A stretch of 61,101 nt of DNA, filler included, from Circinaria calcarea (Eukaryota), in NCBI GenBank assembly GCA_051942165.1. It is 9 parts of 9 records of this genome, joined end to end, with 100 filler letters (N's around TTAATTAATTAA, not from the genome) between each part and the next. Parts side by side here need not be neighbours in the genome. Positions count along the whole stretch, not along the records: positions 40,847 to 47,536 come from JAVECS010001516.1; 8 more parts are not named here. One strand, 5' to 3'. How positions within the stretch are numbered: the stretch's first letter is position 1; every line of letters starts with the position of its first letter. The notes under the pieces are model-generated. The model saw only the letters and a list, made by a program, of their open reading frames with translations, was not told where the DNA came from and ran no database searches. Shown here one piece after another: positions 1 to 61,101 of this stretch. The position numbers and the translations under genes were made by a program.

Positions 1-561
1 CGCCGCCCGTTTGCCCGTTCCCCATTCTCCCCCACTAAATAAAACCGGAAAGAAAAGAGAGAAAAAAAAGGTAGATTTAGGGGAAACGGTAACATCTATT
101 CGGACGAAAAAACACAAGGGGGGGGGGGGGAAACGGTTAAACGGGTTACAGGGTCGGGAAAACGTCAGAAGAGCGGAGGAGGAGGGAGAAAAAAGAGGAA
201 AGAAAAAAAAGCGATTTGTGGGAAACCCGAATGAATCAATACGATTAAAATTATTTCTCTCGAGCTTCTCTAGGATAACTCCTCGATTTTTGTTTATAGA
301 AATTTTAAAAAAAGGGATGGGGTTACTGGTGAAAGCCGAGTACCGAGCTCGGATAAACATATCCCTAGTAAGGGGCCCTAACTTATGCACGCCGTGCCTC
401 CAAGTTTCCTTTTTTTATTCAAGATGAATTGGTAAACGACCAAAAAGGCTAAAACGCCCTGTGATCCCTGTCATGAAGCCCTGTCACTGCATGCTTTACT
501 GCATCCACACCCTTCCTCACCTATAAACACATCCATCGACAAAAACAGAACAGAAACCCCA

Positions 562-2391
562 TTAAGCAGCAACCATCGGCCCCCTCTCCCTCCTCCCTTG
601 ATTGAAGAATCGGCTCAACCTCTTCCGGAGGCCTAGTTTCTTCTCGGCGGGTTTGGAAATCTCCAGGACTGTAACCGCAGATTCTTTCTGTCTTTGTTCC
701 AGATCTGGCCTGACCACTTCCACCTTCGGCTCCGATATCGGTTCCTCCATGACAATCTCAAACTTCTCAATGTCCACACTGCGGGTGCTTATAGACGCAT
801 TTTGGCTATGGCTGTGCATGTGCCGGGGAGGAGGGAGTTGAGAATTGCGAGGACTTTGAGGAGGACTGATAGCACCAAGTCTCATCTTTTCATCTACCAA
901 CATCTGTAATTCGCGCTGACGTCTATTGATGGCCGAATCCGTCCTTCGAAGACCGTCAGTGTCGATCCGCGTACCCGGTATTTGAGAGGAGCGAGCATCG
1001 TTTTTCGTTCCCGGCATATTGGACGATCTACCTGGGCGCATGAGTTGTGAAATGTGCATTGGCTGGGGTTGCTTTTCCTTGTATTGATCTAGTCCCGGTA
1101 AGGGAGGAAGAGAGCGGTTAAGATCTAGTCCACTAGGAGTAGAAGGCTGATCTTCTTCTTCCGGTTTGACGCTTCGGAAAGAGTTCCAGCTTCCCTTTCG
1201 ACGGAGAGCACTGCCGGCTCGCCACCAACTCCCACCTCTGTTCGTGCAGCCATTACGGCTGCTGGAGCGGGAGGCGCCGCCTTCGGAGCGCGTGGATCTC
1301 ATGCTGTCCGAGCTTGCACGTGGACGAATGTACTCTCTGATGCTGGTTGTGATACTGCCTGCTCTGCTCTGCGGGCGTTCTATAGGTTCCGACTGAAGTT
1401 GATGCAAGGATTGTTGACTAGGTGCACGATAGAGATGGTTGGACGTAAACGAATTCCCGCGACGTCGGGCGAGTTCTTGTGCCATCCATGCTTTTGCTTG
1501 CGCATCGGCAATCGAAGCGGCTTGGTTGTCACGGAGGACTTGCTCGGAAACGCGCTGGTTGCACGAGGATGCACTTTTTCGATCAGCCGGGGTAAGGGCG
1601 AGGGAAGTGAGGCCGGTCGAGGGGTGTCGGTCGGCAAAGGTGGTATTTGTACGAGTGGTAGATGTGCTCGTACCGGTGGACGGACCAGTGTAGTCAATAC
1701 AGGCAGCAGCAGAGGTTTTTGGTCGAGTGTCGAGTGTCAGTCGGATCTTTGTGAGTGGATCATCTGACGGTGGTTGCCGAGGGCGACTATGACCTGACGT
1801 AGCGGTATGTGTTGGCTCCAAAGGTTCGAACGTGGTGAGCTTGTTGCTGTGAATTTCCCTCTTCGAGCTCGCCTTATAGGCCGCAGCCGGATTGAGAGGT
1901 ACGCGTTTATGTGACGGGAGTTCTGCATTCGGAGCTTCACGTTGACTTCTCCGAACATAGAGCGAGCTGTCTGGCTCTGGTCTCTGACCGTGGCCTTTAC
2001 CCGAGTCCTTCTGGGCGCTCCGTTCCTCAATGTACTTTTGTAACCTTTCATGATGATTCAATAAGTCGGTATATTCCGACCCTGAGGGAGCCGATTCCTG
2101 TGCAATCTTTGCGCACGAGAGTCGTAGATCCGATTCTTGACGAGACGATAGGCGAGGACGCTCGATTATAAACGACACTGGACTGAAGGGTGGAGAGTCA
2201 AGTGGTTGATGAAGCTCCTCCGACTTTGGGCTGGATGATGCCACCTTCTGGTTGATTGTTAGCACTGAGGAGAATTGCACAATGAGCTGCAATGGCCTGA
2301 GAAGTGCTCTTGGATGTCATGATCGCAATGCCAAAGCTACTCGAGCTCTACTTACAATCGGGGCAAGCTTAAAGGAGAATTTCCGCTTCAT
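562..2391 (-). CDS. Hypothetical fungal protein, Ser/Arg/Pro-rich and probably disordered; 2 exons (2391-2356, 2247-562)
   Basis: 576-aa ORF. A short first exon MKRKFSFKLAPI ends at a GTAAGT donor (2355); a GCTAAC branch site and CAG acceptor (2250-2248) join it in frame to KVASSSPK. Confidence 0.75.
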
Positions 2392-5300
2392 CTTGACCAA
2401 CGACGACGATGCAAGAAACCCGATCAAACCGCACTGGACTCTATGACCGGTCCTGTGAGTAGTGTTGGTAGAGGATGGAAGTATTAAGCCACGATCTGAT
2501 GGGTGAGAGCGTGACAGCAGCACGGGCAGTCCAAAGGTAAAAGGGCACGGTGTTGATCCAGGTGGAACAGAGAAAAACGCCTCGGGGCTGGGCTTTTGGT
2601 GTTGGGAGCCAGTCGGTGATTTTCCTACACACCCAACGACTTTCCACTTCTGGCAGCAGCTTCCACCGAGTCAAGACTCCAATCAATGGCTGATCTGGTG
2701 CGAATCCTTCGACGGACGGCGGCGCGAATACGGAAACCTCCAACGACAGTATATAGGTCTCGAGTGAAAGGAGAGGTGGTGGCGCGAGACCAACGAAGAA
2801 ATGTAGGTACGCAGCACTGCACATAAACCCGTTCTACTTGCAGTCGGCGTCGGCCTCTCGATGCCACCAATCGACTGACCGGGTCCTCCACGTCTCCAAA
2901 GGAAAAGGCGGCATGGGCATGGGCGTGGGCATGGCTTATGCTGGTAAGCGTCTTTCTCTTGAATCTCAAGCCCATGATCATCTCCGTCCGTTTGTCCCCG
3001 TTCAAAGCGCATCCTATCAGTCGAGCAGGGGTTGGTCACATGCACACCTACACTTGTGGTCCCCTCCCGGCCTTCATGAGGTCTTCGATCGCCCACCACC
3101 TCCACCTGCACCACTCTCCCATACATAAACTACCACACTACCACACCATCACTATCCCGACTACGTTCCATTCCCATAAAGACTTCCCCACCCTCCACCT
3201 CCGAGTTCCATGACAAGTCGATCTGTTGCGAAAAAAAGCAAAAACCCTCCGGTTCACGGAGAGTCGCGAAAGAAAAGGCGCTACCCCTTTCCCTTTCTTT
3301 CCATTTGCGCCCGCCCGCGTTCCAGACCGGCGCAGATTGGCCGTCTAAGACTTCATCAACTACAGTAGGTAAGGTACACCCTCCAAGCGCAAGGAACGAA
3401 CTACCGACTCGTCCCATTTACCCCAGACGCTCCTCTCCTCCCTTGAAGATCCCAGATTTACTTTTGGCCCCTGCATCCCGGTCCACGAAAGCAAAGCATT
3501 GACGACGTTTTCCTTCCGCTGGACCCTCCTGCATCTCTCGGCCCCCTTCCCCTTCGCCAATCAGCAGTCCTGTTGCCCGTCTAATCCTAGATCGCCTTTT
3601 CCCGACTGCACAGAATATGCTTCGGTGGCTGTGGGGGAGAGACTGAGGAAAGAAAGTAGTACCGACTCTATCGCACATCACCGACTGGGGCCTCGAAGTC
3701 AATCACAGTGGCGGCCCCTGCGCCGAGGGGAAGATGGGGTAAATTGGACGGGCGTTGATCTTACCCAAGCAATTTGCTTAATGACTCGCCCGGCCCGAAC
3801 AGTTCACCGGCGATTTGGTTCCGTCACCCTGATTGGCTCTCCTTCTCAACACCCTCAATTTCCCAGTCACAAAGTGGAAGTTTTCAGCGGTGTCTGCTCT
3901 GCAAAATGTATGGCTTTAGAATTCTGCGAATTTCTTGCCGTACCTGCCGTACCTACCGTGAAATGCGGGCTAGCCGTTGGACTTTGCCCTAACGTCGCGT
4001 GGGAGATTACTTGCTGCCAGTTGGACGCTGTGCATGACGCGAGCGTGCTTCTTCGATGCATACTGGTAGTCGCACTACTTTCTTTCGATGCAGATCTTAT
4101 GGGGTGGGTGATAAATCGTGGACGCTAAGCTAGTCGTCGGTACCACGGTCGGTCTTCCGTATCAGATGGCGCATACAATACTGCTGGAATCTTACTTTCA
4201 AGCCTGTACCTTTGAATAGCACAAATGAAAAGACAGGATCGGGGCCGCCACCATGTCTGCTTCGATGGTCTACTTCCTGCTGTTGTCTTGAAGGCCTGCA
4301 GTATTGGAATGGAGGGAGCTTGCTCTGTACAGATAAGCCATCCCAACGTCTCGTACATAAACCGGGTCTGTATGTATCGGATGGTGAAGCCTAGATGCGT
4401 TGGGGGAATTACGCATTCACGAAGAAGCGCTTCGACCTTTTGCTATGATTGTCTCGCTTCTACTGTCCATTCATCTTTCGCAGGCTGTTCAACTGCCTTG
4501 TCCCTGAAGGAAAGAAGTCATGCACCATGCAGTCTGAATTTTTTGCTTGCTGGCCCTGCACGCTGCCGTAGCTAGGCTAGCCGTGGCGGCTGGCATCTGT
4601 TTATTTCCACAGCCACTGGTTGGCTCATCTGGATTAGCCGCAGGAAAGACCGTTCCTTTTGCCGTTCGCTTTTGGGATTTGGCATGTTCCCGACCGAAAT
4701 TCCCAAAGACACGTAAACTATTCAAAGAGAGATTCTCCAGTGTGAATCTGTCATTCAGTGGAGAGAATCAGTGAAGTGCTTGGACATCAGGTCAAAGGTT
4801 CGGATTCATTGATAGACCAGACTGATGCATCTCCAGGCATACAGCTTTTTATGATAAAGACGTTTCTCTTATCCAAAGCCACTGCTCCATAATCTGGTTC
4901 ATGCGGAGGATTATCCCGGGGGTTTAATGATCTATCAGTACCCGTTACAGCCTGATCCAAGCCGTTTCTACGATAACCCCATCTCCGGTTCTCGAACCAC
5001 TGCCACAATCTTTCTTGGCAGTGTTGCTGACCTTGTAAAGAGTATCTGTGCGCCGCATGCGAATAGCAGTGAAGCACATCCCCATCCAGAACTGCTCTAC
5101 AAATTCGGTGTATGGCAAGTTTTTGGGAAGTCCTGCTAGTATTCACTCTTTATTGGTTGGCAGACGGCTTGTTACGTAGGGAATGATCAGCGAATATACC
5201 TGCTCGGCAATCTGACGACGGTTTAGGTCCAAACAGATACCGTTTGAAGTTTGATCTCACCATGCCCGACGGCTGTTCCTAAACAATTGGCTCAGCCGCC

Positions 5301-6064
5301 AGAACTTTGATATAAACTTTGTAATACCAGCCAAGGTGGAGGTGATAGAAGGTAGACTTGAAGGAGTATATAGATTTAGATTGCAGTGACATTTACCTAA
5401 CCTTCGTGGGAGAATGAAGCTACTTACTCCCCAACTCTTCTCGCCTACATCTCTCGACGGAGGATAACGAACATGTCACGGTATTGGATTAGATTAAGGT
5501 GCATCTTGCACGATGAACAGTGGTAAAGCGTCAGCCTCGAAGACGCTCTATTAGCACCCATCAACATGGTCGGGAAGTATTTCAAAAGGTCGAAACCGGG
5601 GCTATGTGTATTCTAGGTGGATGGAATAAGGCACGAACGACATGGAATAGAGAAATTCAGCTGCTATGCACCCTTTTCCGAGGAATATCACCATCCCTCG
5701 GTATTTGGTCGATGGCGAATTCTGCAGGTAATGAAAATTCTCAATGCACGTGATTACGAGAAGCGGATCTCGGAGCTATCAGCGGTCAATCATTTGGACG
5801 AGGTGGAATTTTCAACCCCGCCTAACGTCTTCCTATCTTCTCATCCACCGTCTTCAAATTCTACAGATATTGCCATTGCCATTGCACTCTCAAACCCAAG
5901 TCTCTGCCTTTGCAGACCATCAAGCGTGTCACTATCACAGGGTATCGATACAATCGAGGACTCGGAGGGAGAGAGTAATCCTAGCCAGCTTATCGGTGGA
6001 ATGCTGGGATCTGCTCCTTCCAACAATCTTCAATCACTGCCGTGCTGAGAGCACCGTTGCGCGC

Positions 6065-6293
6065 ATGCGTGTATCTCCCAGTCTCTATACTTCTCAGGTA
6101 CGTCGGAATAGTCTTCTTGGACGCCTCGGACAATTGTCCCGCCCTTGTGCTACACGCTGGAGATATTGGGCTAAGCTGATTCTTCCGCCAATAGGATTAT
6201 ATTTCTGGTAAACTCTTCTCACGTTATGTGGGTGACGCTCTGCAACTCACGCCTGCCTACGCAGATCATTTGTGGAAAGCTTCAATAATTTGA
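6065..6293 (+). promoter_or_regulatory. AAP: Arginine attenuator peptide uORF (MRVSPSLYTSQDYISDHLWKASII, 24 aa), 3 exons: 6065-6097, 6195-6207, 6265-6293
   Basis: Splicing GTACGT..TAG and GTAAAC..CAG gives the TSQDYISDHLWK motif of fungal AAPs (N. crassa FTSQDYLSDHLWR, yeast YTCQDYISDHIWK); it ends 63 nt before the CPA1 ATG. Confidence 0.95.
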
Positions 6294-6356
6294 GGACCCC
6301 CACTTTCTAAAAAGAAAAGACATACACAACACATATTTCCGACTTTACGACAAAAC

Positions 6357-6719
6357 ATGCTGTCACGTCTGTTGAGACAGGCTCCCTCCGGGCCATTGAG
6401 CGGTATCAAACGTTTCTCGAACCCCGTCTCTCAAGTCCGATTTCTGGCAACAGTAGAGGGAAACACTCCTCGCCAGATGCACGCGCCCAAGGCCCGGCCG
6501 ACACCAATATCACATGATAGAGCAACATTCACCATCAGGGTATGGCAGGATTTGTGTTGGACATTGTTGTATAGGTAGCTAACTTATGGGTGTAGGATGG
6601 CCCTATCTTCAGTGGAAAGTCATTCGGAGCAAAGTCCAATGTCTCGGGAGAAGCCGTTTTCACAACCTCTCTTGTTGGCTACCCCGAGTCCATGACAGAC
6701 CCTTCCTACAGAGGGTGAG
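6357..6719 (+). CDS. CPA1: Arginine-specific carbamoyl-phosphate synthase small subunit, 5' part (cut by contig end)
   Basis: Mitochondrial-type presequence, RATFTIR, intron 6540-6595, then [40 protein letters not shown], the typical CPSase small-chain N-terminus. Confidence 0.95.
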
Positions 6720-6819
6720 NNNNNNNNNNNNNNNNNNNNNNNNNNNNNNNNNNNNNNNNNNNNTTAATTAATTAANNNNNNNNNNNNNNNNNNNNNNNNN
6801 NNNNNNNNNNNNNNNNNNN
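6720..6819. other. Artificial contig linker
   Basis: 44 N + TTAATTAATTAA (stops in all six frames) + 44 N. Confidence 0.98.
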
Positions 6820-7672
6820 CCCTCCCCCTACCCTTTCACTTCCCACTCTCTAACTTTCCACTTATACACCCCACCTCACCACCACGATCCAAAGCCCGCC
6901 AGTTCCATGCTCCCTTCAACTCCCACTCCACAGGGGCCGCAACAAGGGGCCCGCTTTTTCACAGAAATAAAAAAGAACAAAAGGGAATAAGAATAGGAAT
7001 ACCTAGGAGGGAACGAGAGGGCGAGATTTCGAAGAATAAAGAGGTGGGGGGGCATCCGCGTATAGGGAATCCCATGAGGTAGACCGTTAATTCTGATTTG
7101 ATATAATATATTAATTAGCACGCCTGTCTCAAGGCTAGGGTAGCTGGACTGTAGAGCAATTTGCGTTTAAATGCAGGTAATAATAAACGAGTTAGGGTTT
7201 TATGGATTGGTAGATATAAACGTCGGTAGGATCTCCACCTCGTTAGATTATTATAAACTTCGTCCATTGTATTTTTGTCGGGAGCTGCTGTTCCAGTTGC
7301 ATCCCTCCACCTCACAGCCCCCTTTCATCCTGTTTGTTGGTAGACGTGTTTAGCCAATCTTGTTAGAAAGTCGCAAAGGGTAATTCCGATATAATTTCGA
7401 TTAACAACGCTTGGATCGTCCACTCTTTTAAATAATAAGGTAATATAGGTCCTCAAGAGCAAAACAAACAGCTATTTATATAAAGAAAGTAGATTGAAAT
7501 TTCCAGAAATTCTATTATTATAATGCCCTTGGTATCTTTCTGAGGAGTTTATTTCGTAATGTTATAATAATATTTTGGGGCTTTGGCTGCTGCGTCATCG
7601 AGATATTTAATTATGCGTGATCGTCGAATGAAAAGTAGCCTTTTTCGAGTACGCGCCAGAACGGAGCCTAAA

Positions 7673-8519
7673 TGTTGTGTGGTCAAGGTTCCTTGCGTTT
7701 TCCTATGCTAAAACTACTATCTTTTATATACATTACCCCCCCGGACCTCAGTCCCTCCGTGGAAGTCGCGGGGGGACCCCGTGATAAGTCCCCCCCCCCC
7801 TGTTTTTTAAAAAGGGGCGATGTCCTCAGCGGTCAACGGGTTCGTCGTTGAATACCATTTTGTTGCCGTGGAACCCTGGGACTGTCAACCATTGATTGGC
7901 GAAACCTATTGCCCACCACTCGACATCCTTGCCATCTCATCCGCTGATGTCGACACCGTTCTTGTCCAGTACCGCTTGTCCGGTCTTTCCGCTCATAACC
8001 TCTCTTCTGGCTTCCACCATCCGAGTATACAAGGCTCTATTCCTCTCGATCTTGGCCTGACCTTTCCTCATGCTATTCTAGGTAAGGGGAAAACCGTTCA
8101 AGAGAAAGGCTAAAGGGAGTTGAGTATAGTTAAAAGAGAGTTTCAAAAAGGAGCGTCTGAAAAACAAAAGCAATGGCTCAGCCGCTCTGTCACGAAAAAG
8201 GGCGATGGGTAATAGAAGAGAAGGTGGAAAATTCCAGGATTAAAATAGGCAATAGATGGTGGGGCCACCCCTGGTGAGTTGAAATAGTGGCTTGTGCTTT
8301 GGCGCCGACTGTTGTTTTATAATGGTGCGCTTGATTATGGTGCGCGATAACGGGGCTTTACCGCCTGGTTTCCACGGGCATTTTGGTGTGGAAAAAGAAA
8401 ATGGTTGGATGAAATGCTATTATTGTTGTGTGGTCAAGGTTCCTTGCATTCCCCTATGCTAAAATTATTATCTTTTATATATATAACCCCCCCGGATCTC
8501 GCGGGGGGACCACTTGACA
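7673..8519 (-). mobile_element. Small non-autonomous LTR retroelement (TRIM-like), 847 bp
   Basis: Direct repeats at 7673-7786 and 8424-8519; outer ends TGT..ACA; identical 5-bp flanks CTAAA (7668-7672, 8520-8524); minus-strand polypurine tract (C-run ~7790-7800) next to the left LTR; no gag/pol ORF. Confidence 0.85.
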
Positions 8520-9259
8520 CTAAATTCCTAATATCTATTAATGAAAATTTCAGTTAGCAGGTAACAAAAGACTAACCTGATCCTATATAATTAAATACCG
8601 TTTTAGGCCAATTATTGTTGCGGGTACCTAAAATGAATGAATCAGTATCTTCTATATGATTAAAGGCACCTGAGAGCTGTCTAACCTTGTATAGAAGTAC
8701 GGAAATAGTTTATGCAGCTAATCCATTGCCCGAGTCCAGTGTGGGATTAGTAGTAGGCGATGGCAATATAAAGAGCGTCTATATCGTTACATGTCCAATT
8801 TGGAATGGTCGCCTTGGTTAAGGCCCACTCTGGGGCCCAGCCTCGACGAGCAGGCTGTGAGCGATTTATTGCAATGTGAGCAAGATTTGCTGACTCCGCA
8901 AAATTGGTTCCGTCTTCGCCAGATTTAACCATGCAGCTGATTAACTTAGTTCCCAGCGTTGGTGTAATATGACGAAGGTATATTATAATATCGAATTGAA
9001 AAAGAAACACCAAGTGACGCCTAACCGGCATAGCTGGATATCGATGTACGAGAAAGATACCTCATATATACTGTAAGGGCGCTGCAATCCTTGGGGCCTA
9101 TTGAGGAATATGATAAGTCCCGATTGGTAATAGCACGGTTACATAGGGTGTAGTTGAACTGTTGCCCTAGGCTCAATATAAAAGGAGTATATTGAACTCG
9201 TTATGGTTCTTTAAGCATACTATTCTAAAGAGCGGGAATAGCCTGCTATATATATTTCC

Positions 9260-9342
9260 GTGCTCATCCTGCTCACCTCCATGAGCACACTGAGCAACCC
9301 TTTGTGCTCACCTTGCTCACCTCCATGAGCATACTGAGCAAC
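9260..9342. repeat. Tandem duplication (period 44) of an internally palindromic unit made of TGCTCA/TGAGCA motifs
   Basis: gtgctcatcctgctcacctccatgagcacactgagcaac (9260-9298) and gtgctcaccttgctcacctccatgagcatactgagcaac (9304-9342). Confidence 0.85.
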
Positions 9343-10337
9343 TGGTGTCTGGTTGTTCCGTCCCGGGGTTAGTCCTTTCCTGGCTTAGTACATGTCATGG
9401 TGCTGGCGCCATAACATATACTACCCTTGATAATATGATTATGTAGAGAAATATTCAATTTTCTGTTAAAGCAAAAAGGAAAGATATAGCGACTTTATAC
9501 ACAGATTTCTTCCGAGCGCCCGCCCACCCACAAGCACTATACCACCCTTCCAACACTCTTCTCCAAATTTCCCTCCTCCTTTTACGGCAGCTGAACTGTC
9601 TAATAGAAATGCAGAGTATTTTTCCATATTACATGGGGATTAGCGAATAGCAAAGTCTACCTCGCCGCTGCCTTCCCCGAGGGGCGAGGGGAGGGGCAAA
9701 GGGAATAGGAATAGGAATAGGAATAGGAATACCTAGCACGGACAGGAAAGGGCGAGGTTTAAGGAAAAGAGGCTGATATTCTAAACTCCAAAACTCGAGT
9801 CCAAACATAAGGATTTGGAAGCTTTGAAACAGGAGATGGTATGGACGGTTGGGTAAACGATGAAAATATGCTATTTGGAGGGGAGGAGGGAGTCCCGCTT
9901 GGTTAAGATAAAAGTGAGAGTGAGATGATTTAGTATGGATACAATGTAATCAATCCATGGGAAAAACAAAGGGAGGGGGATGCGGGTGTGATGTTTCTTC
10001 TTTTTCTCAGTTCATCTTGTTCGAAGTTTTGGAAATAGCAATCAATCTTGTTTTCTATCTCACCAAGGCTTCGTGAAGCTCAATTCACATGCTGCCCTCC
10101 AACCGTTCCCCATCATGTCTTCGAGAACTTGTACACGGACACGAAAACTACCTTCGCCGTACCCCCCGGGGTCCCATGTCTATATGCTATGCTGCTGACG
10201 GCAGACTTTACCTTTGCTTTTTGCAAGTGCTGTGTAAAATCCTTCTATAGTTCTAGATGCAAGACATGGACTCTAATAAAACTCTACATCTATGGAAACC
10301 TTCCATTTTGTCTTTGACACAACGGAATCGGGACGAG

Positions 10338-11829
10338 CTATTTGCTCATAGCGGCCTCGCTGGCAGTCAAACTTCCCACAACAGCAAATACATAGAGCGG
10401 ACATAGAGCGTAAGCAAGCTGTTATATGTAGTTAGTGCTGTATCTAGCTAATTCCGGCCCTCGCGAAATAGATGCTTGCAAATAAGATGATAGATCACTT
10501 ACAGTCAAAAACTTGGCGATACTCATCTTCTCCCCCTCATTACTCCCGTTAACGTCGGCCAACGCCGTCAATTTCATAGCCGGCGGACCAGTAGGCATCA
10601 GCATCATTGTAAACCAAAGTATCGGGTCCTGGGAAAGAATATTCGTTTTCGACACGAGGCCGTAGATGATGGCAATCGAAACCACCGGCCATAGAATAAA
10701 CCTGATCACAAGCACAAACAGTGTAGGCTTCCAAGGTACACTTCCGCTCTCCTCGCCCTTTTTCATTTTGCGGAGCGAACTGCTTAACTTGACACCGACG
10801 ACGACGACTTGTAACGCTGCGAAGAGTTCACCGATATTCTTGATGGAACTGGTAAGCCAGGCTTTAAAGATACCGCCTTCTTGCTGTGGATTAAAGAATG
10901 CTTTATGTAGGGGAGGGGTAAGACCAATCAGAGCACCAATTAAGGCTCCGATAAGAGGAGCGTTGAGAAATGCGTAGAGGAAATCTAGGACCGAGCGAAG
11001 CCAAGGAGGGAAGCGATCCCAGTAATGTTTCCCACTGGCATATGATTTATGGCCCGCTTGATTGGATTTTCGGACTACAGAGTCGGGCAAGAGCGAGGTC
11101 TCTTCGTCTATAAAGACAGTTTCTTCAGGCGGTTGACCGTTGCCTTGCTCGACGTCTGACCCGTGGTGTTCTGCATTGCCGTCCTCTTGCCCGTTCTCTT
11201 GAGGCTTATTCTTGTCATTGTCTTCCCCTTCATCTGGCGATTCTTCCCCATCCAGTAGTTTCGGGCCCAGGGCGAACGTTAAACTGTTCCCGACCATCGA
11301 GCAGACAAGGAAATAGGACTGCGCGCGTTTGAGGGCGTCAGATTCATTGTCAGAATCGGACATGAGGAGTTTGCCAAGGATACCCGTCGTAGCGAGCGAT
11401 TGAATGAGGAGAAGGGGAAGGGAGGTCGTATTGTTGAAGGATAGAGCTGCCGTGGCCCAGGAGGGAAACTTGAAGAGACGTGTGGCAACGAAACCGAGGA
11501 GCATCGAGAAGAGGGTATAGAACAAGGACCATACTAGAATTTGTCGACAAATTAGCAACTGATCTGACACATTTGAACAGGGCATCCACCCCCGAGGACG
11601 TACCCAGAACCGGGACATATCTACTGGCCGTGTCAAGATGTAGCTCACTCCCAACGTTAGTAATCAACAGTGCAGGCAGGAACAGGCGAACGCATAGTTT
11701 GCTAATATCCTTTGCACTGGATCCTTTGAGAAGGTCGAACTGCGCAGCGATCACGCCGTAGCCAATTGTCAGGAGAACGGATAGAGAGGCTTGAAGAGCC
11801 CCGAGGAAGGATGTCGTGATGGATGACAT
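10338..11829 (-). CDS. Auxin efflux carrier (AEC/Mem_trans) family transporter; exons 11829-11604, 11533-10503, 10418-10338
   Basis: ISKLCVRLFLPALL, FNNTTSLPLLLIQSL, FLNAPLIGA and MLMPTGPPAMKL motifs; two hydrophobic halves around an acidic loop; canonical GT-AG introns. Confidence 0.9.
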
Positions 11830-12371
11830 TTTGGCTATTAGATCTGTGTGATACCGAAAATTGGCTGGTTGCTCCTTCGTAGCGATCCTCGTGCTCCTAT
11901 CAACTGGCCATCCTCCCAAGTTCGCGCATTAGTATTAGGGTTTTCTGGCGCCACTAGCCCTATTGAGGGATGGGATGGCAGCAGCGAACGTGGCACAGAT
12001 CCCCGATCCGTTCCGTGTGTGCATTTCTCACAGTAATTCAGCCTTAATACTCTATTATAACGTGTTATTGGAATCAGTAAAAACCAAAGCTCTAGAAGTG
12101 AATCCCATTAGACTCGTAGTACGTTCAATTTCATCTCATGACTTCGTTAATTCGTAATACTAAGAAGAAGAAAAGATAATCCAATCTAAAATGCTATCGC
12201 CCAAGAAGCAGCCGTGCCCTCGTTCCTTGTTTCCATCCATGTCGTAGTATGCTCCACGATGGTCATACATCAGTATCTCATTATCCAGTCATACAAGCCC
12301 TCAAATCCATAATGCCGTCTCTCCATCCTCGGTCCCTCACATTAACCTTCCCCGACCACCGGCTATAAAGT

Positions 12372-13530
12372 TTAGTATCTCATCGGGGGAGCCCCAATGG
12401 GAGGGGGCGGTAACGCACTAGCTCCATACGGGTTTACGTCCTGATACATCGGTCCACGCTCATAATAGTCTTCGTGGTACCTCCGGTTCAAGTTCGGCTG
12501 AGAGCGGCGCAACTGACGGTGCTGATAATGCTTCTCCCTTCTCTCCTCTAGCTCGTGCTTGAACTTGTTGCATTCATCCCGCGATTCCTTGACCTCTTTC
12601 CACTCACTCACAGCTCCTTTGATACCGAGTGCGGCAATACCGATACTGGCGGCATCTTGAAGGCGAGCTTTACTCTTAAGCCTCGAAGCTTCTTCAGGTG
12701 ACATCTTGCCTTCCAACACTGCCTTGTGGCGCTTGTCACGCTTCTCTTTAGACTGGTACACGCCGTGGGCGGCGTGAATGGTAGCCACTGTGGCAAGACC
12801 AGCAGTTATGTATTCCTTCCCTAACAACTTTTTACGCTTCTTCTCCTCCTCTTCGGAATCAAAAGATGACGAACTGCTACTTCGGCTTGGTCCTCCTCCG
12901 CCACGAGGACGTGGAGCGTATCCGTCATCGTCATAATATGGACGCCTTCCACTTCTCTCATTCCGATAGTCGTCGCGATGTTTGTCATTGCTGCCAAGGC
13001 CGATTGTCGTCATAGCTTTATTAAGACCACCAGAGACAAAGGCACTGACACTCTTACTCCTGCTTCGGCGTGGTGGCGGGCTTTCGTCGTCGGAACTGTA
13101 CCTGCGGCCTCGTGGCTCTCTATCCTTTGACTTACTGCGGTCGCTGATTTTTTTGGCAGCCAAAGCGGCGAGCCCACCAGCCGCAAGTGCTCCAACACCA
13201 CCAAGCCCTCCACCCTCATCTCGCGATCCTCGAGTACGCGAACGGGATCGCGATTTCTCTCTGGGGCCATTGATTAAACGATTACCAGCCAAGCCTCCGA
13301 GAACGGCTTCGACCGTATGACGGGTAGAATGCTTGTCCGGGTCGCGATCGACAGCTTTATTAATACCTGCGGCACCAATTGCGGCCGTTAGCGCACGCTT
13401 GCCCTGGCCTTGCCATCCTCCAGGTTCTTTGCGACTTCTGAATGCTTCGATCGCACCGGCAGTAAGAGCGGCTTTGACAGCCTGCTGAATCTTTTCTTTC
13501 TGATCCCCGGAACGAGAGCTTGACCGGGAA
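12372..13530 (-). CDS. DUF3824-domain fungal protein, 3' part (5' end beyond contig edge)
   Basis: Frame open to the contig edge; AALTAGAIEAFRSRKEPGGW, ITAGLATVATIHAAHGVYQS and LQDAASIGIAALGIKGAVSEWKE motifs. Confidence 0.8.
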
Positions 13531-13630
13531 NNNNNNNNNNNNNNNNNNNNNNNNNNNNNNNNNNNNNNNNNNNNTTAATTAATTAANNNNNNNNNNNNNN
13601 NNNNNNNNNNNNNNNNNNNNNNNNNNNNNN
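13531..13630. other. Artificial contig linker
   Basis: N-run with central TTAATTAATTAA. Confidence 0.98.
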
Positions 13631-13852
13631 ATCGCCAAAGACGGTACCCTGTGCTATTTCCCCAAGCGTGCCGATGAGCTGCAGTCGCATATCGATGCCA
13701 TTGTCGACGCGATCGAGGACGAGCACCCGCCATATGATCCGCGCACACTGGTCAATCTGGAGGCGGCGAAATTGTTCTGGGGGAGCGCGGAGGACAAGAA
13801 GGTGTATAATCGGCAGTTGAGAAGGGGGGTGCAGCGGAGCATGGAGATGTGA
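13631..13852 (+). CDS. C-terminal fragment of an unidentified protein
   Basis: Open, GC3-rich frame from the contig start (IAKDGTLCYFPKRADELQSHIDAIVDAIEDEHPPYDPRTL...SMEM*); family not recognised. Confidence 0.55.
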   Translation: MAKDGTLCYFPKRADELQSHIDAIVDAIEDEHPPYDPRTLVNLEAAKLFWGSAEDKKVYNRQLRRGVQRSMEM

Positions 13853-16351
13853 GGTTAATAGATGGTATGGATGGTATGGAGCACGATACAACACGGTAGG
13901 TAAAGGACCAGGAAGGGGAATAAATACACAAGTTGCGAATGGCGTATGACTGATTGGCTCGGTGCTGGCTTTGGTCTGGGCGGGAAAAGAAAAGAAATAG
14001 GCGATGGGATACCCTCTATTCTCCGTAGCATATTGGTGGACATGAGTACACATCACCACAAAAGGAAAGATTCTGCTGGCATCAAGATTTTCGATGCTGT
14101 CCTGTCGGTCATGTGGGTATGAAATATTTCCGGCAAAGTACTCGTGTTATTTGAATGCAACACGGGGATCAAAATTTCGTAGAAGATCCCTGAGCTGATT
14201 GAAGTCTGGGAAGATGTTTTTTTGGCGCCTTCACCCCTCCTTCCCTTTCCCCATTCGAACCCAAACTCCCACCCACCATCTTTTCTCTTTTTAAAAAACC
14301 CCCCGTAGAATCATCATCTCTTCCTCCACTCCCCTCTAGTTCTCCCCGGATTGAACTTCTCACCGTCCATTTCCTGGGCCTTATCGGATACTTGATCAGA
14401 TTGGTTCGGAGAGAATCGAGTTCGGGAGCTAGATTGGAATTGCGGATTCGGAAGGTTCATATATGCCCAGCGTGGGGACTTTTACTGCCCCATTGGGCTC
14501 TTATTCGGACTCTTTTACGGCTGTTGGTATCGCTGGCATGCCATGGCATGACATGGCATACGGACTTGGTTTTATTATCCTCCTCCCTTCCTTTCCGCTC
14601 CTGCCTGGATATAGAGTTTGACCGGTCAAATTTTATCAAAAGTGCCATTCGTATCCCTCGTCTGCCATGCTCTGCTAAGGATTGTCACGTCTTGTGACCA
14701 ACCCGCCCCCATTTCCCCGTGAGGTGTTGGCATTGATCTCGGGTTCAATTAAAGAGACATGTTCCTACGCTGACCTCTTGAGGCAGACTTGTAGAGTTGA
14801 CTGACAGGCATATTGGTTAGGTCATGCTTCGAGGCTTCAAAGTCCCTGATGTGAATGATGACGAAGGCCGTGTTGTAGGCTGGGGGTTCGCCGGCGAGAT
14901 TGAAAATGGAGCTGGATGTTGAGTTGAAGGGTGGAAAGTCTGGAGGCCAACTATGCTGTCGATGGGTATGCCCGTGGTGATTGTTGCCGTTCGTGTGACT
15001 AGAGGCGTTGAGCATGATTATCTCTCTGCCGTGGTTTGGGGGTTTGTGCCGGGTACCGCGAAAGAGAGCAGCGGACGGAGAATTTGGCTAAGCCGGCATC
15101 AAATGATGAAGGAAACTTGACAAGTCCGAGTAGAAAGGAATAAGCAAGATCAATGATGAAAGGTAGAAGGTTTCTATCCGAACTTTTCCAAAGTATTTGA
15201 GCCACGGAAATAGAATACCTGTAAGCTGAGGGTATACCTGCTTATTATCCAATATATCCTCTATTCAACCAAGATTCAAGATTCAATTGTTGTGTATCAT
15301 TATACGGTGGGCTTACGTGAAAGTGCTTCCATCGTACCCAACATCATCGAAACCTCCAAGCCAAACTCCTAGAATAGACTCTGTAGGGGGCCTTTGGCTT
15401 GAGATCTTCTATCCCACTGACAAAGTCACTTTGTCCTCCCAATCACTTCCACCTCACTGCTCTCTGGTTTGGAATGCACCACTAACGTAGTAGCGGTGAG
15501 TAGAACTACCACTAATTCGTAATTTACATTATACGTAATCAGTAGATAACACTATTTTGGGGTATATATTCATGGGTATCTGAGAGAATCACGGGTCGGT
15601 TTAGCCCAAATAGAGAAACTTAGAGCTCTTATAATTATTATTGAAACCCATGGCCACGCTAACCACGATCTAGAGGTACCCGATTGGGGATATGTGGACC
15701 TCCATCGTCGAGGTGTTTGAAAAACCTAACCTTCCGATTATTAATCCCAGATAAATCCACCTTACTCACATCGTCATAGAAGAATGAGGGGAAAGATAGG
15801 GAAATCAGTTCAAGTACTACCGTGTACATCGTCTTATATATTGCATATAGCTTGGCTTGGAGGCGTCCAGAAGGAAATAGCTAGATAGTAAGGTCAAAAG
15901 TATGACAGAATGATATGAACCTTTCCTACCGAGTATGTAATAGCTGCTAACTGATGGGGTAATTGCTGTCCAATCCCAAGACCCCACATCACCTCATAAC
16001 ATCTTATCGTCTTCATTATCCAATATGTGCCCAAGACCCATATGCTGAAGCGTATGGGCACTAAACCAAGTATGATGCAAACAATTCTTCCGGAACGTCT
16101 GCTGCTCGAATCGAGAGGAAGTGATGCATGGCGTATGCAAAACTCATCCTTGTCATCAGTACCAAAATGCGTGACGCCGTTGCCGATGAAATATCCATCG
16201 CCTTCCCAACATCCAAGACTTCAAAGAGGCATCCTTTTAAAAACAATTTGTGGGGCGTGCCATATATCCCCTCCCTTCCGAACCTTCTCAGACACCTTGA
16301 AGCCCTCAATACCCGAATCTAGTGTGAATTCCAGATAACCCAATCCCGCAC

Positions 16352-17632
16352 CTACTCCATTTGTATAATCAACTCTCCGCTGGAGCCGTACCATGCAGGC
16401 CCCATTCCCTTTATTCTTTTTCCCACACCTAAAAACAAAAGGAGATAAGTATGCGCTACCACTTCCCCCCAACAGTAAACTCTCACTACCTCCTCGCTGC
16501 CTCCACCACTGCTTTCCAGACTTTCCTCGGCGGTGCTCTCGTCCTCTTCATTTCTATGCAGAAGGTATCGCTCACACCAAAGCCAACTCGATTCGCCTTT
16601 CCCAACGAACTGTATTAAGAAATCCCAGAATTTCTTCCGGAGAAACATGTCCCATTGCTTGGGTATGCAGATACGCCAAAAGCCTCGCTCATTGGTACAT
16701 GGTGGCCGAAAAATGTGCAAGGGTCGAAAGAACCTGGAAAGCGGGAGCTTTTGGACAATAGCGAGAAGGGAGGGAATGGTGGCGGTGGTGAAAGGTTGGA
16801 GAGAGGTGGGAGGAGGAGATGGTATTATTCTTTGAATCGGAAGGTCCGAGTCCTCTGGAAAGACAGAAGGTCGAGGAGAGGGTGATGGAGTTTCGGTACA
16901 TGCAAGGTTAGGAGACGATGGAGGGTCTTGAATGGACTGCGCTGCATCCTGAGACGAAGACGGTAGTGTCGATTGCGAAGGCGCAAGCAGTCGGGGGCGT
17001 TTTGTCAATGGCGATGATTCTACCTCATGTGGTGATGATGACGAACCAAGTAGCGAGCGCTTTAGACTAGACGTCCATGGCTGCGAATCGGGAATGACAC
17101 TTGGCGGTGTTTCCCAAGAGTCAGATAATGACCGACGTTGTTGACTTGGCAGAAGTGGTTTTGCTGCTGCACAAGTCGGCGCACTTGTTGGTCGAACAGT
17201 GCCAGGGGTCCGATTAACATGAATGACTGACAATTTCTTGGGTCCATCATGGAAATTGCCAGCCCATGCCGCACCGGCTGCTTGCAGAGTCGCGTTTGCT
17301 GTTGTGTTTGCACCCTGTAACCCGACTGGATTTGAGGCATCATCAAAACTGGTACCGTCGGACTCATTTCCGACAACCCGGTCACTTTGCTTGCTCTGGA
17401 GAACAGAAGGGGGTCTACTCCGAATTGCTCGCGCATTGCTGGACGACCGTAACAGAGTCCTCACTGGCCTCGATGGTCCTACAGAGGAATCCCCTTGATC
17501 CGTTACTGTATCATGTCTCTTGAAGGTCTCAAAATCGAGCAAAGCCTGGGCCTGCCTTCGGTACCTGGCATCATCCCGTGCACTGCTTGGCGCTGATATA
17601 TGCACGAGAATCTCGATCGGGTGCACCATCAT
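16352..17632 (-). CDS. Hypothetical protein (426 aa): ordered N- and C-termini, Ser/Pro-rich middle
   Basis: Long ORF; EILVHISAPSSARDDARYR start and ERGFW...RVYCWGEVVAHTYLLLF C-terminal block look like a conserved Pezizomycotina family. Confidence 0.8.
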   Translation of the reverse strand: MMVHPIEILVHISAPSSARDDARYRRQAQALLDFETFKRHDTVTDQGDSSVGPSRPVRTLLRSSSNARAIRSRPPSVLQSKQSDRVVGNESDGTSFDDASNPVGLQGANTTANATLQAAGAAWAGNFHDGPKKLSVIHVNRTPGTVRPTSAPTCAAAKPLLPSQQRRSLSDSWETPPSVIPDSQPWTSSLKRSLLGSSSSPHEVESSPLTKRPRLLAPSQSTLPSSSQDAAQSIQDPPSSPNLACTETPSPSPRPSVFPEDSDLPIQRIIPSPPPTSLQPFTTATIPSLLAIVQKLPLSRFFRPLHIFRPPCTNERGFWRICIPKQWDMFLRKKFWDFLIQFVGKGESSWLWCERYLLHRNEEDESTAEESLESSGGGSEEVVRVYCWGEVVAHTYLLLFLGVGKRIKGMGPAWYGSSGELIIQME

Positions 17633-18276
17633 ACTCCCTCATCCTCCAAGCATGATAAGATGCAGGCATTGTGGCGAGCAAACACAGCGATGATGCGACA
17701 GTCTTTGAATGTGTTGATGCTCTATTCATTCTGGATCAAAGAACACAAGCCATGTTGATCCTTAGCGTGGAGCTTACGTGATTTGCAACCCGTCTCTGTT
17801 CTGTCTCTGTGCAAAACTCGAGCAACTGGACTCCAGCATACCCGAGTGACTCCGTCTAATGGCGTTGGGACCTGTTTTAACTTCTACTCCTAGAGGACGT
17901 TCTCTGTGCAAATCCAGTCCTTCGAGTCTGTCAAAGATGAAGCCAATCCCCATGATCTGGTACATGTTGTAATAGACATGGAATCACCTCCATGTCCTAT
18001 CTCATTTCACCTGTGGGCAATGGCGTTTAAGAGAGCAGTGTATTGATGGTAGCTGAGCGTTGCTCAGCTAGCTACATATCATCGTGTCTCCAGATCTGCA
18101 AAAAGCTAATTTGAGTTGCTGCTCTCTACAATTGTAGATCAACCATGCCGCACGTTCCACCCAGGTTCCCTTCAAGGCGTTTGCAAACGTTGCCCTTCGT
18201 CCCTAGAGGCTGAACTGTCGACGGTGGTAGATGCTGGGTTCTGCTATGCCTTCTCGGAAAGACTCTTGTGCTTCCA

Positions 18277-18534
18277 CTAGACACTGTCTTCCGCCCATTC
18301 CGCTGCAGAGACCTCATCAACACCAGCAGAGCGTTTGAATGGAGCTCCATTGCAAGGATAAACGTGAGTATTTTGGCAATATTGGTTGTCGATTGCCACA
18401 TCGCGCTTCGTTGGAACTGCGTCGATGTTAACATACTACTCTTCTATGATCTGGATTGCTTAGTCCATGCCAACGGGCAGCCCAATGACCAGGCTGAGAG
18501 CAGAGAGCACGAGGAAAGCAGTGACTCCCTTCAT
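18277..18534 (-). CDS. Small secreted Kex2-processed peptide precursor (67 aa), candidate RiPP precursor; exons 18534-18471 and 18416-18277
   Basis: Signal peptide MKGVTAFLVLSALSLVIGLP; a 54-nt GC-AG intron (GCATGG..GTTAAC..GCAG) yields VVPTKR-DVAIDNQYCQNTHVYPCNGAPF-KR-SAGVDEVSAAEWAEDSV*; TATAAGA ~170 nt upstream. Absent from the ORF track. Confidence 0.75.
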
Positions 18535-19442
18535 CTTGATAGAGGTCTAGAGGGAATCTGTCATGGACTTTGTGTGGTGGAGGGGTGTTGGGCTTTGTCC
18601 AGGTAGGCAATTGATTGACTGGGTAGCTGAAGGGAGAGGTTGACGAAGGTCAAGACAGAGCTGAGGAAGAAAGGTTACTATGAGGGGGGAAGTTCGGTGT
18701 TCTTATAGGTATTACCGTAGGGGCTGGGAGTGTGAGCAGTCCATCACGGATCCGGCTGTGAGAAGACGCTAGGCTGAGATATCGGCACGGCTCTCCCTCC
18801 CATATCACGTTCAGGTCACGGTCCTTGGTGATGCGGTCATCCCCATGGCATCCCGAGTCGGGTAAGGGTCTTCAACGGGTCTGTTCATTTCGCCTAAACA
18901 CATCACTTTATGAAGCTGGGTCGACTGTCGCTTCTACTTTCTTCTTTTTAGATTGGATTGGTTCAGATGGCCAAGCCATTCTTGCTGAAAAGCAATCACC
19001 GAATGTGCTCTTTGAGGCTATGCTGATCTGAGTGACGCAGCTGAGGATAGTCGTGACGTTAGCCAAAGAGATGCTTCTTGGTAATCAAGGCTTCGTCACT
19101 CTTCTGGCTTGGAAAAGTGAGAGCTCGTTATCGGCTGTAGCTGTGAATGCTGGTCAGAAAGATCCAGGCAGAGGGAACTTTAGGCTTGGAGCTCGGACTC
19201 CCTGTCTGATCAATGCTGGAGCATCTCTACACAATTTGGAACAGATCCCTCACAATGATATACAGCCTAGTGCACTGCTTTATTCTTAAGGGCAAGTGGT
19301 TTCAACACCACTGTCGCCACTCTCACCGTACTATTTCACGCTCTTTCTTCTTTGACCTCCGGGGCTGAACGAACCCCACGCGTTTTTTGGTTCCTGTTGT
19401 TGGATTCTTTCAACCGTATCATCATGCTGACTGCACTTCGAC

Positions 19443-20340
19443 ATGAATCTCGACGAGAATGATGTTGATATACCGATGGATCCCGAGCATCCCAAGGACG
19501 CCCTCTTCTCCAAGCCGCGACATGTACGAGGTCTCAGTCTGACTCGAGGTCGTCAGAGTCGAGTCCACGTTACCCTGCACATCTTCGTGCTCTACTCCAT
19601 TATTGCTGGTCTCGTCGTTGTTGGTCTGACCTTGCTTAACATGCCCGATACCTGTCACGATCCAAGTCAAGGCATCTACTGTAAGTCCTGCCTTGATAGA
19701 AAGAGACCCTGAAGGGAGAGGTCATTGACCGCCGTTGGACCATGATGATGGTTTCTCTTGCTTTTACAACACAACCTCTGCGCATATGCTCATCACCAAC
19801 TTGATAGCGCCGGCATCGGATGCAGTTGCGTACCGTAATCACGTCTTTCGAGAGAATTTCGTTTCCAAAGGGCCGTACATGGGTCGTCCAGATGGGATTC
19901 CGGACGAAGGTGTTCCAAGCGACCAAACTGATGCTCTTTGGGAGGATCTATATCAGTGTGTGTTACCCAATAATTTCTCCATTGCATACTACAATCCTAC
20001 TAATCAAGAACCCTCAGTTGGTGTATCTCAGATCCCCTACGATCAAGCTCGTCAGCTACCGAATGCAACAGAACGCATTCCCGGCACCACGGAACAATAC
20101 GTGATCGAGCTCGATGTCTTTCATCAATTGCATTGCCTCAATGCCATAAGAAAGACATTGTACCCGGAAAGGTATTGGGACACGTATGATGATTACTATA
20201 TCAAGGACGGCTCACCCCCAGGAAGAGGTCAAAGGAACTATACGAGTACGGACGCTAAACACTACGGTAATCAGGATACCCGCTTCCTACCCATATAAGA
20301 ACCTCTTTCAGTCCCTCTGGCAAGGCTGCCGGACACATGC
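19443..20340 (+). CDS. DUF3328/UstYa-like oxidase, truncated by contig end; exons 19443-19680, 19808-19957, 20018-20266
   Basis: One N-terminal TM helix, IYSPA, DALWEDL and YVIELDVFHQLHCLNAIRK (HxxHC). The last visible exon ends KHY at a GT donor, where the second HxxHC motif would be expected. Confidence 0.92.
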
Positions 20341-20440
20341 NNNNNNNNNNNNNNNNNNNNNNNNNNNNNNNNNNNNNNNNNNNNTTAATTAATTAANNNN
20401 NNNNNNNNNNNNNNNNNNNNNNNNNNNNNNNNNNNNNNNN
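20341..20440. other. Artificial contig linker
   Basis: N-run with central TTAATTAATTAA. Confidence 0.98.
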
Positions 20441-21713
20441 CATAAGTATGGGTTTGTTTGTTCTGTCTGGCCTCCTTAGGCATCAGGTCAGGCTTACGGC
20501 TGATACCGAAGCAAGGCTAGCCAGGCTAGCGCTTGCAAAGTTGAATGCCGCCAACAGCAATGTTCGCCTGTCAGCTATAACTTTTAGCATGGAGGTCCAT
20601 GCCTGTGTCCAACCAACTCAGCGGTTTTGGGATTTGGTGTCTTCGGCTTCCCCTGAGTCGAAAAGTTTGCTGACGTACTACTTGGCCAGGGGGGTCATAT
20701 AGATGTACTTGCGCTGCGGTCTTTATGTGGTGTTGTCAGCGTTTCTTTGTTCTTCTCCTGTATTCTTAGCTTGTCCTTCAAACGAAAATGCAGCGATGGC
20801 GTTGGGGAAAACCCTTCTGGGTAGTCGGTATCATTATAGCAGAATGGAGTGTGATGTTCAACAAACCAACTTAGCTGACCAAGAGTGATATCGGGTAGTG
20901 CCTCTGTAGTAGTTCAAGTGTTCCCGCAGGAAATCGCTTTGATGTTCTTGCTCATGCAGTGGCAACTCGAACAAGCCTATAGCCCCTTAATTGCTTGGGA
21001 CCCCAAGACTGGGCATTGAATAGGCGTGTAATACTATATCGAGTGACCAAATTCTGGAGGCGCATACAGCACCACACTAAGTGATCTTAAGAACCTCAAG
21101 CCTTGCATCACGACTACGCACTAGCAAGCCTGGAAGAAGATGCAATCCCGGAGGCGTCCAAGAAGCTATTACAAACGACCTTGGGATTCCCAGTTATACT
21201 TCTACGGTTGATTCTTCAGTTAGGTAATTTTTTACTGGAGTTGTGCATGAAGCTATACTGAGCAACTCTTACGTCAATATACTCATTAGTTTGTTGCTCT
21301 TTCATACTTGTCTTTGATAGAATCGCTATCCAAGGTATATATGATGCTGTGGTGCATATCTCGACAGACCATGACTAGTACGATATGTGTGCTACAAAGT
21401 GACATTAGTATATCCATTGATTGCTCAACCCTACTTGCTTTAAGCAAATTTCACAAATCAACGTTTCGGCAGAAGGTCGCACTTCTCACTGTCGCTTTGA
21501 CCCTCCATGTATTGTTCTATCTTCGTTTTCTCGTAGTCTTATCTTCGTGTCCAGAGTAACGCATTTCTGTTGCTCTGACAATTGTGTTGCTCAGTAACCT
21601 AGAAAACCTCGTGTCCTTCATAATTGCTTTGAGGTCAGCATGTTTAGCTAGGAAGACTTTCTTCTACTTAGAATGAGCCTTAAGTCCTACTGATATCACG
21701 GACGTTACTGTTA

Positions 21714-22954
21714 GTGTATCGAAACTTCCTTTCATACTATACGGATGTGGCTTCTGCGAAACCTTGTCGCACCTTAAATGTATATACCAGCGGGCCTGAG
21801 GATTGTAACATCCTTCCAAAAGCGAAGCATTCTTTCATAGCGAACTGTTCACTTTTGCACATGCTCTTCGGCTCTCGAGCTCAATCACGAATACCCTCAT
21901 ACCCAAATGCATTTGCTCCATACTCAATTCAAGCGACATTGCTTCTTCCCTCATTACAAAGCTTCACAAAACCTGAGCCACTGCTAATACAACCGAAATG
22001 CTGGGTGCCGTTTTCAATCGCCCTGGGACTGACTACGATAGCCCTGAAAGCACTCACGGCTTCTCGAAATTCCAACTCCTCATATGTGCTTGAAGAGATT
22101 GCCCGTGAACACTTATACGTCTATTGGCTAGAAACTCTACAAAGCGGTATCGGCCGCATGCAGACAGGGACTCTCGATATCCATGGGTTCAGAAAACTGC
22201 AAACTCTCATCAAGTCGGGTGACATCATATGGGAGGATGGCTCTAGGTTCGATCAGATGCTTGTAACGCTTTTGGGTTGTGTTGAGTCCCTGGACTCGAC
22301 TATGACAGCACAGATCTTGACAATATGGATGATCCTACCTCAGCATCGAGACTCTCGGCGGCTTACCCAAGTTCAACGTGCTATCTTCGTTTCCCATCGA
22401 GTTGGCGACGCTTCAGTCCTTCCGCACCGCACTCTCTTCACGCGTCACTCCCCTTGACATCAAACTCCCGCCCCACAATCCTTTCGGCATCAAGTTTTCC
22501 CTCCACACCATACTTCTTCCGCATGACATTCCCTCCGAAACGGTACTCCCTCTGCGCAAGGCTCCTCTCGCCTGCAACGTGGAAGGAAGGCTAGCATATT
22601 CATCTGTGGACTGGTCAGACTAATACGCTGATGGCATTTTAGGTCCTCTTGAGACAGGATAGACAAAGAGGCGTCGAAGCTCCACCCAGCATCAGGTCTG
22701 ATGGAAGGTATAAAGATCATGAGGGCTTGAGATGGACCACTGAAAGGGACGGAGAACGGAGTCTGGATTGGTGTCAACTTCTGGCCCGTTCCGAAATAGG
22801 TACTGGGAATGGATATTGGGAACAGACTCTCGGATGGTTGATTGGAATAGCCTCAGGCGATATCATAGGCTGTCGTGAACGAATTACACATACTCGCGTA
22901 TTTCACTACTTCCTCGGCTTTGACTGGTCCTACATAACTTTTATATGGTTGTGA
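21714..22954 (+). CDS. Probable multi-exon or decayed hypothetical gene; model unresolved
   Basis: Consecutive protein-like ORFs (21714-22457, 22378-22623, 22649-22954) with intron-like gaps; no family recognised. Confidence 0.35.
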
Positions 22955-24221
22955 ATGTAATTTGCCAAAGGTAACTTTGACTGACTGAATCTTGCTAGGG
23001 CCCAATGCCTGTGCGGTTGACTAATAGGCTAAATATGGACTTAGGGTTAGGGGCAATCACGATACACATGTACCAGCAGCAGCTCGTTCGGGGATTCTTC
23101 GGTGGATTTCTCGCCCGTGTCAGCGAGCATAATCTCCCCCCACCAAAAGCCCGGACCACAGACGCTACTTATGACACACGATGTTGGGTGGTCAATGGTC
23201 AATCCTTGCAAGGCCACTCTCGGAGGTCGGATGGTCAATAGTCGGGGCAATGATCAATCATGACAGCAACGCAAGCGCATCCTGAAATCTACAGGCGCTG
23301 GGCAGGAGTGGGGAGGTGTTGGCTCGGTCTTGGTCTTTGCTGCGGTACATCTATGCACGACCGTTGAGGAGATAAGTTGCTGCCATTCGTGAGCTTCGCC
23401 GGTGCGGAGCCTCAAACTGTTGGCCTTGGGACGGGAGATTGGGTCGTAGAAGGACTCTCTGCCTGCGTTGTCGTGATAGGAGAGTCTGTTTCAGCCATTT
23501 TACGGGCAAACGCCAGGGGGGTATCGTGTGCCAAGTCTGCAAGTAGAGTTCGGATGCTGAACCTCGAATAAAAAGAAGGATGAGACCACCCGATAAGATG
23601 ACATTGCTCGTATTGTCCTTCCCTCCGGCTTAGAGTGCGGCTTTCAGTCATCGCCATTGTCGCCGTCCCCGTCCTCACAGCTCTAATAGTACTAGTCACG
23701 ACATACTCCCTCATCTCGTCATGCTCGATAAATCTTGAAGATTGGGAATCCTCTGCCCTCTTTCACGCCCCGTTTCAGCTAAATCGATCTGCCCGCCAAG
23801 TGACCCCCTGTTCCCTTTGGTCTCTCCAGTCTCCACATCTTCTCGTGATACGTGCTACAACTTCCACCACCGCTGGTAAATCAAGTCCTCGACCGACCTT
23901 TTTCCACCCAGAGCCCAGACACTGGCCAACACCATCCACGCTTGACCACGCTCTTTACCTGTCATCCTCTCCCTGTCCCCACATTCCTTTCCGCTTAATC
24001 CCTATCATCCACCGGTTGCTTACTTCCAGCACGTGGTACATGGTACCTCCGTAGCTGAACGGGCTTACTGTCGGTGTGCGCGCAATGACAGGACACCTGC
24101 CCTGACTAAGCTCGACGAAGACTTTCATGCAAGTACGCACTGCTCTTTGTTCACCCGGTGAACCCCAACAACGGCGGAGGACTGTGGTGTCTGGACACCT
24201 GGTTGAAGCAGAACGGTAGTG

Positions 24222-27149
24222 ATGATGGACTTGGCAAATGCTCACCCGGAGTCTCCAATGGAGCCGGACGATGCATATCCGTGCAAAGGTTGCGGCGAGG
24301 TACTGCACACGCCTCTTAAGCTCCCTCGTACCAACTATTTGGCCTGATCGCTTGGCTAACTCCAGTGTATCGATGTAGATTCTCGAAGAAGGAAAGGCTT
24401 TCGAGCTGGGTAGGTCCAGCGCAAGCCTATTGTCGTCCTTACAATACATGCACTGACCCAATCACAGCTAACAATCGATGGCACATCGATTGCTTTCGAT
24501 GCAACACCTGTGGCACACTTCTCGATTCCGACGCCAACCTGCTCCTACTTGGTGACGGCTCTCTGATTTGCAATAATTGCACATACAGCTGCAGCGCCTG
24601 TGGAAATAAAATCGAAGATCTCGCCATCCTAACTGGGGATCAAGCCTTCTGTGCGAGCTGCTTCCGCTGTCGGAGTTGTAAGAAAAAGATAGAGAATCTT
24701 CGATATGCAAGAACGTCCCAGGGAATCTTCTGCATGGAGTGTCATGAAGGGTTGATGGCAAGGCGTCGGAAGAAGTCTGGAAAAGGTTCATCGAGTCGGC
24801 ATAAACAATCGAGTAACAGCAACACGATGCTTCTAGATAAATCCCTACCATCTTTACCCCCCAGCGCGGTCTTAACAAGTGCCTTTTCGCCTGACCACGA
24901 AACGCCTCCATCAGACACATACTCTGATACGCCCACCGAGCTTCCTGCACAATCTTTGAAAAGGCCGGGAAACCACCGCACCGATGTACTCTCTACAAAA
25001 CGGGAGCGTTCGCCTGCTCCTTCAGAGGATGGCCGAAAAGGTAGAGTCTAGGTCAAGGTATTCTGCCTAGATGCGACGAGCTAATAACTATTACAGATAC
25101 CCTCATGTTACCATCCACAACCTACAGAAATGATAGGCACTCTCACGTATCACAACGCTCGGATTTGTTGGGAAATGGAGACGATTTTATACCCATGGCC
25201 CTTGACCTTCAAATAGCCCCTGGACCGTCTCCCATGACGAGGCATCAACAATTTGATATGCAGGACGCAAACAAATCACACACGGGAGACGTAAAGGTCC
25301 ACTCGCGCGATTACTTCAATACCAAGATTCCTCATTCGTCCTCTCGTAAGGCTTCTCAGGATCATGACATGACCCAAGGATCATCGCGTCCGGTCTCAAG
25401 ACCGGGGTCTCACGGTGGTTCTCAGCCAAGCAGCCCACATATTGCCTACCAAGAGAAAGGACGGGAGCCCACTTCAGAAATTATTGACACCATTCGGAAA
25501 CGTAACGAACAAGGTATCGCCAACAGTCTAGGTGGCATAGCCGCCTTTGATAAAGCTAATGAAACGCCTGGAAATGGGCATAATAACAATGACAAATTCA
25601 AGCTCCAGGAAGTGCCTAAACGCAGAAGGTCAGGGGCGTCCGCTAGGAACTCGAGATCCGATATGCCATCTACAGGTCTAGACACGTCGGTTGTGAATCC
25701 TCCGTCGAACTCTGCCCCGGCCTCTGTAAGTACACAACTGAAAGAACAGCATGTTGTCGTATCATCAGCTTCACCCCGCTCAGCGCAATCAAGTGACACC
25801 TATTCTCCTTCTCCCCGCTCGCCTAAGGACTCAAGGCCTCAAATGAATGGATCAAAAGACTCATCCATGCCACATTCATCACCACTGACGACGCAATTAC
25901 AGCACGTACCACTGCGAGGAGACTCCCTGCAGAAGGCATCTTCCAAACACTCAATGGTTCCCAGAAAAGAGATTACCGGCACCAAGTTATCTTACAGCTC
26001 CTTACCACTTGACACCGGGCTGGAGTTTGCAATATCTACTCCGCCTTCAACGACGAAAAGTCAAGGCTCTCCTACAGCCTCGATGCATCTCAATGGGAAT
26101 AAACCCAACCCAAAGCTCTTAGACTCACCCGTTCCTAGACGTAGTTCTGAAGTGATGCAACCTCCGCCACGAGCAAAGGATCGGCCCGTAGTGAGTACTG
26201 GTTCTACCACCGAGTCCTTCATTTCGCCACGCGCACCTCCACACCCGCCTTTGGAAATGCCACCCAGGGCAAGGAATGAATCCGTCAGCACGATACAGTC
26301 CGAATCTACTAGAAACGGCGACCTGCCCGCGTCGCCTTCGCTGCCTCGCTACAGCGCCGGAGGGGAATTTTCCATGGATGAGGATATGGCTCGTATCCTG
26401 GGGAATGAGGATGGCGATCAAGCATCCTTCCTACGGCGTGTCTCCAACTCGGTTCGACATGCAAGAAGTTATAGCGATAGAGGGACCCGTCTCTCGAAGG
26501 AGCATAAATGGCCCAAGTCGCCGCTCAACGGGAGCAACACCTTTCCACGTGAAGTCAGCAGTCCTGCTTCCTCGCCCGAAACACGAGAGGAATTAATGTG
26601 GTTTAAAAACGAACTTCGAAGGGAACGTCAAAAGACCGCCGAGAAAGATCAGAAGGTTGCCGAGCTAGAGGCAGCGTTAGATGGGAGAACCACCATTAAG
26701 CAGATGAACTACGAACTGAATGAAAAAAGATCCACGATGATAGTCTTGGATACGCAAAAAGAAATTGTGGTTCGAGAGCTCGAAGTTCTGACCGAGCATA
26801 TTGCGGCGTCGAAGAAAAGCAGGGACCCTTTGGATCTAAGTCAAATGAGAAACGTCGTCCTCCGTGAGTTTGGAGAATCTTTAGAGAAGCTGAAATCTAC
26901 TTTTGCCCCCCAGATCATGGATCTCACGGAAAAGAGGAACGATCTCATCGATGAGGTATCGCGACTTACCCAGCTGAGGGAGCAGAGCGTTCAGGAATTC
27001 GAGCAATTATCCGTGAAGAATGCGCAGCTTGCTGAACTCAACAACCAATTAGTTCATCAGATACAAGCACTGTACAAAGCAAATGCGAACAACACGTTGG
27101 ACGCAGTCAAACCACCGCCTCAAGGGCTTGGGATATACACGCAACCTAC
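24222..27149 (+). CDS. RGA1: LIM-domain Rho GTPase-activating protein (Rga1/Rga2-like), truncated before the GAP domain
   Basis: Exons 24222-24299, 24379-24409, 24468-25040, 25097-end give YPCKGCGEILEEGKAFELANNRWHIDCFRCNTC and a second LIM (CSACGNKIEDLAILTGDQAFC), then a coiled-coil region. Confidence 0.9.
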
Positions 27150-27249
27150 NNNNNNNNNNNNNNNNNNNNNNNNNNNNNNNNNNNNNNNNNNNNTTAATTA
27201 ATTAANNNNNNNNNNNNNNNNNNNNNNNNNNNNNNNNNNNNNNNNNNNN
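27150..27249. other. Artificial contig linker
   Basis: N-run with central TTAATTAATTAA. Confidence 0.98.
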
Positions 27250-27566
27250 GGTGGATGGTTTAGGGGGGCATGGGGATACGGAATGTGGGAATAGCAATGG
27301 GGCATTTTGCTTCGCTCTCCGAATGGCCGGGCTTGGGGTCAGTAAGCGAGGTAATTTTGGGAAGTTCTTCGAGGATGAATTTGCCTTTGAATGGTAAAAT
27401 CTGTTGGACATTGTGACTAGGTCTATTTTCTACGGGAAGGTTGTTTGGGGAATTGTGATTAGTGTAATCTTTATATACGTACGGAAGAGATCCCCTCCCC
27501 CCCTTCCCCTCAACTCCCATCTTTCTCTCCCGCGTAATTCGGTAACAAGAGTTTTGAGACTATCAC

Positions 27567-28547
27567 TCACAACCAAGCCAGCACGAGTAAAACCCCACCA
27601 CCCATCCCAATCGAAACCGCGACACCCCAGACATCACTTCCCATCGAACCAGCTCCCCCCGTAAACGGCGTCGGAGTCTCCGTCGCAGAAGTAGTCGGAC
27701 TCGGCGCCGTGGTTCCATTCGTCCCCACGGTTCCCCCGCACGCACGGTTGAAAGCCTGGGGACTCAGATACGTATCCGGGGTGGTGGCAATACCGAAATC
27801 CTGCGGAGTCAATGCGGTGTCGTAGCCATGGCAGTACCACCTGATCACCTGGCTCTGCCCGGATGGTAGAGGCGGATCCGGGATGCCCAGGTTAACGAAG
27901 AAGCTTGCGCATCTGGGGCCAAAGGAGTCACAACGAGCAGAACAAGCTGCGACAATCGTGGACTGGGGGTCTGAGGCGTTGAGGTTCGTGAGATTGAACA
28001 CATCGTGCGCGAGGGCAAAGGGTTGGGTGACGAAGATTCTTTGGTCTCGAAGGGAGGTGGGGCTGGGGAGAGGGTAGTATCCCGTGCCGGTGGGATTGGG
28101 ACAGGGGGTTGAGTTTGTGTAGACGCCGCCGACGGGAGCGCAGACTTGGTTGGAGGCTTGGGTGATTTCTGGGGAAGGGTTCAGTATGAAGTGGGTGTGG
28201 GAGAACAAAAACCAGGCGGTAGGACATGACTTACGCTGGATATCGGAGACGCTGCAACCACTGCCCTCACACAATTGAACTGCATTTAGAAAGGTTGGGT
28301 TCTTGCAGATGCATGTCAGGTTTGACGGGCTGCATCCTGAGAGTACCTGAGAATCGGCGATACAGGACGACTAGATTGGGAAAAGGATTGGATTAGGTAT
28401 AGAGACTTCCAGGTAGGTCTTGGAGGAAGAACATACTGCACATGGCGGAAAACCCGAAAGGACGGTTGGAGTAATAGTAGCATTCTGGGCGCGAGTGAAA
28501 GGCAAGATGCCAGTAATGAAAAAGTGGGAGAGAAGTTGCATGATCAT
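27567..28547 (-). CDS. CFEM-domain, probably GPI-anchored cell-surface protein (3 exons)
   Basis: Signal peptide; FPPCA|SSCIAD..GCSPSNLTCICKN..LCEGSGCS..D..QVC Cys pattern; Thr-rich stalk, PFTGGA and hydrophobic C-terminus. Confidence 0.85.
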
Positions 28548-30584
28548 AGTGCTAATACAAGGAAAGGAAGTCTGTATTCACAAAGGTTGATGATATTAAC
28601 ATAGGACAACAGCCTCCTTTTATACTAATTTCCAGACTCAATTCGTACCCGATCATCGTGACCTGCACCTCCCGCAGAATAATGGTGGATTTAAATCATG
28701 ACCTACTTGCATGCTGCGAGGCCATTGAGTTTTTCTCAACCGACGCATGATGCATGAAGATGACCATCATTTGCAACTGGTATATGTATGCGAGTGTAAG
28801 TAGTCAAAACCGATTCGGTTAGAGTCATTGCGAAGATCTCCGGTTCCATAAGGGATGCGGGAGCTTGCATTAGGCGATGCAGCAAGAACCACAGAGCAGG
28901 ATGAGTGGGGAACTGCATGCACAGTCAATCGACTGTTCCTGAGATTCTTCTTATGCACCCAAGAAACCTGTGCCTGGCCAATTACCTTCTAACGCTTAAA
29001 GTTAAGCCGCAGTAAGCAAAGTCGGATTCCTCCAATAGCATACGTCATTCTGGAGTAAGGACAAAGGAAACTCCTCGTGGATATATGCAAACTACATTTT
29101 TAAGCCACTTCTTCACCGTCGCCATCAATGTCGACTAGCCTACGGGCTATTCTGTTCCAAGTGGCGGAAGAATTGGTAGCACATACCTAACGGTAAAGAA
29201 TTATGTCAAGGATAGACCAAGTAAACACCTGTCAACCTCACAATGGTATCCATCAGACATGTGCCTGTCATTAACAGTATCATCTTAGGAGTTTCTAATG
29301 TATCTTTAATAGCTCAGTGGAGATCCGTCTGATAGATGTACACGACACTCGTAGAGACGAAGACCATCTTCGTACTCGAAGCCGGGCTAGGTGTCGACAG
29401 TGGACGGACCATGGAACATGCAAATGATTAATTCAATAGTAAGTTATCCTTATGAGTGAAATCGAGATGTACTCTCGAGCGTGCTGGAGGCCATTGAGAC
29501 TTTATTGCAGAAGTCGATATGGGTGGCCGAGAAACCAGAGGTTTAGCGAACAAGTCTAGCTTAGCAAGAGTAACGAGGGACAATATTTTTTACGCCAAGT
29601 GGAGAAATCATAGACAGTTGCGTCCGTCCGAAGAAGCAGAGTAGGCTGGTGCATAAGCGTGCGAGGGGAACCCAAGACAAGAAAAGTTTTCCAAGGGAGT
29701 TTGACATGAGAAAATTTTTCCGCATATCAAAACGTCTCGGACACAGCTCCTACCACGGTACCGGAAAGCATAACAGCCTCCCTAGCTGCTGTGGTCACCA
29801 GTGAGGTTCTATGTTACCGTGTTGGAGGCGAGAAGAATGATGACGATTGCTCGACACGACGCTGCACAGCAAGCAAGCCAACAAACAAGCATGAGAGAGA
29901 ACTTGAAGCTGTAGGCTGAGACCATGTTCGCAGCATCTGCTTTCGCGAGTAGTGAATTAATGTCTACGACTTGACTCTCCCCCTTCAAGAGAGCGGTGAT
30001 ATAAAGAAGAGATGGTTGCCTCAGGCTACCGAAACAACCGACGGCTAACGCTAACGGAAGTAGTGTCGCCCCGCCATCCTTCGGATACGGAGTACTGGAC
30101 GGAGTATTGACAGTTTCTGGGAGGGCGACTAGCGAATCACCGAATTCCCTCACCGACCTTTTCCAGCATCCACGAATAATTTACTGACGCCTCATCGAAT
30201 AGAGAATCAGGTCAAGGTCACAGTCTGAATTCCTTACATTGGTCTTTACCTCAATCACGAAGCAATTGCGGCATCTTGGCCATCTTTTGATATCACCTAC
30301 GGTCGAGAAAGAGTGACCTGAGCCCTACCATAATAATCGGACGCTGGATAACAACAACCACATCTGCGCAATCAAAGCAGTTGCTGATCAGTGTCAACGG
30401 TTACATGCAAAGGACAATCGCCATCAACACGGCCAAGCTACAGTTCTGTCGGAGCTGTCGCATGGTTGACCCTACGAGCTTGGAGATCTAAGCATCTCCT
30501 CGTCGACTCCTCCGTCCTCCGATACCGATCCTCCCTTTCTTCTGCCTCAGTCATCCCCGTCTGGTACCCGGATCGATTTGCAGC

Positions 30585-33200
30585 ATGGCTTCTCCCGGGC
30601 TCGCACCTCCGGGGAGCAGTACCTATTCCTCCAACACCTTGAATGTCGGTGACGGAACATGGGACTCTCAGAGGAATACGTTCCTGCTGCCAAATTTGGT
30701 AGGGCTAAACTTCGAGACTATGCGATACAACGGTAGGATAAGGTCTCCTGCAAGGCATCTTACTATCCGCTAATTTAGATAGGCATGGGCAACCGATTCC
30801 TGGCACTCCCGGGTTACCACTCCCTCATCCGCGGCCATGGCGTTGTCGCCGCCATCACCTTCCTCGTCATCGTTCCCGCGGCCATCATGATCAACCGCTT
30901 CTATACCAGAAGGCCCTCTCGGGCTATACGATATCATATCTGGCTGCAAATTCTGACGGTGTTATTGACGACGGTTATTTTCGTACTTGGATATTTTGCT
31001 GTGGGACCTGAACGGAGTTTGACGAATCCTCATCATGGAATAGGGACGGCAATATATGTTCTAGTGCTGATTCAATTCTTTGGGGGTTGGTGGGTAAACA
31101 GTAGGGAAAGGAGAAAAAGGGCAACACAAATTCCATTGAAGGTGGTGGTGAGTAACTCTACTTCCTTCCCATTTGGTACCAGTTACTAAGGTTCTGCAGC
31201 TTCACAAATGGATCGGTCGTATTATAGCACTTCTTGGACTGGTGCAGATACCTCTTGGACTCACCCTCTACGGCTCACCACTCGTATTATTCATACTCTA
31301 TGCATTGGTTGCGTTCGCTTTAATACTCATCTATTTCATCTTAAACTTCGTTCAAGAAAGGCAGAGAGACCGGGAGTATAGCAGCGAATACAGCTATGAA
31401 TCAGGTTCAGGTAGTGTTGTCAATGAACGGAGACATGGTCGATTTGGAACGCTGGCGAAAGGTGCCGCTGTTGGGGCCGGATTGGCGGCGCTATCGAGTC
31501 GTTTTCGCAGAAGATCTGGGAACCACAGCGATCGAGACAATCCGGAAGTGGTTGGTTCACGGAGACATTCGGGTTCTTTGGTAGAGGAAGAGAAATACAC
31601 AGAATATGATCGTGGTCATGGAGGTCGGGAGGGCGGCTGGACGGACAGGTTGGTAGGACTCGCAGCTGCGGTGGGAGCTGGTGCATTGGTGGGAAAATTG
31701 CTGGGCCGCAGAGGAGATAGAGACGACTATAGTGACGATGGTGATCACAGGGCTCCAGGTAGGGTGATAGATGGAAGAGCTACAGAAGTCAGCGAAGATA
31801 GCCTTGGGAGAGTGGAAGAAGGTCGACCGCTTCCAAGCCGGCAGCATCCACTTAACCAACCTCTTAATCCACCTTTGACTCAGCCTCTCAACCAATCTTT
31901 CAATCAATCACCAACTCAGCCTCTCAATCACCGTCGGAGCACGAGTTTATCGTCTTACGATAGTTACATGAGTGGAAGCCCTTCTCGTCGGGATCGGCGA
32001 GGCCATGGCCTTCGCAATGCGGCTGCAGGTCTCGGCGCTTTTGGTTTGGTAAGGAACATCATGAATAAACGTAAGCAACGGAAAGAGGATAGGCGTATTG
32101 AGGCCATACGGCAACAAGAGATTGAAGATGAGCGTCTTAATCGAAGTCATGGCAAGCGTTTGACCGGCGATGGGTTTCCGCGGCGCGGTGGCCGTCGAGG
32201 TTCACTCACTGCTAGTACTCAGTACTCTGCCGATAATCGTCCTCGTCGCGAGGCTGGTCTTCCACCAGCAGCTCCATTAGGCCCATCAGGTGTCATACCT
32301 GCTGGGATCGCGGGAGCGGCGGTGGGTGGTGCGCTTGCAGACCGAGACCGACACAGAAGTAGATCGCAACATACGATTTTGGGTGCTAACAATCCGGTTC
32401 TTACTGGTAATGTTCCTGGAGATCCAGCCGCCATGCCTCCGAATCCACCATTCGCACAGGGTGCTCTTCACCAAGACTCCTCGGGCTCAGAAGTGTACGC
32501 CTCAACAGGCGGGCGACAGCACCGTCGTCGTTCAGGCCGTGGGGCTGCAGCTGCCGGTCTGGCTGGTGGTGCAGCTGGTCTTGCGGCAGGCGAAGCCCTC
32601 TCGAATCATCGCAACCAGTCACGAGATCGACATCATAGCGCTAACGAGGGCAGCGTGGCTTCACCACCTGTCAGTGTCAAGGTCAAGATGCACAGTGACG
32701 GCCGTCATGTCACTTTACGACGATTGCCCGAGCAGGAAGCAGCTGCTGAACGAGCCGCACGCCGCCAATCTCGAAGTGCCAATGGCCGTCGACACCGACG
32801 AGGTACTAGTGCAAGCTCTCTGAGTGGCACTGACATAGGAGGCGGCGAGCGATGGCGCAGGACAGAAGCCATCGAGAGACAGCAACAAGCTGAAATGGCA
32901 CAACAAGCACAGTACGCACCCGCGCCCTCGGTTCCGTATCCCATACCACCGCAACCCGCATTCCATCAGAGTGGCAATAACCTTGCCATACCCAATCCTC
33001 TCCCACCACCTCCACCTATCCCGTCCAGTTCTCCTCTTGGGCCTCCTAGACCGGGAACCGGTAGCGTAGGCAGCCCAGGGACATATGACGGTACCGGGAC
33101 AGAGGCGAGTGCGGATTATGCGAATAACCGACGGCGAAGGAGAGCCGAGAGGGCGCAGGCCAAGCAGGCACGAGAGGGTCAGGGGGTAGAGTTTAGCTGA
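30585..33200 (+). CDS. Cytochrome b561-domain membrane protein with long disordered C-terminal tail (3 exons)
   Basis: TM helices with His ligands (GHG, YHIWLQ, NPHHGIG, LHKWIGR); introns near 30733-30782 and 31148-31199. Confidence 0.85.
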
Positions 33201-33954
33201 GATGAGAATGGAAGATGGCGGTTTATTTCATGTAGCGATTGACTTTGAGAAAACTGGGAATGGTCTTGTATCCTTTCGAGGAGAATTAGCAGCGGGAAAT
33301 GATGGCCATGTCGTTTTAGCATAGCGCGATCTTGGTTCCTGTGCATTATAAGACACCATGCATTTATGCATCTACTCGGGAACTCATGGGGCTTTTGGTA
33401 TTCCACGCCTTTTTGTATAAACCGCCTGAAGAATAGATCAGGGGTTGTATTTGATCTACCTACGTTTATTTACTGACGGTGTCTTTCCATACCTTATCTA
33501 GAGGTTTATACTATCGTAACTATGTACTGTGGCCGTAAGGGGCCCAGTTGCCTTGGTCTGATTTCGGGTTTACTATGTAACCTTATTTTCCTTTATAAAT
33601 TTAATAACGGCAATGTAGCTGTTTAAAAATGAAGAGGGGGAGTACTAGTTGTATAATATTGAGAAAACCATGGCTGGAACGTCTTCTCATCCCAAGTGCC
33701 CTTGCCTGGAGACTGTCCAGCAATAAAGCCATAGCCAACTCCAGTCTGACCTCGTTTGCTGAATATCTGTCTTGCAAAGTCCGCTCATAACATATTTACT
33801 TGATTTTCTTAATAACTGTAGGCTTTTATAATATTCTACGAGACAATAGCAGCTACCCTGCAGAAAGCACGATGCCAGTGGGCAAAGGATTTCTTCGCGG
33901 ATCAAATTGATCTACTACTGGGTTTGGTTCCTTTTTGGTGTTTTCCTTTTTGGG

Positions 33955-34054
33955 NNNNNNNNNNNNNNNNNNNNNNNNNNNNNNNNNNNNNNNNNNNNTT
34001 AATTAATTAANNNNNNNNNNNNNNNNNNNNNNNNNNNNNNNNNNNNNNNNNNNN
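33955..34054. other. Artificial contig linker
   Basis: N-run with central TTAATTAATTAA. Confidence 0.98.
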
Positions 34055-34599
34055 GGTGGAAGAGAGGGAGGGAGATGGGCAGGGGGATGAGAGGGAAGAG
34101 GGGGCGAAGAAGGCGGAGGAAGGGGGAAGCGGCGATGATGAGGTGGGTGGTCATGGGGTCCTTTTACTTGAAAATAGTGTTGCTAACGGATGGTGTGTGA
34201 ACAGGGTTACACAATGGATATGATGCTGAGGACTTTGAACATTGAGCTGGACATGATTGGTTATGACAGGGATATGCAGAGATGGACGGATTAAAAAAAA
34301 GGTGTGGAAGAAGCGATTGTGTGATTCGGGTGAAACTGGGATGCAATGGCGTATGAGCTTGGCTTTGTTCGAAGATACCCCTGGAACACGTAGCGCTTCG
34401 TTGGCTACGACGTTTTGCTTTCGTGCTTGAACGTGATGATGGAGGATGATCTTAGGGCCGTCAGGACATGTGCATGGATGTGGGGAAAAAGGATAAACAT
34501 CAGCTCAGACAAGAGCCAAGGTCTTGCTGCTACACTACAAATAATGGATACAGTGAGTTGTATACAAGATGGAAGAGGATCCCAACGCCAACGCTATGC

Positions 34600-37316
34600 T
34601 CAATGCCCGATGCCGCCTGCGACCCATTGCCCGTAATTTGGATCCCCCGGGGGTGGGAAGAAGCCTCCGTCCGGCTGCTGGCCAGGCAAGGGCTGGGGCG
34701 CCGGAGCGGCCCCCTCCACCGCTCCTTGCGCGACTTGGTGCTCTACCGCCGCCGCCCTCCGGGCTGTCTGCTGCCTCTGCTGTCGGTAATATACCAGGAA
34801 GACGAGGGCTCCAGCCAAGGCGATTATGATTAGGCTTTCCAAGATCCCTTCGTCGATTTCGTCGTAAAAGTCATCGCCTCCAGGCATAGGATCATACATG
34901 GACGATTCGGGCTGGTCGTCGGCGTCGGCGGAGTGATAGTAAGGATGGTCGTCCCGGAAGAATTTGGACATCCATTCGCCCCAGGAGAGAATCTGTTTGG
35001 GTTCTGCATCTTCAGTTAGTATCGCACATAGCAAACAGTTAATGCATCAACTCACTAGGCTCTGATTGAATGGATTTAACTTTTCCATTCGTAAGCGTGT
35101 TCCAAGCACTCCGCATTCGCAGCTTCAGCAGACCCAACTTGACGGGCAAGTACGCTTCCTGATTCGTCTCCAAAGCCATGTCATAGAATCTTTTGGCCAA
35201 ATGGAAGTCTTGCTCCACCCCAATACCGTTCTCATGCATCCAACCCAGGTTCCACATTGCCTGTGCACTCTGTTGCATCTCAGCAGCGGTCTGGTAGCAT
35301 GTAGCGGCTTTCTCCATGTCGGCCTCTATCCCATATCCACCAAGGTAGTAATCCCCCATCTTAACCATCGAATCGATGTTATGTTGCTTGGCCGATCGGG
35401 TCCAGTATATCAATGACAAAAAGGCGTTACGCAAAAATGAAGGCTGCTTTTTCCATGGTAGTAGCGAATCCAATGGCAAAATCGATTTGTGCTCATCGAG
35501 CATATAGGCTACATTTGCCTGGGCGTACTCGTATCCCTGCTCGGCGGCCATCATGTATACAACCAGGGCAGTTTCTTTGTCCCCATTCTCATACGCTCTA
35601 TTAGCCTCTTCGAATGATGAATGTATGGCTTCGGCCTTCTCCACAACGACCTTGTAGTAAGCTGTTGCAAGCCCACAAGATCGGTCACGGCCTATGCCGT
35701 TGTTGGTCAGTTCGGCTAGGTAGTAAAACGCTTCGATTTGTCCGTGGCGTAGAGCAAGCTCGAAGAATCGGATTGCGGCCGGTATATCGCCTTGATCCAA
35801 GAAGAGTTTACCGAGCTGGACTTGGGCTGCAGGCCAATCCTGCTCTGCAGCCGCTTTGAAGTAATTCGCGGCAGCTACCGGATCTTTGCTAACTCCATAT
35901 CCATGAAGATACATCAGGCCTAATTCATATTGACACGAAGCATCGCCATTAGCGAGGCCACGCTTGAACCAAGTTAGAGCCTTTTCAAAGCTTGGCTCTG
36001 TAGCCTCTCCCCTCAGAAACATACGCCCAATGTATGCTGCAGCTTTGGAGGCGGTCTTTCCAATTTCATCGCCATCATCTGACAGCACCGAACCATCCTT
36101 AGCCCAATACTTGCGTGCGACAATCATAAAGTATGCTCTGGCCGTCTTTAAATTCCTCTTCATCGTCCGAGATCCGTCATAATGTAGTCGGCCGAGGCTG
36201 AACGTTGCCTTCAAGTCACCTTTCCTCGACATGAGATCTAGATATTCCAAGACGTCGTCAAGTGCCGCATTCTGGTCAGAGTTTGCCGGGGCTTTGTTGG
36301 CATGGACTCCAGAGCTGACAACGCTGGCACCTTCCCCATAGACACCACCCTCCTCATCCGCAATTCGATATGCGTCTCGGGGAAGCGCCAATCCGCCTGG
36401 TGGACCCGACCTGGCATATGCAATCGCTTTGTCGGCAACCTTCTTATAGTGTACGGCGGCTTCGTTACAATTCCTTGGGGTCCCGATCCCTGCGTGATGG
36501 CGGAAAGCGATTGTCATCTCAGACCTGATGTTCCCACCACGCGCTGCGAATGTATGATACATGAGTGCCTTTGCCTGATCTCTCTCAACAGCACCACCGA
36601 TTCCTGTTGCGTACATGAATCCGACCATATGCTGCGCAGAACTGTTGCCGTACAGTGATGAGAGTTCGTCATATCTCCGAAAAGCTTCCTTGTAATCTCG
36701 AGGGTGTGTGAAATTGCCGTAGAAGTTCATTTCGGCGAGTAGAAAAATAGCATCCGCATTACTTTCCCTCGCGGCTCCCTCCAGAAGCTTCACGGCTCTT
36801 GCCAATGGCTTGTTAAGTTTGCGCTCTTTGGGTTGTGTGTCGAGGGAGTCTTCTTGCTTGGGACCGTTCATGAAAAGTAAGACAAAGGCCTCCTTAGCGT
36901 AGTATAGCGATGTTCCCATGAATCCAGAACTGTTATCAAGACGCGAAAGTCGACTTCGTGGGGTTTCGAGACCGTGCAGTATTGAAAGTGCTTCCTGGAC
37001 ATCCAGTACTCCTTTTACAGCATGAGCTTCTGTGTAGAGTGAAGGGTTGTATACGCCTACCTTGGCTTCCATTACCATTGCCTCTTCGATACCACCGTTG
37101 ATTCTCCTTGGAAACAGGTTTGGTGATGGCACCTCGGACAGACGCAAGATCGATGCGTGGATTCGCGGTATCTGCAGACTCTTGCTGCTTCATCCATACC
37201 GACGGGAAAGAGACTAATAGTAACACTAGGCCAAGTCATTAGCATCTATGGAACATTCTGTCGCCCCGCAACGTACGAAACAGGAACGCCCATGGTGACC
37301 CTGCCGACCGCTTCAT
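34600..37316 (-). CDS. HRD3: ERAD ubiquitin-ligase adaptor Hrd3/SEL1L (Sel1 repeats), 4 exons
   Basis: Many Sel1 repeats (AQHMVGFMYATGIG, AMWNLGWMHENGIGVEQDFHLAKRFYD); signal peptide from spliced start MKRSAGSPWAFLF; C-terminal TM and WVAGGIGH end. Confidence 0.93.
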
Positions 37317-38594
37317 ACTGGTCCGGAATGGCAGTCCACAGCGTCGTGGAAAACTGCAGATGCAAGATAGCGTGTGGAGAGCGCCAGACTCCCAAATTGT
37401 TTCACCTTGAAATCATGGCTCACGGCCTGTCTGCTCTCCAACAGGTCCGATATCTACGAGATGATGCCAGCTAAGCCCTCGCTTAGATATCTAAAGGATC
37501 AGCCATCAGTGTCGAAAGTCGAAGCTTCAGCTCATCCCATCTCTCTTTCCAATGGCCATCAGATAAAGCTTCTTTGATGTGCCTGCGCATCTGTTTGGTG
37601 TTCGGGCCCTGGTGTGATACGATAATGATAGTCGAGAGAGCACATCGGCTGACGTACAAGGAGTATTGGATCTTGTCCAATCTGCATTGCGGTCGGGTAA
37701 ATCTACAACTACCCTCAGTACCCTTCGTCCCATTACCCCATTCTCCCATTAGTTGGCCGGTACCTATCTGTGTGTGGTATTCTCGTTCTTTCTACCATAG
37801 CATCTTCAGTACTCGCCATCCTCCAGTTTGTCGTCTCGATCGGGGTGGGCTGAACAGTTGGGTATCAGGAGTGCCCGGCCCTGTTACATCTAGATTATGT
37901 CTCCTGAATTGAATGTCAATAGCGTCAAGGTCTCATTACCTGTGATGAAATACGATTTCTAAATGAGAGGTCTTCTAAGATTTCTGTCGTTACTACAGCT
38001 ACGACTTCTGCTCACATGCTTTGAATTTCCTAACTTTAATTCTTGAACGATGGTGCCTTCAGTCGCTGCTAAATTTCTGGAGGAATTGATACGATAACTG
38101 AGAACCATGATAAGCAGCTAAAAGACTTTGGTTCGACACAGAGAGGTGAGTTTAGATGCATCTAGTCGAGTAAAGGCTATGATGCATCTTCTAGTATTCA
38201 AGCCTTGCTTCTACAGAATTCTATAGTGCGTCTCTGGGAAAAGCACTACCAAAGGCGTTTGAAATATAAGGGCTTTCGGGAAGAAGAGAATGATCTCGTG
38301 AATAGCGATCTGCGTATTAATTAAGACTAGAAGCTATTCTTCATGGGTCTCAGCAAACTGATAATTTTACATCTCGTGGTTTCGAACGCTACCAAAAAAT
38401 TCGAGAGAGATCTGCCGAACTAGGACATACACCGACGCGGTAATCCAGAAACCTAACCACCATTGTTCCGTCAACCCGACCAACCAATACGGAAGACATG
38501 ATTCAGAACATAAGAGAAGAAGAACCGCCCATGTCAGGTTCCAATTTAGACACCATCAATGAGGGAAGCGTGCTCCCATCACAACCAAACCGTT

Positions 38595-39329
38595 TCAACG
38601 CCCGTTCACAAGGACATCCAAGCTATCGTCTGATTCGTAATTCGAGTAGTACCGGTGGCCGCCACGGAGATTATCATAATCACTAGCGTACACCGAGTCA
38701 CCTCGGATGAGCCTTCTGTTCCTGGACATTGATCTTTTCTCCTTGCTCGAAATTACCCGTGTCCGACCAGGGGATTTTGAGCGGGGTTTCGCTTCAACAT
38801 AACAAGGTCCTGAACGGCGATTGGCCATGACCGGCTCCGGGGCTGGTTTGGGGATCCGAATGATATCGGCTTGGCGGTCCGGGTATTCGATTCTGCGCTG
38901 GAAAGGGTCATGGTAAGCCATCTGCGGTTGGGGACGTATATCTGAGCGGGGAGGATGATGAGGCGGGGGAGGAGGCACATTGGGCTGTTGCTGGTAGTAG
39001 CACTGATGGTTTCCTTGAGGTTGGTAGTGCTGTTGAGGCTGGTACTGCTGATACTGATGCTGATACAGATGGTAATAGGGGTCATAGTATTCCGGTTGCT
39101 GTATATACAATGGCGGCGCCGGTGGTAGTTCCTCTGATGGAGGAGGTCCGTTGGTTTCTTGGACGATGACCACTTGCCGGGCCTTTGAGAGGGACACCAA
39201 GTCCCATTCATCAAGGTCCGGCCGCTTCTTTTCCCTAATGAAATCCAGTCTCTTGTATCTAGGCTCATTTGGATATCTTGGAGCGCGCTCTCTTATTACG
39301 ACGCTGCCTACGAGTTTAGGCCACACCAT
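38595..39329 (-). CDS. Hypothetical Gln/Pro/Tyr-rich protein (244 aa)
   Basis: ATG-initiated ORF with a low-complexity Q/P/Y middle; no family recognised. Confidence 0.6.
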   Translation of the reverse strand: MVWPKLVGSVVIRERAPRYPNEPRYKRLDFIREKKRPDLDEWDLVSLSKARQVVIVQETNGPPPSEELPPAPPLYIQQPEYYDPYYHLYQHQYQQYQPQQHYQPQGNHQCYYQQQPNVPPPPPHHPPRSDIRPQPQMAYHDPFQRRIEYPDRQADIIRIPKPAPEPVMANRRSGPCYVEAKPRSKSPGRTRVISSKEKRSMSRNRRLIRGDSVYASDYDNLRGGHRYYSNYESDDSLDVLVNGR

Positions 39330-40610
39330 TGTGATTGTGATCTGAAAGGTTCGTTGGATTGAAACTCTGATGGTGATTTGCTGGAGGCAAGCAGCTTGAT
39401 TTTCGGGAGCCTTTGGCGCTTTAGGGCTTTGACCGACGAGGATCCGATATGAGAGGAGGATGTTCCGCTAGTACGCCGATTCAAGTGAACGATGTCAAAA
39501 ACATGCTAGGATGACTTTTGGATTTGCAGGTCTGTATGAGCTGCTGTTGGATGGAGATGTGCCGCTAAGAACCTGGACAGAAGGGGCCTAATAACTGAAA
39601 TGAAGCTCTCGACGGAATATCACAATAGTGGATTGCCACCTGAAAGCCTAGCATGGACATCTTGTCGAGTGCTCAGCTTCGATGGTCCACACCATCATGG
39701 CTTTGGCCCCAAGGCAACCAGGCAACAGAGCCCCCATCAAAGTTCTACATGTAATCACTCGCAGCGGCCTCTTTTCTAAGCTCGAGGCCACTGTTTCGTG
39801 TCCAGCTGTCATCTTCCACCGTCGCAGTCATCCACACTTTCTTCTTCAAACAATTAACCATTGGCGCGTCGGAAAGTTGACGATTCGTGAAGTTGAATGG
39901 GTGGCGCAGCTCGGTTCGCCGTGCCGCAACCAAAACCACGGACAAGGCTGCAAGGCAGACTGCGATTAAATTATCCATTGAGTTCCGACATTCTCCGCTG
40001 AGATGTCATCTTTGGGGGAGTAATGAGAGGTTCCAATCCGGTCGAGGACCTTCTCCTGTGCCACATGCCAACGGCCCCCAACGTCGACCGGCGCCACTTG
40101 CAGGAGGCTACAGAAGGCGTACAGCAAACGACGGGCTTGTCGGGAGGGGCTTTTGGGCCTCGTCATACTGCCATAATGCTTCGAGTGGTATCACAACGGG
40201 CAGTGCCATTTTGCAGAATGCTGAAAATATCCATTCGCAATCCAGCGTTGCGAAAGTGCTCAGCTCAGCTTACAATATACTTGCAGCACACCATCGACGA
40301 TTATACCCTTTTGAATGATCACTAATCGTCACCTCTCCGGACGTAAGGCGAAGAACGCACCAGTACTATCGCTTCCCAAAACGACACACTGGCAGGCTAT
40401 GGTAAAGGTCGAAACGATCAGCTTTGAAAAAACGTTGCATTGGAGCTGAGTAGTAGATACTACGGATGAATACGAAACAAGCGAATTCCTGGAGAAAATA
40501 CAACGTCTTGCATTTGCGTTGTTAGCCATATCGCCGATAACTTCCACGACTTATGAGGCAATTCCGACCATGACGTTGGGGCGTGTTACGGAAAAAATGG
40601 TTTGAAGAAC

Positions 40611-40746
40611 GGTCTTGAAGGAAGGTCTTGAAGGAAGGTCTTGAAGGAAGGTCTTGAAGGAAGGTCTTGAAGGAAGGTCTTGAAGGAAGGTCTTGAAGGA
40701 AGGTCTTGAAGGAAGGTCTTGAAGGAAGGTCTTGAAGGAAGGTCTT
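40611..40746. repeat. Perfect 13-bp tandem repeat (GGTCTTGAAGGAA), about 10.5 copies, running off the contig end
   Basis: Directly visible; a degenerate unit precedes it. Confidence 0.95.
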
Positions 40747-40846
40747 NNNNNNNNNNNNNNNNNNNNNNNNNNNNNNNNNNNNNNNNNNNNTTAATTAATT
40801 AANNNNNNNNNNNNNNNNNNNNNNNNNNNNNNNNNNNNNNNNNNNN
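40747..40846. other. Artificial contig linker
   Basis: N-run with central TTAATTAATTAA. Confidence 0.98.
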
Positions 40847-41330
40847 AAAATCGGTTATATAAATTTTTAATTAAATAAATTTTTAATTTTCGAATAAATT
40901 ATCGTCGAATAAGTTTTTTATTATTAAATAAATTAATTTTTATAATTAAATAAGTTTTTTATTCTCGGATAAATTATCGCCGGATAAATTTTTTATCGCC
41001 GGGTAAGTTTTTTATAATTAAATAAATCTTTTATTTTCGAATAAATTATCGCCGAATAAGTTTTTTATTAATAAATAAATTAATTTATAAATTATATAAT
41101 TATAAGCTGAACTGGTAAGCTACAGCCTCAAAGGCATTTTTATAATATATTATGTCGCTCGGAATAGCAGGGATATATAATTATTACTCCTTTAACTGTT
41201 TCACTCCGGGCCTATATATTCTTATGGCCCAGTCGAGCTTATAAGTTTTCTATATAAGCGTTCTAAAACTCAAGTTAATAGCCTCTCCCCAGAAATCTAT
41301 AGCTGCCTAATCTACGTCACGCACGACCAG
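40847..41330. repeat. Very AT-rich, probably RIP-mutated repeat/transposon remnant
   Basis: Degenerate tandem units like ataaattatcgccgaataagtttttt; TpA excess and CpA/TpG scarcity by eye. Confidence 0.7.
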
Positions 41331-43212
41331 ATCTATAAAATGCGTTGAACAAGGTCCCCCGTGCAGCTCAGTTGACCGAGGGTTTCTAGCTCGAGAGGGT
41401 GCCCAGATGCGACACTGAGGTCGGTCTCAGCCGTGTTCCTAACGATCGCAGGGTTTCTCGATTGCTGTGTAAGTTTGCGATGCAAGGTGAGACGGTAAAG
41501 GTCCAGGCCGGGCTTGTTGTAGATCGTAATGGTTGCCACGCGGGATTTCTTGATGGGAGGCTCGAAGAGCTAAAATCCCTTGTGAGATTCTTTTTGACCA
41601 AGATCCTAGTAACGCTCAAATTATACTTCGCGGAAGAAAATTGAAATTTCCGGGTAGAGAGCATATAGGGATGATCTAAGTGGACTTTTCTGCGTTAGGA
41701 AACACTCTTTTATATCGTCGCAATCTGTCACTCCCTACGCAGAGTTCAGTGGATAGATCGATTGTAAATAACTGATATCAATTAACCCTAGGCCTCACGA
41801 CTTCTATCACGTGACACTCCTATTCCTCCTAGAGCATGTGATTTATAACAATTTTATGAATGTTTATGAACTGTCAACACTGCACTTACTAAGCGAGAGC
41901 CGGCGCCATCAAATCATTTTCTGTGCATGGAAATATTCGAGAGAGTTTTATCGTCGAGCTGACCTTAGATAGAGGTCCGGTTGCCGAAAGCTTACCGATA
42001 ACGCTAGCATTTGTAAATCTGTACATGTGGAACATGACTGCGATCCCACAGAAAAACAAGAGGACCAGTGATGCTGAGAGGATCGGTATCAGTAACACCG
42101 AATCACCCAACGCGTGATATGTGGAGGACTGAAAGCATTCTCACATCTCATTGTGACTGACAAGTACTACTTGAAATGTGAAAGTGCCTCTAAGCTGATA
42201 TTTGAAATTGAAGGCGCTCCAAGACAACCTGCAGATATGGGGAGGGTACACACTAGCAAACATAAAGTAGTCTTCAACAAATCTTCAAGACATCGAAGCT
42301 ACACATATGAGCGCTTATTCCGAACTGCAGCAAGATATTGCGCTAGTCGTCTTCTTCGCTCGAAACAATTTTGAAAACTTATAAGACAGAATCAATGGGA
42401 TATGTTTCGCGCAAGCGGTGTTTCAAAACGAAAAGGTATTCAACCAGAAGGGTAAGTGAAATTCCCTTGGCACGCCTTTACTTCACTCGAGACTTAACAG
42501 AACGACTTGAAAACCTCAGCTGTGGCGCCTCGGCGTCAACCATACAGACCATGAGGTTTGCTCTGCACGGAAATCTGTCCAGAATATTCTTCTCCTCCTG
42601 AACGCCAGAACATGCGACAGCCTAGGAGAGCTTCCTCGCCTCTCACTAGCAGAGTCAAAGATGGAGATACGTCGCTAGCCAACCCTCTACGATGCCCTCT
42701 CGAGGCGCAGGGAGAATCGAGGTAATCGAGGGAATAATGCGAATTGCAAGAGAGACGGCTGAGAGGCTCTGGAGGTTATATGAATCCGGACGCTAAACTA
42801 GCTGCGGAGATTTCCCGTCCGCTTAACCCGATTGGGGAAGGTTCTCCCGTGAGTTTCAATGCTCTGTTGTGTAAACGCTCTGGATTCGCTGAGCTGATAT
42901 CTGAAAGCGTTTGACCAGAAAATGCCTTGTCTACGTGCAGGTGTCTGATTTGGCTGTTCTACTCTGAGCTGAGCAGCAGTGGTGAGTTGTGGTAAGATAC
43001 TTGGCTGCTGAAGGGACCACTAATGCGCCTTAGAGATACGGCTCAAGAGTTGCACTGCCGCCTGATTGCTTTGTCCGAGAGACAGCCAGGCAGCAGTACG
43101 GGTCCGTGTAGAATCATCCTCTTCCTCCTGGTCCATCACCTTAATATCGTACCATTACTCTACTTTACCATCAAATCACTTTATCGAAGCAGGTAAAGTC
43201 TGTCCAACAATC

Positions 43213-44022
43213 ATGAGCTCCTCTACCCCTTCTGGCACTGATCCGATACAATCCCTCGTTCGCAACCTAGCCGGTCTTTCATTGACCCTTATCGACGACT
43301 CTTCTCTGCCGCAGTTCAACTCTCTCTTCAAGAACCACCTGGAAACCCGCTTTAGCGGATACCGAGGCGGCGCGGTCTACGAACCTTCCCATCATCCTTC
43401 GGGAGGTTTCATCAGCTCTGTGGCTTTTGAGGATTACAATAAAAACCACTACCTCGTCAAAACACCCCATGGAACGAAGTATCAGAACATGAAACAGGCG
43501 AACGGTGCGGCTTCTAAAGTGGCTTATGAGATGCTCAAGGCTGGGCAGAAACCTCCGCTCGCCAGCTCGGTAGTGCAGACTGGGGAGATTATCTCTACCA
43601 CTACGGGGGATGACTATCGTATCCAGAAACTGGAAATCATCATCAAGCACGTCATTCAGGACCGCGAGCTCGCCCTCCGCGCGCTGAGGCACTCATCCGT
43701 CGGGCTCAACAACCATGACGCCTTAGCTTTCCTCGGCGACGCCATCATTGGCTATTTGATGGCCCTGGAAGCCTTCACCACCGCCCCGAATGCGACCGTG
43801 CAAGACCTACACTACACTCGGAGTCGACTGGTTGAAAACGACGAGTTTCAGCGTATTGCACAAGAGATCGGGTTGGCAGAATTGCTCGAGGTTGGCGGTG
43901 GGACCAACGGGCCGATGACGGGTAAGAAGATGGTCGCGGACATGTTTGAAGCCGTCATTGCAGTGCTCTGGTTGGAAGGCGGCGAGGAAGCCGTGCTCAG
44001 GTTCTGGCGCAGCTGCCACTGA
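43213..44022 (+). CDS. Intronless RNase III-domain protein (269 aa) with N-terminal dsRBD-like domain
   Basis: ALRHSS, HDALAFLGDAII (RNase III signature), RSRLVEN and KMVADMFEAVIAVLWLEGG; the N-terminal half fits a dsRBD pattern (FNSLF..VYE..GFISSV..NMKQANGAASKVAYEML). Confidence 0.88.
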   Translation: MSSSTPSGTDPIQSLVRNLAGLSLTLIDDSSLPQFNSLFKNHLETRFSGYRGGAVYEPSHHPSGGFISSVAFEDYNKNHYLVKTPHGTKYQNMKQANGAASKVAYEMLKAGQKPPLASSVVQTGEIISTTTGDDYRIQKLEIIIKHVIQDRELALRALRHSSVGLNNHDALAFLGDAIIGYLMALEAFTTAPNATVQDLHYTRSRLVENDEFQRIAQEIGLAELLEVGGGTNGPMTGKKMVADMFEAVIAVLWLEGGEEAVLRFWRSCH

Positions 44023-44046
44023 TGGATGATTGAAACTTAGTAATTG

Positions 44047-44173
44047 AGCATGGGGACCGCGCAGGAACAGCGACCGGGGAGTAGGGCTGTGCCATGTGGT
44101 GAAGGTATTCTGACCTTCACCGCATGGCACAGCCCTGCTAAACCGGACGTAGCTCCTGCGCGGTCCCCATGCT
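44047..44173 (+). other. Long inverted repeat / RNA hairpin (~60 bp stem, 6-nt loop) just 3' of the RNase III gene
   Basis: 44047-44066 is the perfect reverse complement of 44154-44173; 44080-44106 pairs with 44113-44139 (two G-U); loop ATTCTG. Confidence 0.93.
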
Positions 44174-44699
44174 TTGTTACGAAGCCTCAGGCTTCCATTC
44201 AAACGGAAAGGTGGAATCTACGGTTCGGAAGACTGCGGTTTGTTGAGACGGTTTTTATGAGAACAGCAATGGCAAACTCAATACGCTCATTATTTAGTTA
44301 CTAGTAGATCAGAGTACTAGAGAATTTTAGTTTTGCTGTCCTGCGAACATTATCGATTTCTGGATAGAATAAGATACACTCACTAACTTCACGATCCAGT
44401 GTCAGCTTTTCTCTGATATCCCACTGTGCTGTCATTGCATACATACTATTGCCGGCCAACTCTCTTCCTGTGATCGGTATGCATGACGGTATCTCAACTC
44501 AGTCCCGTAGTTACCCGCCGAGCGGGTGGAATCCTCCTTTTAGTCCACCCTAAACTTCTAGTATAGATATCGGACCTCCACAGTCGTAAACTTATAAGAC
44601 ACCACAAATCAAAACCTATACTCCGATATTGTTGCTTACTCCGTAAAGCATCTTTAGCTTTACTAGTACCTCGCATTACTTCTTTATCCATGAAAGGTG

Positions 44700-45296
44700 A
44701 TGAATGCGAAGCATTATCCAATTGACGTTGTCCCAGAGGGCGTGTCCCTGTATGTCATCAACCACTTCAGCTCATGGCCATGGTGTACCCAACTTCTCAA
44801 CAATCCCGCCTTGATTCCTATACAAACAACTTCGCGAACAATTCAGCCAGGCGACGAAAATTCTTTCCTGGGACGAACCCTACTCACCGAGGATACCATT
44901 CCAGCATGCCAGTCTTTCTACATGCCACCATCATCGCAGCAAAATCCTACGCTCACTGGCGCACCCAATCTTGGACAACTGCAGACTTTATACTCGATTG
45001 GTTCAGGGCTCAACGGTCATGAGCACACCGGTCATGGTGGTCTCGTGGCCTTATTGTTAGATGAGATCATGGGGATGATGGTGAGGCTACATCCCGCATT
45101 CAAGAATCCTTACACCGTGACACTCCGGGTGGTCTATAAGAAAGCATTCCCTACTCCTGGTGTGGTTCTTTGCAGAGGCTGGTGTACGAGGCTGCAAGGT
45201 CGGAAAATAGAGATGTCCAGCGCTGCTGAGGACGGCACAGGAGTCCCAATTGCGACAGGAGAGTGTTTGTTTGTGGAGGCTAAGGGAAAGCTCTGA
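44700..45296 (+). CDS. Hotdog-fold thioesterase (PaaI/THEM4-like)
   Basis: GLNGHEHTGHGGLVALLLDE motif; YTVTLRVVYKKAFPTPGVV; GRK; GECLFV. Confidence 0.9.
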   Translation: MNAKHYPIDVVPEGVSLYVINHFSSWPWCTQLLNNPALIPIQTTSRTIQPGDENSFLGRTLLTEDTIPACQSFYMPPSSQQNPTLTGAPNLGQLQTLYSIGSGLNGHEHTGHGGLVALLLDEIMGMMVRLHPAFKNPYTVTLRVVYKKAFPTPGVVLCRGWCTRLQGRKIEMSSAAEDGTGVPIATGECLFVEAKGKL

Positions 45297-45590
45297 TGAG
45301 ACCTTCTGGCCTGGTGATGCTATCATAAGGCATTTACAGCCAAGTGTCGCGAGGTCTCTGGTCCTGGTAAAGCTTGGCACCTTTTTTTCATCAATCATAA
45401 GGATTAAAAAAAATGTGCATCAGAATTGCTGCGATGCTCGCAATGCAATCTTGATTCAAAGCGAATGGTATATCCCTAGTATACCCCTCTATCACAATCA
45501 AGTTACTATAACAAAACCCTTACGCCTATATTCGTGCTTCATTTGCATCCCCTTCCCCTTAAGCTGCCCTTAGTACTTGATCCCTTTCGG

Positions 45591-46535
45591 CTAATAAACC
45601 GATAAAACATCAGAACTTCTGCAGAGGGGCAAGAGGAAGATAATGGTAATCCATAGACTCCATAACTTCCAGGTCAGCTCATCCGATCCTACATTCCTCA
45701 AGAGCAATACTCTGAAGACGACAATTCCTCCAAAAATGACGGGTGCTAAGAATCCATAAACATTCAAGGCCCAAACAGCTGGGCATAATAACGACCAAAT
45801 CGTGATCGAAAAAGCAATGGTCCATCTGGCGATGCCATCCCCCCAAATAATTGGTGCTGTTTCCCTACCACGAGCCCGGTCTCCGGCTTGATCTCTCAGG
45901 TCTTGTACGTGGAGGGTTGTAAAGATTAATACAGATTTTAAAGCAAGCCAACGGTAGCCTACCCTATTAAGGGTAACACCTTCGCCACTTGCCACAAGCG
46001 TCGATCCAGCACTCCAACAGACGAGTCCGAGAGCATTCAGAAGATTTCGAACGATGTAATTCTCAGAGCCACCGAGTTCGTTATACATCCAGCTTAAGAC
46101 CATTGAAATCGACGTCTCTTTGCTTCCTCCAAGGTAGAGGGTGGAGATAAATACGGACGGAACAACTGCGAGGAGTAACCAGCGGGCTTGAGTTATCGTG
46201 AGTCTTCCTGATGGCAGAGGACGCCAAGCTTTGTTCACAGAATCTTCGATAACAGAGCTTGGCAAACGCTGATTCGCTATTGTAAAGGCCAAAATATTCA
46301 ACCATACCCATAACAGAACTTGAGGTAAACGACCAATGATATCTTTACCATTTGGATTTTCGTTTGTGGTTAAGGCCGGTCCAGAGAGAGCGCTGAATAT
46401 GCCGAAGGCTACCCAAGGGTAAACTATTGTTGTATGCTCACTACACGTAAAAAGCCAAAGAGTCTGAAGATGAAAAATCGCCTCTGTAACCGGGAAGAAT
46501 AAATATTTATTAAAATATCTGGTGGTATTCTGCAT
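45591..46535 (-). CDS. UbiA-family membrane terpene cyclase / prenyltransferase (Fma-TC-like)
   Basis: HLQTLWLFT, NQRLPSSVIEDSVNKAWRPLPSGR, WMYNELGG and QDLRDQAGDRARGRETAP motifs; multiple TM helices. Confidence 0.88.
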   Translation of the reverse strand: MQNTTRYFNKYLFFPVTEAIFHLQTLWLFTCSEHTTIVYPWVAFGIFSALSGPALTTNENPNGKDIIGRLPQVLLWVWLNILAFTIANQRLPSSVIEDSVNKAWRPLPSGRLTITQARWLLLAVVPSVFISTLYLGGSKETSISMVLSWMYNELGGSENYIVRNLLNALGLVCWSAGSTLVASGEGVTLNRVGYRWLALKSVLIFTTLHVQDLRDQAGDRARGRETAPIIWGDGIARWTIAFSITIWSLLCPAVWALNVYGFLAPVIFGGIVVFRVLLLRNVGSDELTWKLWSLWITIIFLLPLCRSSDVLSVY

Positions 46536-47321
46536 TTGTTCAGCAAATCTATCATCATTCGCGATACTTTCAACTTACATTTCCGCATATATTGTAGCCT
46601 ACAACAACAGGCATGCTGGATCTGTGGCTGTGTATTTGAGGGTCGTTATTCTCTGTGATGGGCATTCTGGTCACATTAAGGCTTCGCAACATTCCGTCTT
46701 AATAGTTAATATGCTCGAGGTTCAGCTCTGGAATTTTCTATTGCCTATTGCTCAGCTTGTGATTCGACCGCATTCTACATTTCAGTATTACTTAAGTTAA
46801 GCTGCTTCTAGGCATCATCGGCCTTGTACAAAACATGAAAGACAGAGAGACGCCCCTCTTCTGCATTACTGTCTGCAAGGATGTCGATAAATGCATTGGC
46901 TGATAAGATCTGCATGCCGTAAAGCCAAATCAGTCAAGGATACATCAGCTACGGATTAGACAGGTTCGAATCCGATTGGATGTTCTTAGTCACCTGTTGT
47001 ATGCTTACCCCCTCTGCAAACTACAGGATTATTGCGCTAGTATAATAAGTGCTTTGCTTGCGGCGTAAACCGAGCCGTACTCAGCATGCTATGTATGTGT
47101 TACCCGAAAAAATTATTGACTTAAGAAATGCGGGGTATTCTCGGACAGGTGTGTGGTACTAATAGTAATACGTTGGTTGTAACAGGAATAATTATCACAT
47201 GTAAAGAAAAATTATGATATCATTAGATATCCTAGTAAATCTTACATTAACTATCGATCTGATTTCTTCGACTTCTACATACTTTGATTCCTTCGTGTAT
47301 GTGCGTGTAACGACTTGGAAA

Positions 47322-47536
47322 ATGCTGATTCTATATTCTTTTTCCGATGTTTACAGCTTGTTATACAAACTTCTGCTGCTAAGTATAGTATTCGCCACTA
47401 CATGCGTAAGAAAATGTGTGGTGATGCATAACGTTATAGCTGATCAGTGCTCAAGATACTTATTGTCGTGGCCTACAGGTTGACGATTCATCCATTAGCA
47501 GATTATCCCGGCCCAATTCTTGGCAGTGTTCTCAAT
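47322..47536 (+). CDS. Cytochrome P450, N-terminus only (cut by contig end); exons 47322-47405, 47456-47536
   Basis: Hydrophobic anchor, GTAAGA..GCTGAT..AAG intron, then YRLTIHPLADYPGP, the classic fungal P450 proline hinge. Confidence 0.85.
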
Positions 47537-47636
47537 NNNNNNNNNNNNNNNNNNNNNNNNNNNNNNNNNNNNNNNNNNNNTTAATTAATTAANNNNNNNN
47601 NNNNNNNNNNNNNNNNNNNNNNNNNNNNNNNNNNNN
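47537..47636. other. Artificial contig linker
   Basis: N-run with central TTAATTAATTAA. Confidence 0.98.
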
Positions 47637-47704
47637 GTCCTTTCATCGTCTGTACGTACTTGGCCGGGGGATCCCGGCCAAGTACGTACAGACGATGAAA
47701 GGAC
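47637..47704. repeat. Perfect 32-bp inverted repeat with 4-nt loop at the contig start
   Basis: gtcctttcatcgtctgtacgtacttggccggg-ggat-cccggccaagtacgtacagacgatgaaaggac. Confidence 0.9.
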
Positions 47705-48629
47705 GGGGCGACGCAAAGGAACGATGATTTGGCTTTTTTTTTGGGCTTTTGGGTTTTTTTGGGACTGGGGATAAGGAGTGGAGCGGACGGCGGTTTGGAG
47801 TGATGATGGTGGTAAAACCCGGGTAAATAGAGGGGAATAAAGGGAGAAAAGGGAGGGTGGAGGGTTTTCTGGTTTCTATCTAAATATTACACCCCATCCT
47901 CCCCTCTCCTCCACTCTTCCCCTTCCCCTTCACCCTTCCCCTTCATCCTCCCGCCAATCCTTCCAAATCCACAAGATTTCCATTCAGAAGCCGCGAAGCC
48001 GCGACGCGATCATCCACCCACCCATAGTTGAAATTTTTTTAATTTTTAATCTTTCTGGTTTCCCCCCGCCCGGCCGCCCACCGCTGGGATGTTGTGGCGT
48101 GAGGGAAGGTTGGGGCATGGATATGGAGGAAAAGGAATTTTGTGGAGACTTTGGGTTGGGTATACAGGTTTAAATCAAAGAGGATCATTGGGAAATCCCG
48201 GGGGGGGGGAACCAAGGAAGGAAAGGAAGGGGCGGGGAACTGGGGGACTTGATAAAGGAGAACGAACCATCCTGCTTTGGGTTTTGGGATTCTAGGGAAG
48301 GAGGAGGAGGAGGAGGGGGTTCTTGGTGAATGGATTCTAGTTTGGAACTTTTGGTTAAACACTTAGGAACAGAATATAATCCCACATCATAACCCGAGAG
48401 TCTGTAGGATTAAGGTCCAATCCGTAAATAACACCTACAGACAGGGGTTTTCTCTTTTTTGAATAACACAAGTCATCACTGACGACCGGGACAGTAAAAA
48501 CCACAGTACAGCCATGTAATGCTTCTCCCACCATAGAACCCCTGAACCAACTCCATAAAAACCAATCCCAGCCGTCGCTATGCAAGTAAAGCAACCACTC
48601 TCCCTCTCCATCTTCCCCAGAATAATTCA

Positions 48630-51600
48630 TTACCACCGTCTAAGAACACTTGTTTGCAAATCATCATCGATCCTCGGCAACTCATTAACCGCCCGTACAC
48701 TCTTGGGAGCCATCTTATGCAGATCCGCCATCGTGGTATCATGCGCAGCGGCAAACGCATATTTGGATCGGAGATCGATATATGCCCCGGCCAGGAGAAC
48801 AATGGTCGTATAGGTGGGCATCCGCTCCGATGGTTGCCACGCCTTCGGTAGCCTTTGTTTAAGGTCCCGCTTAACCCATAAACCGCGCTGTGAACCGATT
48901 AGTCCCCATCCAGTCCAGCCGGGCATGAGCTCTTTTTCGCAGACATGGAACGCTCTGATTCGCTGTCCGTCGCCCACTAGGGCGTGCACATAGAGATTCC
49001 ATGCTTTGTTATGTAATTCATAGCCGCAGAAGTGAAGATGATCTATGACTGACTGGATATCGTTGACACGACCCTGTGCGATCAGAGACTTCATGTAGTG
49101 TAAAAGAGGGAGGTTCAAGATACTTCGGCGCGATGGCAGTACCCATCCCGGCTCCGAGAGGTCCGCCCTGTTTGAACGACGAGCAAGGGATTCGGCTTTC
49201 TCCATTGCTAGATACCAGCACCGCTCGACTTCTTCGTGCTCCTCGGCCCTAACATGCGCTACCATGAGGGCGCATAGCATTTTGGTTGGAGGACTAACCA
49301 CCATATCTCCTTGGGCCTTTTGGGTTCCAGCAGTGTCCGAATGATTTCCCAGTTTTCTGATTGTGGTAATATACTTATCGTAAAGTTCTGCCACCTTGTG
49401 GAAGGCCCTTCGTTGCCCATAAAGAAAGATGAGGTATTCAAAATATGCCGCGGAGTATGCTTCATCAAGACGCTGATAACCTATGCCTTTGATGGGTTCT
49501 TTGGCTGCAATATCCGAGGGGTCCAGTGAATCCACGATCTGGTCCAATAGTCCCTCCGCACGCTCGAAGCTGGTAGACTCATCCCCTTTACCTTCTTTCC
49601 TCTGTTCAGATATATCTAGGAAGGAAGCTGCCTTAATAAGCAGATTCTGCGTACTGAAGGATGGGTTAACTTTTCTTCTTAGCATACGGTTGTAAAGTTG
49701 GAACACCTTGTCGTACTCCCTTGTCGCAAGCAAACCACCCATCACAACAGCGTAGTGCAATGCAGAGACGGGGATCTTCTCTCGGGGCATAACAATTCTT
49801 AGTATCTTGTAAGCAGCTAAAGGTTGGCGACTAATGCAGAGACTTTGCATCAGGGCCGCGTAGGTAATACTATCACTGTGTATGTTTGCCTCTTGCATGC
49901 GGTTGTGAAGATAACTGACTTTCTCCAGATCGTGACGCAGTGCATATGCGTTAAGTAAAGTATTCCACATACGAGTCCGCTTTCCGACCTGATTCATGGT
50001 CAATGCTTGCTCTGCGAGTCTTTCGGCTTGATCGAGCTCATCGTTATTGATGTAGGCCAACACTACCGCGTCAACCATAGGTATAGTTCTCTCGATATTC
50101 TGCTCTTCACAATGACGCAGCAAGTCCTCAATAGCTTCAATGTCACCACGGTTGGCATACATACTCATCAAGGTAGTGAGCGTGAAAGCATCGGGCTTTA
50201 AATCGCTTTCGAGAAGTTTGTTATACCAGTGTAAAGCACCTTTAACGTCGCTCACCCTAGAATGTGCCGCAATGACAATGTTCCAACAGGCAAGCGTGGG
50301 TGTGAAGCCAAAAGACGGGGTGAGTTTATTGAACATCCTGACGACTTTCCCAACCTCGCCACGTCGAAAATGCACGTACAGTAGCTGTAGATATAACTTT
50401 GGATCCGTGGGAGTTCCAAAATGACTTAGATACTCTGCAAAAAGGGAGTGGACAGCTTGATCGTTTCCTTGGAGAGCCATCTCTACTGTAATCAGACGGA
50501 AAGCTCGTTTGCTAGGGACTTTGTGGAAACGTCTATAGTCGTCAAAGACTATCAATGCGTCAAAGGTACGGGCCTCGGTCATCTTCACCAGTACGTCTTC
50601 GATCAGCTTCGGGCTTGGGATCAATCCCTCGATCTGCCGCAACTTCCGGTATAGCCTGAGGGCTGCTTTTGAGCAATCTAGCTTCTTTACCGATAGTAGC
50701 TGGGTTATGGTGATTCGGAAATACTCAACATTCGGTTCAGTCAGCGTTATAATCTTTGCAAATAGCTCCTCGTGCTTTGCAAGATCGAATGGAGTATTGT
50801 ATCTGCTGAAGGCTCGTATAATAAGCTGTGAGGCAAATTCACGTGTCTTTGCGTTGGCCGCCCATCCAGTAGCTTCGGTGTTTTCAACAGCAAGATCAGC
50901 AACCGCCAAAGCCTTGTCCATCAATAGCTCAAGGTCCATGACATCAACATCCTTCCATAAATCAGGCCGTTCAAAGTAGAGCTGCTTTTCTTGCCAGTAT
51001 CCATCCCAAGTTGCGATAGCCACCTGCCAATTGCCATGTTCAACAGCATACCGAAGCAAACTAGACGTTCCGAAGGATCCTTGCAGACGTAAAAGTGCTT
51101 CTCTGTGCAGTGCAACAGCTGTCTCAAGTTTGTTTAGGTGAAGCGCTGCTTGGATGGCGGAGTCATAGTGAACTGAGCGCCGCTTCTCGAGAGCCATGGT
51201 ACCAAAAAGCGCGAGAATACGTTGACAACGATCGACCTTTAAAATAGAACCTCTGACCCGCAGCTCCTCAAGTAAAGTCGAAAGTTCGTCTGAGGGTCCG
51301 TCTGCCGACTGCGTTTGTAGGTTCTTGTACTTCTGCCAGGCTTGGTCATATTCTCTGGTTAGGGTAGCGGACTGTGATAATGTTGAAATCCCGCTATCCA
51401 CCACTGGCTGTTCAGTGTTTTGTCGGATGCTCCCGGCGAGCGGATTTGTCCCTAGAACCTGTACCGGCAGAGAGCTGACCTGTTCCACTTGAACGGCATC
51501 CATATCCCCGACCTTTCTAATCTTCTCCTCTGAGAAAGCATCTATTGTAGGAACATCTTCGGACTCTAGATCCAGCGCAGGGTTCGGAGTTTCGGTGTAC

Positions 51601-52001
51601 TCGACATCTCTTTTATTGTCTAGCGGCGGCCCAACTGCAGCAGAGGTGTAAGGCCTTGACAGCTTTTGTGTACGGCTTCTCAGATGTGCTGAGTCTTTTG
51701 AAGCATATTTATGTAGCAAAGCCAAGGTCTTGGCCGGATAAAGAAAGTCGAGGAACCCGCCTCCAAGCAATTGGAGTGAGGCACCATCTCTGGTCCGTTC
51801 TGTAGCGTTTGTTGGCACTGTAGGGGTTTCTTGGGGAGGTTGCTGCAGTAACGACATCCACCACGAAGGTAGGTCGATGTCACCGGCCCCATGGCACCAA
51901 AAGGCGGAATGCAGAGAACGATGGCTTCGAAGTGACCTGGGAGGTGTGTGAAGAAGACGTCGTCCTCCAGTTTTGAGGCATGCTGTAGCACGCTCTAGCA
52001 T
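48630..52001 (-). CDS. cya-5: Mitochondrial PPR protein, COX1 translation factor (CYA-5/Pet309-like)
   Basis: 1123-aa ORF; MLERA..C start with LHSAFWCHGAGDIDLP; PPR repeats (CWNIVIAAHSR, MWNTLLNAYA, TYAALMQSL). Confidence 0.85.
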   Translation of the reverse strand: MLERATACLKTGGRRLLHTPPRSLRSHRSLHSAFWCHGAGDIDLPSWWMSLLQQPPQETPTVPTNATERTRDGASLQLLGGGFLDFLYPAKTLALLHKYASKDSAHLRSRTQKLSRPYTSAAVGPPLDNKRDVEYTETPNPALDLESEDVPTIDAFSEEKIRKVGDMDAVQVEQVSSLPVQVLGTNPLAGSIRQNTEQPVVDSGISTLSQSATLTREYDQAWQKYKNLQTQSADGPSDELSTLLEELRVRGSILKVDRCQRILALFGTMALEKRRSVHYDSAIQAALHLNKLETAVALHREALLRLQGSFGTSSLLRYAVEHGNWQVAIATWDGYWQEKQLYFERPDLWKDVDVMDLELLMDKALAVADLAVENTEATGWAANAKTREFASQLIIRAFSRYNTPFDLAKHEELFAKIITLTEPNVEYFRITITQLLSVKKLDCSKAALRLYRKLRQIEGLIPSPKLIEDVLVKMTEARTFDALIVFDDYRRFHKVPSKRAFRLITVEMALQGNDQAVHSLFAEYLSHFGTPTDPKLYLQLLYVHFRRGEVGKVVRMFNKLTPSFGFTPTLACWNIVIAAHSRVSDVKGALHWYNKLLESDLKPDAFTLTTLMSMYANRGDIEAIEDLLRHCEEQNIERTIPMVDAVVLAYINNDELDQAERLAEQALTMNQVGKRTRMWNTLLNAYALRHDLEKVSYLHNRMQEANIHSDSITYAALMQSLCISRQPLAAYKILRIVMPREKIPVSALHYAVVMGGLLATREYDKVFQLYNRMLRRKVNPSFSTQNLLIKAASFLDISEQRKEGKGDESTSFERAEGLLDQIVDSLDPSDIAAKEPIKGIGYQRLDEAYSAAYFEYLIFLYGQRRAFHKVAELYDKYITTIRKLGNHSDTAGTQKAQGDMVVSPPTKMLCALMVAHVRAEEHEEVERCWYLAMEKAESLARRSNRADLSEPGWVLPSRRSILNLPLLHYMKSLIAQGRVNDIQSVIDHLHFCGYELHNKAWNLYVHALVGDGQRIRAFHVCEKELMPGWTGWGLIGSQRGLWVKRDLKQRLPKAWQPSERMPTYTTIVLLAGAYIDLRSKYAFAAAHDTTMADLHKMAPKSVRAVNELPRIDDDLQTSVLRRW

Positions 52002-52432
52002 GCCCAGGCAAGCCTTTATTATACGGTGATTGACAGCAAAAGAGACAAATTGGGTACATGTACTGGCATTGATGGCAAAATCTCAGCGCCGCGGTATCAT
52101 ACTGAGGGTTGGCCGGTGACGCTGTCTTATGTATAGGCAAATGTACGCGTGGTTTACTCCTCCAACCCAAGTGTTGACCATGCAGTACAAAGAGGAAGAA
52201 ATAACGGTGGCAATGTATGATATTGAGGACGGTATTTCCCTTTTTCAGGTCGTCATGAAGTCAAGTCAATCACTAGAATAAGTTAGCGCAGCCTCTTGCG
52301 GAAAAACCTCACGGCGATACCATACTGGTATACCATCAGCCACCAACTGTGAAGGCACAACCCCCTCCCGCCATGGATATACCATAGTAGGACCGAGGGA
52401 AACTGTCTTTACCACGCTTTGCTTAGAGAAAC

Positions 52433-54321
52433 ATGGATTTGACCGACTTTATTGTCACACGGCGAAATGAAGCCTTACTCGTCGGCGACTATGGTCTGTA
52501 CAGAAAGCAGTTGTCCCGACGCCTACTTACGGTCCGTCGTAAGCTTGGGCGTACCTCGCCGAAGGGTCGAAAATACACCGCAAAAGCCCCCATTACCGCA
52601 GAAGACATAGCAAGTAATGAAGAGTTGGTTCAAGTGGTGCCATCTGTCTAGCAAGAACTAATTGGAACTCTAGGTTCATCCACCTATTGGTCCTCACCTC
52701 GGAACGTGCCTGGGCCCATGCCATGCACATGAAATCAATGCATTCCGCCGACTCCTCGGCAAAGGCAATCTCTGGGTCTACCAGGAAGCATATCATCTCT
52801 CGATTGAATAAAGCGGCGGGGATAGCCACTGAGCTTGTGGACCTCCTCAAGGCAAATGACGGCGTGACTGCTAGACCTCGTACAGTGCTTGAAGCCTGGG
52901 CCTATCAGTCTTTGCTCCGGGGTGTCCTCGAGTTCGAATCGCAGAAATGGGAAAATTGTCTTCGAGCATATTCAGAGGCATACACAATCTACACTTCCTT
53001 TGCCAAGTCCACAAGCGGAAGCCAGGGCGATGGCTCTCGCGACCTCCTATCCAGTACTATTGAACCGAGTATACGCTATGCTGCTTACCAGCTACGCCTT
53101 CCTCGGACCATGTCAATTGATAGTATCATAACCCGCTTCCCATCGCAAAAAGCTGGTGAGATTCGTGAGCTGCTGAGAAACGACCCTTCCAATCTTTCTG
53201 AGAGCAACTTGGAATCGAAGGAGATAACAGGCAACGATGCAAAAGATCTTCCAAAAACTATTACATGGAGGTCGCGGACTGTGAAGATTGAGGATGCAAG
53301 GATAGCTCAAGCACTTGCTACTGTCTCCGCCGCCGAAGAGCGATTGGCCACATTACTGTCGTCCGCTAAGGATATGGCCTTGAAGGAGAAGGCGGCTGCT
53401 TATGACGAAGTTCTCATTCCAAGCCAGGATGCCGTGGACGCTACTAAGACCGCGATTGACGAGCTTACTTCCGATGGTGTAGCTCAGAGTGATCAGCGGA
53501 TGCAAGCCTTACATATTACTAGAACGGCGGTCAACTATGCCTTGGTTGGTTGGAGAATAGGGAGGAATCGAGTACTATGTGGTAAAGAGGACGGTGCAGG
53601 CATTGAAAGTGAGATGAACAAGCCGTTGAGAAAGCGAAAGAGAGATGCAGTAGACAAGACATTTAAGGAGGAAAGCAATGCGAGGAAACTCACCCGCTTA
53701 CGAGAGCGGGTAGTCTTGTATGACACAACACTGCAAAGTCTTGAATCTATCAAGGAGCTCCCGGGTGTTGCAGCGGATCAGATTCTGATGGTGGAGTTGG
53801 ACATGAAGCGATCTTATTTCGCGGCCTTAAGGTGAATGCAATTTTTCTTACTTTTGCTTCATTCTCTGACTCTCGAAGGTGTCTTTCCATTGCTCGTTCC
53901 CACGCTTTACTTGGCAATACGAAAAACGCCCTGGCTTTATTTGCTAGAGCCTCCGATCATTTCTCGCGCGCTAATTCAAGCCGACCACATCCATCAACCA
54001 GCGCAGACAAGCCGCCCAACCTTGACGTAACACAAGAACAACTCGAGTCTTTACATAAGCTCCTTCAAGGACTCCTCATTCAACATCGGGCTCTGGTCGA
54101 GTTGTATAGCTTGAGCTCGGATACTGCAAAAGCCGCACAGGCCAAGGAGAACGGGTATATACCACTTATTGAGAGACTCGACGAGTACCCCCCCAATGGC
54201 GCCGATCTTACCAAACTCGTCCTCTATCCACCAACACTGAGGTCCATTCCGGTCAAGCCACTCTTTCTGGATATTGCGTGGAACTATATCGAGTACCCGG
54301 GTCGTGGCAGAGAGACACGAG
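52433..54321 (+). CDS. SRP68: Signal recognition particle subunit SRP68 (3 visible exons, 3' end cut)
   Basis: GDYGLYRKQLSRRL, SERAWAHAM, EPSIRYAAYQ, ITWRSR and PVKPLFLDIAWNYIEYP motifs. Confidence 0.93.
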
Positions 54322-54421
54322 NNNNNNNNNNNNNNNNNNNNNNNNNNNNNNNNNNNNNNNNNNNNTTAATTAATTAANNNNNNNNNNNNNNNNNNNNNNN
54401 NNNNNNNNNNNNNNNNNNNNN
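54322..54421. other. Artificial contig linker
   Basis: N-run with central TTAATTAATTAA. Confidence 0.98.
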
Positions 54422-55265
54422 TAATATCCTTAACTTCATTAACACTTCCAATCCTGACGTATCAGGATCGTTCAGCTTCTTAATTCAAGAACTTCAAGCC
54501 GCAGAAGATGCAGGCGAACGTGTGTGGATCTTAGGCCACGTTCTGAGCGGTTGGGACGGTTCCAACCCTCTCAACAACCCTACGGACCTTTTCTATCAAA
54601 TAGTCGATCGCTATTCACCTCACGTTATTGCCAACATCTTTTTCGGTCACACGCATGAAGATCAAGTTATGATCTATTACGCCAATAATGGAACCCTCAG
54701 GACTTCTGCAAATGCTCTGACCATTGGTTGGATTGGCCCCAGCGTAACGCCTTTGACGAATCTCAACAGTGGCTTCCGCCTGTATGAGGTTGACACGGGG
54801 TCCTTTGATGTTTACGAAAGCTATACTTTCTATGCGGACGTCAGTTCATTTAGTGCAATCAATACCTCAGATAGTGGACCCACCTATCAGTTTGAGTATT
54901 CAACCCGTGATGCATACAACGTCGGCTGGCCAGCAGCATCTCCGCTAAACGCAACGTACTGGCACGCCGTGACTGTGGCGATGGAAAGCAACAGAACTAT
55001 GGTGGAGACCTTCAATATGTATCAAGGAAAGAGTAGTATCTTGAGCCCCAACTGCAGTAGCAACGCTTGTGCGCAGGCCAAGGTATGCTATATGAGGAGT
55101 GGTAGTGCACCGTTAGGGAAGCAGTGTCCTCAAGGGTTAGTGGTCTCTTACCATACTCCTTTCTGCGGCTTCTCGGTATGTCTGAATGAGCAGCGAAGAC
55201 TAATGTCAAATTGATAATCTAGATTTGCTTCTGTACAGTCCCCTTATAAGGGAAAGAACTTCTAA
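54422..55265 (+). CDS. Acid sphingomyelinase-like metallophosphoesterase, 3' part
   Basis: ELQAAEDAGERVWILGHV, FFGHTHED, GPSVTPLTNLNSGFRLY, CYMRSGS; last exon FASVQSPYKGKNF*. Confidence 0.9.
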
Positions 55266-56862
55266 GATCTCAACAAAGGGCCCACAAACCAACGTGCAGT
55301 TGAAAAAGCTGCTTCTCGGGCATTACCCAGGGAGTATATGTAAGGTAGCGTTGGTATTATTCTCACAGGATTGACATGTGCTGTCAACAAACCTTTATCA
55401 CTGTAGTGGATGAATCAATTGAAAACAATTTACATGGAGATTTGGTGTATGTTTGAAGCTCCAGCTCTAGCTGGGGCAACGACATTGAAACTCATCTCAT
55501 TTACATGTGCTCACCCTACAGTTTGAAGTAAGAAATAAGATAGTCCAGCCAGACATATGTTTGAGCCTTGACAGTATTTGCCGGAATATACCTTTCCATG
55601 AATGATTACTAAACTACCTCACCAATTCCACATGATGCCTCACCGCATCTTGTTTCAATCCAACTCCGTATGCTTCTCCGTCCTATCTGATGGGCTTATC
55701 GGCTCATATGGTCACTGAGAGTTAGTCTCTCGACTAACGTACTTCAACGCTCATGTTCGCCATTCGGACGATACTCAGCTTCGTCATTTTCTGAACTGCG
55801 ACTCATTTCCCTTAGTCTCCTGGAGTAAGTCCCTCGACTGCTCTAAATCTCAACCCCATAATATGTTTGCCATGGACGTTTGCCTTCGGACACAGTATCG
55901 GCTTTTCACACAGTCAATGCTCCTAGTGACTTTAAGGACCGCCGTTGGGCATCCTCTTATCTCATCGCTCGTCAAAGTTTAACCGGTTGCATCGATTCCA
56001 GACCTCAAGCTTCAGCTTTACTGCCTGTTTGGGCGTGGCCCGTAGCATCTCAGCTTAGAGCGTCACCGATGGGAGGCAAAATCTATTTGACTGGCCCATT
56101 GAACCAAAACTTTGGCCCGTGAGTGGCCCGCAAGAGCTGATGCAGGACAATTGCGGGTTATGGGCTTTAAGAAGACAAATTAGTTGTGGTCTTTACGTTT
56201 ACCACTTGAGGTTATACACGTATTTCACTGTCTATTTACCGTGAGTCATGGTAGTCTTCGAGATGGCCTGGACCTCTGTGCTCTCCTTTTCTTTGTGTGG
56301 AGACCCTACCCGGTAGTCTATTCCACCCCTACGCCATTAGCTTCGTACAACTCCCCTCTTCAGTGTGCTACCGGCCCGAAACCCGAAACGTCATCAGTCT
56401 ATGGCTAAGTCCCTCAGGGCCAAAATACAACATCTCACTGGCCTTTGCAGCTTCCGGCCAGAAGTGGCATGTGTGCATTCAGATGCGATTACCTCCGAGG
56501 TAGCCTCTGGGCTTCTTATTTTCTCCTCAATCTCTTTGGAGATCCAGCCTTTCTCCTGGATTGGGTTCGTCGTGTCAATGTGCAGATTTTGCATTCTCAA
56601 CGTCATCATTTAGGCAGTCGAGGCCTCAGAACAATCATCCTAAGTTCGGCTGAGCATAATCTTGCAGAACCATCATGACTTCTGGGAACCACCATTCAGG
56701 CGCACGAGTGTAGCCTATTAGACCCTCAGAATCACCACTTTTTAAGTTCGTTTAGAACCTCCGCAAATGGATGCAAACGGCCTGGCTAAACTCTTCGTCT
56801 ATCGCTTTCTTCGGCTCGTCTAAACTTCCTGTAAGGAAACTTTCGCCTAACCTGACTATTCA

Positions 56863-57879
56863 ATGGCGATCTTCAACAAAGTAGTTCCACCTATTATCAT
56901 CTGCAATCCCGACCACAGTTCAGTCAAGCCAACTCTTCGAAGCTGCCTGGTGGTCAAAGGCAATCCGTGCCTTCTTTGCCAACCTCGATCATACGTGGAA
57001 AGCCCATACTTCAATTCTGCGTCCGTCAAACTGTGCCACAGTGATTGGGAACGTATACATGAATGGCCGAAAGATGAACCACGAGTACCTTTATCATAAA
57101 TATCTAGGGGATATTGCGAATGACAAATTCGGCAATCCTCGAGGATCTCCATACTATGCGACGACACCTCGTTAAGGATGTTTGTAGGATTTTTGTCTAA
57201 TTTCCCGGAACCCTGGACATGAATCTAAGGAGCTGTACAGCTGTCTCGAAAATTGCAAATATAAAATTGTTTAGGATGGGCGGCGAATCTGCTTGGAGAT
57301 TTTGAAAACTGAAAATCGAGAGTATGATATAAATGTTGCTCCTTCCTGCCATTCCATGTTCACTGCTCATATGCTGAAGGACTACGATTTCCTGTCAATA
57401 TCCGGAAGGGGCAGTTCATTGACACATACCGAAGGGAGAAAATGACTGACGCAGAAGCGACGATTCGTGAGAACTGGGCAAATCGAGGGAAAGATTCCTA
57501 CCTTTATAGTCTTGATAAGTCCCGTGGTGAAGAAGGCAACCATGCCTTTATACCAGATGAGGATCTGTACATTGTCGATGGAGAGTTCATTAGAGGGCCT
57601 ATAAGATTTCTAAACCATTCTTCCAACCTAAACTGCCGGCATTTTACCGTATCGCTCCACCATGATGAGAACCCAGTGTATACGCTGCCTTTCTTTTGCC
57701 CTAGAAGACATCCGGGCAGGTACTGAGCTCACCTCAACTATACCTATGATAAAGACAGCCCAGTCAGCGACGAAGAGGCGAGGAGGCTGACCAAAGAGAA
57801 AGACCACGAACCAGCTAGATGTCTATGTGGCGAACGGAACTGCAGAAGGTATCTATCCGTCTGTCTTGAAAGAAGGTAA
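56863..57879 (+). pseudogene. Decayed DIM-5/Clr4-like H3K9 methyltransferase (pre-SET, SET, post-SET); 5' boundary approximate
   Basis: GRRICLEILKTENR, GQFIDTY, DSYLYSLDK, RFLNHS, ALEDIRAGTELT, CLCGERNCRRYL; stops at 57173, 57185, 57272 and two frameshifts near 57695 and 57734. Confidence 0.85.
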
Positions 57880-59996
57880 AATATTTTTGCCCTGCTTACA
57901 GCTGTCCTTCGGAATACAAGGCTTATACGTATCGAGTGTAGATGGAAATGGCTCCATTAAGATCCGCACCTTTACGAGTTGTTATTTATGTGCTGGCAGT
58001 AAGCAGGTGAGACTTTTTATTGGCACGGCACACATAACTGACTTGTACGACAGCTTCTAGACTGTCACGACGGATTTAGCCTCTTGACCGTCGAGTAGAT
58101 AGCCTGGGAAACATGACCCTTGCTCTCATGGATCTCATTAGCTGGGTAACATCGCCAGGGTTCATGCAAACAGTGTCTGAAGAGATTCATCGCCTGTACA
58201 GCCATCTGCAAGGTGTTCCCAAAGCTCTCCTCGACATCTTTAACTTCCAAAGCCGTTAATTCATATGTTAAAGATACCACTCATTCTTTACCACGTGGGT
58301 CCGTTGCTAGCAATCAGTCGCCCGGATAACCCCTTGCAACCATCCTTAGGAAACACATACTCATACTACAGGGACTCTTGGAGGAAACAGAGAAGGTACT
58401 ACGTCAAAGGTTGCATGGAAGGAATATGAGCCAGCAGAAACCGGGCACCACAAGTCTATCTGGAGAGGCTATGAGGGAGATACCCGTCCTGTTTGAACCA
58501 TTAAACGACGCCGGTCTATGCTCATTATACTAGTAAAACGTATGCACCAGGTACATAGGCGATCAATGTTATTCATTGTTGAACATGCAATAATGTGTGG
58601 TGGCATTTATGCTATGTCCGAGTATGGAATTGACTATGCAGCGAGAAAAAATTCTTTTATGATGTGTGTGGAAGTGTTGAGCATAGACCTCCGATGTAAC
58701 TCGTGCCTCAGTAAGCCCTGTGACTTCCAACATTCACCTGGTCAATTTTATGGTTACATACTCACTTTCGAGGTGCTCATAACCTTATTCTTGTCTTCCG
58801 CTACGCACTAAATTACAAGTACTTTCAGTTTAACATCAAGTAGTACTAATACCCTTTATAGGTTCGCTGTAAGCTAGATGATTCTATAAGAACACCTATA
58901 TCGAGAAATAACGAAAACATTAGCATATCATTGCCGATATCCTCTCGCTTTTCTCTTTATACACAGAAACAACGGCATATCTAGAATTCGTTTCACAAGT
59001 CCAATATTCCTAATGGAAAAAGCATAACAGGTCAAGCCAGGGCGCAATATCATGTATTAAGCTTCATCTACCGCTCAGAAAATCAACAGTCAAACTACCA
59101 CCGTAATAAATAAATTGGTTTAGGCGTGTAATAAGCGTCTTATCCCTGGATATCGAAACAACCGAAATGACCATAGATGTGGTAGCCACAAAGCCAGAGT
59201 TAATACTTGCTTAATATTTTGCCATCGTCGATTTGACACCCCCGTGTCTAAGGGGGGTTCGTCAAGCTTTCCCGGAGGGGGGGTGTCGTCCGGTATTTAA
59301 TTTTCGCCCGGGTATATAGTAAAACTAGGCGCATTCCCCTCTGAGCCAGGAGGTGCATTATAGAGAGGGCGCTACGTCGTCAATAGACTGCACGACGGGA
59401 ATGTGTGTACAGGTAAGGACTACTGAAATACTATGTAGATACTATGAAATACTATGTATATGTGATGTATGTGTAAAAGTGCAATGTGTGTGTGAGAGAA
59501 TACTCGGGGGGATCGCTGAGATGTGGAGCGAAAGGCACGTTCAACTAGCGCTGTTATCCCTCTTCATGTGCTCTAATCATGGCCATTTCGGCAAAGCAAG
59601 AAAAGGAGGGGGGTTAAGAGTCAGAAGACATTCCACGATCGATCGCATATTAATGGCTCAATCGAAATACTGTACGACCATATCTCTTTAGATCTTGTGT
59701 TCTTGAGTTCTTCAACCCAGCCTTTACACTGCCGGCTTATCATGTCAGTGTCGTATTCCGCGATCGATCGCATACGAGTGGCCCAATCGAAATGCTCTAC
59801 AATCACATCTTTTTTTAATCCCGTGGTCCTCCACGTGATCTTATACTGCTGGCTGATCATGCCAGCAATACTTAACCACCTGTTCGGAAATCTCATCCTC
59901 CCCAATAGCTTTTTACTTTTCAGAATACTTCTTTAGCAATCAAACCCATCCTAGCCATATTATCCTTCAGATACTTGATTTAGTACTGTCCCAGCA

Positions 59997-60503
59997 ATGC
60001 CCGAGACCATTATTCAATCCTCCGGCGATGCTGCTTTAGAAGATGTCATCAACCGTGTAACTTACCAGAACACATTCCAATGGACATTCACGGAATGGAC
60101 GAGAAATGAACAACATATGTGGAATGGGAAGGTAATATCAGTTTCCTCTTCTATATATTGTATATTGCTACAGACCCCAAAAAGACTAGTATGAACGTAG
60201 GCTGACCTCTCCGGGCGACACGAGTAGCCCATATTCACCGGGATGAGAGGCTGTCGCTATCACCCTAAGAAAGGCTGGCAGAACTTCACCATCCGCCACG
60301 ACTACGATTACGCTGGCGGCTTGCAACAACAGGGAGGGAAAGGCTACCATGTCAACGTGGAGCTGCCGGATGAAAAGCTTGCCTACGTCACCTATCACGA
60401 ACTCAAGTACGCAGAAGACTGTTGGGACCACTTGTCCCAGCGGATTACAAACGATGGCCAGCAACAGGCAGCGCAATGGTTTATGAAAAGCCAAAAGGCT
60501 TAA
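59997..60503 (+). CDS. Hypothetical 136-aa protein; exons 59997-60131, 60228-60503
   Basis: GTAATA donor, GCTGAC branch site (60201) and TAG acceptor (60225-60227) join two ORFs in frame. Confidence 0.65.
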
Positions 60504-61101
60504 CCCTAGCCAAATTCTTGTGTGAAGGAAATAGGAGTGCTCCGCTATGCTCCTAAGGGTATAGGTAATGACGTCTGTCGAGAATTAGGTTTCGAGAAGA
60601 GGTCCCGAATAGTGAAGAATCAAAGGGGCATGTGACACGAACTGACTTGCTACAGTGCAATGCGGACATAGGGGTCATCATATAGTAATGGAATTCAATA
60701 ACTGCTTCCGAATCACTATTCTGCTCTGCCATGTGCGCGAAAGTGTGCAAGACGTGGGACTCCTGCCTGCCCATTCCCCATGCGCGCCCTAATCAACTAC
60801 TCGCTTTGGCTCCCCTATGCGCGCGCCCTAATCACTAGTCACTTTAGGCTCCAACTACAGTAATCAAGATGAAATTCCATTTCATCTCATTAGATGTGTG
60901 CACTTCCCGTGATAAGAAAGGGGGGGGAAGAAGAAAAAAAATTCCTGATTTTCATTCCCACCACATTCTAACACTATGACCTTCCCCGCGGCTTTTTAAA
61001 CCCTTCAAAATTCTAAAATATAAAAGCCCCCAGCTCGGCTGATGCCGATGCCGATGCTGATGCTGTAGGGTGGGGAACAGAGAACGAGGATAGAGGGGGG
61101 G

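What the first reader, a model, noticed from the sequence alone, without database searches (positions are those of the whole stretch)
18277..20340. Candidate new fungal RiPP: single-core KR-flanked precursor head-to-head with a DUF3328 oxidase
Seen: a 67-aa precursor (signal peptide, KR, DVAIDNQYCQNTHVYPCNGAPF, KR, acidic Trp-containing tail) transcribed divergently, ~0.9 kb from an HxxHC DUF3328 gene on the same contig. Established: UstYa/DUF3328 enzymes oxidatively cyclise Kex2-released cores in dikaritins (ustiloxin, phomopsin, asperipin-2a), often through Tyr, and those precursors carry repeated cores. Inference: a non-repetitive 22-aa core with two Tyr, two Cys and His resembles none I recognise and would escape repeat-based mining. 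An alternative is a pheromone-like disulfide peptide.
Basis: partly seen in the sequence, partly recalled or inferred. Interest (0 to 1): 0.88.

Follow-up and report, generated by a model that had tools for sequence, protein, structure and literature searches.

The report
Small peptide precursor beside UstYa oxidase
A lichen fungus has a tiny two-exon gene for a secreted, protease-cut peptide lying head-to-head with a UstYa-type peptide oxidase, where related fungi keep repeat-type precursors, so it is a credible but unproven non-repeat member of that peptide class.

Summary
The described sequence is there. On a 6.7-kb contig of a lichen-fungus MAG (named Circinaria calcarea by NCBI), a minus-strand gene encodes a signal peptide, KR, a 22-mer, KR and an acidic Trp tail. 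It lies 908 nt from, and divergent to, a UstYa/DUF3328 gene (PF11807, E=7e-16) that the contig end cuts before its second HxxHC motif. The 67-aa model needs a GC-AG intron.

Codon usage favours this frame. One ENA ORF (P0037) is 74-76% identical. A JGI metagenome locus (L006/L007) has a similar two-exon gene with the same intron phase and position, in the same divergent place before a UstYa gene 49% identical to the window's.

In 8 of 12 related UstYa loci with enough flank, that position holds a signal-peptide precursor gene. An automated filter gave 6 hits against 0.66 expected. Most are Trp-containing repeat precursors.

The pairing is therefore supported. Calling the Tyr/Cys 22-mer "the core" is not: the conserved, and in P0037 duplicated, unit is the Trp tail.

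Caveats:
- No RNA data were available.
- Direct window-to-L007 similarity is not significant.
- The window's stop falls inside P0037's WW motif.
- The L007 UstYa carries two in-frame stops.

Verdict: a probable new non-repeat variant of dikaritin-type RiPPs. Confidence about 0.5.

The parts
18471..18534 (-). Precursor exon 1: ATG plus signal peptide (MKGVTAFLVLSALSLVIGLPV plus the first base of the next codon)
   Evidence: The best 10-residue hydrophobic window scores Kyte-Doolittle 2.83. No SignalP was available. The exon ends in phase 1, as does exon 1 of the L007 gene.
18417..18470 (-). Proposed 54-nt intron with a non-canonical GC donor (GCATGG), a TTAAC branch-like site and a CAG acceptor
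   Evidence: Same position and phase as the canonical GTAAGC intron of the L007 gene. Not verified by RNA.
18277..18416 (-). Precursor exon 2 including the TAG stop (18277-18279)
   Evidence: Codon-usage score 0.08, the 46th percentile of true in-frame windows. Only 0.6% of stop-free off-frame windows reach it.
18403..18408 (-). First dibasic (KR) Kex2-type site
18337..18402 (-). KR-flanked 22-mer DVAIDNQYCQNTHVYPCNGAPF (2 Cys, 2 Tyr, 1 His). Lineage-specific unit.
   Evidence: Conserved in P0037 but not in L007.
18331..18336 (-). Second dibasic (KR) site
   Evidence: Invariant in the window, P0037 and L007.
18280..18330 (-). Acidic Trp-containing C-terminal unit SAGVDEVSAAEWAEDSV. The conserved unit (VD.VS..EW).
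   Evidence: Duplicated between KR sites in P0037. The window's TAG stands where P0037 has the first W of a WW motif, and similarity continues for 10 codons beyond it.
18535..19442 (.). 908-nt shared upstream region between the two divergent genes. TATAAG on the minus strand at 18702-18707.
   Evidence: Promoter function is inferred only.
19443..19680 (+). UstYa exon 1: cytosolic N-terminus and a single membrane anchor (VHVTLHIFVLYSIIAGLVVVGLTLL, 19563-19637)
   Evidence: A relative, P0046, is 81% identical.
19808..19957 (+). UstYa exon 2
   Evidence: Intron 1 is 19681-19807 (GTAAGT...GATAG).
20018..20266 (+). UstYa exon 3 with the first HxxHC motif (HQLHC, 20122-20136). Ends ...TSTDAKHY at a conserved phase-1 donor (GTAATC at 20267).
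   Evidence: Intron 2 (19958-20017, 60 nt) is in frame, and the NCBI model P0002 reads through it.
20267..20340 (+). Start of UstYa intron 3, then the contig end. The second HxxHC and the C-terminal third of the enzyme are missing from the window.
   Evidence: In relatives this intron is about 100-220 nt, judged from frame-shifted read-through in P0005 and P0006.

Best explanation
The small minus-strand gene is a real, unrepeated precursor of a secreted, Kex2-processed peptide. With the divergent UstYa/DUF3328 gene it forms a two-gene RiPP module of the dikaritin kind.

Proposed course (inferred, not shown):
1. Both genes are transcribed from the shared 908-nt region.
2. The precursor enters the ER and loses its signal peptide.
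3. The membrane-anchored UstYa enzyme, with its catalytic domain in the lumen, oxidatively modifies an aromatic residue.
4. Kex2-type cleavage after the two KR sites releases a 22-mer (possibly closed by a Cys-Cys disulfide) and the acidic Trp-containing C-terminal peptide.

Which unit the oxidase acts on is open. Comparative data favour the conserved Trp unit, either as the modified core or as the recognition ('follower') sequence. They do not favour the Tyr/Cys 22-mer.
For: The gene looks real:
- Signal-peptide exon, short intron and a KR-KR exon are present.
- Codon usage of the KR frame sits at the median of true coding windows (46th percentile). Only 0.6% of stop-free off-frame windows and 11.8% of stop-free windows outside the training genes reach it. 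The alternative frame scores lower, at the 16th percentile.
- An exhaustive HMMER search found one true relative among 7 hits. P0037 is an ORF open for 76 codons in this frame, 74-76% identical, and differs by 3n indels of 6 and 78 nt.

A similar gene sits in the same place elsewhere:
- L006/L007 are two JGI contigs 99% identical to each other. Their UstYa is 49% identical to the window's over residues 1-236.
- About 960 nt upstream and divergent, they carry a two-exon gene: a signal peptide of 22 codons, a phase-1 intron at the same place with a canonical GTAAGC donor, then (E)TERDVGIC...KRDVDSVSWGEW....
- With the first 37 residues of P0037 as query, L007 gives the best score in the divergent zones of 12 loci, and 0 of 300 shuffles reach it. 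With the whole P0037, 10 of 300 reach it. hhalign gives P=3e-4.

The position is a precursor position:
- Among 12 distinct UstYa loci with at least 2 kb of upstream flank (out of 42 loci fetched), an automated filter finds 6 candidates in 5 loci in the divergent zone. That compares with 7 in 215 kb-strand elsewhere, 0.66 expected, Poisson P=7e-5.
- With three more found by eye (L007, L023, L029), 8 of 12 loci have such a gene.
- Several are unmistakable repeat precursors: L008 with 4x FDNPAWWGKKR, and L018 with 4x DILYDNAAGWGKR.
- Others are non-repeat, like the window's gene (L035 and L033, KRDVDGDFIGYKR...).

Flanking genes in these loci are housekeeping, and the window's contig has no other Pfam domain. 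This fits a two-gene module.

The UstYa relatives carry both HxxHC motifs.
Against: - No RNA evidence could be obtained.
- The model needs a GC-AG intron.
- Direct Smith-Waterman similarity of the window peptide to the L007 zone is not significant: 193 of 400 shuffles reach it. The hhalign P of 3e-4 is not corrected for about 400 target segments.
- P0037 may be no better conserved than neutral DNA. In a close relative (P0046) the read-through of UstYa intron 1 is 17 of 21 identical, the same as the exon overall at 81%. P0037 similarity also continues past the window's stop, with 8 of 10 identical to the aligned first tail unit and 9 of 10 by eye to P0037's last unit.
- None of the 48 UstYa fragments listed (34, 14) lies on a contig of P0037's length (10,876). 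Linkage in that closest relative is therefore unshown.
- The window's TAG interrupts the WW motif that P0037 shares with the L008 repeat unit. The copy may be truncated.
- The L006/L007 UstYa has two in-frame TAA codons in both samples.
- The second HxxHC of the window's enzyme is unseen.
- UstYa/DUF3328 enzymes also work outside RiPP pathways (PMC12048977 passage on cyclochlorotine). Only 22% of repeat precursors have a DUF3328 gene nearby (PMC7329392 passage).
- The 12 loci are not phylogenetically independent.
Confidence: 0.5

Rival explanations
1. A real small secreted, Kex2-processed peptide that the neighbouring UstYa does not modify. It could be a signalling, pheromone-like, antimicrobial or effector-like peptide, possibly with a Cys-Cys loop. 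Adjacency would reflect only a shared promoter or chance.
For: - The architecture (small two-exon gene, signal peptide, KR, single copy) is the same as the single-copy alpha-pheromone precursor of Paracoccidioides and Histoplasma (PMC3464258, passages read).
- The 22-mer has two Cys, seven residues apart.
- Most repeat precursors (78%) have no DUF3328 gene nearby (PMC7329392 passage).
- Acalitide shows that single-core disulfide RiPPs exist in fungi without UstYa (PMC10840396 passages).
Against: - The divergent position before UstYa is strongly enriched for precursor genes in related loci: 6 hits against 0.66 expected, and 8 of 12 loci.
- The pheromone consensus in the paper (WCTRPGQGC directly after KR) is not matched: YC...PC, no GQ, and seven residues between KR and Tyr.
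- The L007 counterpart lacks the Cys pair, whereas pheromones are conserved across classes. That last point is recalled; PMC3464258 says 100% identity with Histoplasma and 77% with A. fumigatus.
Confidence: 0.2
2. A decaying remnant of a repeat-type (KEP) precursor. It would be a single remaining unit set with a weakened splice donor and a premature stop, no longer giving a functional product.
For: - The donor is GC where the L007 gene has GT.
- The window has TAG where P0037 has Trp, inside a WW motif resembling the L008 repeat core, and similarity continues after the stop to a stop shared with P0037.
- P0037 has two copies of the unit and the window has one.
- In L006/L007 the partner UstYa itself carries two in-frame stops, so such modules do decay.
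Against: - Codon usage in the KR frame is still typical of coding sequence.
- GC-AG introns are functional in fungi (recalled).
- C-terminal length also differs in L007, which ends 16 residues after EW, so the shorter tail need not be a defect.
- The three UstYa exons present are free of stops.
Confidence: 0.15
3. Not a gene. On this reading a chance signal-peptide-like ORF start lies next to a chance open frame, or the true product uses the other open frame (ORF 18126-18434), reached by joining the GTTGGC donor to the CGCAG acceptor.
For: - Three overlapping frames are open here: KR frame 52 codons, alternative frame 105, and plus strand 130.
- Joining the GTTGGC donor to the strongest acceptor gives the alternative frame.
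- There is no Pfam hit, and sequence statistics against L007 are weak.
Against: - The alternative frame scores lower in codon usage, and its downstream half scores like non-coding sequence.
- The GTTGGC donor is poor.
- The P0037 ORF and the L007 gene are in the KR frame with the same exon-intron layout.
- The window-wide filter gives only 1-3 such candidates in 122 kb-strand.
Confidence: 0.1

Closest known systems
Dikaritins (ustiloxins, phomopsins, asperipin-2a, victorin): fungal RiPPs made from Kex2-processed precursors by UstYa/DUF3328 oxidases
   Same: - A UstYa-family gene (PF11807) with HxxHC lies next to a signal-peptide precursor with KR sites.
- Aromatic residues sit in the KR-bounded units.
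- It is a minimal cluster, as in asperipin-2a (that comparison is recalled).
- Related loci show the same head-to-head layout with true repeat precursors.
   Different: - There is no tandem repeat: one copy of each unit.
- The units are long (22 and 17 residues).
- No tyrosinase, methyltransferase or transporter is on the contig.
- No YxIx-type core is present.
- The second HxxHC motif is unseen.
- The product is unknown.
KEPs, Kex2-processed repeat proteins (Umemura 2020, PMC7329392, passages read)
   Same: Secretion signal plus dibasic processing sites. DUF3328 genes are enriched near KEP genes (22% of 7878).
   Different: The family is defined by repeats. The window's gene has none, so repeat-based mining cannot find it.
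Lichen RiPP clans R1/R2 with UstY homologues but no identifiable precursor (PMC12048977, passages read)
   Same: These are Lecanoromycete UstYa genes with HxxHC motifs. The authors found signal-peptide/Kex2 genes without repeats, and raised a single-core precursor as one possibility.
   Different: Those clans are Parmeliaceae clusters with tyrosinase, methyltransferase or acetyltransferase genes. Circinaria does not occur in that paper's text (0 occurrences). Here there is a concrete two-gene pair with a candidate precursor family.
Single-copy alpha-pheromone precursor of Paracoccidioides/Histoplasma (PMC3464258, passages read)
   Same: A small, poorly annotated gene with one intron, a KR site, one copy of a short Cys-pair peptide, and signal-directed secretion.
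   Different: The mature pheromone WCTRPGQGC follows KR directly and is conserved between genera. The window has YCQNTHVYPC seven residues after KR, no W or GQ, and the segment is not conserved in L007.
Acalitide precursor AcaA (PMC10840396, passages read)
   Same: A fungal single-core precursor (81 aa) giving a disulfide-bridged peptide.
   Different: It is cyclised by a peptidase (AcaB). No UstYa and no KR logic are reported, and no sequence relation was tested.

Membership tests
Dikaritin-type RiPP module | UstYa/DUF3328 (PF11807) enzyme encoded beside the precursor | tested here: met
   PF11807 E=7.1e-16, 59.2 bits against a cut-off of 25. Divergent, with 908 nt between the ATGs.
Dikaritin-type RiPP module | Two HxxHC motifs in the enzyme | tested here: inconclusive
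   The first motif, HQLHC, is present at 20122-20136. The contig ends 74 nt after the conserved intron donor that precedes the second motif. Seven of the eight relatives aligned in A2 have (H)[YF]DHC there; one substitutes the first motif (HQLRC).
Dikaritin-type RiPP module | Precursor with an N-terminal ER signal peptide | tested here: met
   By heuristic only: MK followed by a 17-residue uncharged hydrophobic stretch, best 10-mer Kyte-Doolittle 2.83. SignalP was not available.
Dikaritin-type RiPP module | Core flanked by Kex2 dibasic sites | tested here: met
   KR at 18403-18408 and 18331-18336.
Dikaritin-type RiPP module | Tandemly repeated core units | tested here: not met
   The window gene has one copy of each unit. 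P0037 has two copies of the Trp unit.
Dikaritin-type RiPP module | Oxidatively cross-linked (macrocyclic) product | not testable with these tools
   Needs expression and mass spectrometry.
KEP (Kex2-processed repeat protein) | Several similar peptide units separated by KR | tested here: not met
   The two KR-bounded units of the window gene are unlike each other.
Ascomycete alpha-type pheromone precursor | Mature peptide of WC...GQ.C type directly after the KR site | tested here: not met
   The window has KR-DVAIDNQ-YCQNTHVYPC. The paper gives WCTRPGQGC (PMC3464258 passages).
Ascomycete alpha-type pheromone precursor | Mature peptide conserved between distant taxa | tested here: not met
   The L007 counterpart of the 22-mer region has one Cys and no similar sequence.
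Window/P0037/L007 small-precursor group (proposed here) | Signal-peptide exon of 21-22 codons, a phase-1 intron, exon 2 opening T[KE]RDV[AG]I, and a later KR followed by VD.VS..EW | tested here: inconclusive
   The layout is shared by the window and L007. P0037 to L007: 0 of 300 and 10 of 300 shuffles reach the score. Window to L007: 193 of 400 shuffles reach it.

The most novel reading that the evidence does not exclude
Lichen and other ascomycete UstYa oxidases work in two-gene, head-to-head modules. Their precursors need not be repetitive. A conserved acidic Trp-containing C-terminal unit (VD.VS..EW) would serve as the recognition or modification site, while an upstream KR-flanked unit is free to vary (here a Cys/Tyr 22-mer). 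One precursor would then yield two different peptides. This would be the 'missing precursor' type of lichen UstYa clusters, and a class invisible to repeat-based mining.
Probability: 0.3. Interest if true: 0.75.

Novelty: new variant of a known kind. Interest (0 to 1): 0.55.

Why it matters
Fungal UstYa-dependent peptides include antimitotic toxins and drug leads. They are mined today by looking for repeated cores. The one systematic lichen study (PMC12048977, passages read) could not find precursors for its UstY clusters and left 'single core peptide' as an open possibility.

A concrete non-repeat precursor type in a fixed position, head-to-head and about 1 kb from the oxidase, gives a simple positional rule for finding such genes. 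It also gives a directly testable pair for heterologous expression.

The related loci suggest that Trp, not only Tyr, is the residue to watch in this UstYa clade.

Tried and rejected
Searches that gave nothing:
- RNA evidence: no RNA holder was listed for 18100-20340, so read laying could not be used.
- No whole genome is held for the window.
- A word-index search with the exon-2 peptide found nothing. It also missed P0037, so that blank is weak.
- A JGI metagenome scan with peptide patterns gave 125 pattern matches, none confirmed.
- Earlier-findings look-ups gave nothing relevant.
- The ESM Atlas gave nothing usable for P0037, and only unnamed Ascomycota clusters for the 426-aa neighbour.

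Contig-length trick to test linkage of P0037 with UstYa: none of the 34 plus 14 listed UstYa fragments sits on a 10,876-nt contig. This is inconclusive, because fragments of one relative sit on contigs of different lengths.

Hits and models rejected:
- The six other HMMER hits. Four of them were fetched and read: long repeat proteins, looking bacterial and Ig-like by eye, that score through several weak stretches. The other two (P0041, P0042) were not fetched.
- The 39-nt GT-AG intron, as too short with a poor donor.
- The alternative-frame product, on codon score.
- A deletion of the second HxxHC motif, suggested by a tblastn extension to 'PLARLPDTC' at the contig end. The intron at this place is about 100-220 nt in relatives and the contig ends after 74 nt, so the resemblance is probably chance.

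Other checks:
- The direct window-to-L007 Smith-Waterman test was not significant.
- tblastx of the contig against the 42 loci found nothing outside UstYa at 1e-4.
- The contig's other ORFs had no Pfam domain at 0.1, apart from one chance-level match.
- Complex prediction and structure prediction were not run. The enzyme is truncated here, and a stand-in from another species with a substrate peptide would not have moved the odds.

Literature: searches listed no paper describing a characterised UstYa-dependent RiPP with a non-repeat precursor. This rests on listings and abstracts only, apart from the four papers whose passages were read. Subscription journals are not covered.
Full report
**What the window is.** The 61,101-base window is nine contigs of about 6.7 kb joined by N44-TTAATTAATTAA-N44 linkers. 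The finding lies on the contig at 13631-20340. The UstYa ORF is 98% identical to an NCBI protein named 'MAG: hypothetical protein Q9187_005986 [Circinaria calcarea]' on a 6,710-nt contig (P0002). The source is therefore a metagenome-assembled genome of a lichen-forming fungus. No whole genome is held for it.

- On the minus strand an ATG at 18534 opens MKGVTAFLVLSALSLVIGLPVGMD, followed by a stop.
- The same frame reopens after a second stop as YVNIDAVPTKR-DVAIDNQYCQNTHVYPCNGAPF-KR-SAGVDEVSAAEWAEDSV, ending in TAG.
- Enumerating all donor/acceptor pairs shows that the 67-residue product needs a 54-nt GC-AG intron (18417-18470, donor GCATGG, TTAAC branch-like site, acceptor CAG).
- GT-AG alternatives that keep the KR frame all use weak donors. 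GTTGGC gives a 39- or 69-nt intron and GTCATT a 54- or 84-nt one. The 69- and 84-nt versions remove the first KR.
- GTTGGC joined to the best acceptor (58 nt) shifts exon 2 into another open frame (ORF 18126-18434).
- Coordinates and translations of all parts were verified.

**The oxidase gene.**
- It starts at 19443 on the plus strand, 908 nt from the peptide gene's ATG.
- It has three exons in the window (19443-19680, 19808-19957, 20018-20266) with no stops.
- It has one membrane anchor and matches Pfam PF11807 (UstYa) at E=7.1e-16. HQLHC is at 20122-20136.
- Full-length relatives from other lichen fungi (Toensbergia P0007, Lobaria P0043) continue ...AKH[YF]-DHCID...MCHGD....
- In the window, exon 3 ends at ...AKHY with a donor (GTAATC), and the contig ends 74 nt later.
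- Relatives that were read through this intron show it is about 100-220 nt long (P0005 and P0006). The second HxxHC is therefore most likely just off the contig.
- The NCBI model P0002 reads through the in-frame intron 2 and stops inside intron 3.
- No other ORF of the contig has a Pfam domain.

**Is the small gene real?**
- Codon usage was modelled on 15.5 kb of ORFs from the window: nine with Pfam support and two long ORFs without.
- The KR frame scores 0.08, the 46th percentile of true in-frame 156-nt windows. Only 0.6% of stop-free off-frame windows reach it, and 11.8% of stop-free windows outside the training genes.
- The alternative frame scores 0.006, and the antisense frames are lower.
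- An exhaustive HMMER search of 1.8 billion representatives gave 7 hits. Six look spurious: the four I fetched are long repeat proteins, bacterial and Ig-like by eye, and two were not fetched.
- The seventh, P0037, is a 76-residue unnamed ENA ORF on a 10,876-nt contig, 74-76% identical in this frame.
- P0037 reads ..IDGVYCGNTHVYPCNAAPF-KR-DVDAVSEAEWAGDSVWWKHKDLPAKL-KR-DVDTVSEAEWAGDSVWWKHKSLPEKA. The Trp unit is tandemly duplicated between KR sites.
- The window's TAG stands at the first W of 'WW'. Similarity goes on for ten codons to a stop shared with P0037.
- A caution applies. Close relatives of the UstYa gene exist (P0046, 81%), and their read-through of intron 1 is 17 of 21 identical to the window's. 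If P0037 comes from such a relative, its identity is no more than neutral DNA would show.
- What P0037 does show is a second open frame and indels of 6 and 78 nt. No UstYa fragment was found on a contig of P0037's length, so linkage there is unknown.

**Related loci.** A scan of JGI metagenome contigs with a UstYa alignment (A2) returned 42 loci.

The closest with a long match is L006/L007, 99% identical to each other.
- Its UstYa is 49% identical to the window's over residues 1-236.
- About 960 nt upstream and divergent it carries a two-exon gene: MKVFSVVTLLFAAVAIATPVPI plus G|GTAAGC, a phase-1 intron, then (E)TERDVGICSLT-KR-TFDEALKFG-KR-DVDSVSWGEWMDEDMDTDSVVETGSK.
- It shares four things with the window gene: the signal-peptide exon length (22 against 21 codons), the intron position and phase, the opening T[KE]RDV[AG]I of exon 2, and the KR-(x)VD.VS..EW block.
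- The shared intron supports the GC-AG model.

Statistically the link is moderate at best.
- With P0037's first 37 residues as query, L007 is the top zone and 0 of 300 shuffles reach its score. With the whole P0037, 10 of 300 reach it.
- hhalign gives P=3e-4, uncorrected.
- The window peptide itself gives a score that 193 of 400 shuffles reach.
- The UstYa gene of L006/L007 has two in-frame TAA codons in both samples, so that module may be decaying.

**The position is a precursor position.**
- I collapsed near-identical loci. This was judged from identical values and identical hits, and by blastn for L006/L007.
- I kept only loci with at least 2 kb upstream of the UstYa match. That left 12 of the 42: L002, L004, L007, L008, L013, L018, L021, L023, L029, L033, L035 and L038.
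- An automated filter was applied: a signal-peptide-like start, an optional canonical intron, at least 2 KR/RR, and 40-150 aa.
- It finds 6 candidates in 5 loci in the divergent 0.3-2 kb zone. Elsewhere it finds 7 in 215 kb-strand. That gives 0.66 expected and a Poisson P of 7e-5. The loci are not independent.
- By eye three more loci have such a gene (L007, L023, L029), making 8 of 12.
- L002, L004 and L038 show none. L021 has a repeat precursor 3.3 kb downstream instead, and L041, which has a short flank, has one 1.7 kb downstream.
- The partners include clear repeat precursors:
  - L008: 4x FDNPAWWGKKR
  - L018: 4x DILYDNAAGWGKR, lying between two UstYa genes
  - L029: DVVDVPVAWGGF
  - L023: DWAGH
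  - L041: ...W.KR
  - L021: ADAYDLRSAWSK[KR]
- There is also a two-unit Cys-pair precursor (L013, DCx8CY[LW]K) and non-repeat ones (L035 and L033, KRDVDGDFIGYKR...).
- Every repeat-type partner has Trp in each unit.
- Genes flanking these pairs are housekeeping: DAHP synthase, RFC, a sugar transporter, HET and Ras. The pair behaves as a two-gene module.

**Interpretation.**
- The most likely reading (about 0.5) is a dikaritin-like two-gene module with a non-repeat precursor.
- The steps of secretion, oxidation by the luminal UstYa domain and Kex2 cleavage are inferred from what is established for ustiloxin, asperipin-2a and phomopsin (reviewed in passages of PMC12048977 and PMC7329392). None is shown here.
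That segment is absent from L007, while the Trp unit is conserved, duplicated in P0037, and matches the Trp theme of the repeat partners.
- With lenient gaps, P0037's WW unit even scores best against the L008 repeats, and 2 of 300 shuffles reach that score.
- The window's stop inside that WW motif, together with the GC donor, keeps a 'decaying copy' reading alive (0.15).
- A UstYa-independent secreted peptide (0.2) has the single-copy alpha-pheromone precursor of Paracoccidioides as its best model (one intron, KR, one copy; PMC3464258 passages). The pheromone consensus is not met, however, and the segment is not conserved.
- A chance ORF is now unlikely (0.1).

**Novelty.**
- Literature searches (listings and abstracts) and passages of four papers showed no characterised UstYa-dependent peptide with a non-repeat precursor.
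- The lichen study PMC12048977 explicitly leaves the precursor of its UstY clusters unresolved and mentions a single core as one possibility.
- Subscription literature is not covered by the library.
- I therefore file this as a new variant of a known kind, of moderate interest. The positional rule and the Trp theme are the transferable results.
- Expression, completion of the enzyme gene and chemistry remain to be done.

Noticed in passing
window 6720-6819, 13531-13630, 20341-20440 and five more: The window is not one piece of genome. It is nine contigs of about 6.7 kb, joined by artificial linkers (N44, TTAATTAATTAA, N44) that put stops in all six frames. Features must not be linked across them.
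   Followed up: yes
L007:5654-5678 and 6236-6264 (same in L006): The UstYa gene of the closest JGI locus has two in-frame TAA codons inside conserved exons, in both samples. It is a probable pseudogene, while the divergent small gene still looks intact.
   Followed up: partly
L029 about 1700-2560 (minus) and L023 about 8100-8896 (minus): These are repeat precursors in which every repeat unit is its own small exon, separated by short GT-AG introns (units DVVDVPVAWGGF.AREVAK and ..DWAGH.TRDI..). They lack KR sites. This is an unusual exon-per-repeat layout next to UstYa genes.
   Followed up: partly
L018:1323-4654: A four-repeat precursor (DILYDNAAGWGKR) lies between two UstYa genes on opposite strands.
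   Followed up: no
L013 about 8400-8871 (minus): The divergent partner of a distant UstYa gene appears to encode two units with a Cys pair followed by Tyr (DCx8CY[LW]K). Cys-pair units beside UstYa are therefore not unique to the window. The gene model (two introns) was drawn by eye.
   Followed up: partly
window 20267-20340: After the UstYa exon-3 donor, a 46-nt GT..AG stretch is followed by codons reading PLARLPDTC. This resembles PLPRLEITHTC of relatives, 30 residues further on, and tblastn extended through it. It is probably chance. If real, it would mean a deletion of the second HxxHC motif.
   Followed up: partly
window 19958-20017 and P0002: The NCBI protein model for the UstYa gene reads through the in-frame 60-nt intron 2 and ends at a stop inside intron 3. 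The deposited 242-aa protein is therefore mis-modelled and truncated.
   Followed up: yes
window 16352-17632 (minus): A 426-codon Ser/Pro-rich ORF lies about 650 nt downstream of the peptide gene. It has no Pfam domain, and only unnamed Ascomycota clusters appear in the ESM Atlas (score 0.94). It has no relative in the 42 UstYa loci.
   Followed up: partly
window 18555-18572 (minus): A five-codon upstream ORF (ATG ACA GAT TCC CTC TAG) lies about 20-40 nt before the peptide gene's ATG. A TATAAG lies about 170 nt upstream (18702-18707).
   Followed up: no
other contigs of the window: Ordinary fungal genes by Pfam: Mem_trans (10425-11663), LIM (24320-25048), Sel1 repeats (35042-37189), RNase III (43066-44019), thioesterase (44694-45293), UbiA (45594-46574), PPR protein (48633-52082), SRP68 (52621-53832) and SET (57328-57723). 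There is no second UstYa and no further precursor-like gene.
   Followed up: partly

Follow-up and report, generated by a model that had tools for sequence, protein, structure and literature searches.

The gene at 43213..44022 in a 61,101-nucleotide window of Circinaria calcarea DNA (the window being the whole stretch that was analysed) raises the question of whether an RNase III in which a dsRBD-like domain precedes the nuclease domain, and in which a glutamate of the signature motif is replaced, can be a working dsRNA endonuclease. The window is composed of nine contigs of ~6.7 kb, which are joined by eight N44-TTAATTAATTAA-N44 linkers and represent non-contiguous DNA. The true context of the gene is therefore confined to its own contig (40847-47536, 6690 nt, zero N), whose features are listed in Table 1. 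No convincing ORF was found in the ~2 kb between the repeat block of this contig and the RNase III gene. The neighbouring thioesterase is of the Ascomycota type (Atlas score 0.97), which indicates that the contig, and the RNase III gene on it, is fungal.

Table 1. Positions, in the numbering of the window, of the RNase III gene, its parts and the other features of its contig.
Feature	Position	Strand	Remarks
Whole gene	43213..44022	+	Single-exon ORF, ATG to TGA (stop included), 269 aa
N-terminal dsRBD-fold domain	43297..43539	+	aa 29-109; predicted fold
Linker with conserved Pro-Pro	43540..43602	+	aa 110-130, low confidence
RNase III catalytic domain	43603..44019	+	aa 131-269; Pfam, PDB sequence and Foldseek matches
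Signature motif DALAFLGD	43717..43740	+	aa 169-176; Ala172 at 43726-43728
D243-M-F-E246	43939..43950	+	Second catalytic carboxylate pair, retained
Long imperfect palindrome/hairpin	44022..44198	.	~177 nt; starts in the stop codon (last base)
AT-rich repeat block	Left end of contig 40847-47536		
4HBT thioesterase gene	44700-45296	+	Adjoins the RNase III gene on the contig
UbiA prenyltransferase gene	45591-46574	-	

Our analysis agreed with the earlier note that the gene is intronless and encodes a protein of 269 aa. There is no upstream ATG in the frame, which is open from 43066 and has its start at 43213, and the protein is colinear with 11 homologues of 185-334 aa in the family alignment, with no intron-like gaps. 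The GC3 of the gene was 0.66 as compared with 0.52 and 0.43 for its neighbours, in a comparison that comprises three genes only and in which the UbiA frame may hold introns. This is a genuine fungal gene, and it encodes a lineage-restricted RNase III.

A structure prediction of the N-terminus, which had been proposed as a check on the dsRBD-like domain noticed ahead of the nuclease, gave a dsRBD fold in that position. The full-length AlphaFold model, made with a 12-row alignment (mean pLDDT 67.4), places helix alpha1 at aa 29-45, beta strands at 54-60, 66-73 and 79-83, and helix alpha2 at 93-109. When aa 20-118 were modelled alone with the family alignment, an alpha-beta-beta-beta-alpha arrangement was obtained (pLDDT 84.9, pTM 0.75), and three out of the five AlphaFold models of the isolated domain were confident, with pLDDT values of 84.9, 81.8 and 81.7 versus 50.6 and 48.1. 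An exhaustive VIA-align structural search against 48,161 PDB representatives pointed in the same direction, since 45 of the best 50 matches listed were named dsRBDs or dsRBD chains of RNase III, Dicer or DGCR8 (Z 9.8-6.2). The dsRBD matches had an rmsd of ~2-3 A across 60-81 residues, and among them was HYL1 dsRBD1, with a Z of 9.4 and 69 residues superposed at an rmsd of 2.0 A. DHX29, HEN1, T7 Gp1.2 and two mitoribosome chains made up the remaining five. By Foldseek, the top matches of the domain were also dsRBDs, and they were weak (best E 0.029, none at 0.001 or below).

Pfam gave no match at E<=1 for aa 1-135, dsrm (PF00035) included. When compared by hhalign with a profile built from 70-odd dsRBDs of bacterial RNase III, the N-terminal block of the family aligned over 62 columns that span helix 1 to helix 2 (probability 53%, P 1.3e-4), and the control, a profile of the bacterial catalytic domain, gave P 0.23. 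In the family consensus, the beta1-beta2 loop (HPSGGF) contains a His and helix 2 opens with a K/R-K pair (RKKLAxGAAA), both of which hhalign lines up with the bacterial profile; in the Circinaria protein itself, Met takes the place of the first Lys of this pair (NMKQ). The fold of this domain, as modelled, is that of a dsRBD. Binding of dsRNA by it is likely but not assured, because several of the top structural matches, namely TRBP dsRBD3, Loqs dsRBD3, DCL4 dsRBD2 and Staufen dsRBD5, are dsRBDs used for protein-protein contacts. The linker that follows has pLDDT <50 at aa 114-129, and its P114 and P115 are nearly invariant in the family alignment.

The remainder of the chain is one RNase III domain with nothing after it, just as had been read from the sequence. 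Two Pfam models matched it, PF00636 at aa 170-257 (57.7 bits, cut-off 27, E 2.2e-15) and PF14622 at aa 150-265 (50.9 bits, cut-off 35, E 2.2e-13), and only four residues lie C-terminal of the Pfam domain. With one such domain per chain, the protein does not have the two-domain composition of Dicer and Drosha. In the PDB sequence search, the best match was Drosha RIIIDb (E 1.2e-14); bacterial RNase III gave 1.8e-10 to 1e-6, and yeast Rnt1 was distant at E ~0.01. The Foldseek search with the model, whose mean pLDDT is only 67, led to bacterial RNase III nuclease domains at E 6.5e-6 and a TM score of at most 0.78 on the target.

The reported replacement of the usual ERLEFLGD signature by DALAFLGD was verified. 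Mini-III enzymes also have Ala at the position of the second Glu of the signature. HMMER alignment against Drosha and E. coli RNase III pairs D169 with the first Glu of N-E-R-L-E-F-L-G-D, and it aligns A172 to the second Glu, which is E41 in E. coli and E40 in Aquifex, and D176 to the Asp. Residues D243 and E246 (ADMFEA) align to the catalytic Asp and Glu, and E246 corresponds to a Gln position in the Drosha construct 6lxd. The earlier statement that the catalytic Asp and the DxxE motif are intact is thus correct for D176, D243 and E246, but the fourth metal ligand, a Glu, is Ala172, and the protein has three of the four canonical metal-binding carboxylates. In Aquifex RNase III, E40, D44, D107 and E110 coordinate two Mg ions (PMC3867540), and a deep mutational scan of the E. 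coli enzyme describes E41, D45 and E117 as positions where 'no mutation is tolerated' (PMC10037077). Ala172 is a serious active-site change, since the equivalent of E41 is a Mg ligand and E. coli tolerates no substitution there.

This change is shared by the whole family. Ala was found at the E41 position in all 14 family rows, and all 14 have kept D243 and E246. In the HMM alignment, 166 of the 176 non-family domains had Glu in the same column; of the remaining ten, four had a gap, four Ala, one Lys and one Thr. The four with Ala are P0134 (Parachlorella kessleri), both domains of P0048, an unnamed tandem two-domain protein, and the degenerate P0046_1; the one with Thr is P0155 (Micractinium tetrahymenae).

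The family is small and sharply separated from other RNase III proteins. A word-indexed search of 5.8 billion clusters gave 12 close clusters with E values from 1e-154 to 6.7e-33 and identities of 45-90%, and the next matches were ordinary RNase III at E >= 1.7e-7. By exhaustive phmmer search of 1.84 billion representatives, five were found below 1e-30, followed by a gap to 6.4e-17, and none of the phmmer matches outside the family reached query residues before 104. The family-profile search recovered the same 12 (E <= 3.5e-53), followed by a gap to 8.4e-20. Only two members are named (MCJ1259043.1 and KAL9120983.1), those from Lignoscripta atroalba (Trapeliales) and Circinaria calcarea (Pertusariales); both species are lichen fungi of the Ostropomycetidae in the Lecanoromycetes, and both proteins are annotated as 'hypothetical protein'. 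The view that this is an accessory gene outside any well-described, widely inherited family fits these results.

Purifying selection on the family is evident from a comparison of its sequences, since the ORFs are intact in 12 clusters of 45-90% identity and the family alignment has 39 invariant columns, D176, D243 and E246 among them. In the deepest branch (the cluster of P0013, with P0191 as a full-length member), the helix-strand-strand part of the N-terminal domain is also present. One copy has decayed. It is represented by the fragments P0025 and P0028 and by the metagenome loci L001 and L002, which are equivalent to P0025; in this copy, both helix 2 of the dsRBD and the entire signature half of the RNase III domain are missing. 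The metagenome scan contained this decayed copy twice (L001 and L002) and one bacterial-type locus (L003), and nothing else.

Within its sequence neighbourhood, the dsRBD-first order is specific to the family, because the Pfam dsrm domain, which was found in 14 of 18 neighbouring proteins with extensions, lies C-terminal of the nuclease domain in all 14. The nearest ESM Atlas clusters were ordinary families with RNase III and dsrm, which are uninformative on the order. No relative was found among 89 pattern matches in the viral and 98 in the prokaryote collections, by two-motif scans that diverged relatives may escape. Among proteins of 472-2000 aa, where longer relatives were sought, there was only one unrelated bacterial-type match, which is weak evidence.

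The phylogeny that the earlier note had called for set the family apart as a distinct clade but placed its sister group weakly. In a quick tree of 117 domains, the family formed one clade (support 100) on a long stem of 1.61. It was situated in an unresolved polytomy, in the half where class-1-like sequences predominate, and the two halves were separated by a branch with 44% support. A more careful tree of 62 rows, for which the rows had been reduced by random sampling and ten proteins on long branches had been omitted, joined the family to the eukaryotic two-domain Dicer/Drosha-type domains with 95/72 support on a branch of only 0.064. This eukaryotic two-domain set includes one protein from a chytrid and one from an amoebozoan. 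The algal proteins formed a clade of their own (99/98) elsewhere in the careful tree; forcing the family together with the algal clade costs 6.14 log-likelihood units and was not rejected (AU p 0.362). Trebouxiophyceae, to which these algae belong, is the class of many lichen photobionts. The tree thus leans weakly toward the eukaryotic Dicer/Drosha-type domains, as far as these sequences tell. The suggestion that the gene was possibly acquired was not upheld, as the trees leave the origin undecided and the viral and prokaryote pattern scans were without a relative. A plausible route to the permuted order would be a tandem duplication of an RNase III-dsRBD unit followed by loss of both ends.

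RNase III enzymes of the bacterial type work as dimers, and a two-copy prediction of the Circinaria protein gave a score of 0.63 versus 0.00 for the best of three controls, a pass that may only reflect likeness to solved structures, because RNase III dimers have already been solved. At least 60% of the contacts were shared among the three two-copy runs, and the partner pLDDT was 74. In calibration, the mark for a dimer was reached by 20 of 30 proteins with solved structures of same-chain pairs and by 1 of 23 with solved structures of single chains (17 of 29 and 0 of 30, respectively, in eukaryotes). The predicted interface (aa 165-166, 169-178, 180-181, 183-185, 187-188, 192-196, 199-200, 203 and 250) consists of the signature-motif helix and its neighbour, which is the kind expected of an RNase III.

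The explanation that we consider somewhat probable is that the protein is a homodimeric dsRNA endonuclease in which the order of the domains is permuted and the active site is an atypical one with three carboxylates. The chain would run from an N-terminal dsRBD through a flexible linker of ~20 residues to a single C-terminal RNase III domain. Two copies would pair in the manner of bacterial RNase III, via the signature-motif helix, and form a single processing centre, over which the two tethered dsRBDs would hold the dsRNA helix while each subunit cuts one strand. The three-carboxylate site would cleave dsRNA with an altered metal dependence or at a lower rate, which is expected because three of the four carboxylates are kept and the fourth is an invariant Ala. 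That activity is kept at all is suggested by the conservation of RNA-facing acidic residues, which would probably drift without a bound metal. The binding and cleavage of dsRNA by the family protein are presented here as what its architecture would imply. As for a cellular role, the results weigh neither for nor against those suggested in the earlier note, namely antiviral defence, RNAi modulation or small-RNA processing.

Mini-III enzymes are active without the same glutamate of the signature, and the invariance of D176, D243 and E246 throughout the family is hard to explain without a metal. These two points weigh against the main rival to a dimeric endonuclease, a rather unlikely one in our view, in which the protein is a dimeric dsRNA binder, dead or nearly dead as a nuclease, that binds, sequesters or marks dsRNA uncut. 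This rival draws on the E41-equivalent Glu being Ala in every one of the 14 family rows, on its being one of four Mg ligands (PMC3867540) at which the E. coli enzyme tolerates no substitution, and on the nuclease-null E117K mutant of E. coli RNase III, which is still a specific dsRNA binder (PMC10037077 for both). A degenerate signature could also belong to a non-catalytic or half-site partner that forms a heterodimer with Rnt1 or a Dicer-like protein, and such heterodimers have precedents (PMC9508840, PMC6800513). We consider such a partner improbable, given the three retained carboxylates and the symmetric homodimer prediction (0.63 vs 0.00), with the proviso that the latter may reflect memory of solved dimers. 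Finally, the decayed metagenome copy (L001/L002) shows that the family can decay, so that a spurious ORF or a decaying pseudogene might be imagined. A full-length intact frame in 12 clusters down to 45% identity, strong column conservation and confident fold predictions for both domains make this hardly credible. The preferred reading is therefore still an endonuclease with a modified active site.

Immediately after the coding region lies a hairpin whose arms (~89 nt, ~78% alike) contain two perfect blocks, one of 19 nt and one of ~26 nt, and have diverged in their outer parts. The + strand folded as RNA at -132.7 kcal/mol (z -16, with 0 of 200 shuffles as good) and the - strand at -126.8. As both strands fold about equally, the structure is a DNA-level inverted repeat and lends no support to a strand-specific RNA. 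The arm cores have no second copy within the 61-kb stretch. Only one other comparable hairpin was found in the stretch, a perfect one at 47637-47704 in the first bases of the next contig, and it looks like an assembly-end artefact. The hairpin at 44022, on the other hand, we argue to be real and old because its arms have diverged. By eye, no target-site duplication was seen at either candidate boundary of the hairpin, and there is no hairpin downstream of the decayed metagenome relative. An Rfam search of the contig gave no match at the gathering score; the best was mir-938 (26.9 versus 84 bits), which was taken as chance.

Autoregulation is described for E. coli RNase III (PMC10037077), and by analogy the position of the hairpin at 44022 in the presumptive 3' UTR invites the idea of a self-regulation element. 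An insertion of the MITE type is no less likely. In an extended version of the former idea, a lichen-fungus-specific permuted RNase III would cut or bind its own ~85-bp 3' hairpin for autoregulation or to make small RNAs. The enzyme would have arisen by duplication and truncation, or from the lineage of the green-algal partner that shares the Ala, and the result would be a self-contained dsRNA circuit with a possible use in symbiosis or against mycoviruses. We regard this as a long shot.

Comparison with known systems defines what is unusual here. The bacterial class 1 enzymes (E. coli Rnc and that of Aquifex aeolicus) likewise have one RNase III domain and one dsRBD in ~230-270 aa, they provide the best nuclease fold matches (23-31% identity), and they dimerise via the signature helix as is predicted here. 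However, their dsRBD is C-terminal and follows a linker of ~7 aa (PMC3867540), whereas that of the Circinaria protein is N-terminal with a linker of ~20 aa; they have the Glu ligand E41/E40 where it has Ala; and the lichen-fungus protein is eukaryotic. Its score of 72.1 with TIGR02191 (class 1), against a cut-off of 166.25, places it outside that class. Mini-III (class 4) is also small, homodimeric and of a single RNase III domain (PMC5141509), although the homodimer is only predicted in our case. Mini-III is described as having no dsRBD (PMC3867540, PMC5141509), unlike the present protein with its dsRBD fold at aa 29-109, which thus falls outside class 4. No Mini-III chain was among the matches of the PDB sequence search.

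Among eukaryotic proteins, Drosha RIIIDb was the closest in the PDB, but the lichen-fungus protein has no PAZ, helicase or C-terminal dsRBD. The order given in the earlier note for bacterial RNase III, Rnt1/Pac1, Drosha and Dicer, with the dsRBD after the nuclease, was also that of all 14 neighbours with a dsrm domain, but an N-terminal dsRBD has a precedent in Dictyostelium DrnB, in which it lies before the RNase III domains and which is described as having a 'shuffled order' relative to Drosha (PMC5056781). DrnB is a large protein (189 kDa when fused to GFP), and its two RNase III domains act as an intramolecular pseudo-dimer. The lichen-fungus protein has one RNase III domain and must dimerise, and the likeness seen between the two is one of architecture. 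The novelty therefore lies in a dsRBD-first order in a small, single-domain enzyme. The Trebouxiophyceae proteins (Parachlorella kessleri GAB4816645.1, Micractinium tetrahymenae KAL4421411.1 and P0048) have the Ala in common with the family in the case of P0134 and P0048; however, Glu stands in place of the Asp of D243 in these proteins (AEAFES/AEAYEA), a dsRBD was not recognised in them, and the best tree does not make them the sister group of the family. Mucor R3B2 is also a fungal, lineage-restricted and non-canonical RNase III, but it reportedly cuts single-stranded RNA. In the openly accessible literature, we found no small protein with a dsRBD followed by RNase III, and no lichen RNase III was described.

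To our knowledge, the RNA biology of lichen-forming fungi is almost unexplored. RNase III classes are defined by domain architecture, and a small single-domain enzyme with the dsRBD first lies outside the classes covered by the reviews that were consulted. The protein is an architectural variant within a known enzyme family, in that a dsRBD precedes its only RNase III domain and an invariant Ala occupies a metal-ligand position, and it is so far restricted to lichen-forming Ostropomycetidae. If the protein is active, a class-1-like dimer would work without a C-terminal dsRBD tether, and the E41-type carboxylate would be dispensable in a eukaryotic context, which would bear on the two-metal mechanism and on the engineering of dsRNA nucleases. 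If it is inactive, it would be a clean natural RNase III pseudo-enzyme. Being confined to lichen-forming fungi, the protein is a candidate for a lineage-specific RNA-processing or defence factor.

Analysis of the third codon positions showed that GC3 of the RNase III gene (43213-44022) is 0.66, which is higher than that of the neighbouring 4HBT thioesterase gene (44700-45296, 0.52) and UbiA prenyltransferase gene (45591-46574, 0.43); the GC content of the contig that carries them is 0.451. No open reading frame longer than about 100 codons was found in any frame across the ~2 kb region 5′ of the RNase III gene (41100-43200).

We have identified an imperfect palindrome at the 3′ end of this gene, which occurs only once within the window. 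When folded as RNA it gave -132.7 kcal/mol (z -16), and the folding was equally good on either strand.

Our analysis also showed that the window consists of nine contigs of ~6.7 kb each, chained by linkers. Genes from separate segments of the window are not neighbours in the genome. Repeats were found at both sides of the junction to the left of the RNase III contig, and the perfect hairpin at the start of the contig that follows is probably an assembly-end artefact.

Coordinates of the palindrome, the linkers and the contig-end features in the window
Feature	Position	Remarks
Imperfect palindrome, ~177 nt	44022-44198	First bases overlap the stop codon that ends the RNase III ORF
Linkers N44-TTAATTAATTAA-N44 (n=8)	6720-6819, 13531-13630, 20341-20440, 27150-27249, 33955-34054, 40747-40846, 47537-47636, 54322-54421	
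Tandem 'aaggtcttgaagg' repeat	40700-40746	Closes the contig preceding the RNase III contig
Short degenerate repeats forming an AT-rich block (units e.g. 'aataaattatcgccg...')	40847-41110	Left end of the RNase III contig
Perfect hairpin, 32-nt arms and 4-nt loop	47637-47704	Opening bases of the contig after the RNase III contig

Outside the window, a decayed relative of the family was found on a metagenome contig (L001:491-1003, identical in a second metagenome locus, L002). It still has dsRBD strands and, in the nuclease domain, the C-terminal half, but the signature motif has been lost, as have helix 2 and the linker. No hairpin was found 3′ of it.

RNase III-like proteins were also found outside the window in green algae of the Trebouxiophyceae: P0048, a tandem duplicate with two RNase III-like domains, P0134 (Parachlorella kessleri) and P0155 (Micractinium tetrahymenae). 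At the second site, Glu replaces Asp in all three. At the position equivalent to E41, Ala is present in P0134 and in each of the two P0048 domains, as in the lichen-fungus dsRBD-first RNase III family; P0155 has Thr.

Follow-up and report, generated by a model that had tools for sequence, protein, structure and literature searches.

A lichen-fungal RNase III-family gene with reversed domain order in Circinaria calcarea and the hairpin beyond its stop codon: a candidate DNA foldback

The DNA studied here, referred to as the window, is a 61-kb stretch from the lichen-type ascomycete Circinaria calcarea, made up of nine contigs with N linkers between them. One of these contigs, complete at 6,690 bp, carries an intronless coding sequence on the plus strand (43213..44022), detected as an open reading frame, which runs from an ATG at 43213 to a TGA at 44020-44022 and encodes a protein of 269 amino acids with a dsRBD-like domain and an RNase III domain. 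The translation from this ATG is identical to the database protein P0168, which is also 269 amino acids long and ends at the same stop. The locus had been read, before any database search, as an RNase III gene, and Pfam bears this out: PF00636 matches aa 170-257 with 57.7 bits against a cut-off of 27, and PF14622 matches aa 150-265 with 50.9 bits against a cut-off of 35. The mL44 endonuclease model is reached only at E 0.037 and 14.5 bits, below its cut-off of 27. Among the large open reading frames of the window, no transposase-related gene was seen. A scan for bacterial-type promoters and terminators returned 0 sites, with models of a type that is not relevant to a fungus.

The RNase III domain corresponds to the codons for aa 131-269 (43603..44019, plus strand) and is recognized by both Pfam families, by Foldseek and by VIA. 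Foldseek gave 26 matches in the PDB at E <= 0.001, of which E. coli RNase III was the top one (7r97_A, E 6.5e-6), and the all-helical fold of the RNase III domain was found with VIA in comparison with 9h4a_B (Z 16.2) and 7r97_B (Z 15.0). The last helix of this domain ends 4 residues before the C-terminus of the protein in the AlphaFold2 model, the mean pLDDT of which is only 67.4. A second domain, with an alpha-beta-beta-beta-alpha fold, lies upstream in the codons for aa 29-109 (43297..43539, plus strand; AlphaFold2 model and VIA-align). Its modelled helices (29-45 and 93-109) and strands (54-60, 66-73 and 79-83) follow the alpha1-beta1-beta2-beta3-alpha2 order of a dsRBD. HYL1 (3adg_A) could be superposed on it over 69 of 72 residues with Z 8.2 and an rmsd of 2.1, and many entries of solved dsRBDs match model residues about 30-112. 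At least 19 dsRBD entries are present among VIA-align rows 24-50 (model residues about 18-131, Z 6.8-9.3), where values of Z below 8 may reflect a common arrangement, and these dsRBD matches speak for likeness of fold rather than for RNA binding. At the sequence level, the N-terminal 150 amino acids matched 0 Pfam families at E <= 0.1, the dsrm family PF00035 included. The look-alikes of the N-terminal domain in the Atlas are dsrm clusters, with a score of 0.85, which is taken as a lead only.

As modelled, the protein departs from the known forms of RNase III in having a dsRBD-like domain at the N-terminus and the RNase III domain at the C-terminus, opposite to the order in bacteria. The class 1 bacterial architecture, in which the RNase III domain is followed by a C-terminal dsRBD, differs from what is found here, where the dsRBD-like fold is N-terminal. 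A missed downstream exon that encodes a C-terminal dsRBD was considered and rejected: 12 of 12 family members end with the ...FW.SCH motif or only a few residues past it, P0168 has the same stop, and no open reading frame of at least 60 aa lies on the plus strand within 44304-44697.

The RNase III signature reads NHDALAFLGD in this protein. The metal-binding carboxylates of RNase III are given in PMC3867540 as E40, D44, D107 and E110 of the Aquifex enzyme. In a full-length alignment of the protein with eleven relatives, three of the four ligands (D176, D243 and E246) are present and invariant, and the position of Aquifex E40 is Ala172 in 12 of 12 members, which leaves the set of four carboxylates incomplete. 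In E. coli RNase III, the E41A substitution is listed with weak in vitro activity (PMC8708148, Table 1). By analogy, nuclease activity may be possible despite Ala172, given that E41A is weak rather than dead. The sequence-only reading proposed that enzyme and hairpin are partners in feedback cleavage, 3' end formation or the making of small RNAs, and the part of this proposal that calls for a self-contained nuclease is nevertheless weakened, since the alanine is family-wide and the E. coli counterpart is weak.

The family is very narrow: of 1.84 billion representatives, it takes up only 5 clusters at the 50% identity level, and its named members come from lichen fungi only. The close orthologues P0001/P0169, P0002 and P0003 share 90%, 84% and 57% protein identity, respectively. 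Named members include Lignoscripta atroalba MCJ1259043.1, at 57%, and Circinaria calcarea KAL9120983.1, at 51%. Outside the family, the sequence comes closest to the second of the RNase III domains in Dicer-like proteins, and the best solved matches by sequence are the RNase III domains of Drosha (E 1.2e-14). In a limited search of the literature on RNase III in lichen fungi and on lichen MITEs, neither this family nor the hairpin was described among the matches listed. Whatever the hairpin proves to be, the family is noteworthy for its reversed domain order, its Glu-to-Ala change in the metal site and its very narrow range.

Downstream of the gene, the hairpin that had been described from the bare sequence was recovered in all its parts: it begins 24 nt past the stop and consists, from the outside inward, of a perfect 20-bp stem, an irregular middle, a second stem of 27 bp and a 6-nt loop. 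All of its segments are given here on the plus strand. The spacer (44023..44046, 24 nt), which is at the same time the decayed outer left arm of a longer palindrome, leads to the first Watson-Crick pair, A44047-T44173. The 20-nt 5' arm of the outer stem (44047..44066) is the perfect complement of the 3' arm (44154..44173), and the outer helix has 20 bp, or 21 if a G-U pair is counted. In the irregular middle, 13 nt on the 5' side (44067..44079) face 14 nt on the 3' side (44140..44153) with 6 mismatches and 1 indel, and 8 scattered pairs are formed here in the predicted RNA fold. The inner stem, between a 27-nt 5' arm (44080..44106) and its 3' arm (44113..44139), contains G-U pairs at 44082 and 44097 on the plus-strand RNA (T44082-G44137 and T44097-G44122). 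It is closed by the loop ATTCTG (AUUCUG in RNA; 44107..44112), which is not an AGNN tetraloop.

The hairpin core (44047-44173) is 127 nt long, or 177 nt together with the decayed outer arms. In this outer part, a weak palindrome continues outward to 44022 and 44198, where 16 of 25 opposed bases are complementary between 44022-44046 and the decayed right arm (44174..44198), with a binomial P of about 1e-4. The left limit of the palindrome is the stop codon. This outward extension is absent from the sequence-only reading. The hairpin is flanked by a possible direct repeat, TTG, of only 3 bp, and the partly palindromic flanks blur the boundary.

The predicted fold is very stable. The plus-strand RNA folds at -122 kcal/mol, compared with a mean of -53.1 (sd 4.0) for shuffled sequences (z -17.2), and 0 of 200 shuffles equalled it. 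The minus-strand RNA folds at -113.8 kcal/mol (z -16.2) and the hairpin as DNA at -74.3 kcal/mol (z -14.5). Within a 550-nt context, the mean pair probability is at least 0.996 for both stems. When 5,916 sliding 130-nt folds on both strands of the window were compared, the hairpin was the strongest, at -106 versus a mean of -29.2 (sd 8.2), and the next fold reached -69.7. A second strong fold at 34641-34770 was dismissed as merely GC-rich sequence (z +1.23).

The sequence-only reading had pointed to a strand difference in the two deviations of the inner stem. They are indeed both G-U pairs on the plus-strand RNA and A-C mismatches on the minus strand, but as a strand argument this is not significant, with a chance P of 0.25. 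Over the whole palindrome, transitions that give G-U pairs on the sense strand stand to those that do so on the antisense strand as 6 to 3, also with P 0.25. Across the 47 stem positions, the arms differ at only 2, both of them transitions. The alignment of the arms contains 18 mismatched columns (the indel included) among 86, and only 2 of these 18 fall inside the two helices, which make up 47 of the 86 columns. This clustering outside the helices has P 0.006, as 0.6% of 5,000 random placements were as good, with window sizes that were chosen post hoc.

No AATAAA-type signal is present between the stop and the hairpin, and an AT-rich trough, typical of fungal 3' ends, lies past the hairpin at 44273-44372. 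A second copy of the hairpin was not found in the rest of the 61-kb window with regular expressions or blastn. The 20-mer of the outer arm had no match in viral contigs and the two-arm pattern had none in prokaryote genome contigs, both being searches of low power for a fungal repeat. The peptides read from the hairpin (86 aa on the plus strand and 55 aa on the minus strand) likewise returned no copy from 5.8 billion protein clusters, again with low power. Relatives of the gene were sought in other DNA collections: 459 metagenome stretches matched, of which 3 encode a relative, and among the 98 matching stretches of genome contigs and the 89 of viral contigs, 0 do so. One distinct relative locus, L001 (L002 is near-identical), was examined; its gene is truncated and distant, with 38% identity over the C-terminal half. 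This locus has no inverted repeat of at least 16 nt in its 4,997 bases, and in the 300 nt past its stop, where the fold z is only -2.25, there is no downstream hairpin. With Rfam 15, no family reached its gathering score in the contig, and the 3 matches at E <= 1 were all below it. The best of these, mir-938, had 26.9 bits where its gathering score is 84, a match attributed to mere hairpin shape.

The reading preferred here, although it stops short of being probable, is that the hairpin is a DNA-level foldback within the probable 3' UTR that adjoins the gene by coincidence. Such a foldback could have arisen when the start of the 3' flank was duplicated locally in inverted orientation, or by a MITE-like foldback insertion. 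If the poly(A) site lies past the hairpin, as is presumed here, the mRNA would bear the 20-bp and 27-bp helices, and any cellular dsRNA-specific enzyme, Dicer first, could cut them and remove the poly(A) tail. Reduced expression would then follow as a side effect, possibly together with small RNAs. The adjacency to an RNase III gene would be a coincidence that was singled out by a scan seeking such pairings. The near mirror-image arms are what is usually seen in young inverted repeats or foldback elements, and no strand preference is seen, both RNA strands and the DNA folding nearly alike. The size class of the hairpin is typical of MITEs, as are the perfect 20-bp terminal arms and the possible TTG repeat. 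The missing catalytic metal ligand (Ala172) of the neighbouring protein, the lack of a hairpin at L001 and the lack of an Rfam family at gathering score point the same way. Against this foldback, multiple copies are the hallmark of a MITE and no second copy was seen in the sequence searched, although those searches had low power. The weak palindrome over 44022-44198 makes a plain MITE insertion a poor fit, since a clean insertion with a target-site duplication does not predict palindromy past the perfect arms, and TTG has only 3 bp. The uneven mismatches are consistent with selection to keep two helices as long as those of RNase III substrates. A chance landing 24 nt past the stop of one of the few RNase III-family genes is also, by an uncomputed estimate, unlikely in any single genome. 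The helices, at 20 bp (21 with G-U) and 27 bp, have about two helical turns each, the size class of RNase III substrates, and this belongs to an alternative that is possible yet on the unlikely side, namely that the hairpin is a dedicated 3' UTR element which the dsRBD of the gene product binds and the RNase III-domain dimer cuts or binds. With the poly(A) tail cut off, the level of the mRNA would fall, a negative autoregulation that would be the 3' UTR counterpart of the rnc leader. Its position 24 nt past the stop, with no AATAAA-type signal between and the trough beyond, would place the hairpin in the message, and in one protein a dsRBD-like fold stands beside an RNase III domain with three of four metal ligands invariant. 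The palindrome ends at the stop codon and is the strongest fold of the window; that no second copy was seen and that the mismatches lie outside the helices keep the idea of a partnership alive. There are also precedents: E. coli RNase III cleaves a hairpin in its own 5' UTR (PMC3867540), and in yeast, RNase III hairpins 2 nt past a stop codon lead to transcript inactivation (PMC3094065). Autoregulation is opposed by the relative without a hairpin, distant and truncated as it is, by the family-wide alanine together with the weak E. coli E41A, by a G-U bias that is not significant and by a near-perfect DNA symmetry that is equally expected of a young repeat. The fuller proposal, that a reversed-order lichen-fungal RNase III controls its own level through a two-helix 3' UTR hairpin and possibly makes Dicer-independent small RNAs, is regarded as doubtful.

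Other explanations carry less weight. That the hairpin is a small-RNA precursor, a microRNA-like or hairpin-siRNA locus on a 3' UTR or read-through transcript that is cut by Dicer or another RNase III-domain protein and has its targets elsewhere, is considered improbable. Its shape resembles that of long plant-type or fungal milRNA precursors, with about 55 pairs that are interrupted by an internal loop and capped by a small terminal one, and a pathway precedent exists in the fungal milRNA pathways with Dicer, QDE-2, QIP and the RNase III-domain protein MRPL3, as outlined in PMC4139310. However, neither arm has a target-like match in the 61-kb window, and the mir-938 match is far below its gathering score. 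A Rnt1-type site, at which cleavage would form the 3' end or act as a fail-safe terminator, would likewise suit a hairpin directly downstream of a gene, and Rnt1p sites in yeast 3' UTRs inactivate transcripts (PMC3094065). The same source states that Rnt1p requires an AGNN tetraloop on top of four base pairs, but the loop here is the hexaloop AUUCUG, and such a site is highly improbable. Just as little credence is given to an assembly artefact in which a chimeric fold-back read was built into the contig. The assembly is fragmented, with a contig of 6,690 bp here, and another contig of the window opens with a perfect 32-bp palindrome (47637-47704) that has the look of a contig-end artefact. The present palindrome, however, is internal, only 177 nt long and bordered by unique flanks on both sides, with consistently oriented genes. 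Moreover, there are 18 differences between its arms, one of them an indel, whereas a fold-back artefact would be a perfect copy with the downstream sequence inverted.

Should the hairpin be no more than a foldback repeat, this would be an ordinary finding and an example of a chance neighbourhood singled out by a scan. If the autoregulatory proposal is true, it would be a compact and self-contained eukaryotic RNase III feedback, located in a 3' UTR and in poorly studied fungi, and would match the bacterial rnc operator on the 3' side of a eukaryotic gene.

Among known systems, the hairpin resembles MITEs and foldback elements: it is short, non-coding and able to fold back as a whole, and its terminal inverted repeats are perfect over 20 bp. 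It differs in that only one copy is seen in the sequence searched, palindromy extends beyond the terminal repeats, the centre of the hairpin is more perfect than its middle, and the large open reading frames of the window include no transposase-related gene. Drosha cleaves pre-miRNA-like hairpins in the mRNA of DGCR8, its partner in the same complex, and these hairpins lie in the 5' UTR and the coding sequence. They are thus in the partner's mRNA and not in the nuclease's own 3' UTR; cleavage of the present hairpin is a hypothesis. The single RNase III domain with one domain of dsRNA-binding type is shared with class 1 RNase III, RTL4, mL44 and Mucor R3B2, and the fold is the same as that of the E. 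coli and Aquifex enzymes and Arabidopsis RTL4 (Z 15-16). What sets the present protein apart from class 1 and the small eukaryotic RNase III-like proteins is the place of its dsRBD-like domain, N-terminal rather than C-terminal, and the motif NHDALAFLGD. Neurospora MRPL3 is comparable as a non-Dicer RNase III-domain protein in the making of hairpin-derived small RNAs (PMC4139310), but it is of the mitoribosomal mL44 type, to which the present protein reaches only E 0.037. With Rnt1p, including the engineered 3' UTR control modules (PMC3094065), the hairpin just past the stop is shared; that of Rnt1p directs cleavage and decay, and the protein here is without the Rnt1-type C-terminal dsRBD. The E. 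coli rncO resembles the present case as an RNase III-family mRNA with an irregular hairpin, the helices being broken by an internal loop here too, and cleavage of the rnc leader by its own product lowers the mRNA level (PMC3867540). The E. coli hairpin, however, belongs to the 5' UTR of a bacterial operon, whereas the putative site in C. calcarea lies 24 nt past a eukaryotic stop codon, next to a protein with reversed domain order in which the glutamate equivalent to E40/E41 is missing.

The gene under study runs on the plus strand from an ATG at 43213 to a TGA at 44020-44022, and it lies together with its hairpin in the piece 40847-47536 (6,690 bases). The window (61,101 bases) consists of nine pieces of about 6.7 kb and is no single chromosome stretch; artificial linkers of 44 N, TTAATTAATTAA and 44 N (6720-6819, 13531-13630, 20341-20440, 27150-27249, 33955-34054, 40747-40846, 47537-47636 and 54322-54421) separate nine contigs, so features cannot be read across the joins. 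In the protein collection, P0168, a 269-aa protein identical to the gene product, is recorded on a contig of exactly 6,690 bases, and the piece is therefore a complete contig. At the start of this contig lies a low-complexity, AT-rich block (40847-41101) with many short overlapping palindromes of the TAAATAAATTAATTT type, and the GC content is 0.40 over 40001-42000 versus about 0.49 elsewhere. A 4HBT-type thioesterase gene (44697-45296, plus strand, 27.9 bits) is found directly 3' of the hairpin, followed by a UbiA prenyltransferase-family gene (45591-46535, minus strand, 59.8 bits), and the two may belong to a small metabolic cluster. In the other pieces, large ORFs match the eukaryotic families SRP68, PPR, LIM and Sel1.

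The hairpin described in the sequence-only reading proved right in position and anatomy in every detail. After the stop codon and a 24-nt spacer, the plus strand holds a perfect 20-bp outer stem (44047-44066 with 44154-44173), an irregular middle of 13 nt versus 14 nt between the two stems, a 27-bp inner stem (44080-44106 with 44113-44139) and a 6-nt loop, ATTCTG. The sole deviations of the inner stem are two G-U pairs in the plus-strand RNA, and, as had been claimed, these two positions are unpaired in the minus-strand fold. The plus-strand RNA folds at -122 kcal/mol (z -17.2, with 0 of 200 shuffles equally good), the minus-strand RNA at -113.8 kcal/mol and the DNA at -74.3 kcal/mol (z -14.5), while the mean pair probability is at least 0.996 for both stems in a 550-nt context. 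Among 5,916 sliding 130-nt folds in the window, the hairpin stands far ahead of the rest in stability (-106; mean -29.2, sd 8.2). Second in stability (-69.7 kcal/mol) comes an inverted repeat of 32 bp, perfect and closed by a 4-nt loop, at the very start of the next contig (47637-47704), with low-complexity T/G-rich and C/T-rich tracts after it; this repeat looks like a contig-end fold-back artefact, the alternative being a real terminal hairpin.

A search of Rfam showed no family that fits the hairpin. The interval between stop codon and hairpin contains no AATAAA-type signal, and an AT-rich trough, which often marks fungal 3' ends, is located beyond the hairpin at 44273-44372; the hairpin is therefore probably within the 3' UTR. 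Under the leading explanation, to which we give slightly less than an even chance, it would be a DNA-level foldback, either a local inverted duplication or a MITE-like element, that by chance lies in the 3' UTR and would be at most a generic dsRNA target. A decayed palindrome, absent from the earlier reading, reaches 44022 and 44198 (16 of 25 opposed bases complementary, P ~1e-4), so that the left arm begins with the final base of the stop codon. These flanks are difficult to explain by a clean MITE insertion, since palindromy runs past the perfect arms and TTG is the sole candidate for a target-site duplication. The arms differ in 18 of 86 columns, and just 2 of these 18 mismatches fall inside the two helices; random placement equals such clustering in 0.6% of 5,000 trials, a somewhat optimistic figure because the window sizes were picked after the data had been seen. 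The clustering could reflect selection to keep two helices in the length range of RNase III substrates, or a composite origin.

Such selection would suit a putative dedicated site of feedback by the gene product, which we consider possible but rather doubtful. The Drosha-DGCR8 pair is a precedent for feedback by RNase III enzymes. E. coli RNase III cleaves its own leader (PMC3867540), and in yeast RNase III hairpins directly after the stop codon inactivate transcripts (PMC3094065), which makes the feedback idea reasonable. The argument that both G-U pairs fall on the sense strand turned out to be empty, because two transitions in the same direction are expected by chance with a probability of 0.25; in the full palindrome, transitions giving G-U on the sense and antisense strands number 6 to 3. 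That the hairpin is an independent small-RNA precursor is improbable. Little probability remains for an Rnt1-type site: section 6 of PMC3094065 gives an AGNN loop as the criterion for canonical Rnt1p sites, and with the loop ATTCTG the hairpin is ruled out as one. Little is left, too, for an assembly artefact, which is very unlikely: the palindrome is short and does not reach the contig ends, 18 positions differ between its arms (an indel among them), and the flanking genes keep their orientation.

Further copies of the hairpin were not found in the window, viral contigs or genome contigs, and protein searches with hairpin-derived peptides in two frames were blank; all of these searches are weak tests when the repeat is fungal. 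The metagenome locus L001, which encodes a distant relative, contains no inverted repeat of at least 16 nt in 4,997 bases; its gene is followed by no hairpin, and the fold of the 300 nt past the stop codon is unremarkable (z -2.25), which is one distant data point.

The gene product belongs to a new variant within the RNase III kind. A word-indexed search at E <= 0.001 listed 21 proteins, 12 of them family members (E 1e-154 to 6.7e-33) and the remainder bacterial-type RNase III matching the nuclease half only. An exhaustive search of 1.84 billion representatives gave five at E <= 1e-30, beyond which matches cover only aa ~104-268, and the nearest non-family matches are Dicer-like proteins, via their second RNase III domain. 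Judged by these searches, the family is narrow; all of its named members are from lichen fungi, namely Lignoscripta atroalba and Circinaria calcarea. No relative turned up when prokaryote genome contigs and viral contigs were scanned, and in metagenomes the family profile retrieved three loci only. L001 (509-1003) and the near-identical L002 encode a truncated relative, 38% identical, in which a dsRBD-like remnant (..GWGGFIGSV..YKQKRYA..) continues directly into the C-terminal half of the nuclease domain, without the RNase III signature motif. For the relatives P0001 and P0169 (90% identical), the orthologous contigs carry automatic gene calls that start 53-63 residues upstream of the true Met, and the extensions cross sequence resembling the upstream ORF of the window (43066-43212). 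The 5' leader is thus open in frame in both species, probably by chance or as a conserved leader.

The signature motif of the gene product is NHDALAFLGD. In the ligand list of PMC3867540, E40 of Aquifex RNase III binds metal; in an alignment to Drosha and bacterial enzymes, this position is Ala172 in all 12 aligned family members, across which the three other metal ligands (D176, D243 and E246) are invariant. The equivalent E. coli change, E41A, leaves weak activity in vitro, according to Table 1 of PMC8708148, so the gene product may act as a slow or altered nuclease or serve chiefly as a binder. The third metagenome locus (L003, 3911-4468), on a high-GC 103-kb contig, is a 185-aa stand-alone RNase III-like gene in which Ala likewise occupies the E40 position (KLAFLGDA) and the D107-equivalent Asp is absent (..LATAFEAV..); it is an independent example of a degenerate active site.

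Pfam places the RNase III domain at aa 150-265 (57.7 bits, cut-off 27). An AlphaFold2 model from 12 family sequences, of moderate confidence (mean pLDDT 67.4), consists of an alpha-beta-beta-beta-alpha unit (aa 29-109), a disordered linker and a helical domain. The helical domain matches solved RNase III structures, both with Foldseek (E. coli 7r97_A, 6.5e-6) and with VIA (RTL4 9h4a_B, Z 16.2; E. coli RNase III, Z 15.0). The N-terminal unit, undetected by the Pfam dsrm model, resembles many solved dsRBDs in VIA (Z ~7-8), among them HYL1 (3adg_A, Z 8.2, rmsd 2.1, 69 of 72 residues), and its Atlas look-alikes are dsrm clusters (0.85, a lead only). The modeled domain order is dsRBD-like first and RNase III second, whereas bacterial RNase III, like all of the nearest relatives compared, has the reverse order.
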